Below, piece by piece: positions 1 to 64,000 of a stretch of 64,000 bases of DNA. This DNA is from Eledone cirrhosa. Lineage: Eukaryota. The stretch lies in the NCBI GenBank assembly GCA_964016885.1, contig OZ024751.1, forward strand, positions 6,324,001 through 6,388,000, written 5' to 3'. A model generated the notes under the pieces. The model was not told the origin of the DNA and did not search any database. It saw only the letters and a list, made by a program, of their open reading frames with translations. How positions within the stretch are numbered: position 1 is the stretch's first letter; every line of letters begins with the position of its first letter. The position numbers were made by a program, and so were the translations under genes.

Positions 1-155
1 TAAAAATTCTAATTTAGTCCAGAAAAAAATAGCCGTCGAAACAGCCTGAGCTCTGCCGTCGGGGTTATACTTTTTCCTATTTCCCACTCTACTACCCTAA
101 GTATTGAGTACTCTGGTGCGTTATGGTCAATCTGGTTCCTTACCACACTTTCTTG
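1..155. mobile_element. PLE pseudo-LTR fragment (same family as termini at 50075-50260 and 52270-52375)
   Basis: taaaaattctaatttagtccag...tagccgtcgaaac...ctctgccgtcggggttatac matches 52302-52372 directly and 50080-50230 in reverse complement. Confidence 0.7.
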
Positions 156-265
156 GTTATATGTATATATATATAAATACATAGTATATATACAGAGCTT
201 TTGACAACAACTGGTGATATACAAGTAAGTAAATATTTTCCTTATCTGATAATTTGTAACTAACC

Positions 266-329
<64 letters not shown>

Positions 330-417
330 GGTGTTGGATGCTTAAAGCGTCCGTCTGCGGTAGGCCGTTTGAGCACTCTATGCTCTCACAGAGCAGAGTA
401 TTTAATCGCAAAAAAGG

Positions 418-645
418 AGAATCAGTGTGTGACGAATGGAATTTATTGGACATATTACAATCGTTTCTCTGGCAACCAGCTCGAGTCACGATCGATGAGA
501 TGATCGAATCAAGACGTATCTGAGGACCTTGCGATTTTCAGAGCCAGGTTCGATCATCACATCGATCGTGCCTTGAGCTGGTTGCAAGCGAAACGATTGT
601 AATATGTCCAATAAATTCAATCCCTCGCAACACTGATTCTCTTTT
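418..645. repeat. Imperfect inverted repeat (~90-bp arms), probable solo PLE terminus
   Basis: 418-510 (agaatcagtg...atttattggacatattacaatcgtttc...gatcgatgagatgatcgaa) is the reverse complement of ~549-645. Confidence 0.75.
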
Positions 646-1379
646 TATTTTGTGATATATATATATATATATCAAAATAGTGTTATCTCACTTGGAGTTC
701 GGAACTGGAACATATCGATGTGGTTCGTGGGTTGTTGGTATGATAAGGAGAATCGCCCTATTACAGGGCGATATAATTGGAGTACACCATCATTCATATG
801 GACTATCATACATGTAAGGCTGCATTACTGCTAACCAACGTTTCTTGTCACAGACTCATGCTTGCAAACTCACTTGATCTGCATGTACACCCCCTTTTGG
901 ACTGCTTGCGCTTAGATGCATCCACGCTTTGCTTTGTCTTATGTTTTTTTTTTTTTGGGGGGGGGGGTCCTGAATTTTTGTTTATTAATTGTTTTGTATT
1001 TTTGTATTTATCTCTTCTCTTATCCCTGTATTTTTGTAATGTTTTATTCTATTTTTTTATATATATTTTTTTGTTATTTTCTTTTATTTTCTTGTATATT
1101 CTGATTGTTTCTGATCATGTTGAGTAATATCCTCACTCATCCCTTGCTACCCTCTCCCAAGCTCTTTATCATCTATTGCACCATATAAGTGATAGATTTT
1201 TGGTGTAAATTTTAATTTTTAATTTTTAAAATTTTAAGAAATTTTATGACATTATGTGCACGATATAGTATGTCTTTTTCCATATAGCGGTAGTCTCAGC
1301 AACCCCTGCTGGTCATTTAACCTTGTTATGGTGACGCAGGTCGAGAGAGCATGCAACTACTGATATACTCATGTTTATA

Positions 1380-1426
1380 AGCTCTGAAGATTCCTGCCAT
1401 GGTGTATGGATGAAATACTGTTAGCT
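1380..1426 (+). ncRNA. Type I hammerhead ribozyme motif (partly degenerate)
   Basis: agct-CTGAAGA-ttcc...ggat-GAAA-tactg-TT-agct, followed by aataaa; stem I agct/agct. Confidence 0.55.
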
Positions 1427-1518
1427 AATAAAACTATGTATTTATAAGCACTCTTTGGTTATTCCTATAAATATATATATTTATATATGTCTGGGCACAT
1501 TGATATATTTTTCAACGA

Positions 1519-1554
<36 letters not shown>

Positions 1555-1558
<4 letters not shown>

Positions 1559-2910
1559 GGATTTAAATGGATACATTTCAGTAAAAGGAATTTATTGACA
1601 CGTGTTTCAATAACAGTTATATAACCTGAAAACAGCTGCTATCTACAAAGTTTTAACTATGCAGACACTCTGGTCTGATTAAACAGTTTCATAAATTGAA
1701 TGAAAATCTCAAGTACGTGAATGTTGGGTCTAACCACCCCATCTCTATAATTAAATCTATCCCTAAAAATATTTCCCTTAGAATCTCGGGTCTATCTTCT
1801 AACGTACAAGTATTTAAGGAACACGCCGAGTACTACGATAACGCCCTTAGTAAAGCAGGCTACCTCAACAAAATAGAATATATAGATAAAAACAATCAAA
1901 ACACCCAAAATAAATCCCACATAGGTACAAATAATAGCACAACACCAAACCACACTTACTACCATAGTGTATACACCAATAAACCAACAAACAAAACTAA
2001 TGAAAACGATGCAAAGAGTACTTATGGTATAACCCTGAATACAATAGTTCCATTAGTACAAATTTACCAGTACTCTTCTTTAAAATAGTTAGGAAACATT
2101 TTCCTACATCACACAAATACCACAAAATCCTAAAACCTACCACTATAAGACTGTCATACTCTACAGCGCTAAACCTTGAACAACACATAAAAAAGATTAA
2201 TACTAGAAGGTTAAACGAAAACACTAACAACTTAAGTACAAAGAGCACAAAAAAAACAGTAGACAATACACTACAGAACATAAATAAACCACACCTATGT
2301 TCGTCCGCAATACTACTCCAGAGTGAACCTAACTACAAAACCAACGTACACAACTGTAACGGCAACATCGTTTAAATCTCGATTATATCGGCATTCTTAC
2401 TCAATAAAACACCAGAGCCAAAGAAATGTAACAACTTTAGCAGAAAAAGCTTGGACGTTCAGGGATAGCGATCAAAAGTTTACCCTAAAATGGGAGAAAT
2501 TAGCTAAAACCCAAAGCTTGTCCAGGAGCCAAAATTTCTGCAAATTATGTAATCTTGAGATTTATTACATAATCACACACAAGAAGAAATTTGCTTAATA
2601 ACAGAATTGAACGAACATTATTCTGCCGACACCGAACTAAAACCCTTTTTTCCCACTACAAGCAGAATATTACATAAACGAGGGACATTCTCCCAACTAT
2701 ACAAATCCTCAATCTAGTTAGAAAAATATAAAAACAATCTCTTCTCAACATATATATGTACTATTAATAACCTTAAATTATCACACTAATAATGGATAAA
2801 TATGCTGGTGAGAATAGGTGCGAATATGCTATAATGAATGTGTCTAAAAGCGACTATATAAATGTATATATGTGAAAATGTATATAAATAAGTAAATAAG
2901 TGGGTGAATG

Positions 2911-2942
<32 letters not shown>

Positions 2943-3790
2943 TATATGTTTGATGTGTATAGTTAAATGTATGTGTATTCATGTATATGTGTATTTATAT
3001 ATATACAGATATATACAAATGGACAAGAGTATGTATGTATATATGTGTGTGTCTATATGTGTGTATATGAAGATAAGTAGAGTATAAACGTGTATATACA
3101 TGAATGCGTATGTATGTACACATATATATATGTATATATATATATGTATATATGTGTACAGGTATATATGTATGTAAGTATGAGCATGTAAGTATGTGTA
3201 TGTGAGTGTATGTATTTGTAGAGGTGTACATATATGTATGTGTGTGAATGTGTATGGGTTTTATTTAAAAAAATAAGTATTTATACGCATATATTTATGT
3301 GTGGGCGAACGGATACATACACTTGAAAGAAAAATTTAAGTCTGTATGCGAATTAAGTGCAAACACAAAACCAACCATGCATATCTTTAATATCTCTAAT
3401 CCTTCTATAGATTTAGAAAAATAACGAAAACAGCCAACGCCAAATAATGAATATTCTTTAAAAATGTCATAAAAATGTCAAACTCAACTAACAAAATAAC
3501 AGATGGAATCTAATTACCCACTGCTATCAAAAGTTTCTATCCACTCCCTTAACTATTCTTCTAACAACTTCACTCCTCCCTCTTAATATTCTCTATAAAA
3601 ACCAAACAAGTTCTCAATGATATTATTCTGATGAAATAGTTGACAATAACATTGGAATATTGAGTGTCTGCATAGTTAAAACTTTGTAGATAGCAGCTGT
3701 TTTCAGGTTATTTAACTGTTATTGAAACACGTGTCAATAAATTCCTTTTACTGAACTGTATCCATTTAAATCCTTCTATTTTCTCCGGAT
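1555..3790 (+). mobile_element. 5'-truncated Naiad-like Penelope element (RT thumb + GIY-YIG remnant, long 3' UTR) with inverted termini
   Basis: ORF 1696-2088 LKYVNVGSNHP...RISGLSS...YDNALSKAGY; ORF 2323-2598 FKSRLYRH...CKLCNLE; 1555-1675 is an inverted copy of 3660-3780; degenerate CTGATGA core at 3628. Confidence 0.85.
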
Positions 3791-3883
3791 TACTTTTGAA
3801 TCTACAACTGGAACCGTCGAGCAAACCCTACGTGAGCTGTCCATCTACTGTGTATAATATTCATATTACAACACTACGGATAA

Positions 3884-3982
<99 letters not shown>

Positions 3983-4424
3983 CATCTATATACTTATACA
4001 TCTATATATCTATCTATTTATGTGGAACTAGCTTTTGAAACGGCAAGAGCTCAGCTGTCAAGTCCCGACTCTCTATAACATTTCCATACTCTACTCCCCC
4101 AAGTACCAAGTACTCTATTTAGTAATGTTCTAATCAGTTCGAAATTGAATCTATCCTGATCTATATACATATATATAGCCATGTGTGTGTCTGTTTGTGT
4201 GTAGGTCTGATACAATCGGGAGGTTATTCAATATCAATGTAACTGCAGTTAGCTATCAGTGATTCTATATTCAAAGGCATGTTCTCATCAAGTTAATGAT
4301 TTTACATAACTCCCATAATAGTTAATACCTTTCATTTATTAACTTTTGTGTTCTAATTCTAGTAAATAAGTAATTGTATACATTGTATACATAAATATTA
4401 TATGTCGGCGAGTAATTTTTGGCA

Positions 4425-4625
4425 CTGTTATTAATATGAAATCGTGTGTTGAAACATATATTGTTATTTTTGAGTAGGGTCATGTTCTAATATAGACAGA
4501 AAAATATAGTAAAACACTCACTGTTTGATTTCGTTTTTGCTTTAGTATATATTTTTATTTCTATAAATAATTTAGCTGGCAATCAATGTTTATCATTGAT
4601 TGACCAACAGTTAAAAAATCTAGAT
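4425..4625 (-). mobile_element. PLE terminal module (shared with 16920-17140, 55860-55995 and Nematis-like pLTR ends)
   Basis: gaaatcgtgtgttgaaac...ttgttat...agggtcatgtt and ctggcaatcaatgtttatcattgattgaccaac recur at 16946-17130. Confidence 0.6.
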
Positions 4626-4629
4626 ATAG

Positions 4630-5150
4630 TTTCTCAGAATATAGATTTTTGAGATCGGCTGGATGTTTATCTATCAGAAGGAGAAAATTATGAGGAAGAG
4701 AAAGAAGATAAACTTCTGTATTAAATTTGCACAGATTCGAAATATTTAGAATCACGGCAATATAATAAATTAAAGTGTAAGCTGATGTAAGTAAATAATT
4801 CGCCTCATAATTTAAGCTCACCTTATGTATTGGATAAAGATCATGTCAGACAGATTAACGTAGAGTAAAATATTGGTTGAAAATTTGTCAAAAGCAGCTA
4901 TTCATGCAAGAATAGTGTTATTTATCCAGAAATCAGTATATTCGCATGTCATATCGATTTGTCTCAAACCATTTGAATGGTGCTATTTCCTTATTGTCAC
5001 TAGGATAAATCATCTCGTATAGATTACAAAAAATCTTTAACTCACAGTAGAAATTGCTAGAAATGAAATCCTATTTCTACCATATTTAATGTAGGCTCAA
5101 TATAAATTAGAGAAACATACATCTGTTAATTGGTTTCATCTATTATAGGA
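4630..5150 (-). pseudogene. Possible highly decayed PLE RT remnant
   Basis: Minus strand shows xRDD-like, FLD and LLYVN fragments in PLE order, but heavily disrupted. Confidence 0.3.
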
Positions 5151-5191
5151 ATTAAAATATTGCACGTTTAGTATGTATATGTGTATATATG

Positions 5192-5287
<96 letters not shown>

Positions 5288-5840
5288 ATATATATATGTA
5301 TATATATTTAAGAGTTAAACAAGATTCAATGAGTACATCAAAGAATGAGTTTTACAATAGACTGGAAGCACTCTACTGTAAAATATTTTCCAGATACCCA
5401 TCAACTTTTAAAACCTATAATTTGATTATTTACCCTGAAATAACATAAATTAAATATTTTGAAAATTAACAGCCAACACTATATGAATATGTGTAGGTAG
5501 AAACTTGAGCATAAATTACTCCCCTTTGTCTTTCTCTCTCTCTTTATTTATCTTTCATTTGTCTTCTGAAGCTAAATACTAAATAGGTTATAACATCAGC
5601 TACGTCTTCCTCTATGCTTTCCTCTCCTGCATATTTCTCTAGTAGTTTTTTTCTATAACTGTTACATTGATGCCATGTATTTCTTAAAATATATAACTCA
5701 CACTCTCTCTATTGATTGTATTACGTTCTCTCATGTTCTCAATATTAGGGTATAAATATTGAGTTTTCTCATAAGTTAATCACTACGTTGATTAAATCTT
5801 AACCATCTACTATGTCAGGGTATGTCATGTATCATTTTAT

Positions 5841-5899
5841 TTTATCTGATGTGGACGTACTGTTGAACTTAATTCAGTACCTCTGAAATATGTATAATA
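5841..5899 (+). ncRNA. Type I hammerhead motif, A9>U core variant
   Basis: tttat-CTGATGT-ggacgtactg...cagtacctct-GAAA-tatgta-TA-ataa. Confidence 0.55.
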
Positions 5900-5950
5900 A
5901 CATTTAATTGATCACAAGAATATCTATTTTGTTAATATTTGGAATTAATG

Positions 5951-6066
<116 letters not shown>

Positions 6067-6100
6067 GTGTGTGTGTGTGTGTTATATGTGAGTGTGTGTG

Positions 6101-6216
<116 letters not shown>

Positions 6217-6360
6217 CCAAAGATTACTATGGTTCATTGATTACTCATTGAATATAGTTTTACAATAGATTAAAACCACTCTACAGTGAAGTTTTCTGGT
6301 GTTATTAATATTATTCAAAATATTAATAAATGAAGACGTTCACATAATCATAATTATATG

Positions 6361-6422
6361 TTTTATTATATATATTTCGGAGGTACTGTGCTGTTTTTTC
6401 AGTACGTCCTCATCCGATAAAA
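6361..6422 (-). ncRNA. Type I hammerhead motif, U4>G core variant, in 3' pLTR of the Naiad-like PLE
   Basis: Reverse complement reads ttttat-CGGATGA-ggacgtactg...cagtacctcc-GAAA-tatata-TA-ataaaa. Confidence 0.6.
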
Positions 6423-9106
6423 TATATGAATTGATGTATGACATACCTCAACTGTCTTGATGGTTCAATTCCAGTCTTGGCAGTGATTTATTACATATCT
6501 CAATATTTATATAAACAAATAATAACATGATAAACTTACATATGATGAAGAAGATGTGGAGCGAGATATAAATATAACGAGGAGGTGAGTATGAGAAAAT
6601 GTAAGAAGAAATAAATAAATACATACGTACATAAATATTTAAATATTTAAATGCGTAAATATCCGTGTTAGGGAAGAAAAGGAAGAGCGAGAGAGATAGA
6701 TAGAAGAGAAGAAAGAAGAAGAGAGAAAAAAGAAGTGAAGATAGAAGAAGGAGAGAGAGATAGAAGAGAGAAAAGGGAAGACGTAACTGCAAAAAGGAAA
6801 GAATGAAAGAAAGAAGAACGGGACATGATGCGTGGCCGTTGTTTTCAAATATTAAGTCAAATAGAAGCGACCAATTAAATACTGTGAATTTTTAATATCT
6901 TTTGTATTTGGTTATGTTTGAGTTAATAATACTAATATATTATATCAAAATTAAACAATATAAAAATATTTTCTATAATAATCAGAAGCATAGTTCAATT
7001 AATAAATATATTTAATATTTTATTAAAAAATTCAAAAATCAAAAACATTGTTACCTATCAAGCAAGTTTACAAACATATTAAATATGTATAAGGATATTT
7101 ACCACACCTGATTCGCATATCACCATCAGTATATGCATGTTATATAATGTTTAGAATTATTATCTGAATTATCATTTTATATTATAAATAGTTGTCATTT
7201 ACTTATATGATTAATAATTAGTTATATTTACTCTTGAATGTATTATAATTTCGATTTTAATTCCGTAACTGTATCATAATATCATAATATATGTAGTTTC
7301 CCTTTAAGGATTAGTATTATAAATCATGTTAAATATACATTATTAGTCCATTTGGATAGAACGAAAATTATATACGAAGAATGTAAACAAATAGAGGTAA
7401 TCCATATGTGATCATTTATATTAACTAAGTGCTTTGAAAGCCAGAAGATATTTCAAACCGCAAATTCCGATAATTCTAGTTATACAATGACCATTCTAAA
7501 ACCGAACTTAGGATATTAAGTCACATCATGAGATTAATTTACTATATAAAAAAAAAACGATATACAATTTGTAAGGTAAGGCAAAACATTATATATTTAA
7601 TAATAATAATATTTCAAGAATTATTAATAATAGTCAATATTTGTTTCATTCTTAGTCAGTATATGTTTCTAAATTTGTATGATGCTTGAAATGTCTTTCC
7701 AGATTTATGGAGACAAGTTGCAAATAATTCGTTCTTTTTATTAATTAAATTACCATAATTGGTTATTATTAATAAACTTTCTAAATTGCAAAGATTGCAG
7801 TTTGGTGAAATGGAAGCGTTTCGATAGGAATCAGAATACCTAAGTTTACACCAAGAAATTGAGTATTTAATATTTTTCTCTTTTAAAGACCATATTAATT
7901 GTGATAACGAAGTAGAATTTGAGAAAAAATGTTTACGATTGGAAAAGCGAAACTTAAAGTTCGATGAAGTGGCACCTATGTAGTTATAAGTATTATTATT
8001 ATTTGTCTTAATGGTACATTTATATACTAAATTCTTATCAAGGCCATTATTTTGTAAAGGACACTCAGATTTCCTTCTACAGTTACAGTTAAATTCCCTG
8101 TTATTTCTATAACCTAAACTATTCATATTATCATTGTTATTATTTCTAGGCGTTCTACTATTATTCGTATTTAAACTATCGTTATTGTTATTCACATTAA
8201 CTACTGTATTATTATTATTGTTATTATCGCTCCTTATATGCTGGTTCAAATTAGGAATTTTGCTATTAATTTTTGCAATATTTTGAGCAATATTAATAGT
8301 TGTTGAATAAGAGAGTTTAACTTGTATCTATTGAAGATAGAGTAATACTTATGTGATCTATGGAAACATTTATCCAAGGGTTTAAATAATAAATGTGTTA
8401 AAGGTGTTTTAATAGCTAAATATGCTGGTGGGCAATACCAAATTATTGATCTAGTCCTAATTTTTTACTCGATTTATTCTCCAAGTTGTTACTTTTACAG
8501 TCAGTTTTATTTTTATTATTATTATGAATGTTGTGTTTATAATTAATATTATTTTTTTCTACATATTCAATATTATTTTTATATCCTGCTTTATGTAACG
8601 CTTCATTATAATATCCAGCTTTACTATTAAAATGGATCTGTTAGCAGATAGTCTGGATATTCGTTGTTGGACACTATTGAGAATTGCATTTTTAACAATT
8701 TTAGGATGATTAGAGTAAAAGCTAACATAATTTAGAGTTTCATTGAATTTATGGAAGGGGTAATAAAGGCCTGATTTTAAATTAATGGTTACGTTTAAAA
8801 AGTTAACTATTTTATTGTTATTTTCTACTTCTAATTTCAGGTCGTAATTTTTAAAGAATTCTATAATTACTTTCTTTACTCTATTTAATTCGCTATTATT
8901 ATGTCTAACTACAGTAAATAATATGTCATCTCTATATAAACCACCGGTAATCTCCGGCATGTTTCTATTTGTCATAATAAGGATGAAAATTCCCACAAGA
9001 TCGGTAACTTGCGCAGAATCGGACGAGCCCATAGTAATGTCGAAATTGTTCTGCCTATCCGAACGAGTCCAAAAATCATTATTAAAGTCAAATAATTGCC
9101 GTTAAA

Positions 9107-9202
9107 ATAATTGTTTCTACTTTTGGCACAAGGCCAGAAATTACCCAGTGCATTACTGGTACTTTATTTTATCGACCCCCGTAAGGATGAAAGGCAAAGT
9201 TA
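9107..9202 (-). mobile_element. SINE fragment (Nin/Deu-domain-like tRNA SINE family)
   Basis: ttgtttctacttttggcacaaggccag...ctggtactttattttatcgacccc..aaggatgaaaggcaaagttaa; six copies in the window. Confidence 0.8.
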
Positions 9203-9314
9203 AATAATAATTACCAATTATGGTAATTTAATTAATAAAAAGAACGAATTATTTGCAACTTGTCTCCATAAATCTGGAAAGACATTTCAAGCATCATACA
9301 AATTTTGAAAAAAA

Positions 9315-11222
9315 CAACTTCATTACTGATTGCTGGAATGGGACTGGATCAACGGTATTCTGTTATCATTATACAAAGATAAAGGTGAAAAATGGATATG
9401 TGGAAACTATCGTGACATCACTTTGTTGGAAGCTGTTGGCCAGGTTCTCGCAAGATTTTGCTCAACAGATTGGAGGAGGATACCTGTCCTATAGCTATCC
9501 CAGAATCACAGAGTGGATTTAGAGGAGGAAGGGGAACAGTTGACATGATTTTCTCTGTTAGACAAATACAAGAAAAATGCATTGAGCATTGTGTCCTTCT
9601 ATATCAAGTCTTTGTCGACCTAATGAATGCCTTTGACACAGTTAAGAGATGCGCTCTGGATAATACTTGGAAAAGTAGTAAATCCACCCAAGTTTGTGAG
9701 TATGCTAAAGCAGCTCCACAGAAATATGAAAGCACGGGTTTCCTTCAATGGTGAACTATCTGGGGGAATCCCAATTGACAACGGGGTAAAGCAAGGTAAT
9801 ATACCAGCTCCTACGCTTTTCTCCATCTTCTTTGCTGCCTTGCTCATACATGCTTTCCATGATTGTGACACAGGCATTCTCTTACGCTTCAGAACCACTG
9901 GAAAGCTTTTCAATTTAAGAAGGTTTAATACCAAGACAAAAGTTTTTCAAACTGTGATCAGAGACCTTCTTTACCGCGACGACGCTGACTTCCTAGCACA
10001 CACAGAACATGACATGCAACACATGATGGTCCGTTTCTCACCCTCGTGTACATCATTTGGGCTTACGATCATACTTAAAAAGACCAAAGTAATGTTTACC
10101 CCTGATCCTTGAGAACCATATGCTGAACCCAATATCATGGTTGATGGAACCAGGTTGGGAGTATTAGATAAATTTGTCTATTTTGGTAGCATACTCTCAA
10201 ATGATGGCTCATTGGATGCTGAAATACATCTGCGAATCCAGAAGGCCTATGTTGCCATCGAAAAATTTGAAAAGAAAATTTGGGCAAATCGCAACATTAC
10301 CAACAATACCAAGGTGTGTGTGTATAGATCATGTGTTCCGTGTGTTCTTTTATACTCCGCCGAAACCTAGATGCTATTCCGCAAACACATCAAATTGCTT
10401 GAACGTTTTCAGCAGAAATGTTTATGGCGCATATTCAACATCAAGTGGAAAGACAGAACTGCTGACATCCATATCCTTATCAAAGCAGAATACCCAAGCA
10501 TTGAGTTGCAAGTAACCTCTTCTCAAATGCGCTGGACGTGACATATCGTCCGCGTGAAAGAAAGCAGGATCCTGAAGCAACTGTTTTACGGTGAGCTCCA
10601 TCTTGGAAAAAGGCCTCAACACAAACCAAAAATGAGGTTCAGGGACAGCATCAAGAACAACCTCAAAGAGCTGGAATTTGTTATATACAACTGGGAGGAG
10701 ACAGCTCTAAATAGGGCTAAGTGGAGAAAGCACATAAATAGCAGTTGCAAAACCTTTGAAGAATGTCGACTAGAACATAAACAACTGAAGCGTCTGCTCC
10801 GGAAGTGCTGTGTTCACATTCTTGATGAAGTCAATAGTAGTTGGACATACAATTTCTGTCATCGTGTACTCCTCTCAAAGGTTGGTTATGTTAATCACCT
10901 GAAGTCACATGAAAGGATAACAACCTGCATCACAACTCAACAAAGACCTGGCGAAACAACGTGCGTGATATGCAACGAAGTGTGTAGAACAATTCTGTAC
11001 TAAAAAAGCACATGGTGGTAAATACAGATTGTGTCCCACAGGGTGGACCCACCAGTCCTGTGGAAAGCACAACTCTCTTCTGTCCCATGTGTCGTAAACC
11101 AATCAGATGTACAGTTGGCCTACAAAGTCATCTACGAAGTCATGGACGCAGATGAGATGATAACGAAGAATAAATAAGAGAAGGCAATCGTGTGTGAAGA
11201 CACTGCAATCCTCATGTGTGTA
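9315..11222 (+). mobile_element. RTE-clade LINE, 5'-truncated pseudogene (RT + C-terminal C2H2-like fingers)
   Basis: PESQSGFRGGRGTVDMIF, VFVDL, GVKQG, LLYRDD (YADD), FVYFGS, LLYSAET, KQLFYGEL..GKRP, C..C...H; several frameshifts/stops. Confidence 0.92.
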
Positions 11223-11456
11223 TGTATGTACTTCTGGTTTTATGATTTCACACATTTTTCCCATTAGAGAGAGAGAGTCGGTTTCTAACATAGACACAAA
11301 TCTCTCTCATTGGAATTTACACAACATCAACTAGGTATATTATGTATGCATGCATGTGTAGATATGGATGTTATTGTGTGTGTGGATGTGTATATTTTGA
11401 GTTGTATGCGTGCATGTAGCTGTACATGCTTTGTATCTGTACATGTGTATATGCAG

Positions 11457-12980
11457 TTATTAGATGCAAAATATTTGGAAAGTTTTACATATTTTTACTG
11501 TTCCATTAATGGATTGTACTTGTAATTTCCTAACTAGTTGTGTTCTTTCTGTTCCTGTGAAGCCTAGCTTCTCAAGATTTGTATTGAGGCAGTTACTAAC
11601 ATAACCCAGTGCCACAATAATCACAGGCATAAATCTGAAGGTGTATTCAGAGTGGAGTATCTGCAGATTTCTCATCAGTTCTGCATAAATATTCTACTTT
11701 TCACTAATCTTTGCTATTATATTGGCATCTACTGGGCAGGTAATTTCCACTACTGTGGATGCTTTATTCTCCCTGTCCAATATTATAATATCTGGTCTGT
11801 TATGCCTGCATATTATTGGGGGTTTTACTGGAACATTCCACCAGTACTCTTTCATATTATGTACATGGATGTCTTCCACATTGATGTAGCTTTTAAAGTG
11901 TTTATTATCGGGGCTATCATTTTCACGGATTGTATTGTACAGTGTTTTGGCCACTACATCATGCCTCATAGGTAGATAGTACCGCGATGACATCTTTGGA
12001 TAGCTGATGATGACATGGGTGATATCTTCGATGTTAGTTCTGCAGAGTCAGCACATGTTATCACATCTAGGTGTTTTGCCTGCATCCCTATCTCTTTTGT
12101 GAATCAGGTATTTCGTATTTATTTCCTGTTCTTGGATTGCAAAACCGTACCTTTCAAAGTCGGAGCCAATATAGCGGTTGTTGGTCCAAGATAGACTACT
12201 TTCCTTATCTATATTACTCTCACTCTGGAGCTTCCTGGCAATATATCCATGCATGATTTTTTGCTGATAAGCATGCAGTTTTTCATCCATGGATTCACTG
12301 CGATACTGCTGAGCGACTTCCCTGGGTGTGAGTTTTTGATTATCACACAGGGAATATCTCTCGATGAGTTCCTTCCCAACTCTCATGATCTTATCTGTTT
12401 AATGCTGATATACTTGCTCGAGAAACGGGCTCCTACCCTCGAGGTTCGTAGATGTTGTCGGAGGAATATGATGCGACATTCAAATTCTCCCTGGACTGAT
12501 ATTAGACCTCTGACCCCCCCCCCTGCTTACGTTTCAAGTAAAGGCGGTCTATGTCACTGTTGATGTGGAAGTTTCCGGTGTTGTTTAGTATTTTTCGAGT
12601 TCCAACATCAACTGCTCGGATTTCGTCTATCGTCCAATTGAGTATTCCACAGCAAACAGATTGTGAGCCACTGTTTTGTTTTGCGCAGAGAGTTCCGTTG
12701 ACCAGATCTTTCTTTCTTAATCGGGTGTAGTATTCCCTGGCTACGCGTTCCTTATTACAGATACCATTATAGGATATGTTCTCATCTATCTCCAGGTATC
12801 TGTAGCAGTCCTCATCAGATATCGGTGAAACAGTTAGGCCATTGATGACAATGTTGCTAGATTGGGTTGTTGTTTTTCCCCGCTTTAGAGTCATATATGA
12901 GCATTTATCTTGGACAAACTACATTCTTCTATCCTTTAAGAACGTTGTAACCAGGTGAAGATTTTTCTTCATCCGATCCA
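11457..12980 (-). mobile_element. R4/Dong-like (restriction-like endonuclease) non-LTR retrotransposon 3' portion
   Basis: YRYL, DIDRLYLKRKQGG, FAIQEQEINTKY, CCHC remnant, RHDVV, NRPDI...VEITCP (PD-(D/E)xK-type RLE). Confidence 0.8.
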
Positions 12981-13044
12981 TGTATGTATGACTGTCTGTC
13001 TGAATTTGCAATGCTTGCTGCATGTTTGGTAATATAATATTCGA

Positions 13045-13230
13045 TACTTGTTTCTACTTTTGGCACAAGGCCAACAATTATCCATTACATTACTGGTACC
13101 TTATTTTATCGACCCCGTAAAGATGAAAGCCAAAGTTAACCTCGGCAGGATTTGAACTCAGACCATAAAGGGCCGTAACTCTTTGCTACAAAGCATGGCG
13201 TCCGACCCTCTACTGATACTGCCAATCCAC
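13045..13230 (-). mobile_element. SINE (full-length, tRNA-like head)
   Basis: Same family as 9107; head with B-box-like gagttcaaatcc on the minus strand. Confidence 0.85.
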
Positions 13231-13400
13231 TAATGATAGACAGATAGATTTCAAGCATTTAGTATACAGAACTTCAATTATCTACCTGAAAATCTATATA
13301 CTACTAAAGCTCTGTGATTGTGTCTTGTCTGTAATTTAATAGAGCTAAAAATAATACTGTGTTTTTCCTGGGACTTTCATAAATAGAGATAGATAGATAT

Positions 13401-13536
<136 letters not shown>

Positions 13537-14132
13537 GTTGTGAGAGAGTAGATTGAAAGAGAGACATGTCCGCGTATATTTTAATTATCTAACTATTATT
13601 TTTAAGTAAACTTGATTTTTAAAAAAAATGTTTAATGAACGTGAGCAAACAGATGAAGGGTGGTCTAGTATCGTCTAAAGGCATAACTTATATCAGATGG
13701 AATTATATAATTTGTGACATCTTGATAATCTATTTTAATAACCTGATACGATAAAATTATAACGCATAGATATAAGACTGGCGTTCAATTTCGTAGCAAC
13801 TTTCAGATGAAAGACCACAACCAATTGCAAAGTGAAGAAAACACAATCTTATAAAATCAAGTTGTAATTCATTTAATTGTATGATACACAGGAAAAATGT
13901 TTCACTAAATCATGGTTATTTTTCTTCATATTTTATTAACAGTGTATACGAGATTATCTTTTCTTATTTTCTGTTCATTTCATATATAATATTTGTTCTG
14001 TTGCAAGTATCTGTACTGAAAGGTATTGTTTGAAGGATTTCATGTAGGTGTTAGCGGTGATGGGAGGCAATATGCCTACTTTCAAAACCTCACTAATATT
14101 GATTATTATAATACGAGTATCTATACATCTAT

Positions 14133-14240
<108 letters not shown>

Positions 14241-14264
14241 ACATACATATATATATATATATAT

Positions 14265-14362
14265 AATTGTTTCTACTTTTGGCACAAGGCCAGCAATTAA
14301 CCAGTAAATTACTAGTACTTTATTTTATCGACTCCATAAGGATGAAAGGCAAAGTTAAATCT
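14265..14362 (-). mobile_element. SINE fragment
   Basis: Same family 3' half. Confidence 0.8.
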
Positions 14363-14364
14363 CA

Positions 14365-14770
14365 GATGAACTGGTCTTGACTTACAGATGTCTGAGGATC
14401 GTACACCTGAGGTACTGTTGGACAGACAGCTCCAGGATGGTGTGCATAGTGTGTGCAGGTCACTACTCCGATATAAGGAAGTACAAACTGAAGTAAAATC
14501 TTAAGTGTGTCAACGTACCTCTTTCTTCGCGTGAAGCCTTGACTGCCAAACGTAAATGGTGGGGAACCGTCTGCCAGGAAGAAAGGACTTTGAGAAATCA
14601 TGTTTAACCCATTTCTGTGAGATAAGATCTGACACCAGAGTCCGGTCCATCATTCAAGCCTGCTCTGTTCAAGATCCTGTCACCTGCGCTAAATACAGAT
14701 TGATGTGTAAATCAGCATCTGGATTGAAGTACCAATGAAGTGAAAAGATTGATGAATCCTCATGCGTCAA
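14365..14770 (+). mobile_element. Decayed 3' end of RTE-like LINE
   Basis: CKSASGLK zinc-finger remnant; ends aatcctcatgcgt, like 11207-11220. Confidence 0.5.
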
Positions 14771-14784
14771 AGTGATGGTAGAGT

Positions 14785-14983
<199 letters not shown>

Positions 14984-15071
14984 CTTATATATATACATAC
15001 ATGGTGGCTGCCAACTCGTTTTCGAGTACGGCCACTACTTTATATACATGTATAATTTTTGGCAAAACAAA

Positions 15072-15262
15072 ACGGCTGTGGATTGGCAGTATCGGTAGAG
15101 GGTCGGACGCCAGGCTTTGACGCATAGAGTTAGTGCCCTTTCCATTCTGAATTCAAATCCCACCGAGGTTAACTTTGCCTTTCATCCTTACGGGGTCGAT
15201 AAAATAAAGTACTAGTAATGCACTGTGTATTTGCTGGCCTTGTGCCAAAAGTAGAAACAATT
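15072..15262 (+). mobile_element. SINE
   Basis: gtggattggcagtatcggtagagg...ctgaattcaaatcccaccgaggttaactttgcctttcatccttacggggtcgataaaataaagtac. Confidence 0.85.
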
Positions 15263-16456
15263 ATTTCTGGCAATACTATAACAATATGACCCTCCTCAAG
15301 TATAACAATACGGTTTCGGCACACGATTTCATATCATAAACCTTGCAAAATATATATATATGAGATCTTTAATATATCTCATATAAAATAATTGTTTCTA
15401 CTTTTGGCACAAGGCCCGCAATAACCCAGCCAGTACATTACTGGTATTTTATTTTATCGACCCCGTAAGGATGAAAGGCAAAGTTAACCTCGGCGGGATT
15501 TGAACTCAGACCGTAAAGAGACATAACTATGCTGGAAAGCATGGCATCTGACTCTCTACAGATACTGCCAATTCACCGCCCTTATATCTTATATAAAATA
15601 ATACAGCCAATTATCCACACAATACAGTATAGTTAGCACTCCAAACGTTTAATTAGGAATATACTTCGGTATTTCCTAATGTTTGTTGAGTGAGTTGGAA
15701 ATTGGTCGGAGTATCGCTATTAGCTTTCTCCGTTTATGTATATATACATACATACTGCGGATTTACAAATGGGTTACATATGAAAAAAGTGTGTCCTTCA
15801 TCAGTGATCTTCCAACCATCATAGGCATTTCATCGCTTTAAAGACCATATACCTCCGGTTGGTGCGAGCAACGGCTAAAAAAAGACGTTGGGACACGTAA
15901 ATAAAGGGGACGCGAGGGTAAACAAACAAAATGGTGAAGCAACAGAAAGTGAGGAAGAAAGAGACAAGTCCCAGATTTCTATGAATTTAAATTCAGTGAA
16001 ATCGTGAACGAGAGAATAAAGACCATCAAACCTGGTTGAAAGGTGAGCAAGGAAGGAATTTCGCAAAGGTCTAACGAGAGGAAGAAGGGGTCTGGTCTGC
16101 GAATTCGGTAAACATAAGTTCTGTGAAATCCTCCCGTTAGACCTGTGCGAAAGTCCTTCCTTGCTCACATTTCAACCAGGTTTGATGGTCTTTATTCTCT
16201 CGTTCACGATTTCACCGAATTTAAATTCATAGAAGTCTGGGACTTGTCTCTTTCTTCCTCACTTTCTGTTGCTTCACCATTTTGTTTGTTTACCCTCGCG
16301 TCCCCTTTATTTACGTGTCCCAACGTCTTTTTTTAGCCGTTGCTCGCACCAACCGGAGGTATATGGTCTTTAAAGCGATGACATGCCTATGATGGTTGTA
16401 AGATCACTGATGAAGGACAAACTTTTTTCATATATATATATATATATATAAAGGTC

Positions 16457-16511
<55 letters not shown>

Positions 16512-16678
16512 GTTTACATATATATGTATATATACATACATATACGTGTTTTGCAACGGGTCACTTTGTGGCTCAATGAGAAGTTAATAAATTAAATAAT
16601 CAGAGCTATATTTCATAAAACATGTCTGGGAGAGAAAATGGTATATATTTTATCTGGTGATTCTATAGACATGTTTTA

Positions 16679-16753
<75 letters not shown>

Positions 16754-17140
16754 CATAAACGGAGAAACCTAATAGCGATACTCCGACCAATTTCCAACTC
16801 ACTCAACAAACATTAGGAAATACCGGAGTATATTCCAAATTAAACGTTTGGAGTGCTAACTACTGTATTGTGTGGATAATTGGTTGTATTATTTTATATG
16901 AGATATATTAAAACTCATCTATATGTGTTTTGCAAGATTTGTGATATGAAATCGTGTGTCGAAACCGTATTGTTATACTTGGGGAGGGTCATATTGTTAT
17001 AGTATTGCCAGAAATAATATGAGAAAAATATCACTGTTTGGCTTGGGTCGGTTTTTGCTGCTGTGTCTTTTATATCTCCTTAGTTAATTTATCTGGCAAT
17101 CAATGTTTATCATTGATTGACCAACGGTTAAAAATACAGA
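15262..17140. mobile_element. Fold-back pair of PLE 3' ends (large inverted repeat)
   Basis: 15262-15740 is the reverse complement of 16752-17020; 15778-16080 is the reverse complement of ~16135-16432; the centre encodes a GIY-YIG C-terminus-like peptide (SFLAHLSTRFDGL); CTGATGA at 16407. Confidence 0.7.
15390..15581 (-). mobile_element. SINE with target-site duplication
   Basis: Flanked by tatatctcatataaaataat / tatatcttatataaaataat; absent from the opposite fold-back arm. Confidence 0.88.
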
Positions 17141-17170
17141 TATAAATATATATATATAGTCTATCAAAGT

Positions 17171-17319
<149 letters not shown>

Positions 17320-17477
17320 ATATTTATTAAAATAACAGATTAAAGTTTAAGCAAAAAAGCGCTGCGTTCACCCTTAACGGGATCTTCTGAAACTAAAGAT
17401 ATATTTATTCTTATCGAGCCCTCTTTGGATTTTAGTCTTCAAATTTGTTATTATTATTATATATATATATATATAAT

Positions 17478-17664
17478 GCGGTGGATTGGCAGTATCGGTG
17501 GAGGGTCGCACGCCATGGTTTCCAGCATAGTTACGTCCCTTTACGATCTGAGTTCAAATCCCGCGTAGGTTGACTTTGCCTCTCATCCTTACGGGGTCGA
17601 TAAAATAAAGTACCAGTAATGCACTGGGTAATTGCTGGCCTTGTGCCTAAAGTAGAAACAATTA
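17478..17664 (+). mobile_element. SINE
   Basis: Same family; gagttcaaatccc B-box-like motif. Confidence 0.85.
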
Positions 17665-17667
17665 TGA

Positions 17668-18328
17668 AATATATATAAAGTTGTATTCCTGTCTGTTTGT
17701 TTGTTTGTTTGTTTGTTCAGAAACCACTCCTATGGTTTTGGAGATAGACCCACATAACCATATATAATCTGAAACTAAATTGCCCAGGGTACTTGGATAA
17801 GTATATTTCATTTTAATCAAAGATTTCCCTTGAGGCACAAACCCCCCGCTGAAAATGTTTTCCCTTCCATTCATATGAAATTTAAACCATAGGTAAATGA
17901 CTAGATATGATGCCTATTCACAAAATTTCAGCAAATTCCTATAATATTAAAACACCCTAATGGGGGTTAAATCCCCTATTAGGGTTCCCCGGAGGCACAA
18001 ACCCGTTTTAACATTTTCTCCCTCAGATTTATATGAAATTTAAACCTAGGTAAATAACAAGATGTGATGCCTATTTACAAAAGATTTGAATTGATATTTA
18101 AAACAATTATTTACAAGAAACAAAATAAGAATATGATATAATAATGTAATTTTGATTTGATATATTACAAACAATAATGTTTTCCAATGTTTCATGCATT
18201 ACATTCTCCATTGAGTAATATTGAAATGCAGAGTTTTTCTCCATAAATTGTGACATTGATTTCAAATCAATCATCATTTTCTGACAAAAAAAGTGTGAAA
18301 CGCTGCAAGACGCGGGTAATTGGGCTAG
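17668..18328 (+). mobile_element. Non-autonomous Helitron
   Basis: 5' atatatataaa...(gtct/gttt)n start; 3' GC hairpin cgctgcaagacgcggg then CTAG at 18325-18328 followed by T. Confidence 0.7.
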
Positions 18329-18344
18329 TATATATATAAGTAAA

Positions 18345-21300
18345 AAGGCATGACCATGGGATTAACAGCTAGAAAGTTCCCCCCAAGGCACATGTCCACG
18401 CAAGGCTGTTTCTATAGGTCAGCAGTGACCGATGCACAACGCCACCAATGTTGTCCAAGGGAAAGGCAAAGTGTTGAATCAGCTTGGCACAAGTGACGTC
18501 ACACCTCATTTCTACAGCTGAGTGAACTGGAGCAACGTAAGGTTGCCTCTCATTTCTACAGCTGAGGGAACTGGAGCAACGTAAGGTTGCCTCTCATTTC
18601 TACAGCTGAGGGAACTGAAGCAACGTAAGGTTGCCTCTCATTTCTACAGCTGAGTGAACTGGAGCAACGTAAGGTTGCCTCTCATTTCTACAGCTGAGGG
18701 AACTGGAGCAACGTAAGGTTGCCTCTCATGTCTACAGCTGAGGGAACTGGAGCAACGTAAGGTTGCCTCTCATTTCTACAGCTGAGTGAACTGGAGCAAC
18801 GTAAGGTTGCCTCTCATGTCTACAGCTGAGGGAACTGGAGCAACGTAAGGTTGCCTCTCATTTCTACAGCTGAGTGAACTGGAGCAACGTAAGGTTGCCT
18901 CTCATTTCTACAGCTGAGTGAACTGGAGCAACGTAAGGTTGCCTCTCATTTCTACAGCTGAGGGAACTGGAGCAACGTAAGGTTGCCTCTCATTTCTACA
19001 GCTGAGTGAACTGGAGCAACGTAAGGTTGCCTCTCATTTCTACAGCTGAGTGAACTGGAGCAACGTAAGGTTGCCTCTCATTTCTACAGCTGAGTGAACT
19101 GGAGCAACGTAAGGTTGCCTCTCTTTTCTACAGCTGAGTGAACTGGAGCAACGTAAGGCTGCCTCTCATTTCTACAGCTGAGTGAACTGGAGCAACGAAA
19201 GGTTGCCTCTCATTTCTACAGCTGAGTGAACTGGAGCAACGTAAGGTTGCCTGTCATTTCTACAGCTGAGTGAACTGGAGCAACGTAAGGTTGCCTCTCA
19301 TTTCTACAGCTGAGTGAACTGGAGCAACGTAAGGTTGCCTCTCATTTCTACAGCTGAGTGAACTGGAGCAACGTAAGGTTGCCTCTCATTTCTACAGCTG
19401 AGGGAACTGGAGCAACGTAAGGTTGCCTCTCATTTCTACAGCTGAGTGAACTGGAGCAACGTAAGGTTGCCTCTCATTTCTACAGCTGAGTGAACTGGAG
19501 CAACGTAAGGTTGCCTCTCATTTCTACAGCTGAGGGAACTGGAGCAACGTAAGGTTGCCTCTCATTTCTACAGCTGAGTGAACTGGAGCAACGTAAGGTT
19601 GCCTCTCATTTCTACAGCTGAGGGAACTGGAGCAACGTAAGGTTGCCTCTCATTTCTACAGCTGAGTGAACTGGAGCAACGTAAGGTTGCCTCTCATGTC
19701 TACAGCTGAGGGAACTGGAGCAACGTAAGGTTGCCTCTCATTTCTACAGCTGAGTGAACTGGAGCAACGTAAGGTTGCCTCTCATGTCTACAGCTGAGGG
19801 AACTGGAGCAACGTAAGGTTGCCTCTCATTTCTACAGCTGAGTGAACTGGAGCAACGTAAGGTTGCCTCTCATTTCTACAGCTGAGTGAACTGGAGCAAC
19901 GTAAGGTTGCCTCTCATTTCTACAGCTGAGGGAACTGGAGCAACGTAAGGTTGCCTCTCATTTCTACAGCTGAGTGAACTGGAGCAACGTAAGGTTGCCT
20001 CTCATTTCTACAGCTGAGTGAACTGGAGCAACGTAAGGTTGCCTCTCATTTCTACAGCTGAGTGAACTGGAGCAACGTAAGGTTGCCTCTCTTTTCTACA
20101 GCTGAGTGAACTGGAGCAACGTAAGGCTGCCTCTCATTTCTACAGCTGAGTGAACTGGAGCAACGTAAGGTTGCCTCTCATTTCTACAGCTGAGTGAACT
20201 GGAGCAACGTAAGGTTGCCTGTCATTTCTACAGCTGAGTGAACTGGAGCAACGTAAGGTTGCCTCTCATTTCTACAGCTGAGTGAACTGGAGCAACGTAA
20301 GGTTGCCTCTCATTTCTACAGCTGAGTGAACTGGAGCAACGTAAGGTTGCCTCTCATTTCTACAGCTGAGTGAACTGGAGCAACGTAAGGTTGCCTCTCA
20401 TTTCTACAGCTGAGTGAACTGGAGCAACGTAAGGTTGCCTCTCATTTCTACAGCTGAGTGAACTGGAGCAACGTAAGGTTGCCTCTCATTTCTACAGCTG
20501 AGTGAACTGGAGCAACGTAAGGTTGCCTCTCATTTCTACAGCTGAGTGAACTGGAGCAACGTAAGGTTGCCTCCCATTTCTACAGCTGAGTGAACTGGAG
20601 CAACGTAAGGTTGCCTCTCATTTCTACAGCTGAGTGAACTGGAGCAACGTAAGGTTGCCTCTCATTTCTACAGCTGAGGGAACTGGAGCAACGTAAGGTT
20701 GCCTCTCATTTCTACAGCTGAGGGAACTGGAGCAACGTAAGGTTGCCTCTCATTTCTACAGCTGAGTGAACTGGAGCAACGTAAGGTTGCCTCTCATTTC
20801 TACAGCTGAGTGAACTGGAACAACGTAAGGTTGCCTCTAATTTCTACAGCTGAGTGAACTGGAGCAACGTAAGGTTGCCTCTCATTTCTACAGCTGAGTG
20901 AACTGGAGCAACGTAAGGTTGCCTCTCATTTCTGCAGCTGAGTGAACTGGAGCAACGTAAGGTTGCCTCTCATTTCTACAGCTGAGTGAACTGGAGCAAC
21001 GTAAGGTTGCCTCTCATTTCTACAGCTGAGTGAACTGGAGCAACGTAAGGTTGCCTCTCATTTCTACAGCTGAGGGAACTGGAGCAACGTAAGGTTGCCT
21101 CTCATTTCTACAGCTGAGGGAACTGGAGCAACGTAAGGTTGCCTCTCATTTCTACAGCTGAGTGAACTGGAGCAACGTAAGGTTGCCTCTCATTTCTACA
21201 GCTGAGTGAACTGGAGCAACGTAAGGTTGCCTCTCATTTCTACAGCTGAGTGAACTGGAGCAACGTAAGGTTGCCTCTCATTTCTACAGCTGAGTGAACT

Positions 21301-21520
21301 GGAGCAACGTAAGGTTGCCTCTCATTTCTACAGCTGAGTGAACTGGAGCAACGTAAGGTTGACTCTCATTTCTACAGCTGAGGGAACTGGAGCAACGTAA
21401 GGTTGCCTCTCATTTCTACAGCTGAGTGAACTGGAGCAACGTGAAATAAAGTGTCTTGCTCAAAAACACAACGCAAGGCCTGGAACCGGAATCGAATTCA
21501 CAATCTCATAATTGTAAGCC
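18345..21520 (-). mobile_element. Second SINE family (CORE/Meta-like), internally expanded by the satellite
   Basis: Minus strand: tRNA-like head (attcgattcc), ttgagcaagacacttt core, tail matching 53213-53260. Confidence 0.65.
18505..21442. repeat. 44-bp tandem satellite, ~67 copies
   Basis: Unit catttctacagctgagtgaactggagcaacgtaaggttgcctct; first at 18507, last at 21411 (66 x 44 apart). Confidence 0.98.
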
Positions 21521-21651
21521 ATAAGTATGTATATATATGTGAAAATGTATATAAATAAGTAAATATATATATATGTTTGATGTGTATAGTTAGATGTAAG
21601 TGTATTCATGTATTAAAGTGCATATATATATATGTATATATGTATGTATAT

Positions 21652-21729
<78 letters not shown>

Positions 21730-22455
21730 ATATGTATGTATATATGTGTATATAGATGTGTATGTATGTGTATGTGTGTACACATGGACTAGAGTAAGTA
21801 TGTATATATGTGTGTGTCTATACGTGTGTATATAAAGATAAGTTGAGTATGAAAATGTATACACATGAGCGCGTATGTATGTACATGAATACATGTGTGT
21901 ATATATATGTGTATGCATGTGTATATATATGTAAGTATGAATATGTGAATTGTGAGTATATGTATTTTGTAGAGGTGTGCAAATATATTTGTGTGTGAAT
22001 GCGTGGGTGAAAGGATACGTACACTTGAAAGAAAAATTTAAGTCTGAATGTTAATTAAGTGCAAACACAAAACCAACCACGCATATCTTTACTATCTCTA
22101 ATCCTTCTATAGATTTAGAAAAATAACCAATAATATATTCTATAAAAAATGTCAAAACAACAGATGGGAATCTAATTACTCACTGCCACCAAGAATTCTC
22201 ACTGCTATCGAAAAACCACTCCTTCAACTATTCTTCTAACAACTTCACCCCTCCCTCCTAATATTCTCTATAAAAACTAAATAGGTCCTCAGTAATATTA
22301 TTCTGATGAAATGACAGTAAATAATAACATTGAAATATTGAATGTCTGCATAACTAAAAGTTTGTAGGTAGCAGCTGTTTTAGGTTATGTAACTGTTATA
22401 GAAACACGTGTCAATAAATTCCTTTCAACTAAACTGTATCCATTCAAATCTTTCT
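21520..22455 (+). mobile_element. Solo 3' UTR/pLTR of the Naiad-like family at 1555-3790
   Basis: 22015-22455 aligns to 3310-3780; CTGATGA 22303 ... GAAA 22332. Confidence 0.8.
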
Positions 22456-22598
22456 ATATATATATATATATATATATATATGCATGTTTTACGTGTGTAT
22501 ATATTTTGTGTGTGTGTGTGTATTCTATGTATATATATATGTTTTATATTTCTGTATGTATATATTTTATATATATGTATGTTCTGTGTATATATACA

Positions 22599-22644
<46 letters not shown>

Positions 22645-22838
22645 ACTTGTGCGTACATGCATGCATGCATATATTTATATATATATATATATACACACCT
22701 GTATGGATTTGTGTGTGTAGATGTGTGAGTGTTTGAGGGGATAGGTGTGAGTGTATGTACAAGTGAATCAGCATAAAACTTTTATTTCTGAATTTTCTAA
22801 ACTATCTAAGGATTGGACTCGAACCATTATATTAAGTA

Positions 22839-23772
22839 CTAGCAGTAAAGCCCGGCGTTGCTGGGGGTCGCTCTGTAGCTGTGTTAAAGTTACAATGTTA
22901 AGTTTCTTTTTTGGCTTAAAAACTGTAGTGTCTACTGTGCAGACTTGCATGTGGTGTTTTTGATTAATATTCCCTCAACCAACAATATGCCTTATGAAGT
23001 TAAGAAAACATAACGGTAACCCGAATGTTATAACAAAAGAGGATGCTGGGGATAAAAACTGCACTGGTTATTTATTAACAAAGATCGAAAATGTAAACAC
23101 TGCAACGCAGAGAAAAACATTAGCGTAACCAAATTATCAGTTATGTCTGTCTGCACGCCTATATCACCTCTCTGCACGACTGTCTGTCTGCACGCCTATA
23201 TCACCTCTCTGCACGACTGTCTGTCTGCACGCCTATATCACCTCTCTGCACGACTGTCTGTCTGCACGCCTATATCACCTCTCTGCACGACTGTCTGTCT
23301 ACACGCGTATATCACCTCTCTGCACGACTGTCTGTCTGCACGCCTAACGACGAAATATTTGCTTGTTTTACGTAGTCTTTAAATAGACTTGTTTTCAAGT
23401 AAAAATATTGTTTTAAAATGCTTTTAAATGGAAATGAAGCAAAACGGAAGCTTAGTGTTCGAACTGATGAATTTTGCAGGTCAATATTTTGCTGGCTCGA
23501 CAACTGAGAAAGCCAGCGTAATTTTTTACGTAAGACGCTCAATGTAAACAGAACAAAGGGAAATAACTGATAACTTACGCTCTAAAATCGATACATTATA
23601 TTCGATTTCGTCACATAGGGTGGGTCAATTTGAAATTTTTTTTTCCGATGTCTTCGCTAGGGCTCAATGTACAAGTATAGCAATTTCGGTGCAATTCCGT
23701 GAGAGATTCTAAGAGGAGATGTGTGCCAAAAATCGATAGACAGACAGACAACCACAGTTTTATATATATAGA
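22839..23772 (-). mobile_element. Non-autonomous Helitron
   Basis: Minus strand starts TCtatatatataaaactgtggttgtctgtctgtc and ends cccagcaacgccggg hairpin + CTAG. Confidence 0.75.
23145..23346. repeat. 37-bp minisatellite, ~5.5 copies, inside Helitron
   Basis: Unit ctgtctgtctgcacgcctatatcacctctctgcacga. Confidence 0.95.
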
Positions 23773-24336
23773 GTACCACCACACTTTTTGCATGTGTGGA
23801 TGTGTGCGTGTGTCTGTGGGGGTGGGGGTGAGTGTAGTGCAAGCCAATCTACATAAGCCTTTTTATTTGTAAACTTTCTACTCCAACCATAATCTTAAGT
23901 AGCACCACTCCACATAAATACCTAAATTTAAGAATGACCTGTAGTATCTATTTCGTACTATTAATGTTATTTGAATATATATCTGACCAGGAATGCTTTT
24001 TGTGAAAATCAGTCATATGGAACTATTGTCATCTTGCCTGATGGTTTGAACTTTACAACACCACCTGCCACTTTGAGGTCAAATACCAACCCTACTACCA
24101 TCTACAAACTGACAAATGAGAATGAAGACCATTCCTGCTGACAACATCAAAGTATTCCTAACAAGCTCATATGTCCCAAGGCTCTGATACCATCAACACT
24201 ATACACACAGAGCTGGCATATCTAAGAACTGACTAACTGCCTAATGAGGTCATAGCCATTCAATGGCTATCATCGAAATATATATGGCAGTAAATAAATG
24301 ATTATGAGTTCATGCAATTGACTTATGTTTCGTCAC

Positions 24337-24396
<60 letters not shown>

Positions 24397-24477
24397 CATA
24401 AATGCAATACATAAATATATATATATATATCTATATATATATATTAATGTGTATATATGTATATAAATATATATATA

Positions 24478-24507
<30 letters not shown>

Positions 24508-24513
<6 letters not shown>

Positions 24514-24810
24514 TAAACGGAATAGAAAATGCTGACAAATTGTTCACAGTTGAAAAATGGTTTAATTAGGAATAAAAGAGTATTAGTGATTGTATGGGTT
24601 AGTATTCAGTTGTGGTTTTAAGTTTTTAAGTTTTTACCGGTTGCGCATTTCTAAATGCTTTTCAAAAATAATTTTGAGATAGAGTGTCCGTGCTGTTTGC
24701 TCTGATCAGAGCAAACAGCACGGACACTCTATCTCAAAATTATTCCTAATTAAACCATTTTTCAACTGTGAACAATTTGTCAGCATTTTCTATTCCGTTT
24801 ACCAATATAT
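24508..24810. repeat. Nested inverted repeat with perfect 78-bp palindrome (24667-24744)
   Basis: Outer arms ~24508-24575 and ~24740-24810; inner palindrome centred on tctga|tcaga. Confidence 0.92.
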
Positions 24811-24840
24811 AATAACTTGTGTGTTACACCTCTATTCTTT

Positions 24841-24871
<31 letters not shown>

Positions 24872-25078
24872 TTCCTCTTTGTTGTTTACTTGTCTCACTC
24901 GCTTTACGCGTTTTAATTGACCAAATAACTTAATTTAGTTATTATTGCACCAACGTGAGGTATATGATTTTTAATGCAATGAAATATCTATGATTGTTGG
25001 CAAATCACTGATGAGGGACTCATTTTATAACATGTTATCCATGTGCAGCCTGCAGTATTCTTCTCCCCATTTTTTCAT

Positions 25079-25179
<101 letters not shown>

Positions 25180-25259
25180 GGAGGTGAGTTTTATTGTAGT
25201 ACAATAAAGCAATGCAGATATCGGATAAGAAGCACTCTACCGTTTGTAGGACTGGAGTA

Positions 25260-26605
25260 TGCATAATATAAGATCAAAAGATGGTTAAAGGAGTTCCATG
25301 TATTTTATTATGCGCATTTCAAAAACAAACTTCTTCTGCATCCTCATACTTGAACAGCTCTCTATCTAAAATCTGTAATCTCTGCCTAAATGAAAAATTT
25401 ACCATTATCTCTAACCTAGATTCTATAATAAATAGACGCACAGATTTGTTTTCTATCTGCCTGCATAAATTCCATAGAACTTTTCACAAAGTATACAGTT
25501 AATATTCAATTCTTTATCAATTTAGAATCTTTTCTCAAAGGCACATATACATACACCTCTTTAAAATATACCCATCTACCTTACTTTAAAGGGCATTATA
25601 CACTCTATAATACTTGTTTACTCATTACCCTCATTCTATCTTCACCTTGTAAAATCATAACATATACAATATTCATCCGCAATCATTATTAGTTTTTCTC
25701 TCTATCATAAATCTTTTTAATCTCAATTTCATCCTTAATTTATTATTTTTTTCTCCCCATCAACGAACTCATTATTAATACATATTAACTCTTTATTCGC
25801 ATATATTATCAATTCAACCAATATACAAACTTTAACTTCACATTATTTTTCTCAAATCCTTCTACACAAAAACCTTAATAATTTTTCTCTTCGTTAATTT
25901 TGAAATTGCCACAATATATACATTTCTTTTTTTGACGTTAGAATATTCATCCACAATTATTATTTTTTTCTCTCTATCTTCATACATAATTTCCCTTCGT
26001 TAATTTTCAAATTCCTTTAATTTATACATTATCTTCCAACGGTTCCCAACCTCTCTATGTTAAAACAATATATCTTTTTCTCAGTTATAAAAACTATCTC
26101 TTTCTCTCTATCACCCATCTCTCCCTCTCCACCTTCACTCACATCTCCTCCCTTTTTTTTTCATCCCCCCCCTCCCTAAATAAAATATTTTTCCTCGCAC
26201 ATATCCTCCCTTCGTTAATTTTCAAAATTTTTAATTTATACAGTATCTTCCAACGGTTTTCAACCTCTCTATGTAAAAAATATATCTCCTCTCAGTTATA
26301 AAAACTATCTCTTTCTCTCTATCACCCATCTCTCCCTCTCATCTCCTTCCCTTTTCATCCTTTCCAACCCCCCCCCCCCTCTCTAAATAACATATTTTTT
26401 CCCAATATCACACATCAATCTAAAACCACTTTTCATATGTTGATTTAAAACTGCACTATCCACAAGTGTTTTTTAGCCTTCATATCATGTTCTCCTGTTT
26501 TATCTGATGAAAACACAAATATTATTGCATGATGATGTTTGTTTTTGAAATGCGCATAATAAAATACATGGAACTCCTTTAACCATCTGTTGATCTTATA
26601 TTATA
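25260..26605 (+). mobile_element. Short 3' fragment of Naiad-like PLE with inverted terminal copy
   Basis: ICNLCLNEKFTII...NRRTDLFSICLHK; 25265-25327 is the reverse complement of 26540-26603. Confidence 0.8.
26498..26564 (+). ncRNA. Type I hammerhead ribozyme, intact core
   Basis: ttttat-CTGATGA-aaac...gtttt-GAAA-tgcgca-TA-ataaaa; palindromic stem III. Confidence 0.8.
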
Positions 26606-26714
26606 TATATATATATATATATACATGTATGCATATAAGCAATACATAAATTTATATATATATATAAATATATATATATATATGAATGTGTATATATGTA
26701 TATATATCTATATA

Positions 26715-26782
<68 letters not shown>

Positions 26783-27064
26783 TATATATATATATATATA
26801 TAAATGAAGTAATTCCGTCGGAAATGTCCAGGAAAAAAGACTGCTCTATGTAGGTAACAGAGCTTAATGGTTATGTAATAAACAAAATAAGGCAATTATT
26901 TCACTTACCAGTGGTTTCTTAAAAGAAAAAATATTTTGCTTTCAATCATCAGAATGAAAAAATCCTGGTGTATTTATTGACGTTGGATTTTAAAAACAAA
27001 AATGCAATCTATATGAAAGTGAGGCTGGAAAAGGAAGAAGGAAAGGAAAAATAAAATAAAAACA

Positions 27065-27114
<50 letters not shown>

Positions 27115-27258
27115 CATACACACATACATACACACACCTATATATACACACACACACACATACATATGTGTATATATATACATACACATACATATACACA
27201 TACATACATACACACATAAATATCAACATATCCATACATACACATACATATATACAAC

Positions 27259-27338
<80 letters not shown>

Positions 27339-27760
27339 CACATACATATACATACACACATACATATACATACATACATACACACAATCATACGCATATA
27401 CACACGTACATACATACGCATACATACACACATATATACACGCATACATACGCATGCACAAAAATAGAAATATATATACACACCTCTACATACTCACACA
27501 CACAAATAAATATAAGAAAAATATATAATAATGAAAAAACATAAAAATAAATATAAAGACTATTATAATGTTGACAGCGATACAGGCAACAAATAAATGA
27601 ACAAACCCACGTGGTAAGCAATACACACAAATGCACGTACACATACATACGTAAAAATAAATACATACACACACTCTCACACATAAATATAAATATACAA
27701 ATACATAAACACATACATACGCATACACACATACATACACACACACATATATACATATAT

Positions 27761-27791
<31 letters not shown>

Positions 27792-27947
27792 GATAGATAT
27801 ATATATACACACATACATAACCATACAAATATACACATACATATACATACATATCACAAACACGTACATACAAATTCAAACACACTTATATATATGTGTG
27901 TAAAACTCCTTCTTAGATAATTCATATGAACCTTATTTAACTCTAAA

Positions 27948-28000
<53 letters not shown>

Positions 28001-28056
28001 ATCATACGCATATACACACGTACATACATACGCATACATACACACATATATACACG

Positions 28057-28128
<72 letters not shown>

Positions 28129-28260
28129 TACACATACATACATACTCACATACACATATATACCTACACACATATATACATACACATACGTATGCATACG
28201 TACATACACACACACACATACATATGCATATGTAACTCAATATATATTTATATATATATG
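26604..28260. repeat. Representative (TA)n/(CA)n/(TATG)n low-complexity tract; similar tracts occur throughout (e.g. 5952-6214, 14790-14980, 55300-57590)
   Basis: Direct inspection. Confidence 0.97.
26899..26959 (-). ncRNA. Type I hammerhead ribozyme, intact core
   Basis: Reverse complement reads tttcatt-CTGATGA-ttgaaa...ttttaa-GAAA-ccactgg-TA-agtgaaa. Confidence 0.8.
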
Positions 28261-28680
28261 AGAAAGAACATAATTAATATATATATATATATATAAAAAA
28301 TAAATATTGTTATACTTTGGGAGGGTCATGTTGCCAATAAATTTAGAAACGAAATAAAAAATAAATATTTTATATATAAAAAAATATTGTATATATAAAA
28401 ATAAAAAATTAAAATTAAAATTAAAATTAAAATTAAAAGTTGGGAATACGACAAATAATAAATGCAAAAATATATATTTAGAAAAGGGTATAAATGCTTA
28501 TAACAGATTTAGAGCTCTCAACAAATTCCTGGAGTAAAAGATCAATGAAAATAATCATTAAATCACTATATGTAATGATGCATATACATACACCCTTATA
28601 CATATATACATATATATACACATACACACACACATACAAAAAAAGACAACCACAGAAATACACACACATATACAATTACG

Positions 28681-28716
<36 letters not shown>

Positions 28717-28937
28717 GGAAAAAGTCTGACCCCCCGGATATATATATATATATATATATATCGACACATATATACACACATACATACATATAACTATATA
28801 CACACACGCGCACAAATACAACAGAAATATATAATATATACGATTATATATACATATACAATTACATACAGATAGATATAAACATACATACACACACATA
28901 TATACATACACATATCCATATACACACACATATACAT

Positions 28938-28970
<33 letters not shown>

Positions 28971-31272
28971 CATACTTATACATATGTACTCACATACATA
29001 CATATACGCAACAAAAAAATTATTATATAAAAATAAAAACATTTTTGGGTATGTGAAGCGTAAGGCAAAAAAAGAAAGGGGAAATAAATTTCCAAGGAAA
29101 AGGTTTAAATATAAGGGGAGATAAGGGAGAAAGAGAATACTAGAGTACAGAACGTGGATTCAGCAGGTAAAAAAACCGTAGTGGAAGTAAAGAGCAGGAA
29201 AGGAGTTCAAGGTGGTTGAGTTATCATAGGAATGTCAATCCAGTTACAGATCAGATGTGATTTCAGATGAGGACAACATCTGAAGGTCTCGGTCTTTGAG
29301 TTCAGGCAAGCAGAAGTGGCTTTCAAGTTTAGCAAATTCCTATATTTTTCTATGGTACACAAAGAAGAATTCTTTGTGCCCCTTTGGTACTCCCTCGAAT
29401 GGTCTAAAATAGACCAATCGATAGAGTACGGGATGTTTTTATCCTTGAATTCCCACACCTTACTTGCGAGGGCCGTTGTTGTTCGTTTATCGGAGTGCTT
29501 AAAAGAAGCGACATGTGCATAAAACCTGGTTTTAAACCTGTCCTGGGTCATGCCAACATATCGCTCACCCCTGGCTGGCTGGTTGTTAATTAAAGGTGTC
29601 ACTTTAACCTCATAAACAACATATTTGGTGTGACATTTACCCTGCAATTGGCATTCATCGGGCTTCCTGCAACTGCATCCTAGATTTGTTCTCGTATGAT
29701 TTGAATTAGTGATCTTGGACTTCATTGATGGGCAACAAGAGTAAGTGATCTTAACTACATTTCTATTAAATATCTTATAATATCTATGATTAGGAGGAAA
29801 ATGTTTATCTAAGAGTTCAAGGAATTTCCTTCCTACATTAGTTTTGACAGTTAGAGATAAGGGGGGTGTAAACCAAATAGTTTTCCTTTTCCTATTATTG
29901 TGGTTAGTTTTAGGGGGGGGGGGAATAGGTAAATAATAAATTTGTTCTGTAAAACTGCTGTTTTTAAGGGCTTTATTATAATAAGGGGCGGCTTTATTAA
30001 AAATATCTATAGACGAAGATAGGGTAGAAATCCTACGGCTAATGTTGGGAATAAGATTTTTTTAAACTATAGGGGGATGGCAAGCCTCTTTGTGTATATA
30101 CCTAAGATTTTCATTAGGTTTATGATAAGGTTTAAAAGAGGCGGCAAGTAGATCAAGATTAATGTCAAGAAAGTTAGCATTAGTAAGGTTCGTATCTATA
30201 GTAATTTTAAGGTTAAGATTAGCAAAAGTATTGATTAAATCTTCACGGAATTATCAAGGTTATGGCCGTTGGTGGTATGAGAAACTGCCAATCCGTCATC
30301 ATGGTATAAACCGATATTATGGGAAGGAAATTTATCTTTGAGGGTGTGGAGAAGGAATAAACCTACTAAGTCACACACATCCGCACTGTCATATGAACCC
30401 ATTGCAACATAAAAAGAGTTTTCAGGGTTTGACTTTTTAACCCAAATATTTTCATTAGTAAAGAGTAAAGTTTTTCTAGCATGAAAGATAATGTCTTCTT
30501 CTAATTTAGAAATATTAATCAAGGGTCTTGCAAACTCTAAGGCATTAGTTAATAAGGAAACAGTAATAGAGGGGTAAAAATCAACAATATCAAATAGGGT
30601 AAATCTTCACTTATTTTTACCTTGTATATTATTTAACCAAGAAATAACAGAGGAAGTATTTAGCCACTGTGATAGGTCGGTCTTAGTTCTAATTTGGAGA
30701 ATTATTTTTCTTAAGATTGTTTTACTTGCAAGGCCAACTTCGGATTTAGCCGGGTTAATCAGTCAACAACTAGGTCGATTAGTAAAGTCTAATTTATGGT
30801 CTTTAAGGGTAATATATCTTTATTCTTAGCTAGGCTTTCAATCCGGTTGTCTATTTTTAAAGAACTAGCCAGTTCTTTTGCTTCTTTATTAATATTATTG
30901 TAGGTATATTCTTTATAATAGTATTGTATTGATCTTTTACTCCAGGAACTTGTTGAGTGCTCTAAATCTGCTATAAACATTTATACCGTTTTCTAAATAT
31001 ATATTTTTTAATTTATTATTTGTCGTGTTCCCAACTTTTTATTTTCATTTTTATTTTTATTTTTATTTTTATTTTTATTTTTATATATACAATATTTATA
31101 TTTTAGATATATATATATTAATTATGTTCTTTCTCATATATATATATATATATATTGAGTTACATATGTATATGTGTGTGTGTGCGTATGTACGTATGCA
31201 TACGTATGTGTATGTATATATGTGTGTAGGTATATATGTGTATGTGAGTATGTATGTATGTGTATACATGTG

Positions 31273-31377
<105 letters not shown>

Positions 31378-31591
31378 TATATATTTCTATCTGTGGAAGG
31401 TCATACTATTATAATATTGCCAGAAATAATAATAAAACACACTCACATGTTTTAGAGTTAAATAAGGTTCATATGAATTATCTAAGAATGACTTTTACAC
31501 ACATATATATGAGTGTATTTGAATTTGTATGTACGTGTTTGTGATATGTATGTATATGTATGTGTATATTTGTATGGTTATGTATGTATGT

Positions 31592-31627
<36 letters not shown>

Positions 31628-31851
31628 ATATACGTGTATATGTGTGTGTGTGTATGTATTTGTGTATGTATATATATATCTATATAGAGAGAGAGTTATA
31701 TATGTGTATGGATATAATTGTGTGTGTGTGTGTGTGTTTGCATGTGTGTTTTTATTTTATTTTTTCTTTCCTTCTTCTTATTCCAGCCTAACTTTCATAT
31801 AGATTGCATTTTTGTTTTTAACATACAACGTCAATAAATACGCCAGGATTT

Positions 31852-31912
31852 TTTCATTCTGATGATTGAAAGCAAAATTTGTTTGGTTTTAAGAAACCAC
31901 TGGTAAATGAAA
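31852..31912 (+). ncRNA. Type I hammerhead ribozyme, intact core
   Basis: tttcatt-CTGATGA-ttgaaa...ttttaa-GAAA-ccactgg-TA-aatgaaa; 7-bp stem I. Confidence 0.82.
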
Positions 31913-31950
31913 TAATTGTGTTCTGTTGTTTATTACATAACTATATATAT

Positions 31951-31993
<43 letters not shown>

Positions 31994-32002
31994 TACACAT
32001 TC

Positions 32003-32033
<31 letters not shown>

Positions 32034-32065
32034 TATATATATATATATATATACATATATACACA

Positions 32066-32120
<55 letters not shown>

Positions 32121-32143
32121 GTATGTATTGCTTATATGCACAC

Positions 32144-32271
<128 letters not shown>

Positions 32272-32528
32272 GCATATATATATATTTATATATATATATA
32301 TATAAATATATATATATATTTTGTTTCTGAAATTGTTTAGCAAGATTCTTTCTCTGAAAACGTGTGTTGAAACCGATATTATTATACTTTGGGAGGGTCA
32401 TGTTGCCAATAAGAAACACACGCACCAATTGTTTCACTTCAATTTATCATAATAAATTGATAAATTTAGGAATTTATAAATTTCCGGTTGGCTGATTGGT
32501 TCCATAATCGGATGGTTGTTTATATATT

Positions 32529-32571
32529 GTCATAGTTCTTTCGTCACACATTTTGTGACCCCTTCAGTGAC
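32529..32571 (-). ncRNA. Minimal type I hammerhead (A9>G variant)
   Basis: Reverse complement reads gtca-CTGAAGG-ggtcaca..tgtgac-GAAA-gaac-TA-tgac. Confidence 0.65.
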
Positions 32572-34622
32572 TGGGGATTCTTTTCTTTGTTTTTGTGCCT
32601 CTCCTTTGTTCTGTCCTACGCCATTTTGTTTCTGTGTGTGTGTTGTGTGCTCAGTCTGCGCATGCGCCACATCCGGGTGTCTGTGTGTGTTTATATTTGT
32701 TTATTTATTTGTTTATTTACATGTTACCGGTTGGTTCTTTGTTCTATGTGTGTGTGTGTTTTCATTTTGTCCTTAATTGTAAGTTGTGATGTTGCTGTTC
32801 CACTCATATTTTCTATTTAATTTTGGTTGTAATTCTTTTATATTTATTGCCTCTGTGATTTGTCTAAACATTGCGTCTTTTCTGTGTGTAGATTCTATTT
32901 TTATTTCTATGTTCTCTAATTTAGCCTTATGTTCTATTTTAGCATGTTGGTAGAGTACAGATGATTCTTTACTATCTTGAAGGTCTCGCCAGTGTTCATT
33001 TATCCGTTCCCCTACACTACGAGCTGTCTCACCTATGTAAACTATATTTTTGTCTCTACATTGTCCTTCAGTACATCTTATGCTATACACTACATTTCTA
33101 GTTTTACAGTTAATATGGGGGCTTAGTTTACAGGTTATACATTTCTTATCTATACAGGGAAAGGGTATGTCTTGCTAATGAGTGTTTTTACGGAGGTACC
33201 TGGTCTTTCTACTATCTTAATATTGAGTTTATGTTTATCTAGGGCCCTTCTAAATTTGTAAGCTAATTCACCTCTAGGGGTTGTATCGATGAACATTACA
33301 CTCTGGTATTTATTGCTATCATACCATGAGTTTATTCTATTAGCCTTATTCCTAGTTCTTTCTATTCTATTCCAAAATTTGCTCCTATACAAGGGGCAGG
33401 TCCCATTTGTGTCATTATTTACCATTTGGTTCTGGCTCCTCTATACACTCTGATTTTATCTCTCTGATTGTAACCAGAGAACTGCATACGGTGGATGAAG
33501 TGTTGTATGTGTCTCTCTAGTTCTTCGCGGTTGCACATGCGGGACACGTTTCTCATCACCCGTACCAAATCCGCAATCAGTATGTTGATTTTGGTAAGGT
33601 CCGAAACAGCTGAGTTTCGGTGGATCAGATATTTGGAAGTCATGGGTTTGGCATAATGGCAATGGAGGATTTGTTTTTTTGTTTTTAATGGTATCCTACC
33701 AGAGCTCTGTGTCTAGTACAGGTAATCGATGGTTGGGGTGTTTACTTGGGTAGTCTATAGTAACTCTAATACTCTGGTGGATGGAGTTCGCTACTTGCTG
33801 GATCCTTTCCATTGTGTTTTTCTCTAATTCCTGACTGTTCTCTAGTGAGGGTGTTTTAACTACGATGTTTATATCATCAACGTAGCGGTAGTACATTATC
33901 AGGATTAAGGGGTCTTCTAATTGTTCTTTAAGTTTAAGTTTAAATTTACTGTCCCACCATACCATGAATAAGTTAGCCATGTCGCCTGCAATGCTAACAC
34001 CAATGGCTGCTCCTTCCTCTTGGGCATATGTTTTTCATTTTAAATTTGAATTATGTTCCTTAAGGGTTAATTTTATGCTGGCTCCCACCGCATGTGCAAT
34101 CATTTTCTTCAGTTCATCGTGGTTTTCAGGTGTCCGTATGGCTCCATCTAGTGTACATAGGAGAGACAGCTGGTAGTGTAGGGGAACGGATAAATGAACA
34201 CTGGCGAGACCTTCAAGATAGTAAAGAATCATCTGTACTCTACCAACATGCTAAAATAGAACATAAGGGTAAATTAGAGAACATAGAAATAAAAATAGAA
34301 TCTACACACAGAAAAGACGCAATGTTTAGACAAATCACAGAGGCAATAAACATAAAAGAATTACAACCAAAATTAAATAGAAAATATGAGTCGAACAGCA
34401 ACATCACAACTTACAATTAAGGACAAAATGAAAACACACACGCACATAGAACAAACAACCAACCTGTAACATGTAAATAAACAAATAAATAAACGAATAA
34501 TTAACACACACAGACGCCCGGATGTGGCGCATACGCACACTGAGCACACAACACACACACAGAAACAAAATGGCGTAGGACAGAACAAAGGAGAGGCACA
34601 AAAACAGAGAAAAGAATCCCCA

Positions 34623-34665
34623 GTCACTGAAGAGATCACAGAATGTGTGACGAAAGAATTTTGAC
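34623..34665 (+). ncRNA. Minimal type I hammerhead
   Basis: gtca-CTGAAGA-gatcaca..tgtgac-GAAA-gaat-TT-tgac. Confidence 0.7.
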
Positions 34666-37600
34666 AATATATAAACAACCATCTGATTATGGAACCAACC
34701 AGCCAACCGGAAATTTATAAATTCCTAAATTTATAAATTTATTATAATAAATTTAAGTGAAGCAACTGGTGCGTGTGTTTCTTTTTGGCAACATGACCCT
34801 CCCAAAGTATAACAATATCGGTTTCAACACACGTTTTCAGATAAAGAATCTTGCTAAACAAATTCAGAAACGAAATAGCGTAAGCCTTAGCCAGGCTAAC
34901 AAGATACTGAAAACCGCCATGTTCTGTTGTCTACGAAAAACAATAACATCTCGATACACTTCATAAAAGAATGTGCCTTGTCCCGAGTTTACACCAACAC
35001 CATCAACACCGAAGTAAGAAGATTACAACTCACCAAAAAGGAAGCAGATAGGCTAAAACGAACACTAATTCTGAACATAAAAAAGAAGATCTATAGAGAA
35101 TTAAGTCATCAAGAAAAATATAAGCGTAACCTAATACAAGAAATAACTAAGATTACCACCCAAAGAGAAAAACTAATATTTATAAGCCTTATACGTCCTG
35201 AAGAACAGTACATTGCTCAAGAATGTGATAAGCACTTTAACAAGAAACTAAAGTGGCTTAAGCAGATAAAACTAAATCAGGATACTGTAGAGAATACCAA
35301 TAGATATCCCGACAAAATTGACGGTATAAATATGGCCGACATCTCATTAACAGATGAGTTCAACAACAACAACACAAATATATACGGCAACACTGCAGTA
35401 GATCCTGATGAATTATCTGTATTACATCTACCACCGAAATATGCGACATTCAAGAAGGTAAATATGATTAGTTGTTTGTCAGAAATAGAAAAATCATTTA
35501 CAAAATTACGTTGGAGCCTCAAAAACAAAAACAAAAGTAACAACATACGCACACACACACACATATACAAGACACATCCCAACAACATGAGACACACAGA
35601 CACAAACAACAATAACAACAACACACACATCAACAATAATAACATACTCAGAAACGACAACAACAGACACGCAGAAACAAACAACGATAACAACACACAC
35701 AACAACAATAACACACACGGAGACAACAACAACAACACACATCAACAACAGCACACATCAACAACAACAACACACACACATTCAATGCCTCTCACCACCA
35801 CCACAATCTTAACAAACACACAGATACAGAAAACAAGTAATGAGCGTAGCACAGAAATAAGGGAAGGTAATAGGATTAAAAGGACAAAGAAAATAACCAA
35901 GACGAACACACAGACACACAAAATAGAGTAGATAATAACAATGAGCCAGTGGAAAGAGACAGGAGTAATAATGAGAGACATAGAAACAACCATGAGGCTG
36001 TTGGTGGAAATAGAAATAGAAACAACACAACTAAAAATAACAATAGCACTAGTACACATAAAGCAGCAACCTGGAACTCTACTTTTTATAATCCCTCCGA
36101 TAAGTCGTTCGACCTGCGACGAGTCCACGCCACGACTTTACCATTTAACAAACGCACGCAATTGCCGTCGCGGGTCGATGAACAAACAGAAGCACAATTT
36201 AGTATATCTAGATCCGAACTTAGAAATATTATAGAACAGTATAGCAAGAAGCATAATATAATGGAGGCCCAGCAACTGAGAGAAAGGTCTGCAAATGGCT
36301 TGCGTAAGCTCATGCAGCGCTGGCGTAATGGAGAGATAGCATGCTTTCCAACAGACAAGTCGGGCAGAATGTCGGTTGACAGCCTGCCAAACTACATCCA
36401 GGCAATGCATCCCCACATCACCAACACAAGAGAAGTAACACCACAGGAGCATGAGGATAGTGAAAAAGCCCTCAATGCCCATATGGTGATGTGGACGAAT
36501 ATAATGCAGCCCAACTAGAGGACTGCCAACAACTTCCAGGCCTGGAACAATGACGTGCCGGCGTTGTATGGGCTTCGAAAAGACCATAACCCGGGCAGTG
36601 ACCCTTTCACGGGACCACCAACACGGCCAGTCTGTGGGGCTAACATTGCTAGTAACTACAGACTGTCCTACTTCCTCTCCCTGATCATACGCCCCATCAT
36701 TGAAATGTCCCCAGATGTATGTGACAGCACGGAGGACCTCCTCAGCAGAATCGGCGAGAATAACCGATCTAGGGACCTAACAAACTGCATAATAGGTTGT
36801 ATGGATGTTGTGTCCCTGTATCCATCTATTGATGTGGATTTTGCTGTGGATAAATGCGTAGAAATGATCAGTGAGAGCAATGTTGAGTTCCGTGGGATTG
36901 ACACCGGTGAGCTGGGACTCCTACTTAAACTTACCTATAGTAATAATTACCTAGACACATATGACCTTAGCAACCTGTGCCCTACAAGACCAGCAAGAGG
37001 CAGACCACCTACCATTACCTCAATGGCCAAGAAAACCCACACAAATAGATGGAACGGGTGGACCAGAGCCATACGGACACCCGAAAACCACGATGAACTG
37101 AAGCAAATGATTGCACATGCGGTGGGAGCCAGCATAAAATTAACCCTTAAGGAACATATGTTCGAATTTAATGGAAAAAACATATGCCCAAGAGGAAGGA
37201 GCAGCCATTGGTGTTAGCATTTCAGGCGACATAGCTAACTTATTCATGGTATGGTGGGACAGTAGACTTAAATATAAACTTAAAGAACAATTAGAAGACC
37301 CCTTAACCCTGATAATGTACTCCCGCTACGTTGATGATATAAACATCGTAGTTAAAACATCCCCACTAGAGAAAACAGTCAGGAATTAGAGAAAAACACA
37401 ATGGAAAGCATCCCGCAAATAGCTAACTCCATCCACCAGAGTATTAGAGTTACTATAGACTACCCAAGGAAACACCCCAACCATCGATTACCTGTGCTAG
37501 ACACAGAGCTCAGGTGAGATACCATTAATAACAAAAAACAAATCCTGCATTCCCATTATGCCTAACCCATGACTTCCAAATATCTGATCCACCGAAACTC

Positions 37601-38659
37601 AGCTGTTTCGGACCATACCAAAATCAACATACTGATTGCGGATTTGGTACGGGTGATGAGAAACGTGTCCCGCATGTGCAACCGCGAAGAACTAGAGAGA
37701 CACATACAACACTTCATCCACTGTATGCAGTTCTCTGGTTACAATCAGAGAGATAAAATCAGAGTGTATTGAGGAGCCAGAACCAAATGGGAAAAAATGG
37801 TAAATAATGACACAAATGGGACCTGCCCCTTGTATAGGAGCAAATTTTGGAATAGAATAGAAAGAACTAGGAATAAGGCTAATAAAATAAACTCATGGTA
37901 TGATAGCAATAAATACCAGAGTGTAATGTTCATCGATACAACCCCTAGAGGTGAATTAGCTTAAACATTTAGAAGGGCCTTAGACAAACATAAACTCAAT
38001 ATTAAGATAGTATAAAGACCAGGTACCTCCGTAAAAACACTTATTAGCAAGACATACCCTTTTCAAAGAACACCTGTACAGATAAGAAATGGATAACCTG
38101 TAAATTAAGCCCCCATATTAACTGTAAAACTAGAAATGTAGTATATAGCATAAGATGTACTGAAGGACAATGTAGAGACAAAAATATAGTGTAGATAGGT
38201 GAGACAGCTTGTAGTGTAGGGGAACGGATAAATGAACACTGGCGAGACCTTCAAGATAGTAAAGAATCATCTGTACTCTACCAACATGCTAAAATAGAAC
38301 ATAAGGGTAAATTAGAGAACATAGAAATAAAAATAGAATCTACACACAGAAAAGACGCAATGTTTAAACAAATCACAGAGGCAATAAACATAAAAGAATT
38401 ACAACCAAAATTAAATAGAAAATATGAGTGGAACAGCAACATCACAACTTACAATTAAGGACAAAATGAAAACACACACGCACATAGAAAAAACAACCAA
38501 CATGTAACATGTAAATAAACAAATAAATAAACGAATATAAACACACACAGACACCCGGATGTGGCGCATGCGCAGACTGAGCACACAACACACACACAGA
38601 AACAAAATGGCGTAGGACAGAACAAAGGAGTGGCACAAAAACAAAGAAAAGGATCCCTA

Positions 38660-38702
38660 GTCACTGAGGAGGTCACATAATGTGTGACGAAAGAACTTTG
38701 AC
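38660..38702 (+). ncRNA. Minimal type I hammerhead
   Basis: gtca-CTGAGGA-ggtcacataatgtgtgac-GAAA-gaac-TT-tgac. Confidence 0.75.
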
Positions 38703-38871
38703 AATATATAAACAACCATCTGATTATGGAACCAACCAGCCAACCGGAAATTTATAAATTCCTAAATTTATAAATTTATTATAATAAATTGAAGTGAAAG
38801 CAACTGGTGCGTGTGTTTCTTATTGGCAACATGACCCTCCCAAATTATAACAATATATATATATATATATA

Positions 38872-38941
<70 letters not shown>

Positions 38942-38997
38942 TATATATATATATATGGAAGAAGTTATAGTTTACTTGAAGCATTGTGTAATGAGGT

Positions 38998-39325
38998 ATA
39001 AACGTTTGAATTTGTAAAGCCAATCAATGCAGGTATGGACATAGAGTAAAATGCAAATGCAAAAGATATTGTTGACAATTAGTCTTTTAATTTTGATTTA
39101 TTTAAATGTCCTTAATTTTCGAGATAACAACTCTTCTTCGGACTTGACTTGGCAAGCTATTTAGAACACTGGTTTAACCGCTTTACTTCCCTCCTAAGAA
39201 GTGATATTATCTCGAAAATTAAGGACATTTAAATAAATCTAAGGTGTCAACAATATCTTTGCGCATTTGCATTTTTATTCTATGTCCATACCTGCATTGT
39301 TTGGCTTTACAAATTCAAACGTTTA
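38998..39325. repeat. Inverted repeat (~140-bp arms), probable solo pLTR fold-back
   Basis: aaacgtttgaatttgtaaagcc...ttttcgagataa vs ttatctcgaaaatt...ggctttacaaattcaaacgttt. Confidence 0.8.
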
Positions 39326-39483
39326 TATATATATATATATTTATATATATATGCATATATATATATATTAATAAGAGGAATTCCAACACTGTCTGATTTA
39401 CTCGTTTTATTTACAATCCTTTAAAATTTATAATGGTATTATAATAAAATAGTAAGATAGAATATTAAATTCTAAGTGTTAAT

Positions 39484-39522
39484 TGAACAAGTACTTTCAT
39501 GCTTTCGCAATCTTCAGGTTCA
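39484..39522 (-). ncRNA. Minimal type I hammerhead, intact core
   Basis: Reverse complement reads tgaac-CTGAAGA-ttgcgaaagcat-GAAA-gtac-TT-gttca. Confidence 0.82.
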
Positions 39523-39842
39523 TAATATGTGGTGACAGTCAAGTTTGCAATTTTCAACTGTAATAAGATGGGTAAATTTCCTACCTTTTATACATATTAT
39601 ACAGGGAAAAGTGGCTCCAGAATGCTAAGCCCTGCAAACTGTATTTCGACCAATCAGTGTGTAGTTTCACTGAATTACTAAAGCTGATTGGTTTAAGCGT
39701 CACGGCTGGTTGTGCATGACTAACGACCAATAATTAATCATATCCAAAGCATCAATTGTTTTGCTATTTTTAGAAATTATGAAAATAGCATTTTCTATTA
39801 ATCATCACCATCAACATCACTTTTATTATTATTATTATTATT

Positions 39843-39881
<39 letters not shown>

Positions 39882-42800
39882 AGTGGTCGTAGTCATAGTG
39901 GTAGTAGAAGTAATACCCCTAAGCATTATTATTGTTCATTTAGCTTGGGTTTGAATTTATCAATAAAATTCTTTTCTTTGATTTTTCTCTTGATTTCATT
40001 TGGGCTGTGTAATTTGTAGAATGGGAATATTATAAATATTCCCTGACCACATGTTGCTAGATGGTTACTTAGGGGTATCTGACGGACATTTGGGTCTCTG
40101 ATTTGTTGACGGTGTACCCGTGCACGTTCCGATAGTGCATTTCCAGTTTGACCGACATATAGTTCTTCACAATTCGGGCATTTAATGAAGTAAATTAGAT
40201 TTCTGCTCTTGCAGTTCATATTTGCATTTGGGAATATTTTTCCAGTTTTTGTTTTCATATATTGACCGGCGTGTATGGATTGACATGTGCAGCAAGGACT
40301 ATCATTGCATTTAGATACAGTGAATGATTGGTCTTTGTTGTTAAGGTCAAACTTTGCTTTTGTTAGTAATTGCTTCAAATTTTTTGGCTGTCTTTTAATA
40401 AGAGTCAAAGATCGATCAGTGATTAAGCCTTTTAATTCATTACTTTGAGCAATGATCGGTAGGTTTGCTTTGGCAGTGTTGAAGATATTCTGGTGACATG
40501 GGTTGTGTGTCATTATAAATGGTATGACCAGTTCTTGGTTTCTTCTTCCTTGGGTTGTCCTAAGTTGTTGTATAGGTATTTTTATTTGTATAGGTATTTC
40601 TATAAGTAGAGATGTGTATTTTTGTTTGAGCAAACATTCTCTTAGTTTTGTTAGGCGTTTGTACCTGGTATTCGTATCTTCTACAATGGTACAAATTCTT
40701 CTGGCTAGGCAGTATGGGATGTTGCGTTTTGTATGAGGTGGATGGCACGACTTAAAATTCAGATATTGATGGGTGTCTGTGTGTTTATAATATATATCCG
40801 TGGTAATGATGGTGTCGTTTTTGATTATCATTATATCTAGGAATGGTAATTTGGTCCTACTCATCTCTTTTGTGAATTAGAGAGATGGGTGTAGGTTATT
40901 CAGGAGGATATTGAACTCATCCAGAGTATCGAGAGATTCTGTCCAGATGATGAAACAGTCGTCAAGTTATCTCTTCCAAGATTTTTCAATGTACTTTCTA
41001 AAGTCAGTACTATATTTTTCCTCTATTTCTTGGTAGAATTGTATCCCATTACAGAGTTCACGTAAACGGGAACAAACTTCGTTCCCATCGCTGTGCCTCT
41101 AATGTGGATGTAATTCTTTCCATTGAAGAAGAAACTGTTGTTTTCCGGAATAAGTTTAACTGCGTCTAATACAAATGGCGCTGTGAATCTGATGGGAATC
41201 ACTTCTCTATGTTTTTCCACCCAGTATTTAATCGCCTTTATTCCTAAATCATGTGTAATGTTGGTGTAAAGGCTTACCACATCAAAACTGAGTAGAAGTG
41301 AATTCGTTTCCGTGGTTTTGGGAAGATGGGACAGGAAGTCGATATCATCCCGGATGAAACTGGGTATGTGAATACATAGTGGTTTCAAAATAATGTCAAC
41401 AAAATTGCTTAGACGGTGGGTGGGGCATGTTGGACCAGCTATAATAGGTCTAAGTTTTAAGTCTTTTGGGTGTAATAATTTAATGTACTCACTGTTTTGT
41501 TCTCTTACTGCCAGTTGTATTTCTTTTGACTTATGAACTTTCGGTAGGCCATACAGGTTGCTGGGTTTCGGCTCAAAATTGGTGATGTATTCTCTTTCCT
41601 TATCAGTAAGTGAGTTGTGGTATTTTGAAGCCAGGTTGTTGATCTTCTTCGTGATGTTGTAGTCTATATTTGACGGTATTTCATGATAGAATGTTGTGTC
41701 TTTCAGTTGTTCCTCAACCAAATCCTTGTAGTATTCCGTATCCATTATAACAACTGCACCCCCTTTATCTGCTTGTTTAATTATTATTGTTTTATCATTT
41801 TTTATACGTTTAAATGCAGACATTTCTGATTTGTTAATGTTTGGCCTAACATTAGTATTATGTCTAAGAGGAAATTTAGACAGGATGTCAATGTATTGGT
41901 CGAGATAGATATTTCTTCCTTTTGGCGGAGTCAAATTTGATTTATTCTTTACTAGTGATTCATCACTCTCATTACTTTTATCAGTGAAGAAATCTACAAG
42001 ACGTAATTTTCGACAGAATTCTTGGGTATCCTCCTTCAGTTCTTGGTGGTTGTCTGTTGGAGTCGGTGTGAATTTCAGTCCTTTTGACAGAATTTGCATT
42101 TCATCATTGTCAAGATCTCTTTTAGATAAATTAATTATTTTAGGATCTACGTGTACAGTTGTTTTGGATATGTTTCCTCCTGGAGTTTTTCTTTTTCCGG
42201 TTTTTGTTGTCCTGACGTTAAAAAATAGATTTTTCTCTGTTCAGGATTTATATTCCTGTTGGTGTTCGCTTGATGAACTTTTGGTCGTGATATTATATTT
42301 GGTTTCGTTATGTATTTTGTCCTATTTTTGGTATTCTGTATATTATTTTTCTTCCTGTTAGCATTATTTTTAACAATCTGGGGAAATGACCTAGGTTTGC
42401 TTTCAGGTTTAGATCGTTTTTTCGTCCAGTTTCTTGTGGGCAATCTCTGTTGAGATCTTGAGAGTGATCTGGTTATTCTACGTTTTGTTTCCACATTCAT
42501 TGTTGGTAGTTTCTGTTGAGATCTTGAGAATGATCTCCTGGTTTTACTACTTCTCATGGTCTGGTCAAAGGAATATCTATCGTGTTTGTGCTTTTTGTTC
42601 ATGTTGTGTGCGATAGGGTGTTTTTGTAGAAAAAGCGAAGAGTTATTACCATAGTTCTTCTTTGATTCAAGGTAAGGTGAGTGTTTGTGTTGGCACGTGT
42701 TCTGGCGTATGTTGTATTGATGAGATTGTCCACTTTTAATGCTTTTTCTCAGGGTTCCAGAGTCTTTACCGTAATTTGCAGCATATTCGTCGAGAAATAA

Positions 42801-44255
42801 TTGTTTCTGCTGCCATACCTTTCTTGATTTGTTTTCTTCTTTTGAGATATCTCTGATCCATAGTTCGCGTAGTTTTTCAACTATAATACCAGTCGTTAGC
42901 TTTGAAATTTCAACTTCAATTTGGTCATCAATAGCCTCATATTTGGCTTCGATGCGGGATTGTTTACATTCAGAAATGGAGATGTCGGTCCTGAATTTTG
43001 TCAATGTAAGTTCCCATCGGAGTTTTCTTTCTTCTTCTGGTTCTCCTGCAATTTCTGTAATTAGGTATTTACGAGGGAGTCTGGGTGCCGTTAGAAAGAG
43101 CCATTTCGAATGTGTTTCGACATATTTTTCGCATTTGTATGCTTTCCATTTTGTATTCTTATGTTAAGGAATTTTTTATATGTCTTCGACATTTCTTTTC
43201 TTATTCGATGTGTTTTGTTTTCCAAATTTCTTTCGTTTATTTCTGACATCCAAGGGGAAGAAGAAACCAAGAACTGGTCATACCATTTATAATGACACAC
43301 AACCCATGTCACCAGAATATCTTCAACACTGCCAAAGCAAACCTACCGATCATTGCTCAAAGTAATGAATTAAAAGGCTTAATCACAGATCGATCTTTGA
43401 CTCTTAGTAAAAGACAGCCAAAAAATTTGAAGCAATTACTAACAAAGGTAAAGTTTCACCTTAACAACAAAGACCAATCATTCACTGTATCTAAATGCAA
43501 TGATAGTCGATGCGGCACATGTCAATCCATACACGCCGGTCAATATATGAAAACAAAAACTGGAAAAATATTCCCAAATGCAAATATGAACTGCAAGAGC
43601 AGAAATCTAATTTACTGCATTAAATGCCCGAATTGTGAAGAACTATATGTCGGTCAAACTGGAAATGCACTATCGGAACGTGCACGGGTACACCGTCAAC
43701 AAATCAGAGACCCAAATGTCCGTCAGATACCCCTAAGTAACCATCTAGCAACATGTGGTCAGGGAATATTTATAATATTCCCATTCTACAAATTACACAG
43801 CCCAAGTGAAATCAAGAGAAAAATCAAAGAAAAGAATTTTATTGATAAATTCAAACCCAAGCTAAATGAACAATAATAATGCTTAGGGGTATTACTTCTA
43901 CTACCACTATGACTACGACCACTAACAACAACAACAACAACAATAATAATAATAATAATAAAAGTGATGTTGATGGTGATGATTAATAGAAAATGCTATT
44001 TTCATCATTTCTAAAAATAGCAAAACTATTGATTCTTTGGATATGATTAATTATTGGTCGTTAGACATGCTCAACCAGTCGTGACGTGTAATTCAGTGTG
44101 TAATTCACTGAAACTACACACTGATTGGTCGAAATACAGTTTACAGGGCTTAGCATTCTGGAGCCACTTTTCCCTGTATAAAATGTATAAAAGGTAGGAA
44201 ATTTACCCATCTTATTACAGTTGAAAATTGCAAACTTGACTGTCACCACATATTA

Positions 44256-44294
44256 TGAACCTGATGATTGCGAAAGCATGAAAGTACTTGTTCA
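44256..44294 (+). ncRNA. Minimal type I hammerhead, intact core
   Basis: tgaac-CTGATGA-ttgcgaaagcat-GAAA-gtac-TT-gttca; palindromic stem III. Confidence 0.85.
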
Positions 44295-44454
44295 ATTAAC
44301 ACTTAGAATTTAATATTCTATCATACTATTTCATTATAATACCATTATAAATTTTAAAGGATTGTAAATAAAACGAGTAAATCAGACAAAGTTGGAATTC
44401 CTCTTAATAATATAATCTTCTATACACAATCATACACACCCGTGTATGATTGTG

Positions 44455-48785
<4,331 letters not shown>

Positions 48786-49160
48786 TTATTTCGCTGGAAT
48801 ACTGCCGAGCATGTACGGCTTAATTCGGGCTGCTTGTTTACAAACAAACCAAACATTATAATAAATGTTCGGTAAACCCATACGTACATATATATATATG
48901 TGTGCATGTATGTATATATATATAAATAGTACTGTACGTCTGTATACATATATGTATGTACGTATACATACTTACATTTAAGTACCAGCCGTACTAAGAG
49001 TGAGAAATGAAATTTCCTTTCATTTTTTTCCATATATATATATATATATATATATATGGGGGGAGCGGGAGGGGTGTGTGTGTGCGTGCGCGCGTGTGTG
49101 TATATTTATATATAAGTATGTATATATATAATTATATATGTATATATGTATATATGTAAG

Positions 49161-49238
<78 letters not shown>

Positions 49239-49241
<3 letters not shown>

Positions 49242-49280
49242 TCCTGATGAATTCTAACAAGAATGAAACGCGTAGATTAC
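49239..49280 (+). ncRNA. Type I hammerhead ribozyme, copy 1 (5' stem I extension truncated)
   Basis: tagtc-CTGATGA-attct(aaca)agaat-GAAA-cgcg-TA-gatta; predicted cut after 49274. Confidence 0.85.
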
Positions 49281-49523
49281 TTCCCTTGCTTTTATCGAGA
49301 ATCTAATTGTAATACGTGACGTATTCTATTCTATAGCGATTAGGTCTTCAAAATGTTTATTATAAACATACAGAATATTTTCGAATATTCTATGTCTATA
49401 TTCACATATATATCGCTATTTCAGAGCATTTATTCCAATTTCTAATTTCTGCCGGACCGGCAACCGCTCTTTCAAACCAGTTCCTGTACACAGCTAAGTA
49501 TTCTATAAGTCTCTAGCTGTGTC

Positions 49524-49612
49524 ATTCTCGATAAAAGCACTGGATATGTAGTCCTGATGAATTCTAACAAGAATGAAACGCGTAGATTACTTCCCTTGCT
49601 TTTATCGAGAAT
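49524..49612 (+). ncRNA. Type I hammerhead ribozyme, copy 2, with extended stem I
   Basis: 16-bp distal helix attctcgataaaagca/tgcttttatcgagaat, internal loop ctggatat/ttccct, proximal stem gtagtc/gattac; predicted cut after 49584. Confidence 0.92.
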
Positions 49613-49833
49613 CTAATTGTAATACGTGACGTATTCTATTCTATAGCGATTAGGTCTTCAAAATGTTTATTATAAACATACAGAATATTTTCGAATATTC
49701 TATGTCTATATTCACATATATATCGCTATTTCAGAGCATTTATTCCAATTTCTAATTTCTGCCGGACCGGCAACCGCTCTTTCAAACCAGTTCCTGTACA
49801 CAGCTAAGTATTCTATAAGTCTCTAGCTGTGTC

Positions 49834-49922
49834 ATTCTCGATAAAAGCACTGGATATGTAGTCCTGATGAATTCTAACAAGAATGAAACGCGTAGATTAC
49901 TTCCCTTGCTTTTATCGAGAAT
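49834..49922 (+). ncRNA. Type I hammerhead ribozyme, copy 3, with extended stem I
   Basis: Identical to copy 2, offset +310; predicted cut after 49894. Confidence 0.92.
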
Positions 49923-50074
49923 CTAATTGTAATACGTGACGTATTCTATTCTATAGCGATTAGGTCTTCAAAATGTTTATTATAAACATACAGAATATTT
50001 TCGAATATTCTATGTCTATATTCACATATATATCGCTATTTCAGAGCATTTATTCCAATATATATATATATATA

Positions 50075-52375
50075 TAACGAAGGAAATGCGGTAAGGTACC
50101 AGGTGGACCATAACGCATCAGATCACTCAATACTTAGAGTAGTAGAGTGGGTAATAGGTAAAGGTATGAACCCGATGGCAGAGCTCAAGCCGTTTCGACG
50201 GCTATTTCTGGACTAAATTAGAATTTTTAGCCTGGTAAATAAATAGCCGAACTTGTCAAGGGGTACTTCCTTATATGGCAATATTGTAGTTGACAAGAGA
50301 ATTTGTCAAAATTTGTTGTAAACACAAATAAGTCTGTCATGGCAATTGGTGTGAGGTAGGGTTGGCTGAACTAGCCTGTAGAGCAATGAGGGAGCTAGTC
50401 AAGCGTTGAAAGTGAAATCTATACAACAGATTCTAAGGATAGTGTATGAAAAGTCGAAAAATTGTTCTGGAGAAAATGGAGGAGGGAAGGAATAGAATAG
50501 GTAAGTCAAATGAGAGTAGGAGACAATAAAAAATAATAGAAAGAAATATAAAGAAAATATATAAAATTAGATAGTGAGAAATGAATAAAAAAAAACAAAA
50601 ACAGTAGAGTCTATAGACAGCTGTTATAATAAGTAGGTGTTGCTTGTACGGCCAAAGCTAGAGAAAAGGTTAATAAGTTGAGAATGGAAAATACTAAATA
50701 AGAAATTGTAGAAGTGGGTAGTGGAGAAATATAATGGAAACTTTTCAGGAGTCTAACACAGCTGATATAAATAGTTAGTAAAGGGTATCCCACCAATAAT
50801 ATCTTACAATTACAGGTTAATAAGTTGAGAATAGAAAATACTAAATAAGAAATATTGAAATTGTAGAATTGGAGTAGTAACAAAGAAAAATGATACAAAA
50901 TTACAGGGGTCTAACACATCTGATATAAATAGTTAGTAAAGCGTTTTCGGCCAATTCTATCTTAAAATTACAGTGGTGGGGCACTGAGGCTACAGAGCCC
51001 CGACGGGCTGCATCGGGGTATGCGGAAGGGGAAAAACAGACGAGGAAGAAGATCGATAGTGGAAGGAAGTGATAGGATGAGACAGGGGGAAGAAGACAAC
51101 ATAGAGGAAAAGAAAAGAGGTACATCTACCTATGTAAGCTGGGGTTTCCCCTAACTTATTCGGCAAGTGTGTGTTTGTGGGGGGGGGGAGTATCAGCCCT
51201 TGACTACCCACGCAGGACGTTATGTGGTTTGAGGGCGAGGTTAGTCCTACGCAATCTGTGTTTGCATGTGGTTACCAGTTCGTCTTTCTTGTTTAGGAGT
51301 TGGTCCTTCGAAAACAGCATTTGTAATGTTTCCTCCGAGCATAAGTTACACGGACGGCGTCCTCCCGTGTAAGAGTTAGCTCTGGACAGTAAGCTCCAAG
51401 TGAGATTGTATGTTATATTATCATCTTGACGGTCCCAGATGTGGCCCGAAAGTGTATTGGCATGTCGCCGGACCGGGTTTCGGAAAGTATGTCGGTTGGT
51501 AGAGCCGGGTCTTAAAGTAACAAGCGGTTAATCCTTAATAAGCTTTGTTGGAGGTGTCCGTCCTCACGTTGCACTGGTAGATCACATTACGTTCTCGGCA
51601 TCTGTTGTTGATCTATCAGGGTAGTTAACCCTCCTGGTCGGCTCTCCACTGATGTCTAGGTTATTTCTTCCATAGCAGTTGAGTTTTTTTATTGTTTGAG
51701 GAGACGACGTTTTGTGCGAAGTTAGGTGTGGTGTTGTAGGAGAGTTTGATGGTGTTTTTGTTGATTATGTTGTGGTAGCGGTGTTGTAGTGGGAGGTGTT
51801 TTCCGAGGAGCCTAAAGAAGATTTTCCCGATAGGTGTTGCCACCTCGGCATTGTGGGTAGGATTGAACCACGTTATGTTGCATGAGCGGTGGTGTCGCCT
51901 GCTGGTTCCGCTAGGGGAATCTGGATAAAATGATATTTCCTCCCGGAAGCCACTCCGCTTGAAAGCCTGGTTATAATGAGTCGCATGTTCGTCGAATATC
52001 TGCTCATTAACGGACAAACGAGATATGCGGAGGGAGATGTTTTTAACCAGGTTTTTGGTGATGTTTCTAGGATGGTTAGAGCGGCGGTGGATGTAGTGCA
52101 GGTTGTCGTTTGGTTTCTTGTATGGGTAGTACAGATCACTTTCGAGGTTACAGGTAACGTCCAGGAAATTGACTCGGGTTAGGGACGTGTGTAGGGTGAT
52201 TTTAAATCCCCAGTCCTGGAAGAAGTTGATAAGTTATTTACGGACCCGGTCTGTACTATAAGGAAGTATTACTAACAAGTTCGGCTATTTATTTACCAGG
52301 CTAAAAATTCTAATTTAGTCCAGAAATAGCCGTCGAAACGGCTTGTGCTCTGCCGTCGGGGTTATACTTTTTCAT
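50075..52375 (-). mobile_element. 5'-truncated Naiad-like Penelope element with inverted terminal copy
   Basis: YNQAFKRSGF, NITWFNP, HRYHNIINKNTIKLSY; upstream NFLDVT and PYKKPN; downstream CNLCSEE, NKKDELVTTCKH; 52275-52372 is the reverse complement of 50158-50257. Confidence 0.85.
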
Positions 52376-52378
52376 ATA

Positions 52379-52421
<43 letters not shown>

Positions 52422-53060
52422 CTATATATCTATATATATATGTATATATGTATGTACATATATATCTTATATCAGGTCGATCTCGAGTGCTACTGGTAAC
52501 ATGTAACCCAGTACAACCTGTCTAGTGGCTGTGTCATCGACATCTAAACCGCCAACCACACCAAGCATGCTTAGAGTCTCATATTTGGACACCCTGCCGG
52601 ATGAAATACAAGTCTAAGCAAAGGGCAGAGAAACAGCAAATTTAATGGCCAACCAAATAGTTCTTCCTCTTTCACCTGGGAGTGAAAGGCTCCCAGTTGT
52701 TCTCAAAAGCTTTCTAGGAGAGGAAAACTCTGAAAATTAAACTTGTAGCTTCAGAAGCATCCGAAGATGTTGAACAATTCTCCCTTTCGGATAGTGTTTT
52801 TGATGATCAGAAAGTAGGATTGGTCGAGTACAGGGCTTTTCACCACTTAAAAAAAAACATTCAAAGCGCAGGCATTGTTTGTTCATTATAATTGAACAGT
52901 AGTAGACGTAACGTATCATAAGAAACAGAGAGGTGTTTATAGAGAGTAGGAAATAATAATATGCTGTAATACACTGGGGATTTTCCCATTAATCATTGAC
53001 CCTTATTTTCCTCTCTGCCCACTCTCCCACACTCTATAAACACCCCTCACTTTTTTCTCT

Positions 53061-53137
<77 letters not shown>

Positions 53138-53438
53138 TCTCTCTCTCTCTCTCTCATACAAATTTCCTATGTTATGTGAGACATATGTGATTTTTTTTTT
53201 TATGTTCTAAAATATGTGCATTGGAGGGGAACTTCCCAGCTGTCAATGCCATGGTCATTCTTTATACTTATATACATGGTCAATTGATGACGTTTTGTTT
53301 TAAATTTAAAAATGCGCAAACCAAAATACTTAAGCAACAAACGCTAATGAATTATTACTCAATCTAATACACACCCACACACCCACACGCACGCACCCAC
53401 ACACACCCACACACACCCACAGCCACCCACATCCACAC

Positions 53439-53498
<60 letters not shown>

Positions 53499-54066
53499 TA
53501 TATATGTATGTATATATGACAAACGACCAAGGTTAACAACTTAAATCAATTTATTCATTTCTACGTCCGTTTCAATACGGTGACATTAGTACATGCATAT
53601 GTAATCGATTGGAAATAATCAATTTAGCACCATACATAAATGATTCTCTTCGCGGAGCCATGAGAAGTAAAACGGTCTAACACAGACACACACACGTGTG
53701 TGCGTATGTGTGTATGTGTGTGCGTTTATATATATACTAGCTCAGGTACCCTGCTTCGCCAAGGTTAACAAATGATGAGAGAAGACCGGCAGAAGAGTAA
53801 ACGTCTGTATTAAATGCATTGTCTTGTTTACAGTGTGTGTGTATTGTGTGTGTGTGTGTGTGTATGTTTGTGTGTGTTTGTGTATATATATATGTGTGTG
53901 TATGTGAGTGTCCGTGTGGGTGTGTGTGTGCATATATATATATATGTTATATATACCTTAACGGTTATATCTTAACGGTTCAAGTTATCCATGGACTTTC
54001 CAGACATAACTTGAACGTTTACGGTATATCATCCTTGGTCATGTCAAATATTTATAAAACATATTG

Positions 54067-54130
54067 TATTTTATCTGATGATAGCGTACCAAAGTTTTTG
54101 GTACCCTTGAAATATATATATAATAGAATA
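54067..54130 (+). ncRNA. Type I hammerhead ribozyme in solo pLTR remnant
   Basis: tattttat-CTGATGA-tagcgtaccaaa..tttggtaccctt-GAAA-tatatata-TA-atagaata. Confidence 0.72.
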
Positions 54131-54173
54131 AATATGGTTTTATAAATATAGTTTCCATTTATTTAATATCAAT

Positions 54174-54257
<84 letters not shown>

Positions 54258-54642
54258 TAAGATATTCCGGGTTGAATCGGAGATAACCACAGTAAGTAAG
54301 ACACTCAATACATAGCAGAGTATAAACGTTTTAATATAGATGAGATTCTACGGGACTAGAACTGTTTAATTCTTTAGAAATCATCAGGAATATATATATA
54401 TATGAGATGAGAACGCAACTATCTGATGAGAACGCAACTATCGTCCCAAGATGATATTTGCTTTTTAAATGCGCATAATAAAATATATGGAACATTTTAA
54501 ACCATCATTTAATTTCTTCTTATGTATATATATATATATATATAAATGAAAATATAGAAAATATTGTAGCGAAAAGCCAATATGTATATATATATATGTA
54601 TGTATATATGTATGTATGAATATATGTATATATGTATATATG

Positions 54643-54727
<85 letters not shown>

Positions 54728-54889
54728 GTATACATATATATATATGTATATATATGTATACATATATATATGTATGTATGTATATATATATATATATGTG
54801 TCAAAATTGCTGGCCTTGTGTATATGTGCGTATATATTACATATATATATGTATATATATATGTGTGTGTATATGTATATGTATATATA

Positions 54890-55297
54890 GACCTGCAGAT
54901 CCGCCTCTTCATTGCTCTAGTGGAGTCTGTGTTGCTATAAGGGTCTGAGATTTGGACACTGACCAAGAAACTCACTCAGATGGTGGATGGGTGCTACACG
55001 GGAATGCTGAGGATGGCTCTGAACATTAATCAGTATACACTGAGGTTGAACAACTCAGAGCTGTATGGGAGCATCTCAAAAGTCAGCTCAAAAGTGACAC
55101 CCAGAGTTGACATTGCACTCAGTGCTCCTGTGGGAGCCCCTACATGGACACACTGGAAGAGGAAGACCAAGGTTAACGTATGTTGATGCCCTAAGGACAG
55201 ACACTGGTCTGTTGGAGACGCAGCACATGGCAGCTATAATGAGGGACAGGGACTGCTGGAGAGAACTCGTCCATGGCTCTCGGGAATTTTACCCGGT
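54890..55297 (+). mobile_element. RTE-clade LINE 3' fragment
   Basis: [45 protein letters not shown]. Confidence 0.8.
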
Positions 55298-55444
55298 ATG
55301 TATATATATATGTATATATATATATTTATATATGTATGTGTATGTGTGTGTATGTATATATGTATATATATGTATATATATATATGTGTATATGTATATA
55401 TATATATGTATATTTATATATATGTATATATCTATATATGTGTG

Positions 55445-55480
<36 letters not shown>

Positions 55481-55481
55481 T

Positions 55482-55513
<32 letters not shown>

Positions 55514-55552
55514 GTGTGTATATATGTATATGTATATATATGTGTGTATATA

Positions 55553-55588
<36 letters not shown>

Positions 55589-55604
55589 AATGTATATGGA
55601 TATA

Positions 55605-55995
55605 TATATAAACAAAACACTATACACACACGCAAACGCATTCGCATAGAAGACAAAATAAAATAAACAAATAAATAAATATACAAACCGACTAAATAAA
55701 GATAGCGTAGAAAATACAATGTAACGGGAGGAAACAATAGCACCACTGACGTTGTTGCAGATGTGCAACGAAAGAACTTTGATAAACTATATATATGTGT
55801 TTGTGTCTATATTGTATCTGTATTGTTTATTGACCGTCGGTCAGTCAATGGCAACATTGAGGATTAAATAAATTAGATTACCGATATAAAAGACACAGAA
55901 GCGAAAAGCGAAAACCAACCAAACAGTGAGTGTGTTCTGTTATTGATTCTGGCAATATTACACAAATATGACCTTCCCCAAGTATAACAATATAT
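55605..55995 (+). mobile_element. Solo pLTR related to the Nematis-like element, with degenerate hammerhead (55742-55784)
   Basis: ca-CTGACGT-tgttgcagatgtgcaac-GAAA-gaac-TT-tg; ends atgaccttccccaagtataacaata. Confidence 0.65.
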
Positions 55996-56062
55996 ATCTG
56001 TATATCTATATATATGTATATGTATATATCTATATCTATATATCTATATATATATATATGTG

Positions 56063-56134
<72 letters not shown>

Positions 56135-56176
56135 TGTATATATATATGTATATAAATATATAAATGTATATGTATA

Positions 56177-56230
<54 letters not shown>

Positions 56231-56306
56231 TATGTGTATGTATATATATATATATATATGTATTTAGATATATGTGTATGTATATATATATGTATGTATA
56301 TATGTT

Positions 56307-56415
<109 letters not shown>

Positions 56416-56654
56416 GTATGTATGTATATATATATGTATGTATATATATATATGTATGTGTGTATGTATGTGTGTGTGTATGTATATGTATATGTATGTA
56501 AGTATATATATGTATGTATATATATATATATTTATGTATGTATATATATATGTGTGTATATATATATGTATGTATATATATATATGTATATAGGTATATG
56601 TATGTATGTATATGTATGTGTGCGTATGTGTGTATGTCTGTGTGTATGTATATC

Positions 56655-57283
56655 TGGGGATCGCTCTGCACTTGTCATCACATGGTACCATGGGCCCAGC
56701 ACCATGTGTCAGTAATTGTCACAAGTGTAGTGTTTGTACCAGAGTTTTCAATTCGCTGGCTGGACTAGAAAGTCACACTTGTTCAGCGCATCAGTAGGGG
56801 TTCTCCTACATCGATATAAAGTAGTGGCCGTACTCGAAAACGAATTAGCAGCCACCATATATATATATGTATGGGCGAAATGACCCCTTAGCCTTTGTCA
56901 AGGCAGAATTCCAGGAGAAGAAGAACTCTGAGGTAACACTTGCAACCATGATGGTATCCAATGATGTTGACTTGTTCTTCTTTTTGGTAAATATCATCTT
57001 GGTTAAGAGAGTGGGACTGGCTTTCTGCAGTGCCTTTGCTCACTATAAAAGCTTCACGGCACAGGCATTGCTTTATATCTGGAGATCTCTCTGCACTTCT
57101 CGTCACATGGTACCAAGGGCCCAGCACTATGTGTCAGTAATTGTCACAAGTGCAGTGTTTGTACCAGAGTTTTCAAGTCGCTAGCTGGACCAAAAAGTCA
57201 CACTCGTTCAGCGCATCGGTAGGGGTTCTCCTCCATGGATATAAAGTTGTAGCCGTACTCGAAAACGAGTTGGCAGCCACCAT
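56655..57283 (+). mobile_element. Two tandem RTE-like 3' ends (also a 40-bp copy at 15001-15042, minus strand)
   Basis: 56655-56860 is similar to 57078-57283; [17 protein letters not shown] zinc finger; ends gtactcgaaaacga..gcagccaccat. Confidence 0.7.
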
Positions 57284-57303
57284 ATATATACATGTATGTA
57301 TAC

Positions 57304-57423
<120 letters not shown>

Positions 57424-57481
57424 GTATGTATATATTTATATATATATATATATATATACTGTATATATATATGTATGTATA

Positions 57482-57546
<65 letters not shown>

Positions 57547-57699
57547 ACACACACACATTTATATATATATATACATGCACATACGTATATATATGGGCCT
57601 TCTAGTTTCATTTCACATTATATACATTTGAGTGTACATTTTAATTATTTAAAAATTATTTTTAAGTGGACATGATTTTAAAAAAATAAATTGAGGTGA

Positions 57700-57729
57700 A
57701 TGTGACCCAACGTGTCACGGGTGCTCTAG
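57700..57729 (+). mobile_element. Helitron-like 3' end
   Basis: acccaacgtgtcacgggt hairpin followed by CTAGt. Confidence 0.45.
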
Positions 57730-57780
57730 TAACATTTTAAAAGCAACATCGCAGACTGGAAAATTAATATATTATGTACG

Positions 57781-58610
57781 CAAATTCAAATCTGCGAATG
57801 ACTAGCAGCACGTGTTGCATTTTTTTAAAATACACACATCGTACCAGCTTCATCCCAGTGGCGTGAATAGGGTTATCAACAGCTACAAATAGCAGTCGAG
57901 TCCTTTCAACTGCGTTAGCTCTACAATTTAGACGTATATATATATCCAAATTAAATTAAGGGTGTCATGTCTGAGAGACATGCGCCATATCCACTGTAGT
58001 ATATGCTCAAAGATTCCAATGAATAGATCCGAACATTTTATATCAACTAGAAATTGATTGACATATATATATATATCTTAAATAAACATATGAAATAATC
58101 ACAGGGAATAATTTGTAAACGTGTGTAAGCACACACAGCTAGGTAGGTAACTAATTAAAGTTTAACTAGAACTTTAAAAATAGATACCTTCTAACATGAT
58201 TAATCTTCCTTGTGTATATTTCATTAAAGAAATATATTCCACCATCAATCGATCGGTAAACCCCAGTAGTCAAATCAGGGATTTTCAACGAGGGAGAAGA
58301 TTTAACTATCTGTGTTTACACAGTAAATTCAAATCTGCGAATGACTAGCAGCACGTGTTGCATTTTTTTAAAATACACACATCGTACCAGTTTCATCCCA
58401 GTGGCGTGAATAGGGTTATCGACAACTACAAATAGCAGCCGAGTTCTTTGAACTGCGTTAGCTCTACAATTAAGGGGCCGTATATATATCCAAAATTAAA
58501 TTAAGGGTGTCATGTCTGAGATACAAAACAAATTTTTCCCTGTTGCTTGTTTCATATGTTTATTTTAGATATATATATATATATATGTCAATCAATTTCT
58601 AGTTGATATA
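57781..58610. repeat. ~195-bp direct repeat plus ~60-bp inverted repeat
   Basis: 57782-57976 is similar to 58325-58520; 58040-58095 is the reverse complement of 58549-58610. Confidence 0.85.
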
Positions 58611-58844
58611 TATATATAGATATGTACATTTATATTCAAGAATCAGGGGCAGACACTAGCCATGGGGCGTTGTGTGAATATTTTGTTGATATGTGACATT
58701 TGTTATCATTGTAGATCTTAGCGAAGATCAAGAGACATGAAGTCAATTGTATTGGTTTGTCTTTTCGCCTCTCTAATGTAAGTTGAAAATAAATTTTTCT
58801 TTTAAATATATCACATTGACAAACTTTTCGATAATATTTGTTAC

Positions 58845-60710
58845 TCGTTGGTTCTTCTTATCTAGCTTACATATTCTGTTCGTATATCTATTTATATAGA
58901 AACGGTTCATCGACGCCATTGCCGTCCGAAAGCACCTACGACGTAAATAAGACGAATGATGCTACAACTATTGGTGAAACGAATGGGCAATGAAATAATG
59001 TTTAACAATTTTCATTTCAATAACACTGTAACTACTTATTTCACAAAACAACCAATTTGTAGCTGGACATGTATATATGACATGAAATTGTTTGAATATC
59101 TAATATTATTCGGGAAAGCTTATTGAATACAAAGTCGTTCGTTTCAACTACACCAAGTTGTAATACGACGAGGAAATAAAATAATTTTTTAACATATATT
59201 TAGTTGAATAACACAGTAAAAAAATTATTTCTAAAATGAAAAACAATTTGTAGCTGAACGGGTATGTTTGTTTAATTCGGTAAAGCGTATGGAATACTTA
59301 GTCGCAAATATATTTAACCCAATGTTTTCTTTCAATTTGTATATTTTATTTATCTATTTATGTCTTTCCACAATAACATAAAGCTAGTAAAGCTTACATT
59401 GAAGGCCATTGATATTATTTATATTTGAACAATGTCAAATAAAAACAAAACGTCACGAAAGGGAACAGAAAAGGAAGAAAGTAAAAGAATATGAAAAGGA
59501 AAAAAAGAAATAAGGATCAAAGGTCGAAAGGAAGGGAAAGCTGGATGGATTGTCAAGCATGTCCCACAAGAAGAAAGGCAACAGTTTTATCACGGAAAAT
59601 GGCCAGATACATCTATTGCAACTGCTATCCTAACTTACGAGTCTTACTCCCCAAGCAGGCTTCTTTCTTTCCGACTTTACGGAGGAAATCAGCAGTGCAG
59701 GTACCGGATCCAATTATTTTGGTTATTGATCGGAGAATTGGGAAGAGCGCACATACCCACATACAATGATATGTCCCATCAATAACACAGAAATAGCCAT
59801 TAGAACGGTATATAGGGTGTTATGTAAAATATGTAGCTCCTCGTATATTGGATTCAACATCCGGATGGTGCACATACTGATCAAAGAACACCCGATAACG
59901 AGAGCTTCGTCTGCCAAAAGCACCTTCACAGATGCCACAGCATAGAAGTCAGCATAGAGTTAAAGGAAAGGAATATAGGCAAATATAGAATCAAAGAGGC
60001 TATTATCACCAACCGTGAAAAACACAAAGATAAATAATAGATTGGAAATGCACGAAGCACTCTGGTTACTATGAATATTACACTCATGTGTATTTCATAT
60101 ACCTAGGGCAGTAAAGGAATACCACAACGATCATTCGTTTTGTTATGAACTGTTTGGAAAGAGGGTTATATCCCTGAAATATAATGTTGAAATATACTGG
60201 GTTAAAAAATTACGTTGTTTTCTTGTATTTGTAAACATTTTCTCTTTACATTTTCCCACCGCATTTACCGGTTGTTTTATTACATAACTCAGAGTGATTC
60301 GTCTTAACTATATTTAATCATCATTTATATGAGAGGATATATATGATGCCATTTCTACAAATTATGTCATGCATCAATCATTTCCATTGTTACTGGTTGG
60401 TTCTTTTTATCTAGCTTACATATTCTGTGTGTATATCTTTTTATATAGAAGCGTTTCATCGACGACATTGTCTCCCGAAAGCGCCTATGACCCAAAGAAC
60501 ACTAACGTTGCTACATCTATTGGTAAAATCACTAGGTAATGAAATGATTTCTAACAATATTCATTTGAATAACACTGTAACTACTTATTTAAAAAACAAC
60601 CAATTTGTAGCTGGACATGTATGTATGATTGATGGTATGACACTTTTTGAATAATCTAATATTTTTCGCGAAAGATTATGGAATACTTACGAGCAAATAT
60701 GTTTAACCCT
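58845..60710 (+). mobile_element. Old PLE fragment (GIY-YIG remnant) between direct pLTR repeats
   Basis: From 59766: MICPINNTEIAIRTVYRVLCKICSSSYIGFNIRMVHILIKEH; 58845-59120 is similar to 60395-60680. Confidence 0.7.
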
Positions 60711-61122
60711 CTTATATATGAGCGGTCATAAATGCTACCCTTTCTACAAATTCATTTCCAATAATCATTCTTTGCGAATGATCATTCATTTCCAATTATG
60801 TTGTTTTCTATTTATTGATGTCCACTACATATACGACATCTTAACATCATGTGACCATCATATGTTTAATTAATCTTACCTTATTCAGTTCAAATTTCAT
60901 AAATCAATAGAAACCTTCTCTAAACTCAATAGCCTAACTTTTACTCAATAGGAATATACGTGCAGATCCGGGCCGCAGTGGTTTTCCCTGCGATCATATT
61001 ACAAGGTATCAAGCGTGGCTCATCTTAGTTTGATGGGTATGTCTTTTTTTATTTATGAAATACGTAAATATTCCTGATGACGAAAGAAAAAACAATATAT
61101 GTGTATATGTGAGAGAGCGAGA

Positions 61123-61203
<81 letters not shown>

Positions 61204-61276
61204 GTATATATATATATATATGTATGTATATATATGTATATATATGTATATGTATGTATGCATGTATATATATAGT

Positions 61277-61720
61277 AAGAAATCGGAGAATAGACCGTTA
61301 AAACATGTTTATTTAAAACACCACCTACGTACGTTTCGCCCAGTTGGGCTTCTCAAGGGCATAAATAATCACAAGTGTTCCTTATATTGCTGGGAAAGAG
61401 TTTTTGGGGTTAAATCCACATCAAGGTTCATTGCTCAAAAAAATATCTTGTTTTGATTTTGCAGCAGGTCAAGGGAGGTAACTCTGGCCGGTGTTAAGGC
61501 AGTCTTTCCCGGACACATTTTTTTTTTTTTTTTTTTTTTCCGCATCTGTTTGTCTGACAAACAGATGCGGCAAAAAAAAAAAAAGAAAAAAAAAAACCTC
61601 TTTCCGAGCAATATAAGGAACACTTGTGATTATTTATGCCCTTGAGAAGCCCAACTGGGCGAAACGTACGTAGGTGCTGTTTTAAATAAACATGTTTTAA
61701 CGGTCTATTCTCCGATTTTT
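61277..61720. repeat. Inverted repeat (~120-bp arms), each arm carrying a U3-A8 hammerhead
   Basis: 61281-61401 is the reverse complement of 61598-61718; inner hairpin ccgcatctgtttgtc/gacaaacagatgcgg flanked by polyT/polyA. Confidence 0.88.
61631..61688 (+). ncRNA. Type I hammerhead, compensatory U3-A8 core variant (mirror copy at ~61310-61367, minus strand)
   Basis: cc-TTGAGAA-gccc(aact)gggc-GAAA-cgtacg-TA-gg; distal tattta/taaata. Confidence 0.7.
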
Positions 61721-61891
61721 AACTTTCCCACGTGCTTACGCTCTGCTAACTCTCTAGCCCACTAAATATTAACACTTCGAATATTTAATACTGCCGGCAC
61801 TAGTATCGAGCACTTTTGGCATACGCTACTTGGCAAATAACTATATGTATCACCTATCCTACCCTTTTTTCTCTTTCTCGATACGTAAATA

Positions 61892-61934
<43 letters not shown>

Positions 61935-61977
61935 AAAATAAACAAAGAGGCCTTCAATACATCAAAAGTCTTTATTA

Positions 61978-62018
61978 GCCAACAATGTTTCGTCCCATTA
62001 ATAAGGACTCATCAGGGC
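61978..62018 (-). ncRNA. Type I hammerhead ribozyme, intact core
   Basis: Reverse complement reads gcc-CTGATGA-gtcct..gggac-GAAA-cattg-TT-ggc, then aataaa. Confidence 0.8.
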
Positions 62019-62305
62019 AAGCAAAGAAACAAGAAGCATTAACGGCCAGATCCATCCAAAACTCAGAAGAATAGGGAATTTATATTTATGAAAGCTTAGG
62101 AAAGATATCAAGGAAAAGCATGCTAAACCTAAAAGTGTGCAGTTACATATATAGACTATAGGGCATGAAAGCGGGTAATATGTCAAACCTACGTTGAAAG
62201 TACAGTATAATACAAACACATGTAACACAACATAGTAATATATTGTGAGAATTACAATATGATATTGAATACAATATAATGGATAATAAGGAATAAAAAG
62301 CTTAA

Positions 62306-62372
<67 letters not shown>

Positions 62373-63328
62373 ATATATATACACATTTACACAAACACAT
62401 ACTAACACTTATTAAGTATTTAAATATAAATATACTCGTTATAATATTAAAAAAACCTTTATAATAGAATAAACCAATCACCCTGACGTTGTGCATAAAC
62501 AATACAGAAAACAATAGAATAATATACTGACATCAAAAAATATATAAAACAACATCATACATATTATTTAAGGTCAATAAATTGTATATAAAGTTTTTCA
62601 CAGGGTAAGAAAAAATATCATACAAAACTAAAGTATGTTGAAAAAATATATATAAATACATAAAGTATTGACAATAAACACATAGAGGTATAGGTAGTTT
62701 ACATTCATAAAATATTACAAAATATTACAAAACAGTACCTCAAATATCTGACATATATTAATATCTATAATTCAATTACATAAAAATAATATCATATATC
62801 AATGTTAATATTATAATAGCAGACAGACAGAGTCAATGGAAAATGCTTAAGACATATTTACGCGATTGATATAGGGAGACATATTATGATACAATAACGT
62901 ATGATAGGAAGACAGACAGCAGCATGTGGTAGTAAAAAAAATAAATAAATAAAACGAAGAACAAAAACAAAAACAAGCACAGTTACGTAGGTATTAAGTC
63001 GTTAGGTAAATATAGATGAAAGAATTGAATAGAAAACCCTATTAAATTAATTGATATTAAAATTACATAAAAGATATTATTGGTCACTTCAAATGGAATA
63101 AAGTTTAAGTCATCAAAGTCGTATAAAACTTAGATATTTCCATAAAAACTATCAAGATATATTACGTTCCGTTCAGACGAATTACGTTATCAAAGAAAAC
63201 CTCTAAATAAAACTATGGTAGACTAATGGGAACAGAAAGAAGTGAAACTATGGAGGATAGGAAGGATCATAAAAGTAAAATTTATATATAATATATTATA
63301 TAATAAAAAGGAGCATAAAAGTAAAATT

Positions 63329-63396
<68 letters not shown>

Positions 63397-63812
63397 TATA
63401 TAAAATATATATATATATATATATATATTTGCCTCTATCTTTGCTACGGCCCTTGATAAACCTGTTCTACATCATCCACTCTCATCCCAGGAACAGTTTT
63501 TGATAGCGCTAGTTTGTGATTTAAATTCAGGAATTTTATATTCTTTGAATGAAAAGAACCTGCTGACGAGAATCTCTTTGCAACGAAGGCCGTATGGTCT
63601 CCGTTTTATTTTTGGGATTCGAAACTGATCGGTAAAGGTAACTATAGTAGGTAAAGTCAATTTTTTAAAATTTCTTTTGAAACTTTTTCAATATTTACTA
63701 AACCTTGTTTATATTTGTTCTGGCTCGTTAATTTATTAACCCGCCATTGAACCACATTGGCACTTGGTTGGACAATACATGCGTACCTTGGCGCCTTGTG
63801 CGTGAAGGGACG

Positions 63813-63870
<58 letters not shown>

Positions 63871-63874
63871 GTAT

Positions 63875-63909
<35 letters not shown>

Positions 63910-64000
63910 TATAGATAGATAGATACACATCATAAATTTGCAGTCACATTCCTGTTGCCCTTTCAGCTAGTTACTCTATATGCAGAGGAAATGATTATAA

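What the first reader, a model, noticed from the sequence alone, without database searches (positions are those of the whole stretch)
49524..49612. Retrozyme hammerhead has extended stem I with internal loop and a palindromic stem III
Seen: a perfect 16-bp distal helix (49524-49539 : 49597-49612) separated from the 6-bp proximal stem by an 8x6 internal loop (CUGGAUAU/UUCCCU). Stem III is only A-C-[GC]-G-U, a palindrome. Known: loop II-stem I bulge contacts accelerate natural HHRs, and short palindromic stem III motifs cleave as dimers. Inferred: adjacent tandem copies pair into a double hammerhead, so cleavage would be favoured in multimers and the circular monomer would be stabilised. This is more elaborate than the minimal pLTR HHRs nearby.
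Basis: partly seen in the sequence, partly recalled or inferred. Interest (0 to 1): 0.75.

Follow-up and report, generated by a model that had tools for sequence, protein, structure and literature searches.

The report
Newt-type hammerhead retrozyme with edited helix
This is a known kind of self-cutting RNA motif inside a 310-base jumping repeat with about 18,500 genomic copies; it likely cuts only when two neighbouring copies pair, as in newts, and its long helix carries recurrent A-to-G changes that likely record editing of the RNA that was copied back into the genome.

Summary
The structure is real, but two loops are misdrawn. A 70%-identical sister family shows that the '8x6 loop' is a 2x2 loop, a 3-bp helix and the standard UAY/U bulge, and that loop II has six bases ending in the conserved A. 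All 10 two-sided changes keep Watson-Crick pairs, 4 of them in the distal helix. The double hammerhead is the predicted best fold of a dimer. It must swap stem I and the distal helix between copies, so that helix does not favour dimers; it clamps the monomer's ends. The ribozyme lies in a family of about 18,500 units. Of 86 complete insertions, 80 are back-to-back arrays with two fixed ends in (TA)n, the Penelope footprint. Array-fixed A>G changes recur in the distal helix, likely ADAR scars from a circular template. This scan noted the two-armed footprint and editing scars before, on other DNA of this genome. Cleavage, circles and expression are untested. Verdict: new member of a known kind.

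The parts
49239..50059 (+). Retrozyme insertion: 2.65 identical 310-bp units, single-armed, 5'-truncated at unit position 275 and ending at the family's fixed 'tail' end (unit 165; unit position 1 = 49585)
49524..49539 (+). Distal helix, 5' arm (pairs with 49597-49612); A49533 and A49534 are recurrent array-fixed A>G sites in other copies
49540..49547 (+). CU (2x2 loop) + GGA (pairs with UCC 49592-94) + UAU bulge; U49547 would be the extrahelical pyrimidine of loop 1
   Evidence: motif from PMC2632901 passages
49548..49553 (+). Stem I, 5' strand GUAGUC (pairs with 49585-90); A49550 is a recurrent A>G site
49554..49560 (+). Catalytic core CUGAUGA (position 7 varies in the family; G8 variants never fixed in an array)
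49561..49574 (+). Stem II (A.U or U.U at the base plus 3 bp) with hexaloop UAACAA 49565-70; A49570 is the predicted reverse-Hoogsteen partner of U49591
49575..49584 (+). GAAA, palindrome ACGCGU (49578-83) and H17 = A49584; predicted cleavage between 49584 and 49585 (GUA)
49585..49612 (+). Stem I 3' strand (49585-90), U1.7 (49591), UCC, CU, distal helix 3' arm (49597-612); A49604 is the most recurrent A>G site (7 origins)
49585..49894 (+). One predicted monomer/circle (cleavage site to cleavage site); a second is 49275-49584
49834..49922 (+). Second complete hammerhead domain, the partner in the predicted double hammerhead
49239..49279 (+). First hammerhead core, with a 5-bp stem I and no distal 5' arm (truncated)
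50024..50059 (+). 'Tail' between the family's two fixed ends (unit about 130-139 and 165), the inferred reverse-transcription start sites; holds a 17-nt stretch shared with family B
49101..49238 (.). (TA)n target microsatellite, left flank
50060..50076 (.). (TA)n target microsatellite, right flank

Best explanation
The stretch is the hammerhead domain of a young 310-bp non-LTR retrozyme with the canonical animal type I layout, and it likely cleaves efficiently only as a double hammerhead of neighbouring units, releasing monomers whose ends the extended stem I would clamp for ligation into circles that a Penelope-type enzyme likely copies round and round into (TA)n sites. Steps: (1) Shown: core, helices, palindrome, tandem units, about 18,500 copies. 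(2) Shown by covariation: distal helix, GGA/UCC helix, stem I, stem II; loop 1 is UAY/U and loop 2 a hexaloop ending in A. (3) Inferred from homology: U1.7-A(L2.6) docking speeds cleavage. (4) Predicted: a read-through multimer first folds local hairpins, the ACGCGU loops pair, and strand exchange of stem I plus the distal helix gives the nested double hammerhead. (5) Predicted: the excised monomer keeps its 5' and 3' ends paired by 6+3+16 bp, is ligated by a host RtcB-type ligase (as shown in vitro for axolotl and mussel), and resists re-cutting because a lone stem III is one base pair. (6) Shown footprint, inferred enzyme: insertions have two divergent arms that start at two fixed internal sites 26-35 nt apart in (TA)n. 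(7) Inferred: the helix exists in the template RNA and is edited A-to-I, and single edits are copied into every unit of both arms.
For: Structure and fold. Family size 18,488 (reversed control 0). Family B covariation: 10 of 10 two-sided changes stay Watson-Crick; on the central 12 distal pairs 91% of B cells pair, against 46-67% for slides of -3 to +2. U1.7 in 11 of 12 and the 3' A of loop II in 11 of 12 B copies. Dimer MFE is the double hammerhead; axolotl and newt precedent. Insertions: 80 of 86 complete ones two-armed, 79 of those 80 with ends at unit 139 and 163-170, 71 of 86 with (TA)n on both sides; 18 of the 21 picked by the ribozyme core alone are two-armed; 1,006 exact tail-end/(AT)n junctions genome-wide. 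These match the inverted copy, tail and (TA)n bias described for PLEs. Arrays are clonal: 0.28 differences within and 3.3 between arrays, and both arms share a haplotype in 50 of 50. Array-fixed A>G 32 against T>C 7 events, reversed among singletons (9 against 19; Fisher p 5e-5); 21 of 32 fall in the distal helix or stem I; A20 has 7 origins, A259 4, A276 4.
Against: No cleavage, circle or transcript has been observed for this family. Stem II lacks the usual G10.1-C11.1 pair, which may make it slow; the mussel and axolotl ribozymes with weak features still cleave, but 8 of 9 Xenopus dimers gave no product in vitro. The local 31.8-kcal hairpin could trap the RNA and block strand exchange. Single-site genome tests cannot separate the palindrome from a neutral site: palindrome G 32 variant units and no tandem-fixed array, G8 26 and none, U1.7 7 and none, but the spacer control has 21 with only one run of three. 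A distal-helix-breaking G>A is fixed, uncompensated, in two neighbouring insertions, so a perfect helix is not required. Family B keeps the helix but has a 3-bp stem III, so the dimer requirement is not conserved. The covariation is one lineage contrast. No autonomous partner was identified.
Confidence: 0.72

Rival explanations
1. The ribozyme cleaves well enough as a monomer, because the long stem I and loop-loop docking (or a bound protein) make up for the 1-bp stem III; the palindrome is only the shortest way to close stem III.
For: Most invertebrate retrozyme hammerheads cleave as monomers (PMC7761336 passage). The anole PLE ribozyme is protein-assisted. Family B has a monomer-capable stem III (+1.4 against +5.0 kcal/mol). 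The local hairpin forms first during transcription. No compensated alternative palindrome was found in family A at the position tested.
Against: Axolotl Amex1 has the same stem III and intact loop contacts, yet cleaves 6% as a monomer. The double hammerhead is 7.7 kcal/mol more stable. Family B's stem III/loop 3 is also self-complementary (duplex -6.9, or -11.1 kcal/mol for a shorter variant).
Confidence: 0.15
2. Arrays are copied from linear multimer transcripts, or expand locally after a short insertion; the ribozyme is a dispensable passenger and no circle is needed.
For: Hammerhead cleavage is not needed for anole PLE reverse transcription in vitro. Local tandem amplification is the model in the 2026 preprint. 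A locally amplified satellite of this unit exists on C14 and carries a palindrome mutant. Some arrays show variants repeating every 3, 5 or 10 units.
Against: Private variants and recurrent A>G changes are fixed in every unit of both arms. Both arms are multi-unit and start at fixed sites. None of 24 distinct array-fixed changes among 76 arrays touches the 11 invariant core positions, whereas 3 singletons do (low power).
Confidence: 0.1
3. The A>G excess in the helix reflects selection (A>G opposite U keeps a G.U pair, U>C does not) plus recombination between haplotypes or a reverse-transcriptase bias, not editing.
For: Every distal-helix A>G keeps pairing. Origins were counted on a minimum spanning tree, which recombination inflates. 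A few A>G calls relative to the window may be ancestral G (positions 2, 68, 124, 250).
Against: Purifying selection cannot raise a site's rate. Common variants show little homoplasy (287A>T in 90 arrays, 2 changes; 295A>G in 32 arrays, 1 change), while 20A>G is in 10 arrays with 7 origins. The only two distal-helix As with a 5' U (20, 259) are the two hot spots, matching the ADAR neighbour preference (recalled). A118, outside the ribozyme, behaves alike.
Confidence: 0.25

Closest known systems
Axolotl HHR_Amex1 / newt satellite-2 hammerhead in non-LTR retrozymes (PMC7229834, parts 2-4 of 6 read)
   Same: Type I ribozyme in each unit of a roughly 300-bp tandem; single-pair stem III capped by a palindromic tetraloop; loop 1-loop 2 motif present; dimer-dependent cleavage expected.
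   Different: Here probably an invertebrate (earlier scan notes say octopus; not verified), where stable stem III is said to be the rule. It combines Amex1's weak stem III with Amex2's U.U at the base of stem II, cleaves at GUA and has a 16-bp distal helix. Activity and circles are not shown.
Schistosoma mansoni Sm-alpha hammerhead (PMC2632901 passages)
   Same: Internal loop in stem I with a 5' U on the 3' strand and a final pyrimidine on the 5' strand (UAU here, UAC in family B); six-base loop II ending in A (UAACAA, CAACCA against CAAAUA).
   Different: AU-rich stem II without G10.1-C11.1, a weaker stem III and a longer distal extension.
Penelope-like elements, incl. anole Poseidon (PMC8557442 passages; PMC11167929 parts 1-2 of 4)
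   Same: Inverted 5'-truncated arm, two fixed internal start sites that leave a tail, (TA)n targets, hammerhead upstream of the start sites.
   Different: No ORF; multi-unit arms up to 22 or more units; tail 26-35 nt (30-40 described); canonical rather than minimal ribozyme.
Dolichopoda pDo500 satellite hammerhead (PMC2837043 passages)
   Same: Satellite-borne hammerhead with an extended stem I that can be drawn as a single or a double hammerhead; compensatory changes in stems.
   Different: There stem III folds within one sequence; here it needs two copies.
Rfam Hammerhead_HH9 (RF02275)
   Same: Same topology; best Rfam match (E 0.0045).
   Different: 23 bits against a gathering score of 52; not a member.

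Membership tests
Canonical metazoan type I hammerhead | Conserved core CUGANGA / GAAA / UH around three stems, open at stem I | tested here: met
Canonical metazoan type I hammerhead | Helix I about 6 bp and helix II about 4 bp | tested here: met
   definition
Canonical metazoan type I hammerhead | Loop 1-loop 2 sequence motif (5' U of loop 1, extrahelical pyrimidine, 3' A of loop 2) | tested here: met
   U49591, U49547, A49570; kept in 11, 12 and 11 of 12 family-B copies; motif. The contact itself was not observed.
Canonical metazoan type I hammerhead | G10.1-C11.1 pair at the base of stem II (highly conserved, not universal) | tested here: not met
   A-U in the window, U.U in 52 of 76 arrays; Amex2 also has U.U
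Canonical metazoan type I hammerhead | Short (1-2 bp) stem III with a small palindromic loop | tested here: met
   ACGCGU; definition
Canonical metazoan type I hammerhead | Self-cleavage; dimer dependence | not testable with these tools
   only folding energies
Non-LTR retrozyme | Tandem units of 150-450 bp, each with a type I hammerhead, GC below 50%, non-coding | tested here: met
   310 bp, 34% GC, no ORF of 120 aa or more over the array
Non-LTR retrozyme | Dispersed high-copy family | tested here: met
   18,488 cores; 1,006 exact tail junctions
Non-LTR retrozyme | Expressed as linear and circular monomers | not testable with these tools
   no RNA holder listed; only indirect genomic signs
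Non-LTR retrozyme | Target-site duplication, when present | tested here: inconclusive
   (TA)n on both sides hides any duplication
Non-LTR retrozyme | Absence of PBS and PPT | not tested
   no search was run
PLE-mobilised non-autonomous element | Inverted 5'-truncated arm | tested here: met
   80 of 86 complete insertions; 18 of 21 picked by core only. The window's own copy is single-armed.
PLE-mobilised non-autonomous element | Two fixed internal start sites leaving a tail at one end | tested here: met
   79 of 80 two-armed insertions end at 139 and 163-170; equivalent ends in family B
PLE-mobilised non-autonomous element | Microsatellite target | tested here: met
   (TA)n on both flanks in 71, one flank in 13, neither in 2 of 86
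PLE-mobilised non-autonomous element | Homologous pLTR of an autonomous partner | tested here: inconclusive
   One PLE family shares 24 of 28 nt of core and stem II, but the alignment score (38) is within the shuffle range (max 45); three other window PLE ends gave nothing above shuffles; no partner motif in 1.41 Mb held
Rfam HH9 | Gathering score 52 bits | tested here: not met
   23 bits

The most novel reading that the evidence does not exclude
The extended stem I is not a catalytic accessory but the circle's clamp and its ADAR substrate. The change from the 3-bp stem III of sister family B (insertions never above 755 bp, 0 of 29 over 1 kb) to the dimer-only ACGCGU of family A (median 2.4 kb, 75 of 86 over 1 kb) locked the circle shut and let a Penelope enzyme roll round it from both ends of a (TA)n break, fixing single RNA edits across whole arrays. 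That would be a natural experiment linking ribozyme dimer dependence to retrozyme success.
Probability: 0.3. Interest if true: 0.7.

Novelty: new member of a known kind. Interest (0 to 1): 0.42.

Why it matters
The ribozyme architecture and the dimer idea are textbook. The value lies in the family. The papers read propose, but do not show, that Penelope enzymes copy retrozyme circles; one review says the repeats carry no motif pointing to a partner. Here the insertion ends, the clonal two-armed arrays and the recurrent edits in this helix give sequence evidence for that route. They also name exact sites to test (unit 130-139 and 165 for priming; 20, 259 and 276 for editing). The A/B pair, alike except for stem III, offers a ready comparison of monomer- against dimer-cleaving ribozymes.

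Tried and rejected
Rfam at gathering threshold: 0 hits in the window. DNA search of the own genome with the unit: empty, because the words are too common; patterns were used instead. RNA runs: no RNA holder listed, so expression is open; contigs of 4 of the 6 listed runs were laid and showed presence and variants only. Covariation inside family A alone: too young, only one-sided changes. MAFFT alignment of A plus B misregisters the 3' half because B has three more bases in stem III, so I anchored on the core using 12 of 24 B copies of modal length; the 12 with indels were dropped. Genome-wide single-site exclusion tests lack power, since the control had only one fixed run. An alternative register for the internal loop (G268-U12, G269-C11) was rejected: P 0.0, and mismatched in B. 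Partner search: the PLE pLTR at 54256-54392 shares only the ribozyme core and stem II, and the 17-nt tail motif was not found outside retrozymes in 300 held sequences. A hard stop of family-B arms at the second cleavage site was considered and not supported. My first reading of the distal A>G changes as pure selection for pairing was revised. Not seen: the supplement of PMC7229834 (unreadable), the preprint's supplements, and Lunse et al. 2017 (not held; title only); these may bear on what is already described about insertion ends.

Full report
Observation. The 89-mer folds at -31.8 kcal/mol, z -6.89, better than all 200 shuffles. Rfam gives nothing at gathering level and a weak HH9 match, 23 bits. 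The motif is one of three cores in a 310-bp tandem of 2.65 identical units, 49239-50059, set in (TA)n. Below, unit position 1 is 49585.

The family. The own genome (3.0 Gb) holds 18,488 exact matches to the stem II-stem III pattern (reversed control 0), of which the window's own variant accounts for 3,924. In 76 arrays with at least three whole units (626 units), units differ by 0.28 positions within and 3.3 between arrays. Position 7 of the core and the middle of loop II vary freely, and 52 of 76 arrays have U.U instead of A-U at the base of stem II. The family is too young for covariation. A motif from a laid contig led to an older sister family B (451 pattern hits), about 68-70% identical along the whole unit.

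Corrected structure. Anchored on the core, with 12 of 24 B copies free of indels, all 10 pairs changed on both sides remain Watson-Crick: 4 in the distal helix, 2 in GGA/UCC, 2 in stem I and 2 in stem II. B pairs in 91% of cells on the central 12 distal pairs, against 46-67% for slides of -3 to +2; RNAalifold finds the same long helix in B alone. This is one lineage contrast, not many independent events. The '8x6 loop' is therefore a 2x2 loop (paired in B), a 3-bp helix and a UAY/U bulge. Loop II is a hexaloop whose last A is kept in 11 of 12 copies, and U1.7 is kept in 11 of 12. These are the three elements of the loop-loop motif described for the Schistosoma ribozyme (PMC2632901, passages). 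The contact itself is inferred.

Dimer model. A lone stem III is one A-U pair with a CGCG loop (+5.0 kcal/mol); two palindromes form a 6-bp duplex (-7.5). The MFE of a two-copy transcript is the nested double hammerhead, -112.1 kcal/mol, against -104.4 for two local folds with stem III free. In that fold stem I and the distal helix are swapped between copies. The distal helix forms twice in either fold, so it does not favour the dimer; the local hairpin forms first and must be exchanged, which could slow cleavage. What the helix does do is pair the two ends of the excised monomer, in the linear and the circular fold alike. A review says invertebrate ribozymes mostly have a stable helix III (PMC7761336, passages), so the newt-like form is somewhat unusual if this is an invertebrate.

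Tests that did not decide. Genome-wide variants at single sites: palindrome G306, 32 units (19 in one local satellite on C14), none tandem-fixed and none forming a new palindrome; catalytic G8, 26 units, none fixed; U1.7, 7 units, none fixed; distal G256, 23 units, with one locus of two insertions fixed and uncompensated; spacer control G70, 21 units with one run of three. The control is too close to zero for these to show selection. The G256 locus shows that a perfect helix is dispensable. Family B has ACAGACUGU, a 3-bp stem that is also nearly self-complementary.

How the element moves. Of 90 insertions in widely fetched loci, 86 were complete. Of these, 80 are two divergent arms joined at their truncated 5' ends, and 79 of the 80 end at unit 139 on one side and 163-170 on the other; 71 of 86 have (TA)n on both flanks. 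Most were picked by the 165 end, but 18 of the 21 picked by the core alone are also two-armed. Because unit 131-139 resembles (TA)n, the short end lies at 130-139 and the tail is 26-35 nt. An inverted truncated copy, a 30-40-bp tail and (TA)n bias are described for Penelope-like elements (PMC8557442, passages), and the tail is the gap between two internal reverse-transcription starts (PMC11167929, parts 1-2 of 4). Family B has the equivalent ends. The window holds PLE copies of the same build, one with GIY-YIG hits. Both arms share one haplotype in 50 of 50 two-armed arrays, private variants included. The window's copy is one of the rarer single-armed type. No autonomous partner was identified.

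Editing in the helix. Earlier notes of this scan on other retrozyme families suggested RNA-editing scars, which I then tested here. Across 118 arrays (801 units, 50 haplotypes), array-fixed changes counted on a minimum spanning tree are A>G 32 against T>C 7 on the ribozyme strand (p 5e-6), while singletons run 9 against 19 (Fisher p 5e-5). Twenty-one of the 32 lie at the 14 of 93 A sites in the distal helix and stem I. A20 arose 7 times, A259 and A276 4 times each, A118 3 times and A260 twice, whereas common variants show 1-2 changes. A20 and A259 are the only distal-helix As with a 5' U, the ADAR preference as I recall it. Selection for G.U pairs explains the direction but not the recurrence; recombination and a few mispolarised sites remain caveats. 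An edit present in all units of both arms points to one template molecule read many times, that is a circle.

A natural contrast. Family B insertions are short (median 421 bp, maximum 755, 0 of 29 above 1 kb, 15 of 29 two-armed); family A insertions have a median of 2,388 bp and 75 of 86 exceed 1 kb. Collapse of older arrays by recombination, or a different partner enzyme, explains it equally well.

Literature status. Neither the main text of PMC7229834 nor the 2026 preprint (10.64898/2026.07.22.740005, parts 1-3 of 5 read) describes inverted arms or tails for retrozymes (word finds). Searches for retrozyme with tail/inverted/Penelope, twin priming, head-to-head, ADAR and octopus listed no paper that, by title and abstract start, reports them; supplements were not seen. 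Within this scan, the two-armed footprint of this 310-nt family and editing scars were noted before on other DNA; I had found the footprint before looking.

Verdict. The finding as written is a canonical newt-type retrozyme hammerhead with two loops misdrawn and a published mechanism: a new member of a known kind. Cross-family covariation, the insertion footprint and the edited helix add solid but indirect support for the circle-and-Penelope life cycle. Interest 0.42.

Noticed in passing
window 54256-54392 (-); L260:4849-7202: Truncated pLTR of an abundant PLE family whose hammerhead shares 24 of 28 nt of core and stem II with the retrozyme and has a 3-bp stem III; in L260 the pLTR runs into a broken PLE ORF (weak GIY-YIG hit on a 93% identical ORF in L200). 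A possible relative or partner; similarity outside the ribozyme is not above shuffles.
   Followed up: partly
window 39364-44455: Two-armed PLE with GIY-YIG domains in both arms, minimal hammerheads (39517 -, 44261 +) with U.U at the base of stem II, and a hairpin tail of about 41 nt. Its ends lie about 127 and 168 nt after the cleavage site, close to the retrozyme's 130-139 and 165, without detectable sequence homology.
   Followed up: partly
window 32317-38853: PLE with inverted arm, two pLTRs with minimal hammerheads (34623, 38660), a frameshifted ORF and a tail of roughly 60 nt, in (TA)n; its 3' end recurs beside many other insertions.
   Followed up: partly
window 26800-31940: Two-armed PLE-like element with hammerheads at 26899-26959 (-) and 31852-31912 (+), 7-bp stem I, 3-bp stem III and a tail of roughly 65 nt.
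   Followed up: partly
L270-L299: Older sister retrozyme family B (about 315-bp unit, 451 pattern hits) with a monomer-capable stem III and only short insertions.
   Followed up: yes
G000:C14:25.02-25.32 Mb (L153-L171, L197): The retrozyme unit has been taken up into a locally amplified higher-order satellite that carries a palindrome mutant in 19 copies.
   Followed up: partly
L151/L152, L183/L184, L189/L190, L106, L173: Variants that repeat every 3, 5 or 10 units, or in a subset of units, inside one array: multimeric circles or later duplications.
   Followed up: no
unit 138-154 and 188-204 (window 49722-49738 and 49772-49788): Degenerate 17-nt direct repeat 50 nt apart, flanking the tail end and a hairpin; among the best-conserved stretches between families A and B and a candidate binding site for the PLE protein.
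   Followed up: partly
window 46583-47775 (+): PIF1-like helicase ORF fragment (E 1e-49), probably from a Helitron-type element.
   Followed up: no
window 18505-21442: 67 copies of a 44-bp unit, 97% alike: a young minisatellite.
   Followed up: no
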